Shown here one piece after another: positions 1 to 64,000 of a DNA stretch of 64,000 nt (positions are counted from its first letter, which is position 1; the number at the start of each line of letters is the position of its first letter). The notes beneath the pieces are model-generated. The model saw nothing but the letters and a program-made list of their open reading frames with translations. It ran no database searches and was not told the DNA's origin. The DNA comes from Myxococcales bacterium (GTDB lineage Bacteria > Myxococcota_A > UBA9042 > JABWCM01 > BTVJ01): positions 241,221 through 305,220 of the forward strand of contig BTVJ01000002.1 in NCBI GenBank assembly GCA_045863395.1, in the 5' to 3' direction. Made by a program: the position numbers and the translations under genes.

Positions 1-712
1 GGGCCCGACGACGGTGGAGATCTCGCTGGCCGAAGCGACCGTCGGCGAGAGCAAGGCGGGCAAGCTGGTCTTCCGCTCCCGGGAGGCCATCGCGGCCCGG
101 ACCGTCGTGAAGTGGGACTTTGAGTGGCACGGCGTCGGGATCATGTTCGTGAACGTGCTCGCCGTGCAGGTCGCGAAAGCGCTCCTCGACCGCGCCGAGC
201 AGTTCATCGTTGTGGAGGTGACAGTCGGTCCCTGGCACGCCTGGCAAGCAGGCGACGCGGTGGTGGTCACATCGGACCACCCGGGAATGTACGACTACGG
301 GGCCGGGTCCGTGGGCGTGGCGGCGGTGTACGGGCGAGTCCTGGCAGCGCGGCGGGCCACGGACACAGCACAGGTGACGCTGGCCCTGCTCCTCGATGGT
401 GCGCAGCTCCGGGGCGTCCTCTGTCCCGGCGTCCAGCTCACGGGGCGCCTCGACAACGTGATTGGGGTGCCGCCGACGCTGGCGCACCTGTACCGCGCGG
501 GGGAGTCGGTCACAGTCTACACGCCCGGCAACACGGGCGCGCAGCGCGAGACCCTGACCATCACCGATAAGACCGGCGGATCGCTGACAGTCTCTCCAAC
601 TCCGGCAGGGTGGGTGGGGTCGAGCAGCGTGCTCACCTACCAGGACGAGGACGCGGCCAACGGCCGGCAGGCCGCCTACATCCACATCGACGACGGGTCG
701 AGGCTGAGCTGA
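1..712 (+). CDS. Phage tail/baseplate-region protein, 5' truncated by the window edge
   Basis: Frame open from the window start to TGA 710-712; beta-rich, phage-tail-like; the stop overlaps the next ATG (TGATG). Confidence 0.55.
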   Translation, partial: GPTTVEISLAEATVGESKAGKLVFRSREAIAARTVVKWDFEWHGVGIMFVNVLAVQVAKALLDRAEQFIVVEVTVGPWHAWQAGDAVVVTSDHPGMYDYGAGSVGVAAVYGRVLAARRATDTAQVTLALLLDGAQLRGVLCPGVQLTGRLDNVIGVPPTLAHLYRAGESVTVYTPGNTGAQRETLTITDKTGGSLTVSPTPAGWVGSSSVLTYQDEDAANGRQAAYIHIDDGSRLS

Positions 713-1713
713 TGGCGAGCATCGAGACCACCTGGCAAACGGTCACGGGCCTGCAGCTCGCGGCTGGCGCGCCGTGGAGCCCGGAGCTGCTCGAGGCGCT
801 GGGCGGCAACAACAACCTCCTGATCCGGCGGTACACCGCCTCCCTGGGGGCCGCGCACTTCCCGGCGCCGCTCACCCCGGCCTCGTCGGTGGACGCCTAC
901 GTCGACTTCCTGCGGTTCCTGGTGCCCGCATCCGCCGATGCCCGAGGGGTCACGGCTCAGATCCGGTGGAGGCCAGGGGCCGCGACGGACGGCCGGGTAC
1001 GCATCTACTCCAGCGCGGATAGCGGCAAAAGCTCCGCCGATCTGGGGGTCGCAGGATCGGGCATGCAGTTCACCACGCTGCGCATCGACCCCACCGACGG
1101 CACGGATGACACCATCGTCTTCGCTGCCTCAGGTCTCGACACGGTGGTCTACTCGGTCGCGCTGAGCTGGGCGCAACAGACGGGAGACACGGTGTCGTCA
1201 CTCGTCCCACTCGCCAGCGGGGCATGCTACGTGAACACGACGGCGACCGGGGAGGCCGATCCGGAGACCGAGGCGGACAAGCCCGTCACCGACGAGCTGC
1301 TCAACCGGATGGCGCGGACTCCACGGATCCTCTACGCGGACCGGCGCGGCGTTGTGATGAGCGCCCACGACGATATGACTGCCACCCGTCGCTGGAAGGC
1401 CACGGGCGCGGCAGCACGGACCCTCGTGATGGGCGCGTTTCTCCCGACGCGCTACCCCGTGCGGGTGCGCTGGTACGTGCAGCCGGAGGACACGACCACG
1501 ACGTGGAGTGTGCGGATCACCGACAGCCTATCTCCGTCGGTCTACGCGGAGATTACCCAGGCCAGCTCATCGGAGTCCTGGGGCGGCGTCACGTGGTACA
1601 AGGCGGCGAGCCCCGTGCTGCTGTCCCGCGGGGATCACGTCATCGACTGCGAGCTGGCGGCGTTCCCGGGCACCCTGAGCCTCAACGCACTGGTCGGGCT
1701 GGTGGAGGTCTGA
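712..1713 (+). CDS. Phage tail-associated hypothetical protein
   Basis: ATG at 712 coupled to the upstream stop; a short motif occurs twice (AGAPWSPELLEAL / ADKPVTDELLNRM); GC-rich third positions. Confidence 0.55.
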   Translation: MASIETTWQTVTGLQLAAGAPWSPELLEALGGNNNLLIRRYTASLGAAHFPAPLTPASSVDAYVDFLRFLVPASADARGVTAQIRWRPGAATDGRVRIYSSADSGKSSADLGVAGSGMQFTTLRIDPTDGTDDTIVFAASGLDTVVYSVALSWAQQTGDTVSSLVPLASGACYVNTTATGEADPETEADKPVTDELLNRMARTPRILYADRRGVVMSAHDDMTATRRWKATGAAARTLVMGAFLPTRYPVRVRWYVQPEDTTTTWSVRITDSLSPSVYAEITQASSSESWGGVTWYKAASPVLLSRGDHVIDCELAAFPGTLSLNALVGLVEV

Positions 1714-1714
1714 C

Positions 1715-2269
1715 GTGGAGCACATCTACCAGCCGGACGCAGCGCACTGGTCGACCGACGACGCACCCGGCCCCACATCACAGATCGTGCCGCACGAGGC
1801 TGAGGGCCTCACGCTATGGCCGCTGCTCGTCGACCTGTGGCAGTGTGCGGCGCTCTACGGCGCCATGGTGAGCCCGGTGCTGATCGGGGATCTCGGCGGG
1901 TCCATGAGCAAGGTGCGCGTCCGACTTGTCGTGCCAGGTCTGGCCACGCATGCCCAGATCTACGTGCGCGCAGTGGGTCAGGGCTCCGTCTATATCGAGG
2001 AGCAGACGTCCGGCTTTGCCCCCGGCTGGGCGGCGCAGGTGCCTTGCCAGGGCAACGGATCGAGCACATCGCTCGACGAGGCAGGCACGTTCATCGGGTC
2101 AGGCAGCTACGAGACTCCGACATCTCTTTTACAGCGACTGGCCCTCGTACCGGACGGGGACTCCCCGTTCTACTTCTTGGACCTCGACATTTGGAAGGAC
2201 GAGTCTCCACAGCTCACCGTGCTCAGCGTAGCACTCAGGCTTACCCGCATTGACCCCATCGTCGCTTGA
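1715..2269 (+). CDS. Phage hypothetical protein
   Basis: GTG start immediately after the previous stop; 184 aa, beta-rich. Confidence 0.5.
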   Translation: MEHIYQPDAAHWSTDDAPGPTSQIVPHEAEGLTLWPLLVDLWQCAALYGAMVSPVLIGDLGGSMSKVRVRLVVPGLATHAQIYVRAVGQGSVYIEEQTSGFAPGWAAQVPCQGNGSSTSLDEAGTFIGSGSYETPTSLLQRLALVPDGDSPFYFLDLDIWKDESPQLTVLSVALRLTRIDPIVA

Positions 2270-2312
2270 CCTCCCCCGCCCTGCTTGCCCGGAAGGGATC
2301 GCGGATCGCGGC

Positions 2313-2341
2313 TTGACCATCTCGCAGACCTGCGCTAGCGT
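2313..2341 (+). promoter_or_regulatory. Putative sigma70-type promoter (TTGACC-17 bp-TAGCGT)
   Basis: In the only sizeable gap (2270-2376) of the tail-region gene run; GGAGA RBS before ATG 2377. Confidence 0.45.
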
Positions 2342-2376
2342 ACAGCCTGAACAGACGTTCACCTAACGGAGACACC

Positions 2377-2700
2377 ATGGCCACCACCCGGACGCACGAG
2401 CTCAGGACAGCCTACGCGGACGAGGAGACCTGGACCTCGGACGAGGCGTCCGGGTCCCTGACCTTTGATCTGGCGGATCACCGCAAGATCGGGGTGGACG
2501 TCAAGCCGGCGACGGGTACGGTCGACGTGGCCGTGACCGCCGTGCGAACCAGGGCGCCAGGCGCAACGACCATCTCGCTCGCCACTGTGAGCGGCAGCAG
2601 CGGGTACGACGCCGTGTTCGAGGGACCGTGGGCCCTTGTCACGCTGGCGTGGTCCAACGCTTCCGCCGCACTGACCATCAACCGCCGAGCATCCAGTTAG
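2377..2700 (+). CDS. Small beta-rich phage protein
   Basis: GGAGA RBS and ATG; 107 aa, Thr/Ala/Val rich. Confidence 0.6.
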   Translation: MATTRTHELRTAYADEETWTSDEASGSLTFDLADHRKIGVDVKPATGTVDVAVTAVRTRAPGATTISLATVSGSSGYDAVFEGPWALVTLAWSNASAALTINRRASS

Positions 2701-2709
2701 GAGGGTTCC

Positions 2710-3060
2710 ATGAGCACGTTTGCGGCGGACATCGCCATCGTCACAGACACGTCGGCGCGCAAGGAGCGGGTGCTCGTCACGACGGCCGAGACGGACACCC
2801 ACACTCAGGACATGCGGGGGTTCAGCGAGCTGTTGGCCAGCGTCGTGATCTCCAGCGCCGCGACGGTAACGTTCAAGGCCAAGGCGACAAACAGCGGAGC
2901 GGAGACCTCGCAGATCGTGGGCCCTCCCGCCGGACTCACAGCGACCGGCCAGGTCCGCATCCTGGGCTCGTGGAGGTCTTTGGAGATCATCGTGGCCGGC
3001 AACAATGGAACCGTGACCGTGGCCTTCGCATGCGCGGGGAAGGGCGGGGTGAGGGCATGA
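2710..3060 (+). CDS. Small beta-rich phage protein
   Basis: AGGAGG RBS; 116 aa; size and composition similar to the preceding gene. Confidence 0.6.
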   Translation: MSTFAADIAIVTDTSARKERVLVTTAETDTHTQDMRGFSELLASVVISSAATVTFKAKATNSGAETSQIVGPPAGLTATGQVRILGSWRSLEIIVAGNNGTVTVAFACAGKGGVRA

Positions 3061-4247
3061 AAGCGCTCCGGCTGATGGTTTTCGTGGTCGCGGCGACCGC
3101 GCTCCTGGCGGCGCCGGTGGCGGCACAGTGGACGACCTACTCGGGCGGGCCCCTCACGCTCCCGTCCGACGGCCTGCGTCTGCCCCCGAAGAGCGGCCTT
3201 GCGTCGGGGTGTGAGATCAGCGGCAGCTACCCCGCCGGCGTGCTGATCTTCGCGGCCGACGGGACGCTCTGCTACAGCACGGTGGCAGGATCCCCGGCGA
3301 CGTGGGTGGAGGTCGGCGGGGGCCCGGGGTCCACGTGCGGCGAGCTGGGCGCGCTGTGCCTTGAGGACGTGGCAGCGAACCAGCTCTTCGTGGGGTCTGG
3401 AGATGGCGCGGGGGCCTGGACGGAGCTCGAGGCGGGCCGCGTCCTGTGCCGCAGCGCCATCGGAGACGTCACTGGCTGCGATGCGAGCGCACTGAGGGCG
3501 ATCACGGAGTACGGCAGCACCGACACCGGCAAGGGCGCCAGCCTGATCGGCACGGAGGACATGGCCGGCCACTACGGCAACAACGACGTGGAGACCGGCC
3601 TGGCTGGCGCTTACATCGCCGCGGCGGCCAAGGTCGCCAAGGCCGACTACGGCGGGGCCGGCTGCGTTCTGGTCGGGACCGGTGCCGAGATGTACTCGTG
3701 CACCACGCTCACGAGCGGCCGGGTACTCGGAGACTTCGGCGCGGGGGTGACCGCGGGGACAGCCGCGGACGTGAAGACGTTCGTGGGCGTCGACACGTCC
3801 AACGACCTGGTGCTGGCTACGGGGATGCCGCTGGCCAGCGCCACCAACGTCAGCAACAGCGCCGCGATCTGGGACGGCACCAACCGACTCCCCTACACCC
3901 GACTCACGGGCGAAGAAAACGGGGGCACCGCGACACTGCCATTCGTCTTCTACGTGCCGCCCGGCGTCAGTGCCCTGTCTGCGCTGCGAATCGCCACCGT
4001 CTGGAGCGACGCAGGGGCCGGAGCCAACTCGGGGGTCCTGGACTGCGTGGACACGACGGGCAGCCCGATCCTGACGAGCCACGGCCTGACTGAGTCGGCC
4101 TCCTGGGCCTGGGAGAGCATTCCTGGCGCCGGACTCGGTGTGGGCACCTATACGGCGGGCGGGATCCTATCCTGCGTCCTCTCCGTAACAACTGACTCGG
4201 GGGACACCGTGGACGTCTACGCCATGAGCGTCACCTATCAGCGCTGA
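3057..4247 (+). CDS. Prophage protein with Sec signal peptide and tail-fibre-like Gly-rich repeats
   Basis: ATGA overlap at 3057; MKALRLMVFVVAATALLAAPVAA-QW signal; GASLIGTED segment and repeated LxVGxG motifs. Confidence 0.6.
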   Translation: MKALRLMVFVVAATALLAAPVAAQWTTYSGGPLTLPSDGLRLPPKSGLASGCEISGSYPAGVLIFAADGTLCYSTVAGSPATWVEVGGGPGSTCGELGALCLEDVAANQLFVGSGDGAGAWTELEAGRVLCRSAIGDVTGCDASALRAITEYGSTDTGKGASLIGTEDMAGHYGNNDVETGLAGAYIAAAAKVAKADYGGAGCVLVGTGAEMYSCTTLTSGRVLGDFGAGVTAGTAADVKTFVGVDTSNDLVLATGMPLASATNVSNSAAIWDGTNRLPYTRLTGEENGGTATLPFVFYVPPGVSALSALRIATVWSDAGAGANSGVLDCVDTTGSPILTSHGLTESASWAWESIPGAGLGVGTYTAGGILSCVLSVTTDSGDTVDVYAMSVTYQR

Positions 4248-4257
4248 AGGCGGCGCC

Positions 4258-5382
4258 ATGGGCATGCACCGCATTCTCCGCCTCGGCTCCCTCGGTCCCG
4301 ACGTTCGCGCGCTCCAAGAGGCGCTGGCGCTCCGCAGCCACCCTCCGGGGCCCCTCGACGGCGTCTATGGCGAGCTGACCAAGGCCGCGGTCAGTGCCTT
4401 CCAGGCGGCCGGGAAGATCAAGGTCGACGGCGTCGTGGGCAGTGAGACCCGCGGCGCCCTCGCGGCGCGCCCGGCGCCCGCACCTGCGACACCATGCCCC
4501 CCCGCGCTGGACGACGGCGTGCTGCCCGAGGGGATCGAGGGGGTGTGGATCCATCGGCTCCAGGCCGCGATTGACCTGGCCGGGGACGTGGCGCACCTGG
4601 TGGCCGATCTCCTGGCCAGGCGGATCGGCGTCGTTCAGATCAAGGCGGCGGACGGCCGCTCCTTGATGAACCAGGCCCGGCTTGGCGAGGTGGTCACGGC
4701 CCTGCACGCGGCGGGGATCCGCGTCGTCCTGTGGTCCTGGGTGTGGGCCGTCTACTACGGCAAGGACGGCAGGCCCGAGTCACCCTACCACGCCAGTGTC
4801 GAGTACCTCGTCGACCAGGCGCGGGTCCTGGCCGACCAGTGCCGGCGCCACGGCTGCACCGGCGCCGTTTACGCCAACATCGAGGGCGAGGGCACCTGGT
4901 CGACCAGCAGCGCCGGCACGTGGGGCCAGCGCAACATCGCGACGTTCGGTAGCCAGGCCAAGGCGGACCGGGCCATCGCCCAGAGGGCGGACGCCTACCT
5001 CCAGGCCCTGCGCGCGGAGCTGCCCGGCGCGCTCCTCGTCGTCTCCACCCACGGCCTGGCGTCGTCGCAGCGTCTCCCCTGGCGCGAGCTGTGCGAGGGG
5101 TCGGACGTCCTCGCGCCGCAGTGGTACTACCCCGGCGCCAAAGGTTTCGCGGAGCGTGTTCCGACGTCGGCCTCGGCCTGGCGCAAGCTCGGCGCCCGGC
5201 GCCTGCGGGCAAGCGGCGGGGCCTGGAAGGCGACGTCCAGCAGCAGGCCCGCGAGCGAGATGCCCAAGCTCCGCGCCGCCGTCCGCAGCATCGGCGCGGG
5301 CCCTGGTGTCGACCGGGGCGTCGACTGGTGGGTCTACGAGCTGATGACCGCGGAGCACCTCGCCGCCCTGGCCGGGGCGTGA
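4258..5382 (+). CDS. Endolysin: N-terminal peptidoglycan-binding domain + glycoside-hydrolase-like catalytic domain
   Basis: LRLGSLGPDVRALQEAL...DGVYGELTKAAVSAFQ...VDGVVGSET is a PG_binding_1 signature; Pro-rich linker; alpha/beta C-terminal domain (IKAADG, ANIEGE). Confidence 0.8.
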   Translation: MGMHRILRLGSLGPDVRALQEALALRSHPPGPLDGVYGELTKAAVSAFQAAGKIKVDGVVGSETRGALAARPAPAPATPCPPALDDGVLPEGIEGVWIHRLQAAIDLAGDVAHLVADLLARRIGVVQIKAADGRSLMNQARLGEVVTALHAAGIRVVLWSWVWAVYYGKDGRPESPYHASVEYLVDQARVLADQCRRHGCTGAVYANIEGEGTWSTSSAGTWGQRNIATFGSQAKADRAIAQRADAYLQALRAELPGALLVVSTHGLASSQRLPWRELCEGSDVLAPQWYYPGAKGFAERVPTSASAWRKLGARRLRASGGAWKATSSSRPASEMPKLRAAVRSIGAGPGVDRGVDWWVYELMTAEHLAALAGA

Positions 5383-5562
5383 AGAGGATGGCTCGGAGGT
5401 CCTGTTCCAGGTCGGACTGCGCAGGGCGAGCGACTGGGTACACGACGCGACAGTACCGGAGCATCCGGCAGGAACGGGGGGCGGGTGACCAAGGGCGCGA
5501 GGCCGTGATCCTCGCGGGGTGACAGGAGGGGCTGTGCGCCCCAAGGAGGACGGAGGTCATGG

Positions 5563-5781
5563 ATGGACGGCGGCACGGAGGCATGGGTCGGCGCGGCGGC
5601 GTTGTCCGCGGTGGCGGGGATGCTGGGGCTCGGCAGGATGTGGCTGCGCAATCGCCGCCAGGCATCCCGCGAGCGCGCCACCATCGACCTGGTCAAGGCG
5701 GGGGTGCCGACGGGGGAAGTGCGGCGACTGCTGCGCGACACGGGACAGACGCCGGAGGCGGACGACTCGACGAGCGAGTGA
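5563..5781 (+). CDS. Small single-TM protein, holin-like
   Basis: GGAGG RBS; one hydrophobic helix followed by a basic patch; follows the endolysin. Confidence 0.45.
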   Translation: MDGGTEAWVGAAALSAVAGMLGLGRMWLRNRRQASRERATIDLVKAGVPTGEVRRLLRDTGQTPEADDSTSE

Positions 5782-6089
5782 TGGGCTGGAGCGCGTTCGT
5801 CGCTCTGCTCGCTGCGGTCGCCCTCGCTCTGCTCGGGAGTGCCTCCGGAGGCTGCGCCGCCACCGGCTCCGCCAGCCTTGGCACCGCCTGCACCCTGAGC
5901 TGGGAGAGCGTTCCCGGCGAGGCCCGGGTGACCGGGACCGGCGCCTGCAAGCTCCCACCTGGCCTCGCGGCCGTCGCGCCACATGGCGCGGAGCCCCTGC
6001 TTGAGCTGACGTGCACGGCGCGCTCGCCCTGGGCGTCGAGCTGGATGCGCGGGGCGAGGCGGGCGGGACCGGAGGCGCCCGGCGACTGA
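5781..6089 (+). CDS. Small lipoprotein-like protein (possible spanin/lysis accessory)
   Basis: TGATG coupling; hydrophobic N-terminus ending SGGC. Confidence 0.4.
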   Translation: MGWSAFVALLAAVALALLGSASGGCAATGSASLGTACTLSWESVPGEARVTGTGACKLPPGLAAVAPHGAEPLLELTCTARSPWASSWMRGARRAGPEAPGD

Positions 6090-6090
6090 C

Positions 6091-6489
6091 CTACGACCGA
6101 CGGCGCGGCGGTGCTCCCTGGAGCGCAGCCGCGCTAGACTTCCTGTGCAGCAGTTCACCATCTCGCCCCAGCGCCCATCTCTCCGCCAGCCTCTTGAGCC
6201 TCCTGACGGTGGTGTCCAGGTGCTCGGCGACCTCCGCCCAGGTCGCGCCAGCCCGGTGAGCGACGAGCGCTGAGACCGTCAGCTCGTAGTCCGCCGGCGG
6301 CCTCGCGGCGCGCACCGCGCGCCCGTCCGACGCGAGGCGCCATCCGCGGATCTGCTGGCCGACGCGGGAGAGGCTCACGCCCCAGTCCCGCGCCACGTCG
6401 GAGAGAGGCTCGCCGGCGTCCCGGCGCGTGAGAGCCTCACGCACCCGACCCGTGTCAGTGCGCGGGCCCTGGGTCACTCGTCCGTGCAT
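6091..6489 (-). CDS. Tandem helix-turn-helix DNA-binding protein
   Basis: Two HTH-like motifs (AGEPLSDVARDWGVSLSRV; AGATWAEVAEHLDTTVRRL); GGAGG RBS. Confidence 0.65.
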   Translation of the reverse strand: MHGRVTQGPRTDTGRVREALTRRDAGEPLSDVARDWGVSLSRVGQQIRGWRLASDGRAVRAARPPADYELTVSALVAHRAGATWAEVAEHLDTTVRRLKRLAERWALGRDGELLHRKSSAAALQGAPPRRRS

Positions 6490-6689
6490 CTCACCTCCAC
6501 ATGACGCTGGCGGCGAGCAACGCTAGCAGATAGGGCAGCCCCTGGCCAGAACCTGCCCCCACCCGCGCCGCTCACCAGCACCAGGTCACAACACCGCACT
6601 ACGGCTGGACGCCATCGCAAAATCCGGTGATCCATCGCTTCGCCACCGGTCAATCATTGACATTCTGGGATGTTACGACTTCAGAATGG

Positions 6690-6737
6690 CCAGAATCGCA
6701 CTCTGGAGGCCGTCGGTTCGATCCCGATCAGCTCCAC
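6690..6737 (+). pseudogene. 3' half of tRNA-Ala(CGC); prophage attachment site (attR-type)
   Basis: Anticodon arm CCAGA-ATCGCAC-TCTGG, T arm GTCGG-TTCGATC-CCGAT, acceptor 3' strand CAGCTCC-A. No matching 5' acceptor strand or D arm upstream. Confidence 0.85.
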
Positions 6738-6778
6738 TGATTCAGCGTGATGCAGGTGGTCACACCACCAGGAACTGC

Positions 6779-6811
6779 GAGGCCCCCGAAGCCGCTGGCT
6801 CCGGGGGCTTC
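6779..6811. terminator. Hairpin terminator downstream of the tRNA locus, possibly bidirectional
   Basis: GAGGCCCCCG-A-AGCC-GCT-GGCT-C-CGGGGGCTTC stem between the tRNA 3' end and the convergent response regulator. Confidence 0.6.
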
Positions 6812-6840
6812 GTCGTTCTGGGCCCCAGGCAGCGCCTCCA

Positions 6841-7281
6841 TCAGGCTCGCGTCGGGAGCGTGACCACCGTGAACCAGAACTCCTCCAGCGATCGGACGAT
6901 CTTCATGAAGGCGTCCACGTCCACGGGCTTCGTGATGAAGCAGTTGGCGTGGGAGCGGTAGGCGCCGAGCACGTCCTCGTCGGCGCGGGACGTGGTCAGC
7001 ACCACGACGGGCAGGTGCGCCAGGCGCGGGTCCTTGCGGATCTCGCACAGCACCTGCCAGCCGTCCATCCTGGGGAGGTTGAGGTCGAGCAGCACCAGAT
7101 CGGGGTGGAGGGCCGCGTCGAAGGGTGGCTCGTGGCGCAGGAAGGCCATGGCCTCCTCACCGTCGAGCACGTGGTGGAGGTCTACCCGGATCTTCGAGTC
7201 GCGGAGCGAGATCCGCGTGAGCTCCGCGTCCGCCGGGTTGTCCTCGACGAGCAGCACCGTGGCCATGCGCGCTTGGGTCAT
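6841..7281 (-). CDS. Single-domain response regulator (Rcp1-like)
   Basis: VLLVEDNPAD, DLVLLDLNLPRMDG, LTTS, FITKPVD; ATGA overlap with the kinase stop. Confidence 0.92.
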   Translation of the reverse strand: MTQARMATVLLVEDNPADAELTRISLRDSKIRVDLHHVLDGEEAMAFLRHEPPFDAALHPDLVLLDLNLPRMDGWQVLCEIRKDPRLAHLPVVVLTTSRADEDVLGAYRSHANCFITKPVDVDAFMKIVRSLEEFWFTVVTLPTRA

Positions 7282-8906
7282 CGCTGTGCCTCCCTCGGCA
7301 GCGTGAAGCTGAACGTCGCGCCCTCCCCGGGCGCGGAGCGCGCCCAGATCCTGCCGCCATGCTCCTCCACGATGCGGCGGCACACCGCGAGGCCGATGCC
7401 GCACCCCGGGTAGGCGCCCACATGGTGGAGCCGCTTGAAGATCCCGAAGATCTGTTCGGCGTAGCGCTGGTGGAAGCCGACGCCGTTGTCGGCGACGTCG
7501 ACCTGCCACGAGTCACCGACCAGGCGGGCAGACACGCGGATCACCGGCGGGTGCTCCGGGCGGCGGAACTTGACGGCGTTGGACACCAGGTTCTGGAGGA
7601 GCTGGCGCAGCAGGCTGTGATCGCCCTCCACCGTGGGGAGCGCGTCTGCTTCCAGCCGCGCTCCGGCCTGGTGGATCGCTCCCCGGAGGCTCTCCTGCAC
7701 GTCGCGGAGCACCTCGGAGAGGTCCACGGGGGCACGCTGCCCCTGGGAGGCGCCGACGCGCGAGAGCTCCAGCAAGCCGTCTATGAGCTCGCGCATCCGG
7801 GCGACACCACCCAGGACGAAGCTGGCATAGCTCCGACCACTCTCGGAGAGCGACCCCTCGACGTCGGCGAGGAGGAGCTGGACGAAGCTGGCGATTGTGC
7901 GCAGGGGCTCGTGCAGGTCGTGGGACGCCACGTAGGCGAACTGCTCCAGGTCACGGTTGCTGCGCTCGAGCTCCTTGGTGCGCCGCTCCAGGCTCTGGCG
8001 AGCGTCCCGGAGCGCGGTGATGTCCTCCGAGATCCCGAGCAGGTACGAAGGCGTGCCGTCCTCCCCGCGGAGGGGGACCTTCTTCGTGTGCAGCCACCGC
8101 ACGCCGCTCCCCACCGTGTGGATGGGCTCCTCGGGGATGACCAGGACCTCCCCCGACTCCAGCACGCTGCGGTCCTTGGACGTGAAGAACTCGGCCTCCG
8201 CGGGAGGGAAGAAGTCGAAGTCGTTGCGACCGTACATGGCGGCCCGGGGGATGCCCAGCAGCGCCTCCCCGGCGCGGTTGAAGCGCACGAAGCGCAGGTC
8301 CTTGGCCTCCTTCACGAACACCATGTCCGGGATGTTCTCGACGATGGCGTCCAGGAAGGCGGACGTCCGGCGGAGCTCCCGCTCGATCTTCTCCCGCTCG
8401 GTCGCGTCGGCGATGGCGGTGATCACTCGGGCATCTGGCGTGACGGCGCACGTGCAGGTCAGGTGTCGCTCCGGTCCCCGAACCGCTGCCGTGGGGCCTG
8501 TCCAGGTGGTCGCCTCGGCCGCCACGGCGGCCAGCAGGGGGACCCACGCTGCGCGCAGGCCCTCGGAGGGATTGCGGCACCGGGACGTCCACAGATCGTC
8601 CTGCGACTCGACACCGAACAGGCGCAGCGCGACCTCGTTGGCTGCCTCCAGGCGGATTCTTTGGAGGATGCCATCGACCTCGGCAGGGTTGGTCTGGAGC
8701 CAGTCGGGCAGCGCGTCGCCGTGTGCCATGCGCAGCGCGCCGAGCTGGGGAAGGATCTGGGAGAAGTCCTCGACGAGCAGCCCCGCAGGGGCTGCGAGGA
8801 ACCCCTGGATGGCGGGAGGCGGGCGCTCCCCCACCACGGATCCTAGGGGGGCGCCAAGAGCCGCGCCGCCGCCAGCCCCTGCGACATCGTGGTTATCCTG
8901 GGCCAT
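7278..8906 (-). CDS. PAS-domain sensor histidine kinase
   Basis: H-box FAYVASHDLHEPLR, N-box QNLVSNAVKF, DNGVGF, GCGIGL; PAS/PAC domains; AGGAG RBS before ATG 8906. Confidence 0.92.
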   Translation of the reverse strand: MAQDNHDVAGAGGGAALGAPLGSVVGERPPPAIQGFLAAPAGLLVEDFSQILPQLGALRMAHGDALPDWLQTNPAEVDGILQRIRLEAANEVALRLFGVESQDDLWTSRCRNPSEGLRAAWVPLLAAVAAEATTWTGPTAAVRGPERHLTCTCAVTPDARVITAIADATEREKIERELRRTSAFLDAIVENIPDMVFVKEAKDLRFVRFNRAGEALLGIPRAAMYGRNDFDFFPPAEAEFFTSKDRSVLESGEVLVIPEEPIHTVGSGVRWLHTKKVPLRGEDGTPSYLLGISEDITALRDARQSLERRTKELERSNRDLEQFAYVASHDLHEPLRTIASFVQLLLADVEGSLSESGRSYASFVLGGVARMRELIDGLLELSRVGASQGQRAPVDLSEVLRDVQESLRGAIHQAGARLEADALPTVEGDHSLLRQLLQNLVSNAVKFRRPEHPPVIRVSARLVGDSWQVDVADNGVGFHQRYAEQIFGIFKRLHHVGAYPGCGIGLAVCRRIVEEHGGRIWARSAPGEGATFSFTLPREAQR

Positions 8907-8993
8907 GGACCTCCTGACGAGCACGCCACCGCACAACGGTAGCACGACTCTGCAAGCGGTGTCACCGCCACACTGTGGCGCGACCGTCTGCCG

Positions 8994-10031
8994 TCACGGG
9001 AGCGAGGGCGCCGAACCGGCAGGGCCGGACACCCGCGCGTGTCCCACGTGGTCGGCGAGGTGTGTGAGGATGTTCCCCCCGACCGCCCACACACCGCCGG
9101 ACTCGTCCGCGCGGATCGCGTGGAGGGCGTGGCGCGGCAGGAGGTCACTCCCGATGGTCCACTGGGTGCCGTCGAGCCGCGCAGTGAACCCGTCGAGGCC
9201 GGAGATCCACACCGGGAGCCCGGGAGCCGTGAAGACCCCCTGCAGGAGCGATGGGGCCTCCGCCGGGAGCGGGACCTCGGTCCAGGTGGCGCCATCCCAA
9301 TGGACCAGGGCCGCAGCGCCGAGCCCTCCGACCACCCAGACGTCGTCGGGACCCCGCCCGGTCACCGTGAAGTAGATGGTGCTCCCCAGGCCGGCGTCGT
9401 GGGCCTCCCAGGTCGCGCCGTCCCACCGCAGGATGGTCCCCGCCGCGCCGACCACCCAGACGTCCGTGGGGCCGCTCCCCCAGACCTTGAAGAGGTTCTT
9501 CTGGGCGGACGCGGGCTTGCCCGCGAGGGGCGGGACGTCGACCCGCGTCCAGGCGGCCCCGTCCCACCGCATCACCACGTCGCCCTCCTGCTCCGCCGCT
9601 GGCGCGTCCATCGAGACGCCCCCCACGGCCCACACGTCGTCCGGCGTGCTCCCCCAGACACCGTACAGTGTGGTCCCGGACGCGCCCGTGTCGTCCACGG
9701 TCCACGAGGTGCCACCCCACCGGGCCACCACCCCCCGGTCGCCGCACACGAAGACCTCACCCCCGGAGAACCCGTGGACCCACCAGAGCTGCACGTCGAC
9801 CCCAGGCGGGTCGAGCCGCTCCCAGGTCGCCCCGTCGCTGCGCAGCACGACCCCGCGTCCGGACTCACCGCCGACGATCCACACGGTGTCGCCGCCCGTC
9901 CAGATGCTGAGCAGCGCGCCGTCGGCGTAGTCGTCGGACAGAGAGCGCCAGTCGAGGGCGCTGTCGGGTGGAGCCTCAGCCCCGGAGCTGCACGCGGACA
10001 GCACCACCACCAGGAAGAGCGCACGGGTCAT
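8994..10031 (-). CDS. Beta-propeller-like repeat lipoprotein
   Basis: Lipobox LSAC; repeats of VWGSxPxDVWxVG...RWDGxxW. Confidence 0.8.
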   Translation of the reverse strand: MTRALFLVVVLSACSSGAEAPPDSALDWRSLSDDYADGALLSIWTGGDTVWIVGGESGRGVVLRSDGATWERLDPPGVDVQLWWVHGFSGGEVFVCGDRGVVARWGGTSWTVDDTGASGTTLYGVWGSTPDDVWAVGGVSMDAPAAEQEGDVVMRWDGAAWTRVDVPPLAGKPASAQKNLFKVWGSGPTDVWVVGAAGTILRWDGATWEAHDAGLGSTIYFTVTGRGPDDVWVVGGLGAAALVHWDGATWTEVPLPAEAPSLLQGVFTAPGLPVWISGLDGFTARLDGTQWTIGSDLLPRHALHAIRADESGGVWAVGGNILTHLADHVGHARVSGPAGSAPSLP

Positions 10032-10045
10032 GAGTTGCCTCGGGG

Positions 10046-10501
10046 TCAGGGATGCGCACACACGCCATCGTGGCCCCCGTCACAGGAGGCGTGACAGGAC
10101 GCACACGCGGAGAGTGTACCGGACTGGAGCACGTCCAGTGAGGGGGAGAGCTCCTGCCACTCCCAGGTGGGTGCCGTGGTGGGTCGCCTCATGGCCGTGA
10201 GGCGGACGAGGCTCTTGCACTGTTCGTCCGCGTACTCGGGCTTCACCAGGACGGCGCCTTCGGGGAAGGGCTCCTTGCGCTCCTGGTACGCGGTCTTCGC
10301 TCCGGGGCTGGCGAGGACGCGGATGTAGCTCAGATCGTGCTCGATGCTGTGGCGACAGTCCCGGACCTCGGGCCACCCATCGAGGTCTCCCGTGCTGACG
10401 AAGGCCGCTGCCTGCTCGCCGCTCGGGGATCCCTCGTGCGACCCCTCTGCCTCGCACGCTGCCAGGGTGAGCGCCCCCAGGACCCAACGCGTCCACCTCA
10501 T
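10046..10501 (-). CDS. Cytochrome P460-family lipoprotein
   Basis: Lipobox LAAC; FPEGAVLVKPEY, TAMRR, WEWQ, C-terminal CASCH heme motif. Confidence 0.75.
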   Translation of the reverse strand: MRWTRWVLGALTLAACEAEGSHEGSPSGEQAAAFVSTGDLDGWPEVRDCRHSIEHDLSYIRVLASPGAKTAYQERKEPFPEGAVLVKPEYADEQCKSLVRLTAMRRPTTAPTWEWQELSPSLDVLQSGTLSACASCHASCDGGHDGVCAHP

Positions 10502-11808
10502 CAGGGAGCCCTGAGCACCCGGATGCGGTGGTTGTGGGTATCGGCGATGTAGAGGTTCCCCTTGGAGTCCAGGGTGACCCCATAGGGGCGGTCGAGGAGC
10601 GCCTCCGTAGCGGGTCCCCCGTCGCCCTGGAAGCCACGCTTCCCGCACTGGCCTGCGACGGTGGTGATGCCCCCCGCCGCGTCCACCTTGCGCACGCAGT
10701 TGTTGTCCGTGTCCGCGATGTAGAACGAGCCGTCGGAGGCGAGCGCCACGTCCGTCGGTCGCTTGAGCTTGGCCTTCGTCGCGGGGCCGCCGTCTCCGCC
10801 GTAGCCGCCCGTGTAGGCCGGATCGTAGGAGTCGGGGCCGCTGCCCGCCACCGTCCGCACCGCTCCCTGGGCGTCCACGATCCGGACCCGGTGGTTGCCC
10901 GTGTCGCAGAAGTACAGCGTATCGTCCGCGCCCATCTCCATGCGCCCAGTGGGCGGCGCGGACTGGCTGAAGGGCAGGTACATCATGGACCCGAGGGCCG
11001 GCCCCCCGTCGCCGCTGTAGCCCTGGGGCTTGGGGGGCTTCTGGGGCTCGCAGGCGGGGTTGTCGGCGGCATCCGCCTTGCAGACCTTGCAGGTCTCGAC
11101 TCCGGCCTCGGTGGCGCAGACCTTCACGTGGGTCGGCGGGAGCCAGTCCTTGTCCGGCCCCACGATGGTCACCAGCGTCCCATCCTGCTCGACGCGCCTG
11201 ACCCGCTGGTTTGCCTGATCCATGATCAGGAGCCGCCCCGCCGAGTCGAAGGCCGTGGCAACGGGGAGATCCAGCACGGCGTCTTTGGCTGGGCCTCCGT
11301 CGCCGGCGAAGTCGCGGCCGCCGGTCCCGCAGACGCCCTCGATGGTGCCGGTCGCCGGGTCGAAGCGCATGACCTTCGAGTTGTGCCAGGCGGAGATGAA
11401 GACCTTGCCTGCGCTGTCGAAGGACACATGGGTCGGGTGGTTGAGCGAGGTCTCCGCGGCGGGGCCGTCCGGGGCGTCCCCCAGATAGCCAGTCCCGATG
11501 ACGGTCTCGACGACGCCATCGCGCACGACGCGGATGCGGTGGTTGTTCCAGTCGACCACGTAGGGCGTGCCGTCCGGACCGAAGGTCAGGTCCTGCGGCA
11601 GGTACAGGAGCACCTCGAAGGGCTCCACGCCGTCATGCCCGAGCCCGGCCTTGCCGCGCCCCATGAACGTGCAGATCACGCCCGGCGACTGACACTCCGC
11701 CGCGGTCGACGGGACGCCCCCGAGCTCGTCGGCGGGCGCCGCGTCATCCCCCTCGCAGCCTGCCAGCACCGCGGGAAACACCAATGCACCCATCAGGAGT
11801 CGTCTCAT
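10501..11808 (-). CDS. NHL-repeat lipoprotein
   Basis: Lipobox LAGC; repeated GDGGPA...P..YIADTxNHRIR. Confidence 0.9.
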   Translation of the reverse strand: MRRLLMGALVFPAVLAGCEGDDAAPADELGGVPSTAAECQSPGVICTFMGRGKAGLGHDGVEPFEVLLYLPQDLTFGPDGTPYVVDWNNHRIRVVRDGVVETVIGTGYLGDAPDGPAAETSLNHPTHVSFDSAGKVFISAWHNSKVMRFDPATGTIEGVCGTGGRDFAGDGGPAKDAVLDLPVATAFDSAGRLLIMDQANQRVRRVEQDGTLVTIVGPDKDWLPPTHVKVCATEAGVETCKVCKADAADNPACEPQKPPKPQGYSGDGGPALGSMMYLPFSQSAPPTGRMEMGADDTLYFCDTGNHRVRIVDAQGAVRTVAGSGPDSYDPAYTGGYGGDGGPATKAKLKRPTDVALASDGSFYIADTDNNCVRKVDAAGGITTVAGQCGKRGFQGDGGPATEALLDRPYGVTLDSKGNLYIADTHNHRIRVLRAP

Positions 11809-11815
11809 GGTTCAC

Positions 11816-12964
11816 CTACAGCCTTACGCGGCGAATGCGGTGGTTCTCGGAGTCTGCGATGTAGAGGAAGCCGTCGTGGAAGGCGAAGCCCGTCGGCCGG
11901 TTGAGGGCGGCGGCCGTCGCTGGCCCGCCGTCCCCGGAGAACGCCGCCGTACCGTTGCCCGCCACCGTGTCGATGAGCCCCGACTTCAGGTCGAGGGCAC
12001 GCACCCGGTGGTTGCGCTCGTCGGCGATGTAGAGGCGCCCGTCGGGCCCGAACGCGAGCTTGCGCGGGTTGTTCAGCTTGGCCTCGGTCGCCTTGCCGCC
12101 GTCGCCGCCATAGCCCGCGTCTCCGGTCCCCGCGACCGTCTCGATGAGGTCCTTGTCCAGGTCGACGCGCCGCACGCGGTGGTTCAGGACGTCGGCGAAG
12201 TAGATGCGCCCCTCGCCGTCGATGGCCAGGCCCCCGCCGGGCTGCGGGTTGGTCCCGAAGGGCTGCTGCATCTTGGCCTGCAGGGGCGGCCCGTCGTCTC
12301 CCTCGTAGCCCTTCTGTTTGGGCGTGCCGGCCACCGTCGAGACCACGTCGTCCGTGCCGATACGCCGGATGATCTGGTTGCGCTGGTCCAGGATGAACAG
12401 GGCGCCGTCCTTCGCCAGGGCCGCCTGGATGGGCTGGTCGAGCAGGGCCTTGGTCGCGGGCCCACCGTCCCCCGCGAAGCCCGCCGGACCGCCGCAGGTC
12501 ACGCGCACCTTGCCCGTCGCCGGATCGTAGCGGCGCAGCTTGTGGTTGTGCCAGGACACGAGCAGCATGCTGCCGTCCGGCAGGGGGAGGAGCTGCGTCG
12601 GGTGGTTGAGCGTGACCGCCGTCCCGTCGGCTCCGGCGGGGGTCAGGTCCGACTTGTCCTCGGGGCCGTCGCCCACGAAGTCCGTACCGATGACGGTCTC
12701 CAGGGTCCCCGCCGCCGTGACCCGCCTCACGCGGTGGTTGTTCCAGTCGAGGATGTAGGCATCGCCGGCCTCCGTGAAGGTCAGGTCGATGGGCCAGTAG
12801 AAGTCGGAGGCGAGCAGCGCGTGGCCGTCGCCGTCGTAGGCCGCCTCTCCCGTGCCGGCCCACGTGCAGATGGTCCCGGAGGTGTCCGGGCACGTCGCGT
12901 CTTCGTCGGCGCCGCAGGCAGCGAGCATCGCGGCGAGCGCCACGGCGGTCAGGGTTCGTTTCAC
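11816..12964 (-). CDS. NHL-repeat lipoprotein (paralogue)
   Basis: Lipobox LAAC; GDGGPAT / YIADxxNHRVR repeats; AGGAG RBS before GTG. Confidence 0.9.
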   Translation of the reverse strand: MKRTLTAVALAAMLAACGADEDATCPDTSGTICTWAGTGEAAYDGDGHALLASDFYWPIDLTFTEAGDAYILDWNNHRVRRVTAAGTLETVIGTDFVGDGPEDKSDLTPAGADGTAVTLNHPTQLLPLPDGSMLLVSWHNHKLRRYDPATGKVRVTCGGPAGFAGDGGPATKALLDQPIQAALAKDGALFILDQRNQIIRRIGTDDVVSTVAGTPKQKGYEGDDGPPLQAKMQQPFGTNPQPGGGLAIDGEGRIYFADVLNHRVRRVDLDKDLIETVAGTGDAGYGGDGGKATEAKLNNPRKLAFGPDGRLYIADERNHRVRALDLKSGLIDTVAGNGTAAFSGDGGPATAAALNRPTGFAFHDGFLYIADSENHRIRRVRL

Positions 12965-12988
12965 GCTCCTACCTCTCCTTGGAGCCGT

Positions 12989-13525
12989 TCACAGCTCCTC
13001 CGCGCACGTCAGGTCGTATCCAAGGGCGGTCACGGCGCCCGCTGGAGCGCAGTGATGCTCGTGACAATGGATGCAGGTCTGAGGGGAACCATCCTCGAGG
13101 ACCTTCAGGGTCGTGTCCAGCTTCTGCCACCGCCAGTCGCCGCTGTCGGGTGCGTACCCCGCCGGCTCCTTGCGCATCGCGGTGTAGCCGACAAGCATCG
13201 TGCACGCGTCGTCGTCGTACTCCGCCTTGACCAGGATCGCTCCGACGGGGTAGGGCACCTCTGCTGACAGGCGCGCATAGGGCTCCTTCGCGAGGTCGTT
13301 GACGAGGACGCGGATGTGGTTCAGCTCGTGCTCGTGGCTGTGCCGGCAGTCGCGCAGCTCGGTGTACTGCGTGGCGAAGGCCGCCGGGAACACCGCGCTG
13401 GTCTCTGCGGCAGAGACCGCGGTTGGCTCGTCGCAGCTCGTCACCAGCATGAGCGCCACCAGGGCAGACCTTGACGGCAAAGACAGCCTCTGCACCGCCG
13501 GGCGGCGCTCCGATAGGGGACGCAT
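12989..13525 (-). CDS. Cytochrome P460-family lipoprotein (paralogue; start uncertain)
   Basis: VTSC lipobox; YPVGAILVKAEY, TAMRKEPAGY, GDWRW, CIHCH. Confidence 0.75.
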   Translation of the reverse strand: MRPLSERRPAVQRLSLPSRSALVALMLVTSCDEPTAVSAAETSAVFPAAFATQYTELRDCRHSHEHELNHIRVLVNDLAKEPYARLSAEVPYPVGAILVKAEYDDDACTMLVGYTAMRKEPAGYAPDSGDWRWQKLDTTLKVLEDGSPQTCIHCHEHHCAPAGAVTALGYDLTCAEEL

Positions 13526-13609
13526 TTGGTCCGCGATAGACCCAATCATACCCGTTCGAACGTCGCGGTCAATAGGGTGGAACGGAGCCTCGCCGGTGGC
13601 CCCGTGCTC

Positions 13610-13999
13610 CTACGGGATGACCTGCTGCAGGCAGAGCTTCTGGGTGCCGCCCTTGAGGGCGCACAGCACGCAGTAGGGACCCTTGGGGTCGTCGGGCGTC
13701 GGGACCTTGAAGCAGGTGTCGCCGCTCTTCAGCAAGGAGTCCGTGAGCTTCGCGGCGCAGAAGTCATGGAGGGACTGAGGGATGGTCTTCGAGTCCGCCA
13801 GCCCCACGCAGCTCGACGCGGGGAGGGGCTGGAGCGCGTCTTTGGGCGGGAGGTCGCCCGGCCCGATGACCTGTCCCGTGTCCGCCGGCGCAGGCCCGGT
13901 GTCGGCGACGACGGCGGTGTCCGTCCCCCCTGAGTCGCCGGCGCTGTCACAGGATCCGGATGACACCAGGAGCGCAAGCCCCCACAGAATACCCCTCAT
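13610..13999 (-). CDS. Small exported Cys-containing protein
   Basis: Signal or lipoprotein N-terminus, Pro/Asp linker, 6-Cys C-terminal domain. Confidence 0.6.
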   Translation of the reverse strand: MRGILWGLALLVSSGSCDSAGDSGGTDTAVVADTGPAPADTGQVIGPGDLPPKDALQPLPASSCVGLADSKTIPQSLHDFCAAKLTDSLLKSGDTCFKVPTPDDPKGPYCVLCALKGGTQKLCLQQVIP

Positions 14000-14017
14000 G
14001 GTCCCTCTTGGCGGAGA

Positions 14018-17000
14018 TCAGTTGCAGCTTGTGCCGCACGCCTGGCAGTAGAGGACGCACAGGTCGTCCCACATGGTGGTGCAGCACGCCCCGTCCCAGT
14101 CGTTGCAGACGCAGCTCTGGCACGAGCAGCCGCCGCACCCTGGAGTCACCTTGGGCGTGCAGCCAGCACTTCCGCCGCCGCAGCTGGTCCCGCAGTCCTT
14201 GCACGCCTGGACGCACTGGCTGTCCCAGAGCACCCCGCAGCACTCGGGGAAGACGCTGCACACGCAGGGCTCGCAGGCGCATCCGCAGCAGCTCGCGCCG
14301 CTGTCCGGCAGGCCGCTCTTGATGCCGACGGAGCAGCCGTCGGGGCTGCACCCGGGGCAGTTGCCGCAGTCCTGCTTGCAGTTGCCGCACATCTCGCCGA
14401 GCGCGCTGTCGCACACCCCGTTGCCGCAGCAGACGCCGCAGTCCTGCGGGCAGTTCTGGCAGTTGTCCGTGGGGGCGTCGCACACCCCGTTGCCGCAGCA
14501 GACGCCGCAGTCCTGCGGGCAGGAGCCGCAGGACTCGTCCCCGAGGCACGTGCCGTCGCCGCAGCACTCCCCGCAGTCGGCGTAGCAGTTGGTGCAGTTC
14601 TCGCCGGTGCTGCACACCCCATCTCCGCACGCCGCCGCGACGCCCTCGCAGCCGAACTGGCAGACCACCTGGCAGGCCTGGCTGCACTGGGAGTCCCACT
14701 CGTTGTTGCAGCAGTAGGGGTCGTGGGCGCAGACGCAGTCCTCGCAGGAGCAGTCGGCGCACCCGGCCCCCTTGAGGTTCTCCAGGCAGCCGAGGCCGCC
14801 CGACTGGCCGCCGCAGCCCATGCCGCACTGGCCGCACAGCTCGCCGCACGCCAGGTCCCACGCGACCGTACAACAGTAGGGGCTCTGGGCACACACGCAG
14901 TCCTCGCAGTAGGCCGTGCCGCAGCCAGGCAGCGTGGTCTCGTCGCAGCCGAGGGTGCACTGGCAGGGGCCGCAGTCCTGGCCGCAGTTGACGCAGCTCT
15001 CGCCCGCCGCCTTGTTGCACTGGCCGTCGCCGCAGCAGCTCCCACAGTCCGCGGGGCAGGTCGTGCAGGTCTCGCCGCCGATGCTGCAGATGCCGTCGCC
15101 GCACGTGGGCGTCGCCCCTTCGCAGTCGTAGCCGCACTGGCTACCCTGGCACCGGGCCACGCAGGAGGCGTCCCAGGCGAAGTCGCAGCAGAAGTTGTCC
15201 CAGTAGCAGACGCACGTCTGGCAGGCGCAGTTGCCGCACCCCTTCTTGGTGCTCGGGAAGCATCCGGTGCCGCCGCTCTCGGCGTCGCAGTTGTAGCCGC
15301 ACTTCGTCTTGCTCTTGCACAGGGTCACGCAGTCGTTGTCCCACGCAGTGAGCACGCAGAAGGGGTCGTAGGTCTGCACGCAGGCCTGGCACCCGCACCC
15401 GTCGCAGCCTGCCGAGGGGCTCGTCGTGCACCCGTTCGTGGCCGCGCAGGGGCCACAGTCGGCCTGGCACTCGATGCAGTCCTCGCCGGCCTCGCACACT
15501 CCGTTGCCGCAGCACCCGGGGCAGTCTGCGGGGCAGGAGGCGCACGTCTCGCCCTGGTTGCAGGCCCCGTCCCCACAGGCGGGCTGGATGCCGCCGGGGC
15601 ACGTGAAGCCGCAGCTCCCCTTGCAGAGGTTGACGCAGTGGGTGTCCCACAGCGCCGTGCAGCACAGCGGGTCGACACCACACACGCACTGCTCGCACGC
15701 GCAGTCCGCGCAGCCCGTCCCGGGCTGGGTGTTGGTCAGGCAGCCGATGCCGCCGCTCTCGCCGGTGCAGGACTTTCCGCAGTCAGAGGCGCACTCGTCG
15801 GCGCACTGGGCGTCCCACTGGATGTTGCAGCAGATGGGGTCGAGGGCGCAGACGCAGCTCTCGCAGGCGCAGCCCCCACAGCCGGGCGCCTGGGAGGTGG
15901 TGCAGCCGTTGGACAGCGTGCAGGTCCCGCAGTCGCTCGGACAGGTGGCGCAGGTCTCGCCGTTGTCACAGGCCCCGTTGCCGCAGCAGCTCCCGCAGTC
16001 GGCCGCGCAGGTCGCGCAGGACTCGCCGGGCTGGCAGCCACCGTCGCCGCAGGTTGGCGTGAAGCCGTCGCACTCGAAGCCGCAGGGACCGTCGCACAGC
16101 GCGGCGCACGCAGCGGTCCAAGCGCCCGTACAGCAGGCGGGCATGTTGTCGCACACGCACTGCTCGCAGCCGCAGTCGCCGCAGCCTGGTCCTGCCTTGG
16201 CGCCGCACCCGAGGCCCCCATCCTCGCGGTCACAGGCCTGCCCGCAGTCCTCCGCGCAGGCGAAGGAGCAGGCGCCGTCCCAGGCGACGGCGCAGCAGAA
16301 GGGGTCGCTGCCGCACACACACTCCTCGCAGCCACAGCCCTCGCACCCCGCTGCGCCCGCGGGGAGGCAGCCGTCGGACGGAGCGCACGAGAAGCCGCAG
16401 TCCGCGGCGCAGCTCGCGACGCAGGCGCCGTCCCAGGCGACCACGCAGCAGAAGGGGTTCTTCTCGCAGACGCAGCCCTCGCAGCCGCACCCCTGGCAGC
16501 CTGGGGCCTCGGAGACCAGGCAGCCGAGCCCGCCGTCGCAGCCGGCGCCGCAGGTCGAGCCGCACAGGGCGACGCACTTGGAGTCCCACGAGTTGGTGCA
16601 GCAGTACGGGTCGATGGCGCACACGCAGGACTCGCAGCCACACCCGCCGCAGCCGGGCGCTGCGGAGACCGTACACCCCTCGCCGGCGCCGCACTGGTTG
16701 GCGCCGCCGACGCAGCTTCCGGTGACGCACTGGTCCGGGCCCGTGCAGGGGTCACCGTCGCTGCAGTCGTCGACGACGCCGGTACAGTCGTTGTCGATGC
16801 CGTCGCAGAGCTCTGGCGCGCCCACGTAGATGGTCGGGTCCTTCGGGGCGCAGTCGATCCCGTCCGGGTTGCCGTCGTTGTCGTCGTCGGGGTCGCAGGA
16901 GTCGAGGTAGTGGTCGCCGTCGAAGTCCGACTCGGGAGCGTATGGCAGCTTGAGCGCCCGGATGATCAGCGCCTGCACGTCGATGACGTTGAGCGCGTTG

Positions 17001-17251
17001 TCGCAGTTGATGTCCGCCTCGACGACGGTCGCCTGGAGGCAGGTCGGCGTGCTCGTCGCCTGCCCGCCGGCGCTCCACAGCGCGAGGATGATCTCGCACT
17101 GGACGTCGACCACGTTGGTCAGCCCGTCCTTGGTGATGTCCCCGGCGGGTACGAGGAGCGCCCGGGCGTCACCAGGGGCCGCCGAGACCGCGGCCGCCAC
17201 GAGCGCGGTGATGAGCATGCCCCGATGGCGCGGGCGATGAGCGACCTGCAT
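14018..17251 (-). CDS. Large Cys-rich exported protein: dockerin-like domain, MopE-type motif, tandem Cys repeats
   Basis: Signal peptide; [15 protein letters not shown] and [14 protein letters not shown] pair; [13 protein letters not shown]; 12 CxxCVC..P.CC...WD..C units; GGAGGA RBS. Confidence 0.8.
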
Positions 17252-17586
17252 GGATCCTCCTCGGGCGAGCCTGGTTGTCGGCGCCGCCCCCCATCTTCGC
17301 CCATGGGCGGGCGAAGTCAACGCCGGATTTCATCGCGGCGGTTCACCAGGCGGCTCCGGCCACCCCAGGTCCGGGGGCGCACGGGAGCGGGCGACGACTT
17401 TCGTGTTGACTCGCAGGCCCCAAACCTGTAAACGGCCCGCGCCGAACCCGGAGGCTCACCTCGGCCCCCCAGCGGGATGCCTCGGGTCGGACCGAGCCGG
17501 CGCGATGACGTGCCACAGAGGCCGGACCCGGACACGCCGGGCACACGGCGCCGGGCCGCAGGACGGGGACCCAGAACGGAAACGCA

Positions 17587-19668
<2,082 letters not shown>

Positions 19669-19684
19669 GGAAGGAGTGAGCGCC

Positions 19685-20392
19685 ATGTACAGCCAGAAGT
19701 TCAGCGAGCGCAGCCCGCTGCGGGTGCTCGAGAAGTCCATCCACGGCGGTCTGGGGAGCGGCAACGTGGGCGTCGTCGTGTCCCGGGCGGGCATCGGCAA
19801 GACCGCGTGCCTCGTCCAGATCGGCATCGACTCCCTGATCCGGGACCGCAACGTCCTGCACGTGAGCCTCCACGACTCCGTGATCCACGTTCGCACGTGG
19901 TACGACGAGCTGCTCCAGGAGTTCGCCCGGGCCATCGGGGAGGTGGAGTTCCCCAAGACGCACCGCTCGGACATCGAGCGGTCGCGCCACATCCACACCT
20001 ACCGGGATCACAGCTTCTCGGTAGAGAAGTTGCGCGAGGGGGTCCGCTTCCTCGAGGCGCATGCCCACTTCACGCCCGACACGATCATCCTGGACGGCTT
20101 CGACTTCGCCTCGGCGACGGCGGAGCAGATCGAGACCCTCGGCGCCGTGGCGAAGGAGAGCAACGCCGAGCTGTGGGCCAGCGCGCTGTCGCACCGCCAC
20201 CAGCCCGTGGATCACCCCCGGGGGATCCCGCTGCCCGTCTCCACCTTCGAGAGCCAGATCTCGGTGGTCATGTTCCTGGAGCCGAGCAACGGAAGCGTCC
20301 AGGTCCGGATCCTGAAGGACCACGACAACCCTGACGTCTCGGGGCTTCACCTCCTCCTCGACAAGCGCAGCTTCCTGATCCAGCAGGCGTAG
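19685..20392 (+). CDS. RecA/KaiC-like P-loop protein
   Basis: HGGLGSGNVGVVVSRAGIGKT Walker A, IILDG Walker B; AAGGAG RBS. Alternative ATG at 19661. Confidence 0.75.
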   Translation: MYSQKFSERSPLRVLEKSIHGGLGSGNVGVVVSRAGIGKTACLVQIGIDSLIRDRNVLHVSLHDSVIHVRTWYDELLQEFARAIGEVEFPKTHRSDIERSRHIHTYRDHSFSVEKLREGVRFLEAHAHFTPDTIILDGFDFASATAEQIETLGAVAKESNAELWASALSHRHQPVDHPRGIPLPVSTFESQISVVMFLEPSNGSVQVRILKDHDNPDVSGLHLLLDKRSFLIQQA

Positions 20393-20492
20393 GCAGCCGC
20401 CAGCCGCCAGCCTTCGGCGTTCCGCCACCAGTCACCTGCAAGCCTTCGGCGAGCCGCCAACAGCGCGTCGCGGCGCGCTGAGCGCTCCACGG

Positions 20493-22325
20493 CTACAGCT
20501 CTTCGGTCCAGCCTTCCGGGAACTGGGGGATGCACTGGGAGATGTTCGCCTTGACGTCCAGGATGCTGTTGATGCTGTCGAGGAGCGCCTGGGGGTCGCC
20601 ATTCGTGACCGGGAAGAAGATGCCGCCGCCGTGCTTGGCGATGGCCGCGTTGGCCGAGTCAGAGGAGCCCTGGCTGATGTCGACCACGTGGATGATCGCC
20701 GTGAGGGGGTTGCCCTCGTAGTCCTTGAGGCGGTTGGCGCCCACGCCATCGATGAGCATGATGGGGCTCGGCGCGCCGTACTCCTGGCACGTCCCGGACT
20801 TGCACTTCGCGCCCGTGCCGCAATCCGAGTCGAAGGCGCACCCCAGGCCGTAGCGAAGCCGTTTCGCCTGGACCATCGGGTTGAAGAAGTTGCTGGTCTC
20901 CGTTGCTGGAGATTCCACGCCGTCGGTGAACAGGATCACCACGTTCTGGCGGCAGCCACGGAGGGGGTCGAAGCACTTGCCGTCGGGGCCGCAGTAATAG
21001 TTGACGTTCCCGCAGTCCGCACGGCTCTCGCAGGGCTTGCCCGCTGGGGTGCCGTACTTGCGCAGAAACTCCCCGGCGTAGAACAGGCTCTTGCCGAGCG
21101 GCGTGCTGCCCGTGGCGCGCAGCTCGTGGTTGGTGTGCGTCGCGCACTCGCCCGCGCCCGACTGCTTGTCGATGGCGCACACGCCGACCGGGCAGTCCAC
21201 GTTCTTGGCGCACGCGGGCCCGATCTTCTCGAAGACCTCGTTGCCGTCCACCCACTCCAGCGCCTTGGGCTTCGTGTCGTCGTCCTCGTCCACCGGGAAG
21301 GGGACCGACAGGATCTCGTGGAGGTACTGGTCGAACCAGCCGCCGTCCGCCACGATGTGGGAGTTGTCGTCACCGGAGATCCAGTCCGAGTTGCCCCCTC
21401 CCGCGGAGCTCATGTTCGTGTAGTGGCCGATGCCCGTCGGATCGAAGAGGCTGCCGCAGGTCTCCGGCGAGTCCGCCTTCTCGCGCTGGGGAAACCGGAG
21501 CATCGCGAAATAGACCCTCTGGAACACCTCAGAGGTGAAGATCTGGTTGAACACCATCTTCGCAAGTCCAAGGCGGGACTGAGGACACTTGAGATCCTCG
21601 CACGCAGGGTAGGGCTGCGCCTTGCACCCGGTCGGGCAGATGCAGGGCACGGCGTCCAATGCGCCGAGGCTGCCCATGGAGCCCGAGGTGTCGAAGATCA
21701 GCACCACGTTGTGCTTGATGGGCTCACACTGGTCCGTGTAGCAGGCGCTCCCGGGCGGGCAGGGGACGTGAGCGTAGCCGGTCCCCCACTCGTCGCACAC
21801 CTGGATCTGGAGCTTGCTGCACTGCTTCTGGCCAGGCTCGCACACCTTCACTTTGCAGTCGCCGACCACGCAGGCGCCATCGGCCGGGCAGGGCGCGCCC
21901 TCGACCCACTTGCTGCCGTCACTGGCGCACTGCTTCGGCGTCAGGCCGTCGCAAGCCTTCTGGTTCGGGAAGCATGCCGTCTGCACGCACTGGCCGCCCT
22001 TGCACCAGGACGGGTAGGTGCAGTGCTCGTCGACGAGGCAGTCCAGGCATGCGCCGCTCGTCGGTTCACAGAAAGTGCCGGGGAGGCAAGCGCAGGCGGC
22101 CGTGTCGGGGTCCTCGACGTCGAGGGGCGCCGGCGTGTCCTCCACCGCGGGGGCGTCCGCCATGGGCGTGTCGACCCACGGTGCCGCGTCATCGGTCGCG
22201 TCCGCCGTCTGGACGTCCGCCGCCGCCACGTCAGAGCCGCCCTGTGGCCCCTCGCCGTCGCCGGTGTCCGAGCACGCCACGAGCTGCAGCACCGCCAGAC
22301 CCGACGCGATCCATGTCCCTCTCAT
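20493..22325 (-). CDS. vWA-domain Cys-rich lipoprotein
   Basis: Lipobox LVAC; MIDAS motif LIFDTSGSM, TPLGKSL, VILFTDG. Confidence 0.85.
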   Translation of the reverse strand: MRGTWIASGLAVLQLVACSDTGDGEGPQGGSDVAAADVQTADATDDAAPWVDTPMADAPAVEDTPAPLDVEDPDTAACACLPGTFCEPTSGACLDCLVDEHCTYPSWCKGGQCVQTACFPNQKACDGLTPKQCASDGSKWVEGAPCPADGACVVGDCKVKVCEPGQKQCSKLQIQVCDEWGTGYAHVPCPPGSACYTDQCEPIKHNVVLIFDTSGSMGSLGALDAVPCICPTGCKAQPYPACEDLKCPQSRLGLAKMVFNQIFTSEVFQRVYFAMLRFPQREKADSPETCGSLFDPTGIGHYTNMSSAGGGNSDWISGDDNSHIVADGGWFDQYLHEILSVPFPVDEDDDTKPKALEWVDGNEVFEKIGPACAKNVDCPVGVCAIDKQSGAGECATHTNHELRATGSTPLGKSLFYAGEFLRKYGTPAGKPCESRADCGNVNYYCGPDGKCFDPLRGCRQNVVILFTDGVESPATETSNFFNPMVQAKRLRYGLGCAFDSDCGTGAKCKSGTCQEYGAPSPIMLIDGVGANRLKDYEGNPLTAIIHVVDISQGSSDSANAAIAKHGGGIFFPVTNGDPQALLDSINSILDVKANISQCIPQFPEGWTEEL

Positions 22326-22394
22326 ACGCTCCTCCAGCCGCCAGACGAGACGCAGCAGCATACCGAAGTGGTCGCGGGCGCGCTACAACCGGTG

Positions 22395-23150
22395 TCAGGC
22401 GGACTGGTCGAGGGCGACGATGGCGTCCGCGAGGGACGTGTCGTCCCGGGCAGCCCGCAGGAGGCCCAGGTTCCCATCATTGCTGCAGAGGTTGGCGATG
22501 CGTGCGAGCAGGTGCAGGTGGAGGTCTGCCGCGCCAGGCGGATCGAGCAGGACGAACAGGACGGACACCGGGATGCCGTCCGGTGTGTCCAGAGCCAGGG
22601 GGGTGCGCAGGTTCGTCACTGCCAGGAGGGGCCTGGGGAGGCCCGAGCACTGCGCGTGGGGGATGGCGACCCCTCCGCCGAGGAGCCAGCCCGCGTGCTC
22701 CGGGTCACGCTCCAGCTCCCGGCACAGCGTGTCGGCGCAAGAGCCCGGATGGACCTGCGTCACCCGCGCGACCACGGCGGAGACCGCCTCGGCCCAATCC
22801 GCGGCGTCCAGGTTGGCGATGACCAGCGCGTCGTCCATGTGGTCGGAGAGCTGGACCGGACGGGCTCGCTCGTGTGCGCCGGACCGGGCGCGGGTGGCCG
22901 CCCGGACGGCGCCGACCACGGCGCCAGCGCCCAGCTCGTGGATGGCGGCCGCGAGCTCCACGAAGTCGTGGGGGGACACCCCGGCGCTGCGGGCCACCTC
23001 GAGGAAGATCTGCACGTGGGGCACCGAGCGGATCCAGCGCGCCGTGTGCTCCGGCGAGCGTACCAGGTCGCTCCCGTGTACCTCGTGCGGCTCCGCTCCA
23101 GATGGGCCCGGGGGCGGGTGGTGCGGGTCGAGCCGTCCGACTGCCGTCAT
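22395..23150 (-). CDS. PTS EIIA (Ntr/fructose-type) domain protein with N-terminal extension
   Basis: GGGVAIPHA phospho-His motif, DTPDGIPVSVLF, HLHLLARIA; AGGAGGAG RBS. Confidence 0.8.
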   Translation of the reverse strand: MTAVGRLDPHHPPPGPSGAEPHEVHGSDLVRSPEHTARWIRSVPHVQIFLEVARSAGVSPHDFVELAAAIHELGAGAVVGAVRAATRARSGAHERARPVQLSDHMDDALVIANLDAADWAEAVSAVVARVTQVHPGSCADTLCRELERDPEHAGWLLGGGVAIPHAQCSGLPRPLLAVTNLRTPLALDTPDGIPVSVLFVLLDPPGAADLHLHLLARIANLCSNDGNLGLLRAARDDTSLADAIVALDQSA

Positions 23151-23486
23151 GACTCCTCCTGGCAAGTGCCGGGGACTGAAGCACGCGCGGGCGAGGCCCC
23201 ATTCCCAAGATCGGCGACTCTACCACAGTCGGACGGCGTTGGTGGTGACATCGGCGAGCGTCGCGAGTCGACCCACGGGTCGGTCACTCGACGCAGACCG
23301 ACCGGTGAGTCGGTCGGGTTCACACTGCGCCATGACCAGCGATGGCGCGGAGATGGACGTGTCTCACCGCCACAGAATAGTCTTGCCACCCCCAGGCATC
23401 CGTGGTAGGGGTGGCGCACGCCGGAGCAACCGGGACGCGCCAACCCGTTGGTGTCGGCGTGCGACCATGCAGGGAGCCTTCACACC

Positions 23487-24455
23487 ATGCGCATCTTCGT
23501 CACGGGCGGTAACGGCTTCATCGGGTCGGCGGTGGTCAGGAAGCTCGCGGCGCAGGGCCACCACGTCCGCTGCCTGCTCCGCGACACGAGCGACACGGCG
23601 CGCATCTCCGGCGTCGCGTTCGAGCGGGTGCCCGGCGACGTGCGGGACGCAGCGAGCGTGAGCGCCGGCGCGGCAGGCTGCGACGGCATCCTGCACCTGG
23701 CCAGCCTGTCGAACTGGAACGACATCCACTCTCCCCAGATGCACGACGTGGTCATCGGCGGCAGCCGCAACGTGCTGGATGCGGCGCGCGCCCACGGAGA
23801 CGTGCGCACCGTGTTCGTCAGCAGCATCATCGCGGTGAACGGGACGGAGGACCCGGTGGTCCAGGACGAGGACTCCGAGTGCACGCTGCCCCTCCACAAG
23901 CTGGTCTACGCCCAGTCGAAGCGAGAGGTGGAGTCCATGTGCCGCGCGGCCGCGGGCAAGGGGCTCCCCGTGACCATCGTCAACCCGGCCGAGGTCTACG
24001 GGCCTGACGACACGGCGCTGATCACCGCGGGGAACCTCATCGACTTCGCGAAGAGCAGCCCGGTGCTGGTGCCGTCGGGCGGGACGAGCGTCGTCTACGT
24101 CGAAGACGTGGCCGACGGCATCATCGCGGCCCTGGAGCGGGGGCGCCCCGGGGAGCGCTACATCCTGGGCGGCGAGAACCTCTCCATCAAGCAGCTCGCC
24201 GAGCTGACGCTGGAGCTGCTCGGGCAGAAGAAGAAGATCATGCTCCTGCCGAACGGGCTGATCCGGGGCGTGGCGCGGGTGGGCTCGGCCCTGCGCATCC
24301 CGCTGCCCTTCAACCCGGCGGTCATCCCCTATGCGACGCTGTACTGGTTCATGGACAACGGGAAGGCGCGGAGAGACCTGGGCGTGAGCTTCCGCTCCGC
24401 CCGCGAGGCGCTCGCGCCGACCATCGAGTGGCTCAAGTCCAGCGGGCGCGTCTGA
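23487..24455 (+). CDS. Extended SDR / NAD-dependent epimerase-reductase
   Basis: TGGNGFIG, VSS, YAQSK catalytic motif, VNPAEVYGP. Confidence 0.9.
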   Translation: MRIFVTGGNGFIGSAVVRKLAAQGHHVRCLLRDTSDTARISGVAFERVPGDVRDAASVSAGAAGCDGILHLASLSNWNDIHSPQMHDVVIGGSRNVLDAARAHGDVRTVFVSSIIAVNGTEDPVVQDEDSECTLPLHKLVYAQSKREVESMCRAAAGKGLPVTIVNPAEVYGPDDTALITAGNLIDFAKSSPVLVPSGGTSVVYVEDVADGIIAALERGRPGERYILGGENLSIKQLAELTLELLGQKKKIMLLPNGLIRGVARVGSALRIPLPFNPAVIPYATLYWFMDNGKARRDLGVSFRSAREALAPTIEWLKSSGRV

Positions 24456-24465
24456 GCCCGCAGCA

Positions 24466-26280
24466 TTGGAGGACGTGGTGGAGATCCTGACGATTGTGGA
24501 TGCGATGGTGCGCACCGCGGCGCGCCACCCGGATCGCGGCTTCATCTTCCTCGACGACAAGGGCGTCGAGACCGCCTACACCTTTCCGCAGATCCTCGCC
24601 GAGGCGCAGCGCCGCGGGCGCGCGCTGTCGAAGCGGGGCCTGCGCAAGGGCGACCGCATGGCGCTGGTCGTGCCGGACCCGGAGGACTTCATCCTCACGT
24701 TCTTCGGCGCCCTGTGCGCCGGCGTCATCCCGGTGCCGCTGTACCCGCCCCTCGCGCTCGGCAAGCTGGACGCCTACATCGACGCCAGCGTGAAGATCAT
24801 GACGGCGGCGGGCGCGCGCATCCTGCTGACCACCGGGAAGGTCCAGCCGGTGCTCTGGTCGTGCATGGGCAAGGTGCCGGGCCTCGAGGACATCCTGGTG
24901 GTGGACAAGGCCTTCGCCGGCGACCCTGGTTCCTCGGAGCTCCCGGACGTCGCGGCCGAGGACATCGCGTTCCTCCAGTTCACGTCCGGCAGCACGTCCG
25001 ACCCCAAGGGCGTCATCGTCACCCACCGGAACCTCGTGGCCAACACCACGGACATCTGGGCGGGCATCGAGATCGGCAACCCCGAGGACATGGTCGTGAG
25101 CTGGCTGCCGCTCTACCACGACATGGGCCTCATCGGGAAGGTGCTGACCCCGCTGGTCAGCGGTACGCGGGCCGTGTTCATCCCCACGCTGAGCTTCCTC
25201 AAGAAGCCGACCGTGTGGATGGACGTGATGACGAAGTACGAGGCGACGGTCACGTTCGCCCCCAACTTCGCGTACTCCCTGGCGACGCGAAGGGCAAAGC
25301 CCGAGCACCTGGCGCGCTGGGACCTGTCCCGGATGCGGGTGTTCGGCTGCGGCGCGGAGCCCATCAAGCCCGAGACCATGAGCGAGTTCACCGAGACCTT
25401 CGCCGCCGCGGGCCTGAAGCCCGAGGCGATGCTGCCCTGCTACGGCATGGCGGAGGCGACGCTGGCCATCAGCTTCGTTCCGCTGCGCGCCAAGGTGGAG
25501 ACGGACCTCATCGACGCCGACACCTACCACGAGAAGGGATGGGCGGTGGAGGTCCCGCGGGGGACGCCCAACACCATGGAGCTCGTGTCCTGCGGGTCTG
25601 TCTTTCCAGGCCACGAGATCGGGGTCATGGACGAGGCCGGGCGGCTGCTGCCGGAGCGGCGCGTCGGTGAGCTGTGCCTCCGCGGGCCGTCCGTGACGCC
25701 GGGCTACTGGCGGAACCCGGAGGCCACGGCGCGCACCATCGTCGACGGCTGGCTCCACACGGGGGACCTGGGCTACGTGGCGGGGGGCCGTGTGTTCGTC
25801 TCGGGGCGCAAGAAGGACATCCTGATCCTGAACGGGCGCAACTACTATCCCCAGTCCGTGGAGTGGCTCATCGAGGAGCTGCCCGGCGTTCGCAAGGGCA
25901 ACGTGGTCGTGTTCTCGCGGCCTGGCGCCTCGTCGGAGGAGCTGGTGGTCGCAGCGGAGACGCGGGCCGCCGGGAGCGAGGACCTCAAGGCCGAGATCCG
26001 GCGCATCGTCTCCGACGAGCTGTCGCTGCGCGTCGCCGACATCGTGTTCCTGTCGGCGGGGCAGCTCCCGAAGACGTCCAGCGGCAAGGTCCAGCGGGCC
26101 AAGACGCGGGACCAGTACATCCGGGGCACCCTGGGCAGGGAGGGCGTGCGCACCATGGGCAGCTCGGACCGCATCGTCATCGCGCGGCACTTGGCCGTGT
26201 CCTTCCTGCGACGGGCCGGGCACCGGGCCCGGCGCCTCGTGCCGACCGTGATCAACCGCTTCTTCCAGCCGTCGCCATAG
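24466..26280 (+). CDS. Fatty acyl-AMP ligase
   Basis: FLQFTSGSTSDPKG, SWLPLYHDMGLIG, CYGMAEATL, FAAL-type insertion before LVSCG, LPKTSSGK. Start uncertain (TTG). Confidence 0.9.
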   Translation: MEDVVEILTIVDAMVRTAARHPDRGFIFLDDKGVETAYTFPQILAEAQRRGRALSKRGLRKGDRMALVVPDPEDFILTFFGALCAGVIPVPLYPPLALGKLDAYIDASVKIMTAAGARILLTTGKVQPVLWSCMGKVPGLEDILVVDKAFAGDPGSSELPDVAAEDIAFLQFTSGSTSDPKGVIVTHRNLVANTTDIWAGIEIGNPEDMVVSWLPLYHDMGLIGKVLTPLVSGTRAVFIPTLSFLKKPTVWMDVMTKYEATVTFAPNFAYSLATRRAKPEHLARWDLSRMRVFGCGAEPIKPETMSEFTETFAAAGLKPEAMLPCYGMAEATLAISFVPLRAKVETDLIDADTYHEKGWAVEVPRGTPNTMELVSCGSVFPGHEIGVMDEAGRLLPERRVGELCLRGPSVTPGYWRNPEATARTIVDGWLHTGDLGYVAGGRVFVSGRKKDILILNGRNYYPQSVEWLIEELPGVRKGNVVVFSRPGASSEELVVAAETRAAGSEDLKAEIRRIVSDELSLRVADIVFLSAGQLPKTSSGKVQRAKTRDQYIRGTLGREGVRTMGSSDRIVIARHLAVSFLRRAGHRARRLVPTVINRFFQPSP

Positions 26281-26420
26281 GCGCTCGGGGCTCGCGATCC
26301 TCGACGGTCGCGTGACGGAGACCGCGGTGGGGGCACCGCTTCGACACACCCCTCGGGCACGCGCCCGATTCAGAATTCCGCCTTGGCGGGTCCGCGGGCT
26401 CGCCGGCTCCGGAGACTCCC

Positions 26421-29400
26421 ATGACAGACATCACCCGTGACCGCCACGACATCGCCATCATCGGCATGGGGTGCCGCTTCCCGTCCGCGCCTGACCTGTG
26501 GTCCTTCTGGGATCTCATCCGATCACGCACCGTGACGTTCAAGGACGTCCCAGCCGACCGCTGGAACCACGACCTCTTCGTCGACCCGTCGCCGCGCGCC
26601 AAGGACAAGGGCTATGCGCGCCGGGGGGCCTTCTTGGACGACGTGCGGCGCTTCGCGGCGCTGCACTATGGGCTGGCGCCCCTGCGCGTGAAGGTCATGG
26701 ACCCGCAGCACCGGCTCCTTCTGGACGTGGTGCGGGACACGCTCGGGGACGCGGGCTACGACGCGCGGCCCTTCGACCGGGCGGGGACCGGGGTCTTCGT
26801 CGGGGCGAGCGTGTCGGAGTACAAGAACCTCCAGACTGCGCGCCTCGTCGCCATGCAGCTCTTCGACGGGGCGCTGGGCGAGCCCATTGGTGACCGCCTG
26901 AGCGACGAGGAGCGAGAGGCGCTGGTGGCAGCGGCCGTTCCCCTGCGCGCCTACAGCATCGCAGGCTCCCTCCTGAACATGGCCGCCGCCACCGTGAGCC
27001 AGGTCTTCGACCTGGGCGGGCCCGCCATGGCCATGGACGCGGCGTGCTCGTCGGCGCTGGTCGCGCTCAACGAGGCCATCGTCCACCTGCGGGCGGGCAC
27101 GTGCAACGCGGCCATCGCCGGTGGCATGTACGTGATCCTGTCCCCCGACAACTTCGTCGGCTTCGCTCGGGTCGGCGCCATGAGCAAGCGGGACGAGTGC
27201 CGCCCCTTCGACGCGCTGGCCGACGGCTTCGTGATGGGCGAGGGCGTCGGCGCGGTGATGCTGAAGCGCCTCGGCGACGCGGTGCGGGACGGCGACCGCA
27301 TCTGGGGCGTGATCCGGGGCGCGGGCTGCAACAACGACGGCCGCGGCGAGGGCCCCATGACGCCCCGGCTGGAGGGCCAGGTGGAGGCGGTGCGGCGCGC
27401 CTACGAGGACGCGGGTCTGTCGCCTGATTCGATCGGATACGTGGAGGCCCACGGGACAGGCACGCCCGTCGGGGACCCCGTGGAGCTCCAGGCGCTGGAC
27501 CAGGCGTGGCGTGAGCTGCGCGGCGGCGCCCCGCACGGGCGCACGGCGTGGCTCGGGTCCGTGAAGGCCAACATCGGCCACACCATGGCCGCGGCGGGAG
27601 TGGCGGGGCTGATTCGGGCGACCCTGGCCATGGAGCGGGGCGTCGTGCCGCCGCAGGCGGGGTTTGAGACTCCGAACCCGCGCATCGACTTCGAGGCGTC
27701 GCCCTTCCGGGTGCCCACCGACGCCGTGCCCTGGACCGAGGACGGGCCCCGGCGGGCGGCCCTCAGCTCCTTCGGCTTCGGCGGCACGAACGTCCACGTG
27801 GTGCTGGAGCAGGCGCCGGTGCGGCAGAGGGGCGTCGAGGCGCGGCCTGAGCCCTTCGTGCTCTCCGCGCCCACGCGGCCGCTGCTGGTCGAGCACCTGC
27901 GGGCGGTCCGCGCGACGCTGGACGGTGGCGACGCCCCCCTGCGGGACCTGGCCTTCACCCTGTGCGCGACCCGCTCTCACGAGGCGGTCCGTGTCTCGCT
28001 GGCGGCGTCCTCCCGCGAGGAGCTCACGCGGAAGCTGGAGCGGGCGGCGGTGGCGCTGGCCGGGGAGAGCCCGGCGACCGATCTCGGCGACGGCGTGCGG
28101 TGGGCAAAGGCGGGGGATCCGAAGGTCGCCTTCCTGTTCCCCGGGCAGGGGGCCCAGGCGGTGGGGCTGCTGGAGCGGCTCTACGAGCGGCTGCCCCTGT
28201 TCCGCGAGCACCTGGACGCGGTCGCCGGGGCAGCGGGCGATGTGCTCGGGTGCCCGGTGACGCGGTTCCTGTACCCGGAGGCGGGGACGGACCTCGCTGC
28301 CGCCGAGGAGGCGCTCAAGCAGACCGAGGTGTGCCAGCCCGCAATGGCGGCGCTGGGCATCGCGCTGGCCCGGACGCTCGCTGACCTCGGGGTAGAGCCG
28401 GCCGTGACCACCGGGCACTCCCTGGGTGAGTTCGTCGCGGCTGCGGCGGGTGGAGTGCTGGACGGGGACGAGATGGTCCGCTTCGTCGCCGAGCGGGGCG
28501 CGGCCATGGCGGCGTTGGGTGGTGACCGGGGGGCCATGGCGGCGGTCCGGGCGCCGCGGGCGGACGTGGAGCGGTGGGCGGCCGAGCACGGCGTGGTCGT
28601 CGCCAACCACAACCAGCCGCAGCAGAGCGTCGTGTCGGGGTCGACCGAGGGCGTGCGGGCGCTCGTGGCGAAGCTGGAGGCCCAGGGGGTCAAGGCGGCG
28701 CTGCTGCCCGTGAGCCACGCCTTCCACTCTCCCATCGTGGCTCCCGCGGTCCCCGCCATCGGGGAGGCGGTCGGGCGCATGGGGGTGGCGGCTGCGCGGG
28801 TGCCCGTCGTGAGCTGCGTGGCGCGGCGCCTGTACCCGGAGGACGAGCGCGGGGCCCGGTCCATCATGACGGCCCACGCCACGGAGCAGGTGGACTTCGT
28901 CGCAGGGTTGGAGCTCTGTGCCGCGCAGGGCGCGCAGGTGTACCTGGAGGTGGGCGCCGGGGAGACCCTCGCCGCCTTCGCGCGGCGGACCCAGCCGGGG
29001 GTGACCGCCCTGTCGCTGGCAGATCTGAAGGACGACACGGGGACGCGCTTCGCCGAGGCGCTGGCCTTCCTGGCCGCGCTCGGGGCGCCGGTGCGCTTCG
29101 ACCGGCTGTTCCAGGGGCGGGACGTGGCCGTGGCGAGCGTGCCCATGTGCCCGCTGGAGACCGAGGAGTACTGGGTGATCGACGACGACAAGCGGAAGGT
29201 CGAGCCCTCGCAGGGGCGGTCGGCGGGGGTCGCCGCCGCACCGGCGCCTGCGGCTCCCGTGAGAGTGAATGACGCGGGGCCGAGCCCGGAGCTCGTGGCC
29301 CTGCTCCGCGAGCAGACGGCGGTGCTCGCGTCCCAGAGCGCCATCCTGCAGCGGCAGGTGGAGCTGCTCGGGGGGGGGGCCGGACCCGCTGTCCGCACGG

Positions 29401-32400
29401 CACAGCCTCTTGTAGCCCCGGACCCGATGCCGACCGAGGTGGCCGCTGCCCCCGAGGGTCGGCCACAGGTCCAGGAGGCCCGGGTTGTCACGAGCCGGAG
29501 TGCGACGACCAAGGTGGAGAAGGCCGCCCCCCCGAGCGCGCCCGAGCCGCCGACCGTCGACCGGGAAGCCGTGAGGGAGCGCATCGTGGCGGCGGTGGCC
29601 CGCATCAGCGCCTTCCCGGCGGCCCAGGTGCGCGCGGACCAGTCCCTGGTCACGGAGCTTGGCTTCGACTCCCTGATGGTCGCCGACCTGGTGACCGCCG
29701 TGGGTGAGGCATGGCCCGCGCTCGGCGGCGTCCCCCAGTCGCTGTTCACCCGGGAGCTCAACGTGGGCGACCTGGTCGCCTGGGTCTCCGAGGCCCTCGA
29801 GAGGGGCGCGCCGCGCCGCGCCGTCACCGACGGGGCGCCGATCCAGCGCCTCGTGCCGCGCCTGCGAGTGGCCCCCTCGGAGCCCGGCGCGCGCTTCCAG
29901 GTGCCCGGGGCGCTCCTCATGAGCGCGGACGCCGCCGGCATCGCCCGGGAGCTGGCCGAGCGCCTCGTCGCCCGCGGCCAGGAGGTGGTGCTGGTCGAGC
30001 CGGGGGACGCACCCCTCGCTGGGGAGCACCTGCACACGGTAGGCTGGGGGGCCCTCGCCGAGGTGCCGGACGTCGGGGGCGCCATCCACCTCGCCGACGT
30101 GCTCGCAGAGGGTGGCGACCTGGTTGGGCCCACGGGCCGCCTCCTCGCCCTCGCGCGGGCGGCCGCCAAGGGCGCGACGCCCGCGGCGCTCGTGGCCGTG
30201 ACGGGCCTGGGCGGGGGCATGGGCCTCGACGGTGGCGACGGTCGCGCGGCCCAGCGCGGGATGGCGGGCCTGGTCAAGTCCGCGGCCCGGGAGTGGGGCG
30301 CGGCCCTCGCCAAGGTCATCGACGTGGATCCGAGCCTGCCCGCCGCGGCCCTCGCGGACGCGCTCCTCGCGGAGCTGGACGCCGCGGACCGCACGGTGGA
30401 GGTGGGCCTCGGCCCGGAGCGCCGCGGGGTGGTCCTGGAGGACGCCCCCCTGTCGGACGCTCCCGTGACCCTCGCGCCGGGTGCGGTGGTGGTGGTCACC
30501 GGCGGGGGGCGCGGCGTCGGCGCCGCGGTCTCCCTGGAGCTGGCGCGCCGGTACCGGCCGCGCCTGGCGATCCTGGGCCGCTCGGCCCCTGGAGGCAGCA
30601 ACGGCGGCGGCGAGCTGGCAGCTCACCTCGCGGCCCTCACCGAGGCCGGGGCGCAGGTCCACTACGAGTCCTGCGACGTCTCCGACCCGGAGCAGCTCGC
30701 TCGCACATTGTCGCGGGTCCGCGTGGCGCTCGGGCCCGTGGAGGCGATCATCCACGCGGCGGGCGTGCTGGCCGACGGCGCCCTCGCCACCAAGCCCGAC
30801 GACGCCCTCGCCCGGGTCATGGCCCCCAAGGCCACCGGGGCAGCGAACCTGCTCGCGGCGACGCAGGACGATCCGGTCCGCCTGGTCGCCCTGTTCTCGT
30901 CGTGGGCGGGGCGCTTCGGCAACGCGGGGCAGGCCGACTACGCCGCCGCCAACGAGATCCTGAGCGCCCTGGCCCGGGAGGCGAGCCGCCTGCGCCCGTC
31001 CGTCAAGACGGTCAGCATCGACTGGCCCCTCTGGGAGGGGGTCGGCATGGCCGAGTCCCTGAGCGCCGCCGCCGTGGACGCCATGCGCGATGCGGGCGTG
31101 ACCTTCCTGAAGGCCGACGAGGGCGCAGACCTCCTGCTGCGGGAGCTCGCCACGCCGGGCTCGGGGGAGGTGGTCTTCGGCCGCGACCTGCCCGTCCGCC
31201 AGGCCGGGTTCCTTCTGACCGACCACCTCGACGTGGAGTCCCACCCCTACCTGGACGACCATCGCCTGGAGAGCGCGCCCGTCGTGCCTCTCGCCATCGC
31301 CACCGACTACGCCGCCCGCTGTGTGCCGGGCGACGAGGGCGTGCGCATCGACGGGCTCACGCTGTACCAGGGCATCATCGTGGACGAGCCGGTCACGGTC
31401 GTCGTAGAGGCCCGCGTCGAGGAGCGCGCCCGCACCACCGCGGAGGTGCAGATCCTGGCCGGGACCGCGCGGACCCTCGCCTATCGCTGCTCGGTGACCG
31501 CGGGCGCCGAGGCGCGGGAGGCGGACACGACGCTCCTGGCCGCGAGGGGCACGGGCAAGGCTCCGACGCTGCCGCTGGACGTGTTCTACCGGGACCACAC
31601 CTTCCACGGGCCGTTGCTCCAGGGCGTCATCGCCATCGACGAGGTGGGGGAGCGCCACGCCAGCGGCATGGTCCGGGCATCGCGCCCTCGGGACTGGGTG
31701 CCCGGGGACCCGCGCACAGCGTGGGCGGTCGACCCGCTGGTCCTCGACGCGAGCTTCCAGATCGCCGCCTACTGGGCCCGCGTCACGCACGCTCGCAAGG
31801 GCTACCCGACGGGCTTCGAGGAGCTGCGCCTGATCGCCCCCTTCGGCGCGGGCCCGGTGCGCTGCACCGTGACCTTCCGCGCGCAGGACGGGGACCGCTT
31901 CCAGGGCGACATCGTCTACCAGGACGCGACCGGGCGCATCGTGGCGGTCCTGACGGGCATCCAGGCGCTCTTCGTGGAGGACGCCCCAGCAAAGGCCACC
32001 GGCAACGGCCACAAGGCCCCGACTCGAGAGGACGGCGCCGACATCCCGGAGGAGCACTGGCGCTTCGAGCTCTACGAGCCCTACAAGGCGCTGCGCCAGC
32101 GCATCCACGCGGTGGAGCTGTCCGGCATCGGAAACCCCTACTTCAACGTGCACGAGCGGGTGACGGGCGACACGACCGTCATCGACGGCCGCGAGCTGAT
32201 CAACTACTCCAGCTACAACTACATCGGCATGTCGGGCCACCCCGACGTGACCCGCGCGGCCCAGGAGGCCATCGCGCGGTACGGGACCAGCGTGTCGGCG
32301 AGCCGCATCGCGTCGGGCGAGAAGCCGCTGCACCGGGAGCTGGAGCGGGCGATCAGCGAGGTCATCGGCACGGAGGACTGCATCGTCTACGTGGGCGGTC

Positions 32401-33281
32401 ACACCACCAACGTGACGACGGTGGGGCACCTGTTCGGGCAGGGAGACCTGATCATCCACGACAGCCTGATCCACGACTCCATCCTGCAGGGGATCACGCT
32501 GTCAGGCGCGCAGCGGCGGCCGTTCCCGCACGACGACGTGGGGGCGCTCGACCGCATCCTCGGCGACATCCGCAAGCACTACAAGCGGGTGCTCATCGCC
32601 ATCGAGGGCGTCTACAGCATGGACGGCGACATCCCGGATCTGCCCGCCTTCATCGACGTGAAGAAGCGCCACAAGGCCTTCCTGCTCGTCGACGAGGCCC
32701 ACTCCATGGGCGTGCTCGGCGCGCGGGGGCACGGCATCCGCGAGCACTTCGACGTGAACGCCGCGGACGTGGACCTGTGGATGGGCACGCTCAGCAAGTC
32801 CTTCGCGAGCTGCGGCGGCTACATCGCGGGAGCGAAGCCCATCGTCGAGTATCTCAAGTACACGGCGCCCGGCTTCGTCTACAGCGTCGGGATCTCGCCG
32901 CCCAACGCGGCCGCGTCCCTGGAGGCCATCCGGGCCCTGGACCGGGAGCCGTGGCGCGTGCAGCGCCTGCACGACAACGCGCGCCTGTTCCTGGAGCTGG
33001 CGAAGGGGCGAGGCCTGGACACGGGCCCGAGCAAGGACTCGGCCGTGATCCCCATCATCGTGGGCGGCTCCTACTTCGCGTTCATGCTCTCGCGGGAGCT
33101 GTTCAAGCGCGGCATCAACGTGCAGCCGATCATCTACCCCGCGGTGGAGGAGAAGCTCGCCCGCCTGCGCTTCTTCCTGACGAGCACCCACACGGAGGAG
33201 CAGATCCGGGCGACCATCGACGCCATCTGCGAGGAGCTGTCCCGCATCAACCCCAAGTGGCAGCCCGCCGTGGCGGGTTGA
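26421..33281 (+). CDS. Type I PKS: KS-AT-ACP-KR-DH fused to a PLP alpha-oxoamine synthase domain
   Basis: KS DAACSS/HGTGT/NIGH; AT GHSLGE and HAFH; ACP LGFDSL; KR TGGGRGVG and YAAAN; DH HPYLDDH...P; AOS SYNYIGM, DEAHS, GTLSKS. Confidence 0.93.
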   Translation: MTDITRDRHDIAIIGMGCRFPSAPDLWSFWDLIRSRTVTFKDVPADRWNHDLFVDPSPRAKDKGYARRGAFLDDVRRFAALHYGLAPLRVKVMDPQHRLLLDVVRDTLGDAGYDARPFDRAGTGVFVGASVSEYKNLQTARLVAMQLFDGALGEPIGDRLSDEEREALVAAAVPLRAYSIAGSLLNMAAATVSQVFDLGGPAMAMDAACSSALVALNEAIVHLRAGTCNAAIAGGMYVILSPDNFVGFARVGAMSKRDECRPFDALADGFVMGEGVGAVMLKRLGDAVRDGDRIWGVIRGAGCNNDGRGEGPMTPRLEGQVEAVRRAYEDAGLSPDSIGYVEAHGTGTPVGDPVELQALDQAWRELRGGAPHGRTAWLGSVKANIGHTMAAAGVAGLIRATLAMERGVVPPQAGFETPNPRIDFEASPFRVPTDAVPWTEDGPRRAALSSFGFGGTNVHVVLEQAPVRQRGVEARPEPFVLSAPTRPLLVEHLRAVRATLDGGDAPLRDLAFTLCATRSHEAVRVSLAASSREELTRKLERAAVALAGESPATDLGDGVRWAKAGDPKVAFLFPGQGAQAVGLLERLYERLPLFREHLDAVAGAAGDVLGCPVTRFLYPEAGTDLAAAEEALKQTEVCQPAMAALGIALARTLADLGVEPAVTTGHSLGEFVAAAAGGVLDGDEMVRFVAERGAAMAALGGDRGAMAAVRAPRADVERWAAEHGVVVANHNQPQQSVVSGSTEGVRALVAKLEAQGVKAALLPVSHAFHSPIVAPAVPAIGEAVGRMGVAAARVPVVSCVARRLYPEDERGARSIMTAHATEQVDFVAGLELCAAQGAQVYLEVGAGETLAAFARRTQPGVTALSLADLKDDTGTRFAEALAFLAALGAPVRFDRLFQGRDVAVASVPMCPLETEEYWVIDDDKRKVEPSQGRSAGVAAAPAPAAPVRVNDAGPSPELVALLREQTAVLASQSAILQRQVELLGGGAGPAVRTAQPLVAPDPMPTEVAAAPEGRPQVQEARVVTSRSATTKVEKAAPPSAPEPPTVDREAVRERIVAAVARISAFPAAQVRADQSLVTELGFDSLMVADLVTAVGEAWPALGGVPQSLFTRELNVGDLVAWVSEALERGAPRRAVTDGAPIQRLVPRLRVAPSEPGARFQVPGALLMSADAAGIARELAERLVARGQEVVLVEPGDAPLAGEHLHTVGWGALAEVPDVGGAIHLADVLAEGGDLVGPTGRLLALARAAAKGATPAALVAVTGLGGGMGLDGGDGRAAQRGMAGLVKSAAREWGAALAKVIDVDPSLPAAALADALLAELDAADRTVEVGLGPERRGVVLEDAPLSDAPVTLAPGAVVVVTGGGRGVGAAVSLELARRYRPRLAILGRSAPGGSNGGGELAAHLAALTEAGAQVHYESCDVSDPEQLARTLSRVRVALGPVEAIIHAAGVLADGALATKPDDALARVMAPKATGAANLLAATQDDPVRLVALFSSWAGRFGNAGQADYAAANEILSALAREASRLRPSVKTVSIDWPLWEGVGMAESLSAAAVDAMRDAGVTFLKADEGADLLLRELATPGSGEVVFGRDLPVRQAGFLLTDHLDVESHPYLDDHRLESAPVVPLAIATDYAARCVPGDEGVRIDGLTLYQGIIVDEPVTVVVEARVEERARTTAEVQILAGTARTLAYRCSVTAGAEAREADTTLLAARGTGKAPTLPLDVFYRDHTFHGPLLQGVIAIDEVGERHASGMVRASRPRDWVPGDPRTAWAVDPLVLDASFQIAAYWARVTHARKGYPTGFEELRLIAPFGAGPVRCTVTFRAQDGDRFQGDIVYQDATGRIVAVLTGIQALFVEDAPAKATGNGHKAPTREDGADIPEEHWRFELYEPYKALRQRIHAVELSGIGNPYFNVHERVTGDTTVIDGRELINYSSYNYIGMSGHPDVTRAAQEAIARYGTSVSASRIASGEKPLHRELERAISEVIGTEDCIVYVGGHTTNVTTVGHLFGQGDLIIHDSLIHDSILQGITLSGAQRRPFPHDDVGALDRILGDIRKHYKRVLIAIEGVYSMDGDIPDLPAFIDVKKRHKAFLLVDEAHSMGVLGARGHGIREHFDVNAADVDLWMGTLSKSFASCGGYIAGAKPIVEYLKYTAPGFVYSVGISPPNAAASLEAIRALDREPWRVQRLHDNARLFLELAKGRGLDTGPSKDSAVIPIIVGGSYFAFMLSRELFKRGINVQPIIYPAVEEKLARLRFFLTSTHTEEQIRATIDAICEELSRINPKWQPAVAG

Positions 33282-33353
33282 CTCGGCGCTGGGGAGACTC
33301 TCCAGCGCGATCCCCCGGGGCGCCTGGCGCTCCGACAAGGAACAGGAGGTACC

Positions 33354-33821
33354 ATGAGGATCCCCATGAAGGCGATGACCCGCGCGCTCGTGCTGGGCGC
33401 GGGCCTGCTCTTTGCGGCATCGACCGTGGCGCAGACGCCAGCGGCGGACGAGGCCCTCCGGCGGGCCGCCGAGGCCATGAAGAAGGCGGAGGCGGCGGCA
33501 GAGAAGGCCGGCGAGGCGGCACAGAAGGCCGGCGAGGCGGCGCACAAGGCGGCCGGGGTGGCCGGCTCCGCCGTCGACACGAAGGAGTCCTTCACCTGCG
33601 CGAGCGGCAACGTGTGCAACGGCACCTGCTCGGCGGGCGGGTGCGCGCAGAGCTGCGAGTCGGGGTCGACCTGCAACGGGACCTGCTCCGGCGGCGGCTG
33701 CACTCAGGCCTGCAAGAGCGGCGCGACGTGCAACTTCACCTGCGCGGGGGGCCGCTGCACCCGAGCCATCGAGAAGGGCTCCGTCTCCAACGAGACCTGC
33801 TCGGGCGGTGACTGCAAGTAG
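33354..33821 (+). CDS. Secreted protein with an Ala/Lys/Glu helix and ~19-aa Cys repeats
   Basis: AGGAGG RBS; signal peptide; CxSGxxCNxTCxxGxC repeats. Confidence 0.75.
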   Translation: MRIPMKAMTRALVLGAGLLFAASTVAQTPAADEALRRAAEAMKKAEAAAEKAGEAAQKAGEAAHKAAGVAGSAVDTKESFTCASGNVCNGTCSAGGCAQSCESGSTCNGTCSGGGCTQACKSGATCNFTCAGGRCTRAIEKGSVSNETCSGGDCK

Positions 33822-33855
33822 TCAGTTGGGGGGGGGCGTCGAGGAGGGGAGGCCG

Positions 33856-34293
33856 TTACTCCAGGACGGGCCGCGGAAACTCGCAGAGCGCCGCAGCCTG
33901 CGTGTCGTCGTCGAGCATCTCTGCGATGGTCGTGTTGCCAAACGTGGACTCCACCTTGGCCGTCGCCTGATCCAGGCGGTGGTGGAGCGCGCACAGCCGC
34001 GTGCCGTGGGCGGCGAGGCCGAGGGGGCACGTCGTGATGCGCCGGATGGGGTCCACCGCGTTGATCACCTCGAGCACCGTCACCTCGGTGGCCTCACGCG
34101 CCATGCGGAAGCCTCCGCGCAGCCCCCGCTGGGAGCTGAGGATGCCGGCGCGCGCCAGGCTCTGGAGCACCTTGGCGAGGTAGCCGGGGGGGACCTTGGT
34201 CGACGACGCGATGTCCTGGGTGGTCAGGGCTCCCCTCGCCATGGCGAGGTGGACGACGGCGCGGAGTGCATACTCGGCAGTTTGTGACAGCAC
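33856..34293 (-). CDS. Rrf2-family transcriptional regulator
   Basis: EYALRAVVHLA, YLAKVLQSL, SQRGLRGGF, CPLG...LCALH. Confidence 0.92.
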   Translation of the reverse strand: MLSQTAEYALRAVVHLAMARGALTTQDIASSTKVPPGYLAKVLQSLARAGILSSQRGLRGGFRMAREATEVTVLEVINAVDPIRRITTCPLGLAAHGTRLCALHHRLDQATAKVESTFGNTTIAEMLDDDTQAAALCEFPRPVLE

Positions 34294-34416
34294 GGGGGGG
34301 TCATCTCCTCTCTCTGGCGGCCGACGACTTCGAGCCTTCCAGGGTTGGATGTCGAGTGTAGAGCCCAGGGTGTCCCCTGTCCAATCCGAATTCTCCCTTC
34401 ACGGGATGAGTCGACC

Positions 34417-34761
34417 TCAGTAGGTCGGCACAGTCGGATCAACCTCCCGGCTCCACGCGTCGATGCCACCGAGCAGGTTCAGCGGCTGGGCCATGCCTCG
34501 CTGGCGGAACCACATGGCCGCGTGGTGGCTTCGTCCGCCGATGTGGCAGAAGAACACGACGGGTGACCCGTCGTCCTCGGCGAGCAGCGCGTCCGCCGTC
34601 TCCTCGCTGTCGAGCAGCACCGATGGCTCGATGGTGCACAGCTCGCGCTCCATGGGGGTGCGCACGTCGACCAGCTTGAGTGGCTCGCCCCGGTCGAGGA
34701 GCGCCTTGAGCTGCTCACAGGTGATGGTCCCGATCATGGCCCCCGGATCCTGCTGAAACAT
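34417..34761 (-). CDS. Rhodanese-like protein
   Basis: LVDVRTPME, FCHIGGRS, NLLGGIDAWS..VDP; AGGAGG RBS. Confidence 0.9.
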   Translation of the reverse strand: MFQQDPGAMIGTITCEQLKALLDRGEPLKLVDVRTPMERELCTIEPSVLLDSEETADALLAEDDGSPVVFFCHIGGRSHHAAMWFRQRGMAQPLNLLGGIDAWSREVDPTVPTY

Positions 34762-34841
34762 GGATGCCTCCTGGCAGGGATGGTGCCCCGCACACGTGCC
34801 TGTGTGCCACAAATAGCGGACCGGCGCAATCCTATATTGCG

Positions 34842-35744
34842 TCAGGGGGGCGCCGTACGCGACGCGCGAGCCGCCACGACGACCCCGGCCAGTGTCACGG
34901 CGCAGCCGGCGAGGACTCCTGGGCTCGGCACCTCCGCGAGGACCGCCCAGCCCAGGAGCGTCGCGCTCACGGGCTCCCCGAGGGTCGAGATCCCCACCGC
35001 CGTCGGGGTGGTCCACCGGAGCGCCCATGTCAGGAGCGTGTGGCCGACGAGCTGAGGCACGAGCGCCGCCAGCACGAGCCACCCGGCCGCCTCCGCCGTT
35101 GGGGGCAGGGGGGAGTGGCCCAGCGCCGCGGCCGCGCCGAGGAGCGCGACTCCTCCGACCGCCGTGGCCACTCCGGCGAAGGCGAGCACGGGCAGGGCGT
35201 GGCCCAGGCGCCGCGCGACCAGCAGGTACCCGGCCATGGCGGCGGCCCCAAGGGCCGCGAGGGCGTCGCCGGCCAGGGCGTCTCCACCGCCCGCGTGGCT
35301 GGCGCCGATGGTCGCCACGCCCACGACGCCGAGGCCGAGCGCCCCCCAGAGCCGGCGCTCCGGGCGGTCGCGTCCCGACACCAGCGCCACCGTAGCGAGG
35401 AGCAGGGGTGTCGCCGTCACGATGGTGACGGACGCGGCCACCGAGGTCAGGCCGAGGGAGGCGACCCAGGCGCCGAAGTGGACGCCGTAGAGCAGGCCAG
35501 CGGCGGCGCCCAGCCGCAGGACGGTGGCCGTGAGGCGCCCGGCGGCCCGGGCGCGCAGCGTGAGGGGCAGCAGGAGCGTCGCGGCGACGACCAGCCGGAA
35601 CCCAGCGGCGACCAGCGGGTGGGTGGGGGCAGCGAGGCGGAAGAAGATCGCCGCGAAGGAGAGCGCGGCGGCAGCCCCCGCGAGCGCCAGGGCGATGCGC
35701 CGGGGGGCGCGGTGCGAGGGCGCCTGCGCGTCCGCGCGACACAT
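34842..35744 (-). CDS. DMT/EamA-family transporter
   Basis: About 10 hydrophobic segments; HFGAWVASL..TSVA, PQLVGHTL, LGEPV. Confidence 0.88.
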   Translation of the reverse strand: MCRADAQAPSHRAPRRIALALAGAAAALSFAAIFFRLAAPTHPLVAAGFRLVVAATLLLPLTLRARAAGRLTATVLRLGAAAGLLYGVHFGAWVASLGLTSVAASVTIVTATPLLLATVALVSGRDRPERRLWGALGLGVVGVATIGASHAGGGDALAGDALAALGAAAMAGYLLVARRLGHALPVLAFAGVATAVGGVALLGAAAALGHSPLPPTAEAAGWLVLAALVPQLVGHTLLTWALRWTTPTAVGISTLGEPVSATLLGWAVLAEVPSPGVLAGCAVTLAGVVVAARASRTAPP

Positions 35745-35755
35745 CGGGCCGGGCG

Positions 35756-38700
35756 TCAAGGCAGGTTCAGGCAGGTCACGCCCTCGAAGACGGCGCGGTT
35801 GTTCCCCTCGTGGCACTCCTTGCTCTCGGCGCCGAAGTCCGCGATGACGTGGATGGTGTGCGGCTGCCCCCCCTTGATGAGCATCGGGCAGGTCAGCTTC
35901 TCGCAGTCTCCCGGGTGCAGCACGGCCGCCGTCGCCAGCAGGCACGCGATGGCGCCGCTGGCCTCGGGTGCGCCGTCGTAGAAGGCGACCGGCACGCCCG
36001 CGTCCACGGGTGCCGCGCCGCGGTTGCACACGGCCGCGCTCACCAGCAGCGAGCTCCCGGGTCCGCAGTTGCCGAGCAGCAGGGGCTGGGCCGTGAGATC
36101 CGGGGCGGCCGTCGGGTCCAGGTCCCCTTGCACGTTCTGCATGAAGTTGTTGAGCCCCGGGACCTGCCAGTTCTCCGGTGAGCCTGCGGGGGGCAGCGTG
36201 CCGTCCTCGTCCACGTTGGTGACGAAGTACATGTGCTGGTTCCAGACCGTCCGCGAGGTCGCCCAGTTGTCGCCCACGTCGCCGAACACCCGCAAGGCGT
36301 CGAACTTGCCGGGGTGAGACGCGCGGCAGACGTTGTCCTTGCCCGGAGTGTTGGGCAGCGGCGCCATGCACGCGAACCCGGCCCCGCAGGAGGCGTCGTC
36401 GGTGCAGCGGCAGTAGCCGACCTTGCAGGTGGCGCCGGCGCCGCAGTCCGCCGAGGTCTGGCACCGGAGGCCGCGGAAGTACGGGTCCACGGACGGGCAG
36501 GTCACGTTGCAGTTCGTGTTGGAGCCGACGACCACCTCGCTGCGGAAGTCCCCGTCCACGTCCGCCACGATGGGGTTCTCGTACCAGGTGCCCGACGAGC
36601 GCGCCTGGCTGAAGAGGATCTCGCCCGTCAGGCCCGAGTAGACCCGCACGAAGCACTCGTCTGCGTAGACCGCCTCCGCCAGTCCGTCCGCCTCGAAGTC
36701 GAAGACGCTGGAGCCGGTCACCGACGACGAGTAGTCCTGGGAGGGCACCGACCACAGGATGCCGTCGCCCCAGCATCCGAAGGGCGGTGGGCTCCCGGCG
36801 CAGCCCGGATCGAAGACCGTGTAGGAGCCTCGGCCTGCCAGCGCCACCTCGGGGCTGCCGTCCCCGTCGAAGTCCCCGACCGTCGGCGGGCCGCCGGTGC
36901 CTTTGGTGGGGGCCGGCGGGAAGAAGGGCAGGTCGTAGGGTCCGTACACCACCTGGCCCGCCAGCGTCTGGATGCGCACCGTACCCTGGCTGACGACCAC
37001 GACCTCTGGCAGCGGCTCAGTGAGGCCGGGGACGGCCCAGGTGCCGAAGTCGGCCAGCGCGACGAAGCCGTCCGTGCCGCCGCCGGACCAGGGCTCCTTG
37101 ACCCAGGCGCTCCCGTTGAACTGCCAGACGCCGTCGCCCCGGACCAGCTCCCGGTGTCCGTCCCCGTCCACGTCGGCGACGACGGAGAGCGGGCCGTTGG
37201 CGACGCTCTTGAGGCCCAGGTTGTCTGCGATGACCACGCCTGCGTTGTTGTAGAGGATGGCCCCCTGGAGCACCTCGGGCACCCCATCGCCGTCCACGTC
37301 CGCGAGGGTGGGGCCTCCGTAGCGGACGCCGGTCGTGGGGACCGTGTCCGGCTGACCCGCCTTGGTCGACGTCCAGTGCACACCCCACGCGGCGCCGCCC
37401 CACCGGAACGCGACCAGGCCGCCTCCCTCCTTGAGTGCCACGATCTCCGGGCGCCCGTCACCGTCCAGGTCGCCCAGCGCCAGGGTCGCCGCCGCGACCA
37501 CCCGTGGCTCGCCGATGACGTGGAGCTGCTCGCAGGTGCGGCCGTCGAGGATCCGGATCACGCCGGCTCCGAAGGAGTTGGGTTGGTCGCAGCCGGCCTC
37601 TCCCGTGGGGATGACGATGCTCGGGTGGACGGTCGAGGGGTCGTCGTCCAGATCCAGGTCCACCACCGTCGGGGTCGCGATGACGGTGATACTGCTCGGG
37701 TAGGGATCGCCCTCCGGTGGGGCGGTCCACTCGCACTGGAGCGCCGGGTGGAACTGGCCGACGATCGTCGGTTTTGCGCAGCCGGCGTCCCAGCTCGGGA
37801 GGGGGCCGATGCCCCAGGGTACGCACTGTCCGCCGTCGCAGGTGGTGTCGTTGGAGCAGCCGTCCGTGTCCGCGCACGGAGACGGCGAGACACAGACGCC
37901 GTAGACGCACGCGGTCGCCGCACAGCAGTCCGCCGCCTCGTCGCAGAGCTCCACTACGCCCGGCAGGACCGTGGGGTCTCCGTCGTCGCAGTCTCCTCCG
38001 GCGGTCGCCGTCCAGTCCCCGTCCGGGGTGCACAGACACTGGCTCTGCCCGACCTCGCCGTAGCCGTCGCCGTCGGCGTCCTTCCAGTAGGGCTGGCACC
38101 CGAAGGCTCCCGGCTCGTTGACCTCGCCGTCGCAGTCCTCGTCGCCGCCCCAGCACAGCTCCTGGGCGAAGGGGTTCACCGCGGCGTCCTCGTCGTCACA
38201 GTCGCCGCCCACGGAGACCGGGAGAGCCACCGTCGGCGCGCACAAGCACACGACTGACGCCGTCGCCCCGAAGCCGTCGCCGTCCGCGTCGGGGAACCGG
38301 TCTGCGCACCCCACGGCGCCCGCCTCGTTCACCTGGCCGTCGCAGTCCTCGTCACCCGGCTCGCAGGTCTCCGCGGCGCCGGGGTGGACCGCCTCGTCGC
38401 CGTCGTCGCAGTCGCCGCCAGTGGTCGCCGTGTGCGTGCCCTCTGGTCCGCAGAGGCAGGCGGCGCTGGACGTCACCCCTGCTCCGTCGCCATCAGCGTC
38501 CTGGTAGAGGAGCTCGCAGCCCCCGGCGCCCGGACCGTCCACCACCCCGTCACAGTCGTCGTCCACGGTGTTGCAGGTCTCCGTGGCGCCCGGGTGGATC
38601 GCGTCGTCGCCGTCGTCGCAGTCGCCGCCGGCCAGGGCGGTGTGGGTGCCTCCATCGCAGACGCAGGCTGCGGTCGTGCCCCAGCCGTCGCCGTCCTCGT

Positions 38701-39889
38701 CGAGGAAGCGGGCCTCGCACCCGATAGCGCCCGACTCGTCCGTCTGCCCGTCGCAGTCGTCGTCCTTGCCGTTGCAGCTCTCTGGGGCGGTCGGCTTCAC
38801 ATCCGGGTCCCCGTCGTCGCAGTCCCCCGCCTGGAGCGCCGTGTGCGGGGCAGACGCCGCGCACAGGCACAGGGGGTCGCCGGCGCCGAAGGTGTCGCCG
38901 TCGTCGTCGCGGAAGTAGGGCACGCACCCTCCAGCGCCGGCCTCGTCCACCTCGCCGTCGCAGTCCTCGTCGCCGCCGCCGCACACCTCGGCTCCGGCCG
39001 GGTGGGCCGCCGGGTTGGCGTCGTCGCAGTCCCCGCCCTGCGTGGCTGTCCAGGGGGGTTGGGGTGCGCAGAGACAGCGGGTCTCCGTGCCGCCGGCGCC
39101 GTCCCCGTCGCCGTCCATGTGCCAGACGAGGCACCCGGAGGCGTCCTGCTCGTCCGTCGCGCCGTCGCAGTCGTCGTCCTTGCCGTTGCACGCCTCGGGT
39201 GCGGGTGTCTTGGCGCTGCACTCCGTCCAGCCCGTCGCGCCCGCGCAGGTGCGGGTACCCGCGCAGGTGCCGTGTTCACTTTCGGAAGAGCAGGGCTCGC
39301 TCTGCCCCGACCGCCCGGCGAAGCACTCGCAGGAGCCCGTCGACGGGCGGCACTGCCCCGCCTCGCAGGAGTAGCCGTCCGGGCAGTCTGCTCCCGTGGT
39401 GCAGGTGGTGCCGCACCGCTGCCCCTCCGCGGTGGGTACGCACTGGTCTGCCGGGCCGCCGCACTCCGCGTCGCTCCCGCAGGGCTTGCACAGGTCCCAG
39501 CGCGTGGGCACACAGAGGTAGACCACGTCGGGGGGGAGGTTGATGACGCTCTTGCACACGTAGGCGGCCGGGCAGGTCTCGAGGCAGGTCTCGGTGCAGA
39601 TGCTCTCGTCCGGGCCGTTGAGGCACCAGCCCGACTCGCAGTCCTGGTTGGTGACGCAGGGCTCGCCGGTGCCGGCCAGCGGAGTGCGTCCGGCGGTGTC
39701 TGGCGTCACGTCGGGCTTCGTGCCGCCATCGGGGGTCGGCAGGACCCCCAGGTCGCCGGACTCCGCCGCGTCGGCCGTGTCCGTCACCACGTTGGCGCCC
39801 GCGTCCCCGTCGCCGGTCGCACCCCTGACGCCGTCCTCGCTGCAGGCCAGGAGCGGTACGAGCGCCAGGACCATCCACCATGTGCGCAT
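35756..39889 (-). CDS. Large lipoprotein: MopE-type repeats + FG-GAP/VCBS propeller + CARDB-like end
   Basis: Lipobox LLAC; many GDCDD...P...E.C...D.DCDG units; GDLDGDGRPEI and DFDGDGSPEV; ECHEGNN. Confidence 0.88.
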   Translation of the reverse strand: MRTWWMVLALVPLLACSEDGVRGATGDGDAGANVVTDTADAAESGDLGVLPTPDGGTKPDVTPDTAGRTPLAGTGEPCVTNQDCESGWCLNGPDESICTETCLETCPAAYVCKSVINLPPDVVYLCVPTRWDLCKPCGSDAECGGPADQCVPTAEGQRCGTTCTTGADCPDGYSCEAGQCRPSTGSCECFAGRSGQSEPCSSESEHGTCAGTRTCAGATGWTECSAKTPAPEACNGKDDDCDGATDEQDASGCLVWHMDGDGDGAGGTETRCLCAPQPPWTATQGGDCDDANPAAHPAGAEVCGGGDEDCDGEVDEAGAGGCVPYFRDDDGDTFGAGDPLCLCAASAPHTALQAGDCDDGDPDVKPTAPESCNGKDDDCDGQTDESGAIGCEARFLDEDGDGWGTTAACVCDGGTHTALAGGDCDDGDDAIHPGATETCNTVDDDCDGVVDGPGAGGCELLYQDADGDGAGVTSSAACLCGPEGTHTATTGGDCDDGDEAVHPGAAETCEPGDEDCDGQVNEAGAVGCADRFPDADGDGFGATASVVCLCAPTVALPVSVGGDCDDEDAAVNPFAQELCWGGDEDCDGEVNEPGAFGCQPYWKDADGDGYGEVGQSQCLCTPDGDWTATAGGDCDDGDPTVLPGVVELCDEAADCCAATACVYGVCVSPSPCADTDGCSNDTTCDGGQCVPWGIGPLPSWDAGCAKPTIVGQFHPALQCEWTAPPEGDPYPSSITVIATPTVVDLDLDDDPSTVHPSIVIPTGEAGCDQPNSFGAGVIRILDGRTCEQLHVIGEPRVVAAATLALGDLDGDGRPEIVALKEGGGLVAFRWGGAAWGVHWTSTKAGQPDTVPTTGVRYGGPTLADVDGDGVPEVLQGAILYNNAGVVIADNLGLKSVANGPLSVVADVDGDGHRELVRGDGVWQFNGSAWVKEPWSGGGTDGFVALADFGTWAVPGLTEPLPEVVVVSQGTVRIQTLAGQVVYGPYDLPFFPPAPTKGTGGPPTVGDFDGDGSPEVALAGRGSYTVFDPGCAGSPPPFGCWGDGILWSVPSQDYSSSVTGSSVFDFEADGLAEAVYADECFVRVYSGLTGEILFSQARSSGTWYENPIVADVDGDFRSEVVVGSNTNCNVTCPSVDPYFRGLRCQTSADCGAGATCKVGYCRCTDDASCGAGFACMAPLPNTPGKDNVCRASHPGKFDALRVFGDVGDNWATSRTVWNQHMYFVTNVDEDGTLPPAGSPENWQVPGLNNFMQNVQGDLDPTAAPDLTAQPLLLGNCGPGSSLLVSAAVCNRGAAPVDAGVPVAFYDGAPEASGAIACLLATAAVLHPGDCEKLTCPMLIKGGQPHTIHVIADFGAESKECHEGNNRAVFEGVTCLNLP

Positions 39890-39988
39890 GTCAACCTCCC
39901 GCGGTCGTTCGCGGCCAAGCATACCGCCACAACGGGCGCCGCGGCCAGCGCAGCGCGAGATGGGAGTGCGGTCCGGACGCAGCGGCGC

Positions 39989-40636
39989 TCAGCGCCCCAC
40001 GAGCCGCGACGTGACCATGTAGCGGAAGATGAACTCCAGGACCTCGACGTGGTGGAGCGCCGCCTCCGTGGTGCGCCCCCAGACCGTGGCGCCGTGGCCG
40101 TGGATCATGAGCGCCGGGACCGCGGGCGGGTTGGCCGCAAAGCGCTGCTCGATCTCGGCGGCGATGCGCGGGACGTCCGGTTGGTTGGCGAACACGGGGA
40201 TGCTGACCCGCGGGTCTCCGTCCCACACCCCGAGGCCCTTGATCATCTCGACCGGTGGGAGGGCGATGTCCTGGCCGCCGGCGAGGTCCGACACGACGGA
40301 CGCCTCGACCGTGTGCACGTGGTAGACCGCCTTGGCGGCCGGGAACAGGCGGTAGAGGGCCAGGTGGATGGTGGTCTCCGCGGAGGGGCGGTCCTCGGGG
40401 AGCCCCCTGGCGGCGACCACCCCGTCGGGGTCGACGAGCACGAAGTCCGGCGAGCCCAGGGTGCCCTTGTGGCGACCGCTGGCCGTGATCCAGATGCGGC
40501 CGTCGTCGCGCCGTGCGCTGAGGTTGCCCGCGGTGCCCACCATCCAGCCGAGGCCGTAGAAGCGCCTGGACGCCCGCATCATGGCGACGCGGGGGTCGCC
40601 CGCGCGCAGCTTCATCTCGCTCTTGGTGTCAATCAC
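39989..40636 (-). CDS. mtnB: Methylthioribulose-1-phosphate dehydratase
   Basis: GWMVGTAGNLS, ITASGRHKG, PSAET..H, HVHT, GHGATVWG; lies next to the RLP and ARD genes. Confidence 0.9.
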   Translation of the reverse strand: MIDTKSEMKLRAGDPRVAMMRASRRFYGLGWMVGTAGNLSARRDDGRIWITASGRHKGTLGSPDFVLVDPDGVVAARGLPEDRPSAETTIHLALYRLFPAAKAVYHVHTVEASVVSDLAGGQDIALPPVEMIKGLGVWDGDPRVSIPVFANQPDVPRIAAEIEQRFAANPPAVPALMIHGHGATVWGRTTEAALHHVEVLEFIFRYMVTSRLVGR

Positions 40637-41784
40637 CGGTGCTGCGCCTCCAGGGCGCGCCGGAGCGGACCGCGGGGGGCGGTGGCGAGGTCCTGCCCGG
40701 CCGCATGGAGCGCGAGCGCCTCGTGGAAGGCGCGCACCCCGTCGCCCGGCCCGTCGGGGTGGTCCATGATGCCGGTGCCGGCGTTGAGGATCACGTCCTG
40801 CCCCCAGTCGGCACACAGCCGCGGGACCAGGCCCGCGTGGACGCCTGCCGACGGCACCGGGAAGACGCCGGCGGCACCAAGGATGGTGCGCAGGGACACC
40901 TCGTCCTCCCGCGAGAACGGCAGGCTCCCGAGGGTGGTGGGCAGCAGCACTGCGTCCGCCCCTCCAGCCGCCATGAGGGTGCCGAGGACCACCGGGTAGC
41001 CGAGCCCGTGGTCGGGCGGCAGGCAGAGGGCGCCAGAGAAGGCCGGGTGAGCGAAGATGGGCACGCTGATCACCGGGTCGGCGGCCAGCGCCTCCAGGAT
41101 GGGGAAGCCGTAGGTCAGCACGTTGAGCAGGAGCGCGCTCGCCCCCTCGCTGACCAGCATGCGCGCCTTCTCGAGGAGGCGGTCCGCGCGCCCCGTCAGG
41201 TTGACGGCGTACAGCGTGCGCTTGCCGGTCTCCGCCTCCACCTGCTCCAGGACATTGGCGCAGCGGGCGAGGCGCTCGAAGGTCGGCGCGCTCGGCAGGT
41301 CGCCGAGGATCTCGTCGTCCTTGATGATGTCGAGCCCGGCGCGGGCGACCTCACCGGCGATGCTCGCGTGCTCGGCGGCGGACAGCCCGAGGGACGGCTT
41401 GAAGATCGCCATGACCAGCGGCCGCCCCTGCACCCCGGCGACGGCGCGGATGCCGGCGACCCCGAACCGGGGGCGCGTCCCGTAGCCCGGGGGCAGGCGG
41501 AGGCCCACGACCTTCGCAGGCCCCGCCATGGAGTACTTGCCGAGGATCATGGTCAGGAGCGAGGCGACGTCCCCCTCCACGTTGTCGGCCGGGAACGCGA
41601 CGGTGGCGACGGACGGGCCGTCGCCGTGGATCGCGATCACCTCGCCCAGGTGCCCCCGGAGGCGCGCGTCCTGCGCGGCCCAGCGCTCGCTCCACGTCCC
41701 CGCCGTCTGGCCGACCGCGATCACGCTGGCCTGCTTCGCGGCGTCCACCCCCGCCGGGAACCGGTAGTCCACCTCGATGCGCAT
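40633..41784 (-). CDS. mtnW: RuBisCO-like protein (form IV), 2,3-diketo-5-methylthiopentyl-1-P enolase
   Basis: IAVGQTAGTW, GKYSM, IFKPSLG, DIIKDDEIL, HPAFSG, PSAGVH, NAGTGI.DHP; between mtnD and mtnB. Confidence 0.88.
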   Translation of the reverse strand: MRIEVDYRFPAGVDAAKQASVIAVGQTAGTWSERWAAQDARLRGHLGEVIAIHGDGPSVATVAFPADNVEGDVASLLTMILGKYSMAGPAKVVGLRLPPGYGTRPRFGVAGIRAVAGVQGRPLVMAIFKPSLGLSAAEHASIAGEVARAGLDIIKDDEILGDLPSAPTFERLARCANVLEQVEAETGKRTLYAVNLTGRADRLLEKARMLVSEGASALLLNVLTYGFPILEALAADPVISVPIFAHPAFSGALCLPPDHGLGYPVVLGTLMAAGGADAVLLPTTLGSLPFSREDEVSLRTILGAAGVFPVPSAGVHAGLVPRLCADWGQDVILNAGTGIMDHPDGPGDGVRAFHEALALHAAGQDLATAPRGPLRRALEAQHR

Positions 41785-41795
41785 GGCGGGTCCCC

Positions 41796-42338
41796 TCACT
41801 TGCGGAAGGCGATGGGGCGGTCCGTGTACTCGGGAGTCCACCCGCTCGCGTCGACGAAGTAGCGCACGGCCTTGATGCGCCGCGCAGCGGTCAGGTGGAA
41901 CCAGTGCTCCGTGCCCGCGGGGACGTTGACGTACTCCTCCGCGGTGACGGTGACCTCCACCTGGGAGCCGTCCGGGCGCACGAAGCCGAAGACCCCCTCG
42001 CCATCGACGATGTAGCGCACCTCGTCGTCGGCGTGGGTGTGCACCCGGTCGAACTTCGCGAGCATGGCGTCGAGGCCGGGCAGCTCGGGGTGCAGGACGA
42101 CGAGATCCCGCGCGGCGTAGCCCAAGGTCGTCCGGAGCTGCTGGAAGTAGTGATCGAGGCCGGCGAGGACCTGCTCCTTCTCGGCGTCCGCGAGGGCCGG
42201 CCGCGCGAGCAGGGCCCGCAGCTCCGGGTCGTCCCCGACAGGCCAGGTGGACAGTGAGACGCCGAGCGGCGCGAGCTCCGCCGAGATGGTGTCGAGGTCG
42301 GTCACCGCGCGACCGTCCGGGTGTCTGAGCGTTGCCAT
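41796..42338 (-). CDS. mtnD: Acireductone dioxygenase
   Basis: HTHADDEVRY, VPAGTEHWF, IKAVRYF cupin motifs; GGAGG RBS. Confidence 0.9.
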   Translation of the reverse strand: MATLRHPDGRAVTDLDTISAELAPLGVSLSTWPVGDDPELRALLARPALADAEKEQVLAGLDHYFQQLRTTLGYAARDLVVLHPELPGLDAMLAKFDRVHTHADDEVRYIVDGEGVFGFVRPDGSQVEVTVTAEEYVNVPAGTEHWFHLTAARRIKAVRYFVDASGWTPEYTDRPIAFRK

Positions 42339-42411
42339 GGCGTGACCTCCGCGAGCAGGTGCGTCACCCTTCCACACGGCGTCCGGGCGTGTCAAGGAGC
42401 TGGGGGAGGGG

Positions 42412-43104
42412 TCACTCGTCGCGGCTGCCAAGCAGGCCGGAGATCCAGAGGTAATAGAGGAGCTGGGCCACGGCGGCCACGGCGCCGGCCACGTAGGTCA
42501 GGGCCGCGGCGTTGAGCACGGCGGAGACGCCCCGCCCCTCGTCGCCGCGGGTGAAGCCCATGGCCGGCAGCAGCTCCTTTGCGCGGGCGGAGGCGTCGAA
42601 CTCCACCGGGAGGGTGATCAGCACGAAGGCCACGGCCAGGCTGAACGCCAGGATGCCGAGCTTCACCATGCCGAGGGCGCCGACGACGAGGCCGATTATG
42701 ATGATGAACATGGCGATGTTGCTGCCGAAGGCCGCCGCCGGGGCCAGGAAGGACCGCACCTGCATGGGCCAGTACTGGCGTGCGTGCTGGATGGCGTGCC
42801 CCACCTCGTGGGCGGCGACGCCCACCGCGGCGACGGAGGTGGAGTCGTACACGTCGGGGGAGAGCCGCAGCTTGCGGTGAGTGGGGTCGTAGTGGTCGGA
42901 GAGCATGCCTCCGACGCGCTCCACCTCCACGTCGTGGATGCCGGAGCGGCGGAGGATCTCGCGGGCGACGTCGGCGCCGGTCATGCGGCGCATGGTGGGC
43001 ACCTGGCTCCACTTGCGGAACGCGCCCTTGACCCTGAACTGCGCCCACACCCCCAGCGCGCCGGTCAGCAGTGCGATCAAGATGTAGACGGGATCGAAGA
43101 TCAT
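42412..43104 (-). CDS. Membrane neutral zinc metallopeptidase (YugP-like)
   Basis: LSDHYDP, AAHEVGHAIQH, TLPVEFDASARA, AALTYVA. Confidence 0.92.
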   Translation of the reverse strand: MIFDPVYILIALLTGALGVWAQFRVKGAFRKWSQVPTMRRMTGADVAREILRRSGIHDVEVERVGGMLSDHYDPTHRKLRLSPDVYDSTSVAAVGVAAHEVGHAIQHARQYWPMQVRSFLAPAAAFGSNIAMFIIIIGLVVGALGMVKLGILAFSLAVAFVLITLPVEFDASARAKELLPAMGFTRGDEGRGVSAVLNAAALTYVAGAVAAVAQLLYYLWISGLLGSRDE

Positions 43105-43296
43105 GGTGTCAAACTCCTTCCGGCATCTGTAGGATCGGCCCCGGGACCACTACGACCACGTGCAGTCCGTCGGGGCCGCGCAAGTCCGTGGGCGAAGTCA
43201 GGGCGGCCCCTGGACCTGTCAACGGGCCGCCCCCCGTGGTGTAGAGCGCGGCAGCGGAACGCTTGATTCCCGGCGCCCGGCCTGAGCGGAGCGGAG

Positions 43297-46200
43297 ATGG
43301 AGCGGAGTCGGACTTGGGTTCACGGGTTGGTGGCCTTGCTGGCACTTCTGGGCTGCGAAGGACCGGGCGCGGAGGGGGGCGCGGACGCCGTGGTCGCGGA
43401 GGTCGCAGGCGGCGGGGACGGCGGCGCCGGTGACGTGGCGGACGCTGGAGCTGCTGGCGATGCTGGCGATGCTGGGAACACTGCGGACGCTGGGGACGGG
43501 GTGCCGGACGCCGCGGGCGGAGACCCCTGCGACTCATGCCCCGCCGGGACGGCGTGCGCCGAGGGGCCGTCCGGGCGCACGTGCGTCAAGGTCGCCGAGC
43601 TGTCGTGCGCGGAGTGCGACGACGACGCGGGGTGCGCCGCCGTCGGCGCAGTGTGCACGGACGAGGGGCGCTGCGCCCTCCCGTGCGGGGCTGGCTGCCC
43701 TGCGGGGCTCGTGTGCCGCCCGGTCGGCGACGGGGAGGCCTGCCTGCCACCGAGCCTGACATGCTCGTGCGTCACGGAGAACGCGGGAGCGACCCGACCA
43801 TGCCAGCGCACGACGGCCCACGGCACCTGTGAGGGCGTCGAGACGTGCAGCCCCGGCGCCGGGTGGGGCGGGTGCGACGCGCCGTCGGCACAGCCCGAGC
43901 AGTGCAACGGGCTCGACGACGACTGCGATGGTGCGACCGACGACGTGGCGTCGCGTCCCTGCGTGCGGGCTGCGGCCCTCGGCGCCTGCCCGGGCACGGA
44001 GACGTGCGCGGGTGGGCAGTGGAGCTGCGACGCGCCCGAGGCGTCCGTGGAGGTGTGCAACGGCAAGGACGACGACTGCGATGGGGTGGTCGACGACGAC
44101 TTCCCGCAGTTGGGGAAGCCCTGCGACGGCCCGGACGAGGACGCGTGCCCGCTCGGAGTGTGGGTGTGCGGTGCGACCGGCGTCGTGTGCATCGACGACG
44201 CCCCGCAAGAGGAGCTGTGCAACGGCAAGGACGACGACTGCGACGGGGAGACGGACGAGGGCTTTGGCGAGGTTGGGGCGCCCTGCGACGGCTTCGACGA
44301 GGACGCCTGCGCGAACGGGGTCTGGACCTGCCTTCCGACGGGGCTCGCTGCGGCATGCGTGGGCGACGCGCCGGTGGTCGAGGTGTGCAACGGAAAGGAC
44401 GACGACTGTGACGGATCGGTGGACGAGGGCTTCGCGGACACGGACGGGGACGGCGTCGCGAACTGCGTAGACCCGGACGACGACGGAGATGGGGACCCGG
44501 ACGTGACGGACTGTGCGCCGGGGGATGCGGGGATTCACCACGGCGCCACGGAGCTGTGCGACGGCGGGGACCAGGACTGCGACGGGGTCGCGGACAACGG
44601 ATACAAGGACACGGACGGGGACGGGGTGGCGGACTGCGTCGACGGTGACGACGACGGGGATGGCGTCCTCGACACGGACGACAACTGCCCCCTCGTGAAG
44701 AACCCGAAGCAGGAGGACTGGGACCTGGACGGCATGGGGGACGCCTGCGACCCGGACGACGACAACGACGGCATCCTCGACGCGGACGACACCTGCCCGT
44801 TCTTCCCGTCGCCCGACCAGACGGACACGGATGGGGATGGGTTCGGCGATGCCTGCGACCTCGACGACGACGGAGACGGCGTGCCCGACGTGGCAGACTG
44901 CGAGCCAACGAACGGGGCCATCTACCAAGGAGCGCCGGAGCTGTGCAACGGGATGGACGACGACTGCGACGGCGCGGTGGACGAGGGCCACGCGGACGCG
45001 GACGGCGACGGAGTGGCGGACTGCATCGACGGGGACGCCGACGGCGATGGTGTCCCGAACGATGCCGATTGCGCGCCGCTGGACCCGACGCGGCACCACC
45101 TGGCCATGGAGCTGTGCAACGGAGTGGATGACGACTGCGACGAGGCGGTCGACGAGGGGTTTGCTGACGTGGACGGCGATGGCGCAGCAGACTGCGTGGA
45201 CCCGGACGCCGATGGCGATGGAGACCCGGACGAGAGCGACTGTGACCCCCTGGACCCGACGCTGCACCACAACGCCGGGGAGATCTGCGACGGTGTCGAT
45301 CAGGACTGCGATGGCTCGGTGGACGAGGGCTTCGCAGACACCGACGGGGACGGGGTGGCGGACTGCATCGACGACGACGACGACGGCGACGGGGTGCCCG
45401 ACGTCTTCGACAACTGCCCGCTGGCAGCGAATCAGTGGCAGCAGGACCTGGATGGCGACGGGGTGGGGGACGCGTGCGATTCGGACGTGGACGGGGACGG
45501 CGACCTGAATGGCTCGGACTGCGCGCCCGAGGTGGCGGCCATCTGGAGCGGCGCGGTGGAGAAGTGCAACGGGTGGGACGACGACTGCGACGGCCTCGTG
45601 GACGAGGAGGGGGCCGCCGGCTGCGTGGATCGGGCCATCGACGCGGACTCGGATGGCTGGGGAGCGGGCGCCCCGAAGTGCCTGTGTGCTGCGGTTGGCC
45701 CCTACACGGCCACCAAGCTCGGTGACTGTGACGATGGCGCTGCGACCACCCACCCGGGTGCCCCAGAGGTGTGCAACGGCGTGGACGACGACTGCGACGG
45801 CGCCACGGATGAGCCGGGAGCCGTCGGCTGCAAGGCCCTCTGGACGGACGCGGACGGCGACGGCTGGGGTACGGGGGCCTCGCAGTGCCGGTGCGGTCCG
45901 GCGGGCCTCGTGAAGGCGACCAAGCCAGGAGACTGCAACGACCTGAACGCGAGCATCCACCCGCTGGCCCAGGAGACGTGCAACGGCGCGGACGACGACT
46001 GCGACGGCGCCGTGGACGAGGCCGGCGCGTCAGGGTGCGTCGCGCTCTTCGAGGACGGTGATGGCGATGGGTGGGGCAAGCCCGGCACCTCGCAGTGCCT
46101 GTGCAAGCCGACGGGAGTCCACAAGGTGGCCAAGGGCGGCGACTGCGACGACGGGAGCGCCGCGGTGAGCCCAGGCGCCGTCGAGGTCTGCAACGGCAAG

Positions 46201-48342
46201 GACGACGACTGTGACGGCGCCGTGGACGAGCCGGGTTCGAGTGGGTGCGCGACCCTGTACCGGGACAGGGACGGCGACGAGTGGGGCTCGGGCGCGCAGG
46301 TCAAGTGTCTGTGCGGTGCCATCGGAGACTACACCGCACTCAAGGGGGGCGACTGCAACGACCTGATTGCGGCGATCAATCCCGCTGCGGCCGAGGCGTG
46401 CAATGGCGTGGACGACGACTGCGACGGTCTGGTGGACGAGCAGGGGGCCACGGGCTGCACGGTGTTCTTCACGGACGTGGACCAGGACGGGTGGGGCCTC
46501 GATGGGTCGGGCAAGTGCCTGTGCTCCCCGTCGGGCAAGTCGACGGCGACGATGGCGGGAGACTGCAACGACACGGTGCCGAGCATCCACCCCGGAGGCA
46601 CCGAGGTGTGCAACCTGGCCGACGACGACTGCGACGGCCAGATCGACGAGGAGGCGGCGAGCGAGTGCGCGCCCTTCTACCGTGACGTGGACGAGGACGG
46701 CTGGGGCCAGAGCGGGGACAGCAAGTGCCTGTGCGGCGGAGATGGACAGTACACCGCGCTGGCGGCCGGTGACTGCAACGACGGCGACGCGGCGGTGAAT
46801 CCGGGCGCGGACGAAGCATGCAACGGCGTGGACGACGACTGCAGCGGAGGGGTGGACGAGCAGGACGCCCTCGGGTGCAAGCTGTGGTATCGAGACGACG
46901 ACGGGGACGGCTTCGGGGTGGCGCTGAGCCTGTGCCTGTGCGCAGCGTCGACGCCGTATACGGCGGCCTCGGGCACGGACTGCGACGACGAGGACGCCGC
47001 GGTGAACCCCGGGGCGGCGGAGGTCTGCAATGGGGTGGACGACGACTGTGACACGGACGTGGACGAGGAGGGGGCGAGCGGGTGCGAGACGCGATACGGG
47101 GACGCGGACGGGGATGGGTGGGGCGTCACCACGGACTCTCGATGTCTGTGTGCTGACGACGGGATCTACGATACGCAGGTCGGGGGAGACTGTGACGACG
47201 TCGCCCCGCAGGTGAACCCCGGCGCCACGGAGATCTGCGGCGGGGCAGACGAGGACTGTGACGGTGAGACGGACGAGGAGGGAGCCCAGGGGTGCAGCCT
47301 CTGGTATCGGGATGGCGACGGGGACTCGTGGGGTGGCGCCGAGGCCCCCCGCTGCCTCTGCGCAGCCAAGGGTGAGTGGGCGGCCACGGTGGACGGCGAC
47401 TGTGACGACGAGGAGCCTGCGGTCAATCCGGGTGCCACGGAGGTATGCAGCGGCGTCGACGACGACTGCGACGGCTTGGTCGACCCCGAAGGCGCGCAGG
47501 GCTGCGCCGACTGGTATCTCGACGTCGATGGAGACACGTGGGGCGCGGACGACGAGCGGTGTCTTTGTGGGGCGTCGGGTGAGTACAGCGCGACCGTGGC
47601 CGGAGACTGCGACGACCTGGAGGAGCTGGTGAACCCGGAGGCCGCGGAGGTCTGCAATGGCGTGGACGACGACTGCGATGGCGTCACCGATCCCGAGGGC
47701 GCGGGCGGGTGCGCGATGTGGCTCAAGGACGCGGACGCCGATGATTGGGGGCTGACGGACGACGGAAAGTGCCTGTGCGCCGCGACTGCGCCCTACACGG
47801 CGGCGGTTGGCGGCGACTGCGACGATGAGGTTGCGACCACGAACCCGGAAGCCGTCGAGGCCTGCGGCGGCGGCGACGAGGACTGCGATGGCCAGGTGGA
47901 CGAGGGAGCAGCGGAGGGCTGCACCGACTGGTTCGCGGACAAGGACGAGGACACCTACGGGGTAGACGGGACCGAGGTCTGCGCCTGTGGCCCGTCGGGA
48001 CACGAGACGGCTACGGTGGGCGGAGACTGCGATGACAGCAAGCCGCAGATCCATCCGGGCGCGCCCGAGGTGTGCAATGGCAAGGACGACAACTGCAACG
48101 GGCTCATCGATGAGGGCCCAGCCCAGGGCTGCACGGTCTGGTTCGCCGACATGGACAACGACGGATTCGGGCTCAATGGCTCCGAGCTCTGCGCATGTGG
48201 TCCGAATGGCGACCACACGGCGACGAAGGGGGGGGACTGCGACGACGGCAAGGACTGGGTCCACCCGGGGCTGCCGGAAGTGTGTGGCAATCTCGTGGAC
48301 GACAACTGCAACCAGCAGACCGATGAGGACTGCGGGCCCTGA
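43297..48342 (+). CDS. Giant lipoprotein of MopE-type and thrombospondin-3-like Asp/Cys repeats
   Basis: Lipobox LLGC; many E.CNG.DDDCDG..DE units; DTDGDGV.D..DNCP...NP.Q.D.D repeats. Confidence 0.9.
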   Translation: MERSRTWVHGLVALLALLGCEGPGAEGGADAVVAEVAGGGDGGAGDVADAGAAGDAGDAGNTADAGDGVPDAAGGDPCDSCPAGTACAEGPSGRTCVKVAELSCAECDDDAGCAAVGAVCTDEGRCALPCGAGCPAGLVCRPVGDGEACLPPSLTCSCVTENAGATRPCQRTTAHGTCEGVETCSPGAGWGGCDAPSAQPEQCNGLDDDCDGATDDVASRPCVRAAALGACPGTETCAGGQWSCDAPEASVEVCNGKDDDCDGVVDDDFPQLGKPCDGPDEDACPLGVWVCGATGVVCIDDAPQEELCNGKDDDCDGETDEGFGEVGAPCDGFDEDACANGVWTCLPTGLAAACVGDAPVVEVCNGKDDDCDGSVDEGFADTDGDGVANCVDPDDDGDGDPDVTDCAPGDAGIHHGATELCDGGDQDCDGVADNGYKDTDGDGVADCVDGDDDGDGVLDTDDNCPLVKNPKQEDWDLDGMGDACDPDDDNDGILDADDTCPFFPSPDQTDTDGDGFGDACDLDDDGDGVPDVADCEPTNGAIYQGAPELCNGMDDDCDGAVDEGHADADGDGVADCIDGDADGDGVPNDADCAPLDPTRHHLAMELCNGVDDDCDEAVDEGFADVDGDGAADCVDPDADGDGDPDESDCDPLDPTLHHNAGEICDGVDQDCDGSVDEGFADTDGDGVADCIDDDDDGDGVPDVFDNCPLAANQWQQDLDGDGVGDACDSDVDGDGDLNGSDCAPEVAAIWSGAVEKCNGWDDDCDGLVDEEGAAGCVDRAIDADSDGWGAGAPKCLCAAVGPYTATKLGDCDDGAATTHPGAPEVCNGVDDDCDGATDEPGAVGCKALWTDADGDGWGTGASQCRCGPAGLVKATKPGDCNDLNASIHPLAQETCNGADDDCDGAVDEAGASGCVALFEDGDGDGWGKPGTSQCLCKPTGVHKVAKGGDCDDGSAAVSPGAVEVCNGKDDDCDGAVDEPGSSGCATLYRDRDGDEWGSGAQVKCLCGAIGDYTALKGGDCNDLIAAINPAAAEACNGVDDDCDGLVDEQGATGCTVFFTDVDQDGWGLDGSGKCLCSPSGKSTATMAGDCNDTVPSIHPGGTEVCNLADDDCDGQIDEEAASECAPFYRDVDEDGWGQSGDSKCLCGGDGQYTALAAGDCNDGDAAVNPGADEACNGVDDDCSGGVDEQDALGCKLWYRDDDGDGFGVALSLCLCAASTPYTAASGTDCDDEDAAVNPGAAEVCNGVDDDCDTDVDEEGASGCETRYGDADGDGWGVTTDSRCLCADDGIYDTQVGGDCDDVAPQVNPGATEICGGADEDCDGETDEEGAQGCSLWYRDGDGDSWGGAEAPRCLCAAKGEWAATVDGDCDDEEPAVNPGATEVCSGVDDDCDGLVDPEGAQGCADWYLDVDGDTWGADDERCLCGASGEYSATVAGDCDDLEELVNPEAAEVCNGVDDDCDGVTDPEGAGGCAMWLKDADADDWGLTDDGKCLCAATAPYTAAVGGDCDDEVATTNPEAVEACGGGDEDCDGQVDEGAAEGCTDWFADKDEDTYGVDGTEVCACGPSGHETATVGGDCDDSKPQIHPGAPEVCNGKDDNCNGLIDEGPAQGCTVWFADMDNDGFGLNGSELCACGPNGDHTATKGGDCDDGKDWVHPGLPEVCGNLVDDNCNQQTDEDCGP

Positions 48343-48377
48343 TGCCCGTGGTGCGGCGGAGGTCGAGAGATGGGCGG

Positions 48378-49229
48378 ATGAGGCGGAGACACTGGGTGCT
48401 GGTCGCGGGGGCGCTGGCGGCGTGCGCGGGGGACGGCGCGAGCGGCGGCGCAGGAGGCGGGGACGCGGCAGACTCCGCGCTCGCTGGGTCCAACGACGCC
48501 GGGGCGCCGGGGCCAGACGTTCCGGGCGACGGAGGCCCAGCGGTTTTCGCCGATGGGAGCTTGGACGGCGGCGCGTCTGGCGACACGGACGGCGCAACCA
48601 CGCATGTGGACGTGGCAGGCGACGTGGCCGACGGACTCCCGTGGGCCGACGCCGTCGCCGCGGACGTCAGCGGCAGGACCCACGGGGGTGACACCGGCGA
48701 CGCCACGTCCGCCGACGCTGCTCCAAAGACCTGGGTGATCCCCCCGGGCCTCCACGGCCAGCCCGCACCGGAGCCGCTCCCGCTCCCGGTGGTGACGGCG
48801 GTGGTGGACACCTCCAACCAGCCCGTGGACACGGCGGTCCTCCTCGGCCAGTGGACCGTCATGTGGTTCTACCCGGCGGCCTCCACCTTCGGGTGAACTG
48901 CCGAGGGTTGCGGGTTCCGCGACCACTACGAAGAGCTCCAGGCCCTCGGCGCAGGGGTGGTGGGCGTCAGCTTCGACCACCCGGCGGCCAACAAGCTCTT
49001 CCGGACCAACGAGGGCTTCCAGTACCCGCTCTGGAGCGACACGAAGCGAGAGCTGGCCCTCGCCTACGGCGCGGCCAAGACCCCGAGCCAGCCGGCGGCG
49101 AAGCGGGTGACGGTCATCCTCGACCCGAGCGGCACCTGGGCCCTGGTGTACCCGAACGTGGACGCCACCCTGTTTGACCACGTCACCCACGTCCTCGAGG
49201 ACATGGCGGCCATCGCGGCGGCCAACTGA
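48378..49229 (+). CDS. Lipoprotein peroxiredoxin (BCP/PrxQ-like) with selenocysteine at TGA 48894-48896
   Basis: ORFs 48342-48896 and 48957-49229 share a frame, split by one TGA: WFYPAASTFG-(TGA)-TAEGCGFRD...VVGVSFD...FQYPLWSD; lipobox LAAC. Confidence 0.85.
48906..48924 (+). promoter_or_regulatory. Putative bacterial SECIS hairpin
   Basis: GGTTGCG-GGTTC-CGCGACC stem-loop starting 9 nt after the in-frame TGA, with a G-containing apical loop. Confidence 0.7.
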
Positions 49230-49360
49230 GGCGACCCTCGGGGCGCAGGGCCATGGGGAGCGGTAGCGGCGCCTGGAGGCCTCAAGCAGGTTGACGGCGG
49301 CTCGCGCAGTGTGCACTACTCACGGCGAGCGACCAACCCTGCCACCAGAGGGGAAGCAAA

Positions 49361-50815
49361 GTGGCGAGCTACCTCTACCGCTATGAAGCGCGGGGAATCC
49401 AGCGGTGGATCCTTGCGACAGACGTCCTTCGAGACCTGAAGGGCGGAAGCGAGTGCGTCGAGCGCCTCGGAGAGCGTGCAGAGGCGCTCCTTGGAACGCT
49501 TGGCTGCGATGTGGAGCGACAGGTGACGACCGCGGGGGTTGGCCAGTATATTTTCCCCGCGTTCGAGCCATTGGCCCGGTTTTCTGCCCTCTGGCCCCTG
49601 GTGGTCGCCGTCGAAGCGCCGGGCCTGGAGCTGTCTCAGGCTTGGGTGGCCCTCTCGGGGAGCGGGCCGGCGGATGAGCAAGCCTACGGCGAGCTGGCTC
49701 GGCGCCTTGGAGTGGCTCCCCGAGGTGGGGACGTGCAGGTACCCGAAGCAGGGCCGCTGTCGGCCCGCTGCGGGCGGACGGGTATGCCGGCCGTCGGCTC
49801 GGAGCCTGTCGGCCCGTCGGCGCCCGAGCTGGTGGACGCCCCCACCGCGCGCAAGCGAAGGGAGTCGGGTGGCAAGCGTTTGGAAAAGCGCCTCTTCGGG
49901 GACCGGGCGCCTGTGATGGACGACGACCTCGATGGCTGGGGAGCGTCCGTCCTTGGAGTGGTCCACGCGGACGGGAACAACGTCGGGGAGGCGTTCCGCA
50001 CCGTTGCCGGGGGCAGGCGGAAGGAGGCATCGGACCAGTTGAGTCTTGCCACGGCGCGCGCCGTCGCGGGGGCTGTTCAGGACTTGCGTGACCGCGAGGG
50101 GACTCGGAGGCGGGGCCTCCGCGTGCGGCTCGTCGTGGTCGGCGGAGACGATGTGACCGCCATCGTGCCCGGCGAGCACGCGATCCCGTTCGCCGCGGCC
50201 TACCTGCGCCACTTCGAGGAAGCCGCGAGATCTGTCTTCGCCGCACCCCTGACCGCGGCGGCAGGGGTGGCGCTGGTCAAGACCCACTTCCCGTTCCACA
50301 TGGCCTATGGGCTCGCAGAGGAGCTGTGCGCCGAGGTGAAGGCTGCGTTCGGGCGGGGGGCGACTCCCCGGACCGCGTTGGCTTTTCACCGCGTGACCAC
50401 AGCGCAGCTCGACCCGTGGGATGACATCTCCGACCGGCTCGTCGCCAAGACGGGTGCGCGGCTCACCCGGCCAGCCTACTCGCTCGACGAGCTCCGTGAC
50501 CTGGACGAGCTGACGGCACTGTTCGACGGCGTGGTTGGCGAAGAGCGTGACGAGCGCCAGCGACTGCCGCGGGGTGCCGTGCGGGAGTGGCTGCGCCTGG
50601 CGGCGAACGACGCCGACCGGGCGGGTGGCCGCTGGAGACGGCTCTGCGAGGTCACGGGTGATGCGGTCCACGGCGCGCTGAGGGGGCGCCTGGAGGCGCT
50701 GGGCGCCGCGGTGGAGACCGGGCTCGGGAGGAGGGCCACCCCCGTGGGCGACGCGCTCTCGTGGGCCATGGTGCAGCGCCTGCGGCAGGGCGAGACGAGG
50801 AGGCTGTGGACATGA
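49361..50815 (+). CDS. cas10: Type III-D Cas10 (no HD domain, Palm GGDD intact)
   Basis: GIQRWILAT..LRDLKGGS, VVHADGNNVG, VVVGGDDV, AGVALVK.HFPF..AY.LAEEL; 484 aa. Confidence 0.92.
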   Translation: MASYLYRYEARGIQRWILATDVLRDLKGGSECVERLGERAEALLGTLGCDVERQVTTAGVGQYIFPAFEPLARFSALWPLVVAVEAPGLELSQAWVALSGSGPADEQAYGELARRLGVAPRGGDVQVPEAGPLSARCGRTGMPAVGSEPVGPSAPELVDAPTARKRRESGGKRLEKRLFGDRAPVMDDDLDGWGASVLGVVHADGNNVGEAFRTVAGGRRKEASDQLSLATARAVAGAVQDLRDREGTRRRGLRVRLVVVGGDDVTAIVPGEHAIPFAAAYLRHFEEAARSVFAAPLTAAAGVALVKTHFPFHMAYGLAEELCAEVKAAFGRGATPRTALAFHRVTTAQLDPWDDISDRLVAKTGARLTRPAYSLDELRDLDELTALFDGVVGEERDERQRLPRGAVREWLRLAANDADRAGGRWRRLCEVTGDAVHGALRGRLEALGAAVETGLGRRATPVGDALSWAMVQRLRQGETRRLWT

Positions 50816-51477
50816 GCGAGACCCTGGTCGACCGCACCCTGCGCGTCGCCTTCTCCAGCTTCTGGCTCTGCGGGTCCGGCCGTGGGGACGGCCCTGGCGC
50901 CGACGAGCTCCCCATCACCACCCGTGATGGGCTGCCCTTCGTGCCCGGAAAGACACTGCGCGGGGTGCTTCGGGACGCCTTCTCCCGGCTGGCAGGTCCG
51001 CAGTGCGACTCGGGCATTGGGGCGCAGGAACTGGTGAAGTGGTTTGGGTCGCCGCCCTGGGGCCCGGGAGCGCCGCCGGATGACGCGCACCGCGTGGAGC
51101 GCCTGGAGGCCGACCGGTATGCCACGACCCAGGGGCGGTTCGTCGTCGGGTCGGCCGTCCTCGGCCGCACCGAAGACGAGCGGGACCGGTGGCGCCGCTG
51201 GGCACAGCGCTCGAAGGACGCTGTGGCCCAAGCCTTCGTGGAGCTGTCGACCACGCGCATCAACGACGATGGAGTAGCCGACGACCAGACCCTGCGGACG
51301 GTGCGCGCCGTCATCCCCATGACGCTGTTTGCGGACGTCCGGCTCCCCGCGGAGGCCGCCGCGCCTCTCCGGGAAGCCGTGGTGGTCGCAAGCGCCATCG
51401 GGGTCGGCTCCGGCCGGCACCGGGGCTTCGGGCGCGTCTGCATCGACATCGAGCCGGCGGAGGGAGCCGATGCCTGA
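50812..51477 (+). CDS. cas7: Cas7-group RAMP (Csm3-like)
   Basis: GSG...AD.....DGLPFVPGKTLRGVLR; Gly-rich loop VGSGRHRGFG; ATGA coupling. Confidence 0.88.
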   Translation: MSETLVDRTLRVAFSSFWLCGSGRGDGPGADELPITTRDGLPFVPGKTLRGVLRDAFSRLAGPQCDSGIGAQELVKWFGSPPWGPGAPPDDAHRVERLEADRYATTQGRFVVGSAVLGRTEDERDRWRRWAQRSKDAVAQAFVELSTTRINDDGVADDQTLRTVRAVIPMTLFADVRLPAEAAAPLREAVVVASAIGVGSGRHRGFGRVCIDIEPAEGADA

Positions 51478-52960
51478 GCTCAACCTTTCACTCCGGCTTC
51501 TCACGGACGTGGCCTTCACCGCGGACAGCGCCACCATCGGGCGCCACGAGACCCTTCGGTACGTGCCGGGCGCTGCCCTGCTCGGGGCTGTGGCTGGGAT
51601 GCTGTACCGCGAGCTCTCGAGCGAGGACTCCTGGCGCATCTTCCATACCAGCGCGGTCCGCTTCGGCTGTGCGCGCCTGGCGGCGGGGGCGTTCTCCGCC
51701 GTCCCGCTTCCTCTCTCGCTGCACCGCCTGAAGGTGGACGCCGCGACGGGCCGTGCCCCCTCTTGGTGGGATCGGGACGACGGAGTGCAGCTCCTCGGTG
51801 AGGCCGCGCTCAACCTGGCGGTGGCACCGCGGGGCCCTGGCCTCAAGCAGCTCCGCTCCACGGAGTTTCTGGGGTCGGGTCTGGAGCGCCGGACGCCCCA
51901 GACGCACTTCAGCATGCGGACGGCCATCCACGAGGGGACGGGGCGTGCGCGAGACGGCTACCTGTTCTCGCTGGAGGCGCTGTGCGCGGGACAGGTCTTT
52001 CGGTGCGCGGTGCGCTGCGACCAGGAGCCGGACCGCAAGCTGCTGGAGCAGACGCTCCACGGGCGGCGCCTCCGCCTCGGACGCTCACGCTCCTCCGAGT
52101 TCGGGTCAGTGGAGGTCACCGTCGAGGAAGGAGAGCTCCGGCCGTGCCTCGATCCAGGGGACGGGGCGGCGACGACCGTCTCGGTGCTCCTGCTCTCGGA
52201 CATGATGCTCCGCGACGGCGCGGGCCAGGTGCGGACCGTGCCGGTCGCGGCGGACTTCGGGTTCCCCGGGGACTGGGCCCTTGCGGCCGACCGCACGTTC
52301 ATCCTCACGCGCAGATACTCGCCCTACAACGCCACGCGGAGGCGCCACGACGCCGAGCGCCACGTGCTGGCGATGGGCTCGGTGCTCACCTTTGCCGGGT
52401 CGTCGCCGTGGCCTCTGGAGCGTGTTCGCGCGGTGACGCGCGACGGCGTCGGGCTGCACCGCAACGAGGGGCTCGGCGAGGTGCTGGTGGCCCCTGCGAT
52501 GCTCGGAGTGGAACGGCCGGCGGTCCTGCGTGAGCGGCCGAAGGCGGAGACCGCGGACGCGGAGACTCTCGACGATTCACTCGCGCGCTGGCTGGAGGCA
52601 CGCGCCGCGGCAGAGGCGGACGCAGACCGCCGGACCACGGCACTGCTGGGGTACGCGAAGGCTCTGGGGCGCTTCATTGGGCGCTCCCAGTGGGGCCAGC
52701 TCCGCGCCTTTGCGGTGGGCGCGCTGCGGCACCCCACGACGGACGCCGAGCTGCGCCGGGCTCTGACGAACCACCTGACAGCAGACCAGGCGCAGCTCTC
52801 CCACCGGTGGGGGAGGCGCATCGAGCGCGGTGTGACCGTCGCCGATACCGTGGTCCGTGCGCTCGGCGCGGGTGTTCCACCAGGCGAGGGAAGCTCCGCC
52901 GAGGCGGCCGCCTGGCTGCTCGATCTGGCTACCCAGGCCATGCGGACCAAGGAGGCTTGA
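51470..52960 (+). CDS. Cas5-group RAMP (Csx10-like) with C-terminal Cas11-like helical domain
   Basis: TLRYVPGAALLG, RLGRSRSSEFG, GVGLHRNEGLGEV; helical C-terminus with RSQWGQLR. Confidence 0.8.
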   Translation: MPELNLSLRLLTDVAFTADSATIGRHETLRYVPGAALLGAVAGMLYRELSSEDSWRIFHTSAVRFGCARLAAGAFSAVPLPLSLHRLKVDAATGRAPSWWDRDDGVQLLGEAALNLAVAPRGPGLKQLRSTEFLGSGLERRTPQTHFSMRTAIHEGTGRARDGYLFSLEALCAGQVFRCAVRCDQEPDRKLLEQTLHGRRLRLGRSRSSEFGSVEVTVEEGELRPCLDPGDGAATTVSVLLLSDMMLRDGAGQVRTVPVAADFGFPGDWALAADRTFILTRRYSPYNATRRRHDAERHVLAMGSVLTFAGSSPWPLERVRAVTRDGVGLHRNEGLGEVLVAPAMLGVERPAVLRERPKAETADAETLDDSLARWLEARAAAEADADRRTTALLGYAKALGRFIGRSQWGQLRAFAVGALRHPTTDAELRRALTNHLTADQAQLSHRWGRRIERGVTVADTVVRALGAGVPPGEGSSAEAAAWLLDLATQAMRTKEA

Positions 52961-52963
52961 CCC

Positions 52964-54490
52964 ATGAAGGGGCTCCGCTTCGATCTCGCGCGCGTGACCA
53001 TCGAGTTCACCTCCCCGTTTCGCGTCTCCGGCCAGGAGCACCGGGGCTCCCCCTGGGACGCCGCCTTCTTCGTGGACGTGCACGGGGTCCCGCTGCTGCC
53101 GGCCACGTCCCTGGTCGGCGTGCTGCGGCACGCCTACGCCGCCTCCCTGGGGGAGCCCGCCGACTCGGGCCCCCGGGTCACGGCGCTCTTCGGCTTTCAG
53201 AGAGGGACCGACGGGCAGGACTCGCGGGTATCCGCCAGCTTCGGGCAGGCGGTCGGGCGAGACGGAGTAGCCTCTGGCCTGCCCGTGGGCCCTGGGGCGA
53301 GCGAAGAGCCGGATCCGGTCCTCGCGTTGCTTCGTGAGGGGGTGCTCCGGGACCACGTGGCCCTGTCTCACCGCGGCGTGGCAGACGACCGCAAGAAGTT
53401 CGACGAGCTGCTGGTGCCCGCAGGCGCCCGCTTCGTGTTCGACCTGAGGGTCGACGGCGACGGCGACGACCTCGACACGCTGCTCGACCTGCTTGCTGGC
53501 CCGGCCACGCGCCTCGGTGGAGCCACGCGGCGCGGCCTCGGGGAGTTCAAGGTGGTCGGCGTGAGGCGGCGACGCTTCGACCTCGCCAAGGCGGAGGATC
53601 GGGCTGCGGCCAGGGCCGTGCTGGGAGACCTCGCGGACGTCGTTGCCGTGAGTGTGCTCCCCGATGTGCCGCTCCCCGGCGCCGAGTCCGGCGGGTGGGT
53701 GACCCTCGATCTGCATCTGCGCGCCGAGGACTACTGGATGATCGGTGGCGGGCACCCCCATCGCGACGACCACCGCGCCAAGAAGCGAAAGGTGGAGCGC
53801 GGCGAAGAGCGCAAGGTGCGGACCGAGGACGCCTGGGTAGACCGGGTCCCCGTGTCCGAGCAGGAGATCGTGTGGGAGAAGCAGGGAAGCCGGGAGGTGC
53901 CGCGCGTGCTGGCCGCCAAAGACTCGCCGTACCTGTTGGCCGGGAGCAGCATCAAGGGGGCGCTGCGGCACCGCGCGACGTTCCACCATCGTCGCGCGAC
54001 CGGACAGGTGGTGGAGCTTCGCGACGACCTCCTCGCCGCCGTGCCGGCGAGTCTCAAGGAGAGCGCGGTCCGGCTGGCAGCGACGGACCCGATGGACGCC
54101 CTGTTCGGGTCGGTCAAGGCCCGGGTGGATGGCGAGGGGGCTCGGGGTCAGGCAGGGCTGGTGTTCATCGAGGACGTGCGCGTGTCGAACGCAAAGGTCG
54201 GGCGCCTCGACCACGTGAGCCTCGACCGCTTCACCATGGGCCCCATGGACGGCCTCCTGTTCAGCGAGGCTCCGCTCTACGGGGGCGAGGTCGAGGTGCG
54301 GATTCGCATCGCAGATCGCGACGACACTCCCCGGGTGGCCCGCCAGGCCCTCGAGGCGGCGCTCGATGACCTGTGCGCGGGACGCCTGGCCCTTGGCGCG
54401 CACGCGTCCCGTGGGCTGGGGTGCTTTCGGGGGCCCGCGGAGCTGCCGTGGAGCGACGGGGGGCGCTGGATCGCCGGAGGTGACGCATGA
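52964..54490 (+). CDS. Double Cas7 RAMP (Cas7-Cas7)
   Basis: Two RAMP units: PLLPATSLVGVLR...LGGATRRGLG and LAGSSIKGALRHR...LGAHASRGLG. Confidence 0.88.
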   Translation: MKGLRFDLARVTIEFTSPFRVSGQEHRGSPWDAAFFVDVHGVPLLPATSLVGVLRHAYAASLGEPADSGPRVTALFGFQRGTDGQDSRVSASFGQAVGRDGVASGLPVGPGASEEPDPVLALLREGVLRDHVALSHRGVADDRKKFDELLVPAGARFVFDLRVDGDGDDLDTLLDLLAGPATRLGGATRRGLGEFKVVGVRRRRFDLAKAEDRAAARAVLGDLADVVAVSVLPDVPLPGAESGGWVTLDLHLRAEDYWMIGGGHPHRDDHRAKKRKVERGEERKVRTEDAWVDRVPVSEQEIVWEKQGSREVPRVLAAKDSPYLLAGSSIKGALRHRATFHHRRATGQVVELRDDLLAAVPASLKESAVRLAATDPMDALFGSVKARVDGEGARGQAGLVFIEDVRVSNAKVGRLDHVSLDRFTMGPMDGLLFSEAPLYGGEVEVRIRIADRDDTPRVARQALEAALDDLCAGRLALGAHASRGLGCFRGPAELPWSDGGRWIAGGDA

Positions 54491-54945
54491 ACGCAGCCGA
54501 AGCCTTGGAGCTGCTCCCGAAGGAACTCCGAGAGGGCGCACGCGCGTGCTCGCTGGACGTGGAGACTGCAGGGGCCGTGGAGGTGGGCGCTGTGATTGCC
54601 GCCTTCCAGGGCCTCCGCGGGGTCGCGACCTGCACGGGCGAGGTCGTCGAGTTCCTTGCGGGGCTTCCGGGGCCGGATCGTCTGCTCTCGGCCGAGGGCG
54701 TGAGCCCCGACGGGAGCCGCAGCGCCAAGGTCTGGCACGACGGGGACTCCTATCACCTGGTCACGGTGCGGGAGGTGGATGGCCGCGACCACCTGCGCCG
54801 GGACGTGACGCACCCGGGGGTCCGTCGGGGACTCTCCCTCACCTACGCAGAGTATTGGGCCCCCACTCCCGAAGGTGACCCGCCCGTAGGTGTGTGGCGT
54901 CCCTTCGCCTCGCGCCTGGTCTCCGTACAGGAGGGCACCCCATGA
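54487..54945 (+). CDS. csx19: Csx19-like small subunit
   Basis: Position between the double Cas7 and the Cas7-insertion gene; C-terminal LTYAEYW...ASRL pattern. Confidence 0.65.
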   Translation: MNAAEALELLPKELREGARACSLDVETAGAVEVGAVIAAFQGLRGVATCTGEVVEFLAGLPGPDRLLSAEGVSPDGSRSAKVWHDGDSYHLVTVREVDGRDHLRRDVTHPGVRRGLSLTYAEYWAPTPEGDPPVGVWRPFASRLVSVQEGTP

Positions 54946-57362
54946 GCTTCGAGCACACCGCAGGGTACGGGTTCGTTCCCCTCTCTCACTTCGCGTTCTG
55001 TCCCTCGTGGGCGGCGGCGGTTTCGCAGGACATCCCCTTCGCGGACGGGCTCTCCGGCACCCTGGAGTTGGAGCTGAGCGCGCAGTCGCCGCTGTTCGTG
55101 CGGGCGGCGGGGACGGACGAGGACCCTTCCCGCCCCAGGGCCTTCCAGCTCCCGGGTGGTGGTTACGCCGTGCCTGGCGGTACGGTGCGCGGCATGCTCC
55201 GCTCCATCGTGGAGACCGCGGCCTTCGGGTATCTCTCGCGGGTCAACGACCACAAGTATGCCGTGCGGGATCTGCGCAACCGGACGCTCTACGGCGACCA
55301 CATGGCGGGCATCATGCCGCGCGTGAACGGGAAGCCCGAGCCCATGCCCAAGGTCGGGGCGGGGTGGCTCGTAAAAGACCGTGGCAACGCGGACAAGGCG
55401 TGGGTTCGTGGCGAATGTGAGCCAGGTGAGGTGGTCGCCCGCATTGAGCCTTGCAGCTTTGCCAAGGTGGAATATTCGTACCTGGTGCGCCTCGCAGAGC
55501 AGGTGAGGGGCCGCTTCGACCCCGGAGCTCGCCAGGGCGCCCCGCGGAAGTACGCTGCGTGGAGCGATCTTCGACTGTCTCTGACGCAGACCTTCAACGT
55601 GGAGCTGCTGCGCGACCATGGTCGCCTGAGCGGCGTCCTTGGGGCGGCTGCCAGGCAACGGCAGCTCGGCCACTACGGCCGCGTCTCGTCCATCCCGGGC
55701 AAGGAGCAGGGCACGTTGGTGTTCACGGGGCAGCCGTCGCCCTACCGTCCCAACGCCGGCCCGAAGCGCAAGGGGGCCGGGAACCCGAAGCACCACGACT
55801 TCATGTTCTGGGATCTCCCCGGTGCGTCGTCCATCCCCGTCTCGTGGAAGCAGTTCCAGGAGTTCGAGTTCATCCACAGCGACCGGGGCCAGCAGAACAA
55901 CCTGGGCCGCTCCGAGTCGCCCAATGACGAGTGGAAGCACTGGCTCAAAGAGAAGTGGGACAACGACGACGTGCCCCTCGGGGAGGAGCGCATCCCGGTC
56001 TTCTACCTCTTCGATGACCGGGCCCAGGTGCCCACTCTCCGCGCTTTCGGACTCGCCATGATGTTCCGGCTGGCCTACCGCAACTCGGTGCGGGACGCCA
56101 TCAAGTCCGTCCAGGGTGAGCATGTCTTCGAGCCCATCTCGGGAGAGCCCGGCCACGGTCGCCAGCCGGACTTCGCGGAGACCCTCTTCGGTTACGCGTC
56201 CGAGTCCCGCGCCAAGACCCAGACTGCGCAGGCACTGAAGGGCAGGGTCTCCGTCGGCACCTTCACCGCGGCTCCCGGCACGGTCAAGGTGCTGCCTCCG
56301 GTGACCGCCGTGCTCGCCGGCCCGAAGGCCAGCTACTATCCGAACTACATCGAGCAGAGCGAGCAGGGGCCACCCGGGGCGCCCCCGGCGCGGGGCATCT
56401 ACCGCACGTTCATGGACGACAAGCCGCAGGTCCGCGGTAGGAAGCGCTACCGCTCGACCACCGAGGTGCTCCGACCGCCGCTGCCACGGGGAGGGCAGGG
56501 GCAGGAGATCGACACCGGCCGCGTCGCGACGACGTTCTCCCCGCTCGCGCCAGGCGCCTGCTTCACGGGGCGCATCCGGGTCCACAACCTGCTCCCGGTG
56601 GAGCTGGGGGCGCTGCTCTGGGCCCTGGACTTCGGCGGCGACGCGACGTGCCTCCACAAGCTCGGCCTCGCCAAGGCCCTCGGCTACGGCCAGGTCAGGC
56701 TCGCGGTGCGGGGGGCGGAGCTCCTGGGACTGAGCGGCCCGGTGGACGCAACTGCGGTGATGGCGAATGCCCGCGCGTCTTTTGAGCGGCTCATGGAGGC
56801 GGCCTGTGCCCGGGGCGGCGTCCCAGGCGGCTGGGCGGGCTCGGCACAGATCGCGGAGCTGCGCGCCCTGGCGCGCCCCGTGGCGTCGGCGCAGGCCCGC
56901 ACGTTCTTGCTGAACAATGGCGACTCGGACCCGCGAATGCGCAACGAGTTCGAGCGCGCCAAGGCGGAGCGAACGGCGCTTCCTTCGGCTACGGACTGGT
57001 CCCGGCACCCGGGGGGGCCTCCACCCCTGACGAGAGTGCGTCAGGAGGCGGGCATCAAGACTACACCAGCGCAACAGTCTGTAGCGGAGCCTCCGCCAGC
57101 GCCTGTGTCCGATGACCGCAAGCCTGCCGTCCAGGTCACACAGGCGTCACTGCCAGCAGCACCCAACTTCGCGCGTGACCTGTTCAACCTCCAGCCCGGA
57201 ACGGCCGCGCAGCTCCTGCCCCGACTGATCGAGCGGTGGACTGGCACAGAGCACCAGCCGCGTTTACGCGACGCCCTTCGAGCCCACCCCAACTACCCTT
57301 GGCTCAAGAAGCAGCTCGACAAGCGCTGGGCACAGGGGCTGCGCGAACTGCTCGACCTCTGA
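54942..57362 (+). CDS. Cas7 with large insertion (type III-D), plus a C-terminal extension
   Basis: YGFVPL, SGTLEL...SPLFV, VPGGTVRGMLRS, DFAETLFG, KGRV, RGRKRY, HNL.P.ELGALL, KLGLAKALGYG. Confidence 0.9.
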   Translation: MSFEHTAGYGFVPLSHFAFCPSWAAAVSQDIPFADGLSGTLELELSAQSPLFVRAAGTDEDPSRPRAFQLPGGGYAVPGGTVRGMLRSIVETAAFGYLSRVNDHKYAVRDLRNRTLYGDHMAGIMPRVNGKPEPMPKVGAGWLVKDRGNADKAWVRGECEPGEVVARIEPCSFAKVEYSYLVRLAEQVRGRFDPGARQGAPRKYAAWSDLRLSLTQTFNVELLRDHGRLSGVLGAAARQRQLGHYGRVSSIPGKEQGTLVFTGQPSPYRPNAGPKRKGAGNPKHHDFMFWDLPGASSIPVSWKQFQEFEFIHSDRGQQNNLGRSESPNDEWKHWLKEKWDNDDVPLGEERIPVFYLFDDRAQVPTLRAFGLAMMFRLAYRNSVRDAIKSVQGEHVFEPISGEPGHGRQPDFAETLFGYASESRAKTQTAQALKGRVSVGTFTAAPGTVKVLPPVTAVLAGPKASYYPNYIEQSEQGPPGAPPARGIYRTFMDDKPQVRGRKRYRSTTEVLRPPLPRGGQGQEIDTGRVATTFSPLAPGACFTGRIRVHNLLPVELGALLWALDFGGDATCLHKLGLAKALGYGQVRLAVRGAELLGLSGPVDATAVMANARASFERLMEAACARGGVPGGWAGSAQIAELRALARPVASAQARTFLLNNGDSDPRMRNEFERAKAERTALPSATDWSRHPGGPPPLTRVRQEAGIKTTPAQQSVAEPPPAPVSDDRKPAVQVTQASLPAAPNFARDLFNLQPGTAAQLLPRLIERWTGTEHQPRLRDALRAHPNYPWLKKQLDKRWAQGLRELLDL

Positions 57363-57374
57363 CAGGAGAGACCG

Positions 57375-58757
57375 GTGCTCGACTCCATCTATATACGCAA
57401 CTTCAAGGCATTCAGCGGCGAGCACCCGTTCAAGCTCGCTCCCCTCACCTTCGTCGTAGGCGCCAACTCGACGGGAAAGTCGACGATCCTTCAGTCGCTG
57501 CTGGTCTTGCGCCAGAGCTGGCGTGAGTTTGACGACCTTCCTTTGGACCTACGCACCGAGGGCGCGCTCACCTCTCTCGGGCGACCTCGCAACGTCGTCA
57601 GTGGCCAACAACAGGACGTCCTGGAGCTGGGCTTCGGTATGCCAGGAGCGTCTGTAGTCTTCGGCTATGACTTCACCGGATCCAGCCTCGAGGCGCGCGG
57701 TCAGGCGCTTACGCACGTGCGTCTTGGCAAACCCACTGATGCCACATTCCTCCGCGCCGATGTCGATTGTGCTCAGGACGCGCAGTTCACGCTTTTGGTT
57801 CACGACGCGCGACGGGATGGTGCCCGAGAGATCACCCAGTCTGGGGCTGAAGATTCACGGCGGGTACTCCGCTACACCCTGAGCGAGGGGCAGTGGTCTA
57901 CCCCAGATCGCCACAATGCCAATCCACTGATTCGTGACGCTATCAAGCAGCACGTCGACAATGCGCGGCGAGCACTGAACGAGGTCCAGTATGTAGGACC
58001 GCTCCGTGCCACAGCGCAGCGACATTACTCCGTGCGCAAGCGCACGGGGCCCCGCGTCGGAGTCACGGGAGATCGGTTCGTCTCGTTGCTCCTTCACTCC
58101 CCAGAGGTTCTCAAGCGGGTGAACGACGCGCTGCGAGGCCTTGAGTTGCCCTACGTCGTCGACGTCTTGGACCTGGGAGGTACGGCTCCCTTGGGAGAAC
58201 TCCAGCTCAGGGTGCTCACGCCTGACTACCGCGAACGGTCAGAGCCTCTCGTTGTCGGTCTGCCGGACGTCGGCTGTGGGCTGAGCCAGCTCTTGCCAGT
58301 CCTCACACAGCTCGCAGCGGCGGAGGCTGATCGGGAGACGAAGGACAAGGCGTTTGGCCACACAGTCCTCCTTGAGCAGCCAGAGCTTCACCTTCACCCT
58401 CGGGCACAGGTACAGCTTGGATCGTTCTTCGCTGAACTCGTCTCACGGGACAGGCAGCGAGCCTCATACCCGGAGGAGGGTGCGGCGAACCGCGAGGATT
58501 CGAGCGGCCAGGACACTCGGACGATGGCGCTTCGGCGGAGGAACCAAATCATATGCGAGACCCACAGCGAGCACCTGATCAATCAGGTGCGTGGCGAGGT
58601 GGCCCACGGAAGGATCCAGGCTCGCGACGTTACATTTCTGAATGTCCATCAAAGGCACGGAGCACCTGAGGTCACTGAGATCCCTCTTAGTTCGACCGGA
58701 GAGTTCCAGGAAGTCTGGCCCGATGGTTTTTTTGCCACTTCAGGAAGGAGGACCTGA
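57375..58757 (+). CDS. ABC/AAA_21-type ATPase with DUF3696-like C-terminus
   Basis: IRNFKAF, Walker A GANSTGKS, DVGCGLSQLLP, LLEQPELHLHP, ETHSEH, terminal WPDGFF; AGGAGA RBS before GTG. Confidence 0.9.
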   Translation: MLDSIYIRNFKAFSGEHPFKLAPLTFVVGANSTGKSTILQSLLVLRQSWREFDDLPLDLRTEGALTSLGRPRNVVSGQQQDVLELGFGMPGASVVFGYDFTGSSLEARGQALTHVRLGKPTDATFLRADVDCAQDAQFTLLVHDARRDGAREITQSGAEDSRRVLRYTLSEGQWSTPDRHNANPLIRDAIKQHVDNARRALNEVQYVGPLRATAQRHYSVRKRTGPRVGVTGDRFVSLLLHSPEVLKRVNDALRGLELPYVVDVLDLGGTAPLGELQLRVLTPDYRERSEPLVVGLPDVGCGLSQLLPVLTQLAAAEADRETKDKAFGHTVLLEQPELHLHPRAQVQLGSFFAELVSRDRQRASYPEEGAANREDSSGQDTRTMALRRRNQIICETHSEHLINQVRGEVAHGRIQARDVTFLNVHQRHGAPEVTEIPLSSTGEFQEVWPDGFFATSGRRT

Positions 58758-58758
58758 G

Positions 58759-59745
58759 ATGCTCGTGCGACTGTGTGCCGAGCCCAAGGCCCTGATCGAC
58801 TTCCTTGGCATGGTCAGCCCACCCGATCTGCAGAGCGGGCTTGCGGACTGGGTTTTGAACCGAGCCCTATGGTGCTATGATGGATCGAACCCGCGCGTGC
58901 ACAAAGCGGCGTCAATTCGCACGGTTCTCGATGACCATCAGGGTAGCTATATAGACGCGATTCGAAGTCGCCTCGACGCTGAGCCGCTCCCCGCGGTACC
59001 TTCAGGAGAGCGCGTCCTGCAGACTCACCAGGAGGTCGCGTCGTGGTACAGGCACACCCTGCTACGAAGCCACACGGCTGCTGAGTACATCGACCCGTCT
59101 GAGGCCAGGCGGGATCTTTCCGACTTCGTAGAGCACTGCCCAGTTCGAACCATCACGGATCGGTACCTCTTCAAGAACAATCAGGTACCCGAGGCGATTC
59201 GTTGGCTCGCGATAGGCACCGGAACACAGTTGATCATACGGACGGCGTTGTGCGGAAACTGGCGGGAGCTTCGAGACTCTAAGCAGACGTCCAGGCTTCC
59301 GGCATTCGCCAAATCGGCGTGGGATGCTGCTGTACGGACCTTGACGGATTGCGTTGCTGGACGCGTTACCATCAGAATGGCACAGCTGCTGCGCTCCGAG
59401 TCCTTTCATGCGCGTACCCTTATGCTGGGCGTCCCTGAGAAGCCATGGCGCTATGCACTTTTCGTTGACCCCGGTTTTGATGCGCTGTTGCGATCTGGTG
59501 ACAAGCGCCATGCGAGGGTGGGTTGGGCGGTACCACGCGACGTCGTTCACACAACCGGAGACGGCGAACTCACACATGAACTTTGCATGAAGTGGGATGA
59601 GGGCGCGCCCGGTCCCATCGCCGCCGTCAGAGTCCGGCGAGACGGCCGATCTCACACCTACAACAGCGGGGATGTGGACGGCAACCTCTGGGTCCGCGCC
59701 GTCGAGGACATGCTCGGGACCCGCAAGCTGGAGAGGGAGTGGTGA
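58759..59745 (+). CDS. Hypothetical protein with PLD-like (MIT_C-type) motifs
   Basis: AGGAGG RBS; ITDRYL, FHARTLML and VDPGFD resemble the IxDPY / HDRxI / GxGLD pattern. Confidence 0.6.
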   Translation: MLVRLCAEPKALIDFLGMVSPPDLQSGLADWVLNRALWCYDGSNPRVHKAASIRTVLDDHQGSYIDAIRSRLDAEPLPAVPSGERVLQTHQEVASWYRHTLLRSHTAAEYIDPSEARRDLSDFVEHCPVRTITDRYLFKNNQVPEAIRWLAIGTGTQLIIRTALCGNWRELRDSKQTSRLPAFAKSAWDAAVRTLTDCVAGRVTIRMAQLLRSESFHARTLMLGVPEKPWRYALFVDPGFDALLRSGDKRHARVGWAVPRDVVHTTGDGELTHELCMKWDEGAPGPIAAVRVRRDGRSHTYNSGDVDGNLWVRAVEDMLGTRKLEREW

Positions 59746-61364
59746 TGCGTGCGCTCCATGTCTTCTACACCCTCGGCGTGAAGCCGCAGCGGGCACTCTA
59801 CGTCCCGGCGCACGACCATGAGGCGGCGGCCTCGGCGCAGAAGTTTGCGCTCACCGCGCTCCTCGACATGGGCTGGCCCGTGCCCACGGGGCGCTTGGCT
59901 GGGGCGAGCTTTCACCTTCTCCCGACGGCGGAGCTCTTCGAGCCGATCGAGCCCACGTCGCGATGCGTTTGCCCGGCGCCCCCGGAGGCCCCGTCGCCCG
60001 TTGAGCAGCTCCTCGGTGAGCTCGCCGAGGTCAGCGAAGGAGCCGCAGCGACAGCGAGGCGCGACGCCGAGGAGCAGCGCAGGAGTCCCCTCAACCAGCG
60101 CGACGTACGGACCATCTGGACCATCGTGGATCGCCTGATGGACACGGTGCGGGATGGCGATGACGTGCTCATCGAGGCGACCAACGGGATCCGGTCGATC
60201 TCCCTCGGGATCCTGCTGGGTGCGGGTCTCCTGCGCGCTCACCGGCCCAAGGTCAACGTGCTTGCCGTGACCTACGCCGAGTTCGGCGCTGCCAGTCTCC
60301 CCGAGAAGTGGAGTGGTCGTGCCGGAGAAATCGAGCGTGCCAGCCCCGTCCACGACCTCCGCCCCTTCTTCGATCTCTTCGACTGGTCACACGCCTCGCG
60401 CCAGCTCACCGAGACTCTGGACTCCCGGCGTATCGCGGCACTCCTGCAGCGCGATTGGGGTGGTGCCGCGGCCGCAAGTGACATTCCTACTCGGGTGGCC
60501 GAGCTTGGGGACGCCCTGGCGATCAACTGGCCGTCCAAGGTCGTCGGTGCCTGGCAGGCCTTTCAGGAGTCGGTCGTGCGGTCGTCCGGCGAGGAGCTGC
60601 GCCAGAGAAGCCCCGCCGCAGCCATCGTGCTCGACCACGCGCAGCGGGACCTGTCCACGCTGGCGTTCGCCGCAGCCGCCCGCACTGAGGAACTCACTGA
60701 GGAGAGGCTCCACTTCGACTTGCGCCTCATCGAGCGGCTCCACCAGGTGGGCCGCGAGGGGGACGCCATCCGGGGGCTCCGGGAGTGGTTCGTCAACGCG
60801 GTCCTGCTGGCGTCGGGGAGCGCGGACACCTGGCTCGAGGGGCCTGTGCGAGCGCGGGCCGAGGCAGCGCTGCATCGGGACACGAATGACGTCGGGCGGC
60901 GCTGGAAGGTGGTGGGCCGGGTCCGCAACGCTGCCTCCCACCTCGGCTACAACGAGAAGCACGATCCTACCCCCGAGAGTGTGACCGGGGTGCTGCACGA
61001 CGCTCTCGGTGAGCTGACCCAATGGATGACGGACCCAGAGTGGACCGCCCGGTTCGCGTTGACACGCCAGGGCGAGGTCTGGGTCACCGACCAGTTCCAC
61101 CCGGCGATGCTGAGCGGCGGCGCGGCGTTCAACGTGCGGGTCACGCGGGTCAAGGCGGACGAGGTGCGGTTGCGGTTGGGCGATGACTTTCGGGTAGCCA
61201 TCAGCGACGACGCGACCAAAGCAGAAGTCCAGAAGGTGTGTGGGCGAGAGGTCGTCTCCGAGGGTGCCGCAGGCCTGCGGTTGACGGTAGGGACGGCTGT
61301 CGTGGTCGCTGGCCCCCATGCACCGAGCCACAAACATCGGTGGCACCTCGTGGAGGTCGGGTAG
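59745..61364 (+). CDS. csx1: Csx1-like CARF-HEPN ribonuclease with C-terminal DUF1874/Crn2-like domain
   Basis: CARF VLIEATNGIRS, PVHDLRPFFDLFDW; HEPN RNAASH; extra ~95-aa C-terminal domain; TGATG coupling. Confidence 0.8.
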   Translation: MRALHVFYTLGVKPQRALYVPAHDHEAAASAQKFALTALLDMGWPVPTGRLAGASFHLLPTAELFEPIEPTSRCVCPAPPEAPSPVEQLLGELAEVSEGAAATARRDAEEQRRSPLNQRDVRTIWTIVDRLMDTVRDGDDVLIEATNGIRSISLGILLGAGLLRAHRPKVNVLAVTYAEFGAASLPEKWSGRAGEIERASPVHDLRPFFDLFDWSHASRQLTETLDSRRIAALLQRDWGGAAAASDIPTRVAELGDALAINWPSKVVGAWQAFQESVVRSSGEELRQRSPAAAIVLDHAQRDLSTLAFAAAARTEELTEERLHFDLRLIERLHQVGREGDAIRGLREWFVNAVLLASGSADTWLEGPVRARAEAALHRDTNDVGRRWKVVGRVRNAASHLGYNEKHDPTPESVTGVLHDALGELTQWMTDPEWTARFALTRQGEVWVTDQFHPAMLSGGAAFNVRVTRVKADEVRLRLGDDFRVAISDDATKAEVQKVCGREVVSEGAAGLRLTVGTAVVVAGPHAPSHKHRWHLVEVG

Positions 61365-61708
61365 GACGCTCGGTGGCGGTTAGTGGGGACGTCCACCGCC
61401 GCGCCGAGGGGAGGGCGTGTAAGGCCCGCGCCCGCTCGCGGGCGGACCCCTCTCCCAGTTGACGCAGGCGGGCGCGCCGTGCCTTACTCCACGCGCTGCC
61501 GTCTTGTGCGCGGCGGCGGGAGGTCGGCGGGTGCCAGCCACGGGGAGAGAGCGAGACCGGACCAGCCGGGCACCGCTTCTGCGCAGTGGTTCCCCCGCTG
61601 GACCTGTCGCGACGTGGCCTCGCCGCCATTCGGCGCCTCGGAGGGGCTTCGCAAACCGACACTGCGATTGCTCCGTTCACCCGTGCCTCGATGTCTGAGG
61701 CGGGTCGC

Positions 61709-63751
61709 ATGATCGCCCGGACCGCCCTCCTGGGCATGGTCGTCGGCTTCATGGCTTGGGGCGCCGATGTGGCGCTCGTACTCGGAGAGGCTGGCCTGGC
61801 GCTGATCCTGGGTCTCCTCGGCCTCCTCGGTGCCGCCGGGGGCTTGCTGGGGACGGTCGTGGGCCTCGTCCTCTTCGCGGGGGACGCCCTCGCGCGCCGC
61901 CTGCCTGCCTCCCGTCCGCGCCTCGTCCGCGCCGCCGTGGACGCCGCCTTGTCTCTCCCCGCCATCGTGGTGCTCGCCCGCCGGGTCTTCTCGGGGAAGG
62001 GCCTTGCTGCCAGCGCCTTGAGCAGCGCGGGTCCGTGGCTCTTCCTCCTCGTGGCGCTCTTGGGGGTCGCCGCCCTCTCCCTGACCTTGCGGGCCCTCCA
62101 CCGCGCCCTGAGTGGGGTCGCGCGCCCGGGTGCGCGCCTCGTGGCCCTCGCGGCTGCCGTCGCCCTGGCCGCCGCCTTGATCGTCGCGGAGCGCACGCAG
62201 CCCATCGACGCCTACTTCTACCTGCACGTGACGGCGCTGCTCCTCGCCGCCGTGCCGCTCCTGGTGGCGCTTGACGCGCTGATCCCGCCGGCCCCTGCCT
62301 GGCTCCCCCTCGCCTCCATGAGCGCCGCCCTGGCCTTGGCCGCGGCCCTCGACCCGACCGCCTCCGCCGGGGACCGGCTGCTGCTCTATGACCGTCCGCT
62401 CATCGCCGGGCGGGTGACCCAGGGGGGCCGCCTGGCAGTGGATCGAGACCGGGACGGCTTCTCCCCCGTCTTCGGCGGCGGCGACTGCGACGACGGGGAC
62501 GCTGGCATCCATCCGCTCGCACTGGACCGTCCAGGCGGCCCGGATCAGGACTGCGACGGCGTTGACCCAGCGTCACCCCTCGCTCCCCCACCGGCCCCCG
62601 ACTGCCCACCCCCCGAGGCCGTCGTCGCCGCCCGGGACGCGCTCCGCGGCGCCAACCTCCTCGTCATCATCGTGGACGCGCTCCGCGCCGACCGGGTGGG
62701 CTCGGGCACCGTCCCGACCCTGGATGCGCTGGCACGCGGCGGTGTCCACTTCCGCCGGGCCTTCGCGCCTGCGACCTCCACGGGCTGGGTCATCCCGGCA
62801 ACCCTGGGGGGCCACATGCGGCTGCCCGAGGGGGCCCCGACGTTGATCGAGGCCCTCCGGGCGGTCGGCTACCACACGGGCATGGCGGTCATCGACGACA
62901 CGGAGCGCGTGTTCGGTCCCCTCCTCGCCCGCTTCGATGCCGTCACGAGCCTGCCCACCGAGCGGGCCGCCGTCTCCGTGGGGAGCGGCGTCACGAGCTT
63001 CACGTCCGAGGCCCTCGTCCGTGAGGCGCTGGCGTGGGTGGGTGCTGCCCCGGCTGGTCGACCGATCGCTCTGGTGGTCCATCTCATGGACGCCCACCAG
63101 TGGTACCGCATCGAGGACCCCGCGCTGGAAGAGGCGGCCAGAGCCGGCAGTGCGGCCCGTTACGACGCGGTCCTGCGCCGGCAGGACGTCGCGGTGGCCG
63201 CGCTCCTGGACGGCATGCGCGACCGGGGCCCCCTCCTCACCGCGGTGTTCGCCGACCACGGAGAGGGCCTCGGCTCCCGGGGCATCACGACCCACGGCCG
63301 CCATGTGTACCCGGTGCTGAGCCACGTCCCGGTGATCCTCGCGGGTCCGGGGCTCCCGCCGCGCCCGGTGGACGCGACCGTTGGGCTCCTGGACCTGGCG
63401 CCGACCCTGGCGGACCTGCTCTCCCTCGCCCCGATCCCAGGCGCCGAGGGACGGAGCCTCGCGCCGCTCGCCCTCGGGGCGCCCGCGGACACCTGCGAGC
63501 GCCCCGTCTTCATGGCCGACATCGTGCAGGCGGGCGTGGCGTGGCGCGACCGGATGCTCACCGTCATGCCGACCTCGAACGTCATCGAGCTGTTGGATCT
63601 GGGCCTACCCCCCTTGTCGCCGGGGGAGTCGCCCGCAACGCGCAACCTGGCAGCGGCGGAGCCGGAGACGACGGCGCTCCTGCTCGGCTGGCTCCGGTGG
63701 CGCTTCGCCCCCGAGGCGCCCCACCCGGTGCGCCTCCCGTGGGCGCCGTGA
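61709..63751 (+). CDS. Multi-TM sulfatase-like hydrolase/transferase with one MopE-type motif (start uncertain)
   Basis: N-terminal TM helices; DRDRDGF...GGDCDD...DQDCDG; IIVDALRAD, FADHGE, HG, HVPVI. Confidence 0.85.
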   Translation: MIARTALLGMVVGFMAWGADVALVLGEAGLALILGLLGLLGAAGGLLGTVVGLVLFAGDALARRLPASRPRLVRAAVDAALSLPAIVVLARRVFSGKGLAASALSSAGPWLFLLVALLGVAALSLTLRALHRALSGVARPGARLVALAAAVALAAALIVAERTQPIDAYFYLHVTALLLAAVPLLVALDALIPPAPAWLPLASMSAALALAAALDPTASAGDRLLLYDRPLIAGRVTQGGRLAVDRDRDGFSPVFGGGDCDDGDAGIHPLALDRPGGPDQDCDGVDPASPLAPPPAPDCPPPEAVVAARDALRGANLLVIIVDALRADRVGSGTVPTLDALARGGVHFRRAFAPATSTGWVIPATLGGHMRLPEGAPTLIEALRAVGYHTGMAVIDDTERVFGPLLARFDAVTSLPTERAAVSVGSGVTSFTSEALVREALAWVGAAPAGRPIALVVHLMDAHQWYRIEDPALEEAARAGSAARYDAVLRRQDVAVAALLDGMRDRGPLLTAVFADHGEGLGSRGITTHGRHVYPVLSHVPVILAGPGLPPRPVDATVGLLDLAPTLADLLSLAPIPGAEGRSLAPLALGAPADTCERPVFMADIVQAGVAWRDRMLTVMPTSNVIELLDLGLPPLSPGESPATRNLAAAEPETTALLLGWLRWRFAPEAPHPVRLPWAP

Positions 63752-63798
63752 CGAACGTTGGGGCCCTCGCATCGGGGCGCCCAGCCGTGGAGTGAGCG

Positions 63799-64000
63799 AT
63801 GTGTGGACTCGTTGGCGCGCTCGTCCTCGACAGTGACTTCCGGGTGGAGCCCGACTGGCTCGCTCGCATGCGTGACGCCATGGCCCATCGAGGCCCCGAC
63901 GGGGCCGGCCTCTGGGTCGCCGACGACGGCCGCGTCGCTCTGGGTCACCGCCGCCTCGCCATCCTGGACCTGACCGACGCCGCCGCCCAGCCCATGCGCA
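63799..64000 (+). CDS. asnB: Asparagine synthase (glutamine-hydrolysing) family, 3' truncated by the window edge
   Basis: ATG 63799 reads MCGLVG...MAHRGPDG...LGHRRLAILDL...AQPM. Not in the ORF track because it has no stop in the window. Confidence 0.92.
   Translation, partial: MCGLVGALVLDSDFRVEPDWLARMRDAMAHRGPDGAGLWVADDGRVALGHRRLAILDLTDAAAQPMR

What the first reader, a model, noticed from the sequence alone, without database searches (positions are those of the whole stretch)
59745..61364. Csx1 fused to a catalytically degenerate Crn2/AcrIII-1-like domain
Seen: CARF and an intact HEPN (RNAASH), then from ~61074 VWVTDQFHPAML...VRVTRV...VAISDDAT..VQKVCG...LRL..G..VVV. By eye this follows the DUF1874 ring-nuclease pattern (YLxNAFSxNML...SIGHxST...LCG...NR..I.L). 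Known: Csx1-Crn2 fusions exist (Marinitoga piezophila) and rely on GH, NR and RE motifs. Here GH reads SD (61203-61208) and NR and RE appear absent. Inference: the off-switch is lost or repurposed as a binding/sensor domain, giving an unrestrained or differently regulated RNase.
Basis: partly seen in the sequence, partly recalled or inferred. Interest (0 to 1): 0.72.

Follow-up and report, generated by a model that had tools for sequence, protein, structure and literature searches.

The report
CRISPR RNase with dead off-switch domain
This bacterial anti-virus RNA-cutting enzyme is fused to a module that normally destroys the alarm signal, but here the module has lost almost all its signal-gripping and cutting residues, so it is predicted to be inactive and likely kept only to hold the enzyme together while other genes in the genome likely clear the signal.

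Summary
Observation confirmed. 59745-61364 (+) encodes a 539-aa Csx1 (CARF motif TNGIR, HEPN RNAASH) at the end of a type III-D operon. Its last 98 residues are a true Crn2/AcrIII-1 homologue. The closest relatives carry intact Crn2 in the same place. An HMM built from them scores this domain 17.9 bits (best of 1000 shuffles 10.7). The model matches AcrIII-1 structures (Z 11.5-13.3, next 3.2). Of nine AcrIII-1 cA4-contact or catalytic side chains only T50 is kept: H47 is D, R66 is G, N8 and S11 are changed, and the lid loop is shortened by about 11 aa. So the domain most likely neither cleaves nor binds cA4, which argues against the 'sensor' reading. The hydrophobic core and the predicted dimer strand persist, and in Marinitoga the Crn2 domain builds the tetramer needed for full RNase activity. 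Best reading: a pseudo-ring-nuclease kept as a scaffold. 'Unrestrained' is doubtful, because the genome also encodes an intact-looking Crn3 and a Csx1-Csx20 fusion. A second, independent loss with a similar lid deletion exists (fragment P0027; AU p=0.003). I found no natural dead Crn2 in the papers searched. New variant of a known kind; moderate interest.

The parts
59745..61364 (+). csx1 fused to a degenerate crn2; 539 aa (CARF-HTH-HEPN plus Crn2-like domain)
   Evidence: full-length model's best PDB match is Marinitoga Csx1-Crn2 8Y7G, E 5e-14
60180..60194 (+). CARF motif II TNGIR (aa 146-150); TxGxR pattern, R150 in the position of Marinitoga R132
   Evidence: motif matched by eye
60924..60941 (+). 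HEPN R-X4-H motif RNAASH (aa 394-399), intact
   Evidence: R394, N395, H399 invariant in 13 rows
61068..61364 (+). Crn2/AcrIII-1-like domain (aa 442-539), predicted catalytically dead
61089..61109 (+). DQFHPAM in place of NAFSxNM (N8 to D449, A9 to Q450, S11 to H452, N13 to A454)
61119..61148 (+). second strand and preceding loop (aa 459-468); core of the predicted homodimer interface
   Evidence: matches the beta2-beta2 Crn2 dimer described in PMC11317161
61203..61208 (+). SD in place of GH (catalytic H47 to D488)
   Evidence: H in 16 of 16 intact rows
61263..61265 (+). G507 in place of the invariant R66
   Evidence: R in 16 of 16 intact rows
61308..61328 (+). shortened lid loop (about 11 residues missing; no Q81, R85 or E88 equivalent in the preferred register)
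49361..50815 (+). Cas10, type III-D, 484 aa, GGDD intact, no HD-domain hit; signal source
50797..57362 (+). type III-D interference genes: Cas7, Cas5/Csx10, Cas7-Cas7, a 152-aa gene with no family hit (Csx19 position), Cas7 with insertion (TIGR03986)
57375..59745 (+). AAA_15/AAA_21 ATPase plus a gene with no family hit; low-GC3, strain-variable cassette between the cas genes and csx1

Best explanation
The protein is a Csx1 ribonuclease, likely activated by cA4, fused to a Crn2-derived domain that has lost its cA4-cutting and cA4-gripping residues and is likely kept as the dimerising module that would assemble the active tetramer. Shown here: homology to Crn2, descent from intact Csx1-Crn2 fusions, loss of 8 of 9 listed contact or catalytic side chains, a shortened lid, a retained hydrophobic pattern, and other ring-nuclease genes in the genome. 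Inferred steps: (1) Cas10 makes cA4 on finding target RNA. (2) cA4 binds the CARF dimer and switches on the HEPN site. (3) The dead domains pair across two Csx1 dimers, as in Marinitoga, and stabilise HEPN. (4) With no local high-affinity sink for cA4, the RNase would switch on at lower cA4 and stay on longer than an intact fusion. (5) cA4 would be cleared in trans by Crn3 (contig C42) and the Csx20 fusion (contig C86), which would have removed selection on the fused catalytic site.
For: Homology and descent. In the Csx1-only tree P0001 is sister to 8 proteins, 7 of them with intact Crn2 (support 91/97). Loss of the site: the window keeps 5 of 20 conserved polar/Gly/Pro columns, against 16-20 of 20 in each of 16 intact rows. 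Among intact pairs the domain is more conserved than the Csx1 core (46% vs 37% mean identity); for the window it is less (23% vs 37%). Each of N451A, H495A, R514A and E536A markedly lowers activity in Marinitoga (PMC11317161), H47A costs more than 2500-fold (10.1101/778746), and the bulky S452Y blocks binding (PMC7293037). Fold kept: 23 of 31 aligned hydrophobic columns stay hydrophobic against 44% by composition (p 6e-4); no stop or frameshift; GC3 0.83, like the rest of the gene; model pLDDT 89.8; VIA Z 11.5-13.3, rmsd 1.9-2.5 A over 94-96 residues to four AcrIII-1/Crn2 chains, next hit 3.2. Homodimer score 0.68 vs best control 0.01; that mark was reached by 20 of 30 solved homodimers and 1 of 23 monomers; runs share at least 87% of contacts, pLDDT at least 81; interface centred on strand 2. 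Structural need: removing Crn2 turns tetramer into dimer/monomer and lowers RNase activity more than 10-fold. Back-up switches: Crn3 with residues at the spacing of H57, H60, D69, R71 and (one off) H80, and Csx20 above the NCBIfam cut-off; Csx20 proteins degrade cA4. Parallel case: P0027 lost the same motifs and lid independently.
Against: The fold and dimer predictions used an alignment of intact Crn2 domains and like complexes are solved, so they may show likeness rather than this copy's behaviour. In the full-length model, built on a different register, the domain had pLDDT of only 38-65. The hydrophobic-retention count depends on an alignment that favours such matches. No close orthologue exists for a dN/dS test, so purifying selection on the fold is not shown. 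Three close relatives have other, short tails after HEPN (P0005, P0007, P0013; some may be truncated: P0005's cluster holds a 610-aa member), and 18 carry a different tail, so this Csx1 clade does not always need Crn2. The tetramer role comes from one distant enzyme (12% identity). A strain in run X8 shows 11 amino-acid changes in CARF residues 1-69, including E63K (one contig, depth 5.7), which could mean loosened constraint on the whole gene. The Crn3 and Csx20 genes lie on other contigs of an assembly with 3.46% contamination, and Crn3 scores 53.6 bits, just under the 55.4 cut-off. Nothing was assayed.
Confidence: 0.58

Rival explanations
1. The domain is a functionless relic that is decaying after another ring nuclease took over; the Csx1 part works, or is itself decaying, without it.
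For: The domain has diverged faster than the rest (23% vs 37%). No orthologue with the same residues was found. P0027 shares only 19% identity in the domain. Related Csx1s swap or lack the tail. CARF changes are seen in strain X8.
Against: After about 75% divergence there is still no stop, frameshift or truncation; the hydrophobic pattern and codon bias are kept; the main deletion falls in the mobile lid in two independent lineages; the domain is unchanged in strain X8 while other parts of the gene vary (weak, likely recombination patches).
Confidence: 0.22
2. The domain has been repurposed as a sensor or binder of another ligand (metal ion, another nucleotide, or a protein) that tunes the RNase allosterically through the tetramer.
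For: It has five histidines against 1-3 in intact domains. H452, H525, H529 and H534 lie in the predicted dimer interface, and D449, D488 and D489 are at the former pocket. A viral DUF1874 protein has a second, protein-binding function (10.1101/2023.01.10.523387, passages).
Against: No second sequence shares these residues; P0027 lacks the His cluster. No ligand is suggested by the locus. I could not inspect side-chain geometry.
Confidence: 0.11
3. The domain still binds cA4 without cutting it and acts as a sponge or buffer.
For: The H495A mutant of Marinitoga Crn2 still binds cA4 at 20-60 nM, so loss of the histidine alone would give a sponge. T50, F10 and M14 are kept.
Against: The binding residues are lost too (N8, S11, N13, R66, Q81, R85), acidic residues replace N8 and H47, and the lid that buries cA4 is shortened. 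One bulky substitution next to N451 already blocks binding in the characterised enzyme.
Confidence: 0.05
4. The domain is still a slow ring nuclease that uses relocated residues, for example a histidine from the remodelled loop, possibly with a metal.
For: New histidines lie near the interface; one alignment puts H525 in the R85 column; Crn3 uses His/Mn chemistry on an unrelated fold.
Against: All positions shown to matter by mutagenesis are changed, and no basic residue remains at R66 or R85 to hold the phosphates.
Confidence: 0.04

Closest known systems
Csx1-Crn2 fusion of Marinitoga piezophila / Marinitoga sp. (PDB 8Y6Z, 8Y7F, 8Y7G; PMC7293037, PMC11317161)
   Same: Same domain order CARF-HTH-HEPN-Crn2; TxGxR and R-X4-H motifs; best fold match of the full-length model; predicted strand-2 dimer of the C-terminal domain.
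   Different: The residues equivalent to N451, H495, R514, R533 and E536 are changed or missing and the lid is shortened. About 12% identity; a separate, GC-rich Csx1 clade (TNG instead of THG). Sits in a III-D locus rather than III-B.
AcrIII-1 / DUF1874 (PF08960): SIRV1 gp29 (2X4I, 6SCF), STIV B116 (2J85), AFV3-109 (2J6B)
   Same: Fold by prediction (Foldseek E 9e-7, TM 0.8; Z 12-13); remnant F..M, T50, G and W positions.
   Different: No Pfam hit, no GH, R66 or R85; fused and chromosomal; no phage match by tblastn.
Uncharacterised intact Csx1-Crn2 clade (P0002-4, P0006, P0008-12, P0014, P0018, P0140; loci L007-L009, records titled Polyangiales or delta proteobacterium)
   Same: Direct relatives, 31-43% identical in the Csx1 part and collinear to the C-terminus; L008 and L009 lie beside type III-B Cmr genes.
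   Different: They keep H47, R66, Q81 and R85 in 16 of 16 aligned domains (15 fused, 1 stand-alone); 8 of 16 lack E88.
Csx1 fused to Csx20, Csx16, Csx3/Crn3 or a second CARF (PADLOC CARF2 models)
   Same: Same Csx1 core with a C-terminal regulator slot.
   Different: The window's tail does not match those models.

Membership tests
Csx1 (CARF-HEPN ribonuclease) | N-terminal CARF domain with TxGxR motif II | tested here: met
   PADLOC hits; TNGIR at aa 146-150
Csx1 (CARF-HEPN ribonuclease) | HEPN R-X4-6-H motif | tested here: met
   RNAASH at aa 394-399
Csx1 (CARF-HEPN ribonuclease) | Linked to a type III locus with a cyclase-competent Cas10 | tested here: met
   Cas10 with GGDD at 49361-50815 on the same strand, 9 kb upstream
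Csx1 (CARF-HEPN ribonuclease) | cA4-activated RNase activity | not testable with these tools
   needs an assay; cA4 is inferred from the family and from the ancestral Crn2 fusion
Crn2 / AcrIII-1 (DUF1874) homology group | Sequence homology to DUF1874 proteins | tested here: met
   clade HMM 17.9 bits vs 10.7 best shuffle; collinear with PF08960-positive relatives; no direct Pfam hit
Crn2 / AcrIII-1 (DUF1874) homology group | DUF1874 fold | tested here: met
   predicted model, Z 11.5-13.3 vs next 3.2; model guided by an alignment of intact domains
Crn2 / AcrIII-1 (DUF1874) homology group | Homodimer through strand 2 | tested here: inconclusive
   score 0.68 vs control 0.01, but like complexes are solved, so it may pass from memory
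Crn2 as an active ring nuclease | Catalytic His (H47/H495) in the GH motif | tested here: not met
   S487-D488
Crn2 as an active ring nuclease | Phosphate-binding N8, S11, N13, R66, Q81 | tested here: not met
   D449, H452, A454, G507, gap
Crn2 as an active ring nuclease | Mobile lid with R85 and E88 | tested here: not met
   about 11 residues shorter in the preferred register; an alternative register keeps an Arg but removes two core strands
Crn2 as an active ring nuclease | Degrades cA4 to A2>P | not testable with these tools
   needs an assay
Csx16 / Csx20 / Crn3 ring nucleases | Profile match of the C-terminal domain | tested here: not met
   no PADLOC hit at E 0.1 for the domain alone; control tail HMMs at most 3.6 bits

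The most novel reading that the evidence does not exclude
Csx1-Crn2 fusions have repeatedly turned a captured viral anti-CRISPR into a pseudo-enzyme: intact site, then E88-less forms, then fully dead forms with the lid deleted. Losing cA4 binding along with catalysis would be selected because a dead but still binding domain would starve the CARF sensor. The result is a lower-threshold RNase that keeps the Crn2 tetramer scaffold and hands the off-switch to other loci. In this lineage the emptied pocket, now rich in His and Asp, may have become a new allosteric site.
Probability: 0.3. Interest if true: 0.65.

Novelty: new variant of a known kind. Interest (0 to 1): 0.44.

Why it matters
It separates by natural experiment the two jobs of the Crn2 domain, destroying cA4 and building the tetramer, and gives a ready test of whether ring nucleases set the activation threshold or end the response. 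It also warns annotators both ways: the domain escapes Pfam and PADLOC, and a Csx1-Crn2 architecture does not imply a self-limiting enzyme. The effect is confined to type III CRISPR regulation and rests on one full-length gene plus one fragment.

Tried and rejected
Direct searches with the protein or domain found no Crn2 signal: Pfam, PDB sequences, PF08960 in the own genome, word-indexed search of aa 400-539 (self only), ESM Atlas (best 0.80, CapK_C on 15% of members; below the usable range and rejected), NCBIfam MamC E 0.022 (rejected as chance), phage tblastn. The domain alone against 151 fetched proteins was not significant, though the three best rows were Crn2 tails (E 0.12-1.2). P0111 first looked degenerate (33 bits) but has GH, R and RLPEG, so it was counted as intact, YddF/Marinitoga type, and left out of the 16-row counts. 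Frameshift or assembly artefact was rejected. The register placing GLRLTVG on GPRLTVG (alignments A2, A3) was not preferred: it deletes two core strands and gave pLDDT 38-65 against 89.8. RNA-library contigs cover the gene, but contigs cannot show transcription, so expression is not claimed. No CRISPR array lies in the window. The large tree is a quick tree; the 23-row careful tree was used. The Makarova 2020 CARF classification paper and the journal version of the AcrIII-1 paper were not in the library, and no supplements were read; any of these may list H47-less homologues.
Full report
Locus. The finding is the last cas gene of a type III-D operon on the + strand: Cas10 (49361-50815, 484 aa, GGDD present, no HD-domain hit), Cas7, Cas5/Csx10, Cas7-Cas7, a 152-aa gene without family hit, and Cas7 with insertion. 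Then come an AAA ATPase and an unknown gene, then the 539-aa ORF at 59745-61364. There is no array in the window; arrays lie on contigs C64, C78, C99 and C126 of the same assembly. The genome is 97.39% complete with 3.46% contamination.

The Csx1 part. Residues 117-407 match Csx1/CARF2 CARF-HEPN profiles (best E 2e-26). Motif II reads TNGIR and HEPN reads RNAASH. The TxGxR arginine and the R-X4-H motif are the residues that Zhang et al. show are needed in Marinitoga Csx1-Crn2 (PMC11317161; I read the abstract, two of three parts of Results and the Discussion). By eye E63 and F180 stand where that enzyme has E59 and Y164. Motif I differs (LGVKP vs LGKG), but it varies across the whole clade. 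The full-length model's best structural match is 8Y7G (E 5e-14).

The C-terminal domain is Crn2-derived. It has no Pfam or PADLOC hit of its own. The word-indexed search returned two relatives, both with PF08960 at the C-terminus, collinear with the window's tail. The exhaustive search listed 150 of 359 hits; 13 of the 150 carry a Crn2 with GH and both arginines. An HMM of 11 of these domains, without the window, scores aa 442-539 at 17.9 bits, against a best of 10.7 in 1000 shuffles and 0.2 for the reversed sequence. Four HMMs from other Csx1 tails give at most 3.6 bits. With a domain alignment of 19 rows the model has pLDDT 89.8 and matches only AcrIII-1/Crn2 chains: Foldseek E 9e-7, TM about 0.8; VIA Z 13.3, 12.3, 11.8 and 11.5 with rmsd 1.9-2.5 A over 94-96 residues, next 3.2. 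This model leans on the intact rows, so the sequence evidence is the independent part. In a careful tree of the Csx1 part alone (23 rows; 21 fetched proteins of the wider set were used only in the quick tree), the window is sister to eight proteins of which seven have intact Crn2 (support 91/97). The degenerate state is therefore derived.

What is lost. The AcrIII-1 preprint (10.1101/778746, passages) lists side-chain contacts from N8, S11, N13, S49, T50, R66, Q81 and R85, with H47 as general acid. Mapped through 2X4I and the alignment, the window has D449, H452, A454, A490, T491, G507, a gap, a gap or H525, and D488: 1 of 9 kept. In the 16 intact rows (P0111 and P0027 left out), H47, R66, Q81 and R85 are present in 16 of 16. 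The window keeps 5 of 20 conserved polar/Gly/Pro columns; the intact rows keep 16-20 each. The lid is about 11 residues shorter. Single substitutions at N451, H495, R514 or E536 markedly reduce activity in Marinitoga, and S452Y blocks binding (PMC7293037, passages and section 18). S452 directly follows N451, so it maps to Q450 by register or H452 by function, bulky either way. The domain therefore most likely neither cuts nor holds cA4.

What is kept. There is no stop or frameshift, and GC3 is 0.83 against 0.83-0.85 in the rest of the gene. 23 of 31 aligned hydrophobic columns stay hydrophobic (44% expected by composition, p 6e-4; alignment-dependent). The domain is predicted to form a homodimer: score 0.68, best control 0.01, a mark reached by 20 of 30 solved homodimers and 1 of 23 monomers; contacts agree at least 87% between runs, pLDDT at least 81; the interface centres on aa 459-468. 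This is the strand-2 interface described for Crn2. Because such dimers are solved, the pass may be from memory. The sequence is real: run X2 spans the gene in one contig with one change in the domain (G479S), X8 covers the domain unchanged, and X6 and X10 cover it little or not at all.

Why keep it. In Marinitoga the Crn2 domains join two Csx1 dimers into a tetramer. Removing them gives dimer and monomer, destabilises HEPN and lowers RNase activity more than 10-fold. Crn2 binds cA4 more tightly than CARF (about 20-60 nM vs 0.3-1.6 uM), and catalytic mutants show prolonged RNA cleavage. A domain that lost both catalysis and binding would keep the scaffold and remove the sink. This step is inference from one distant enzyme.

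Is the RNase unrestrained? The genome has three Cas10 genes, all with GGDD. The III-D locus on C42 holds a stand-alone Csx3/Crn3 (PADLOC E 5e-19; NCBIfam 53.6 bits vs cut-off 55.4). Its His, His, Asp and Arg have the exact spacing of A. fulgidus H57, H60, D69 and R71, with a His one position off H80 (PMC7371418 passages). C86 encodes a Csx1-Csx20 fusion (above cut-off); Csx20 proteins degrade cA4, and ring nucleases are suggested to act in trans between loci (10.1101/2024.09.24.614671, parts 1-3 of 4). C56 encodes a further Csx1 with a CARF-like tail and C78 a lone 244-aa CARF protein. cA4 is diffusible (general knowledge), so the cell probably still has an off-switch. Their activity, expression and correct binning are untested.

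A second case. P0027, a 251-aa fragment, has lost N8, S11, N13, H47, R66, Q81 and the lid while keeping 25 of 33 hydrophobic columns. It is 19% identical to the window's domain and nests among intact proteins; the AU test rejects grouping it with the window (p 0.003; it fills only 34% of columns). So loss with lid deletion happened at least twice among about 18 known relatives. No genomic context was obtained for it.

Against the reading. No orthologue allows a selection test. Related Csx1s carry other tails or short ones. One strain contig shows 11 changes in CARF residues 1-69, including E63K. The five histidines in the domain, four of them at the predicted interface, leave room for a new ligand site, but nothing else supports that.

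Novelty. Five library searches (terms around Crn2, AcrIII-1, DUF1874, degenerate, inactivated, pseudoenzyme) and passages of PMC8284326, PMC7969007 and 10.1101/2023.01.10.523387 showed no description of a naturally dead Crn2 domain. The AcrIII-1 preprint notes only that sequences with a mutated H47 were removed from its alignment, so such homologues were seen but not discussed there. The Makarova 2020 paper was not available and supplements were not read. Verdict: a real, new variant of the Csx1-Crn2 fusion, best read as a pseudo-ring-nuclease scaffold; interest 0.44.

Noticed in passing
P0015-17, P0019-26, P0028, P0031, P0032, P0035, P0036, P0040, P0053; also L002 and L003: 18 related Csx1 proteins, forming their own branch, carry an unnamed C-terminal domain of roughly 100-150 aa (recurring G..W and a terminal W....PLF pattern) in the slot where others have Crn2, Csx20, Crn3 or CARF. 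No PADLOC hit on the tail for the 4 tested, no Atlas hit for 1 tested, no match to Crn2. Candidate new regulator or ring nuclease.
   Followed up: partly
window 57375-59745: An AAA_15/AAA_21 ATPase (PADLOC NsnB E 3e-49, PDC-M55A E 1e-40) and a 328-aa gene with no family hit sit inside the III-D operon. GC3 is 0.69 against about 0.85 around them, and a contig in run X7 has diverged sequence there, so this looks like a variable defence cassette.
   Followed up: partly
alignment A4: 8 of 16 otherwise intact Crn2 domains lack the E88 equivalent (RLPVG, RLPLG, RLPAG, RLTVG), which may give slower ring nucleases.
   Followed up: no
window 59745-59950 in run X8: A strain contig has 23 base differences giving 11 amino-acid changes in CARF residues 1-69 (K13Q, E63K among them) and a second patch at 60883-60902, with near-identity elsewhere; it looks like recombination patches or fast change in the sensor's N-terminus.
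   Followed up: partly
L015:6604-8564 (G000 C78): A lone 244-aa CARF7-type protein followed by a Mem_01 membrane protein, beside the 99-repeat array and the III-B locus.
   Followed up: no
L018:12223-14827 (G000 C64): E1-E2, JAB and E2 ubiquitin-like conjugation genes lie close to a CRISPR array and cas1/cas2-like genes (cas names by eye).
   Followed up: no
L004/L010 (G159 C374:4176-4499): A stand-alone intact Crn2 in a 123-aa open frame, the only one in 401 sampled genomes of the phylum; neighbours not annotated.
   Followed up: partly
window 43297-48342, about 37900-39200 and 14100-16700: Large Cys/Asp-rich repeat proteins (about 210-bp and 150-170-bp units); they account for nearly all repeats in the window.
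   Followed up: no
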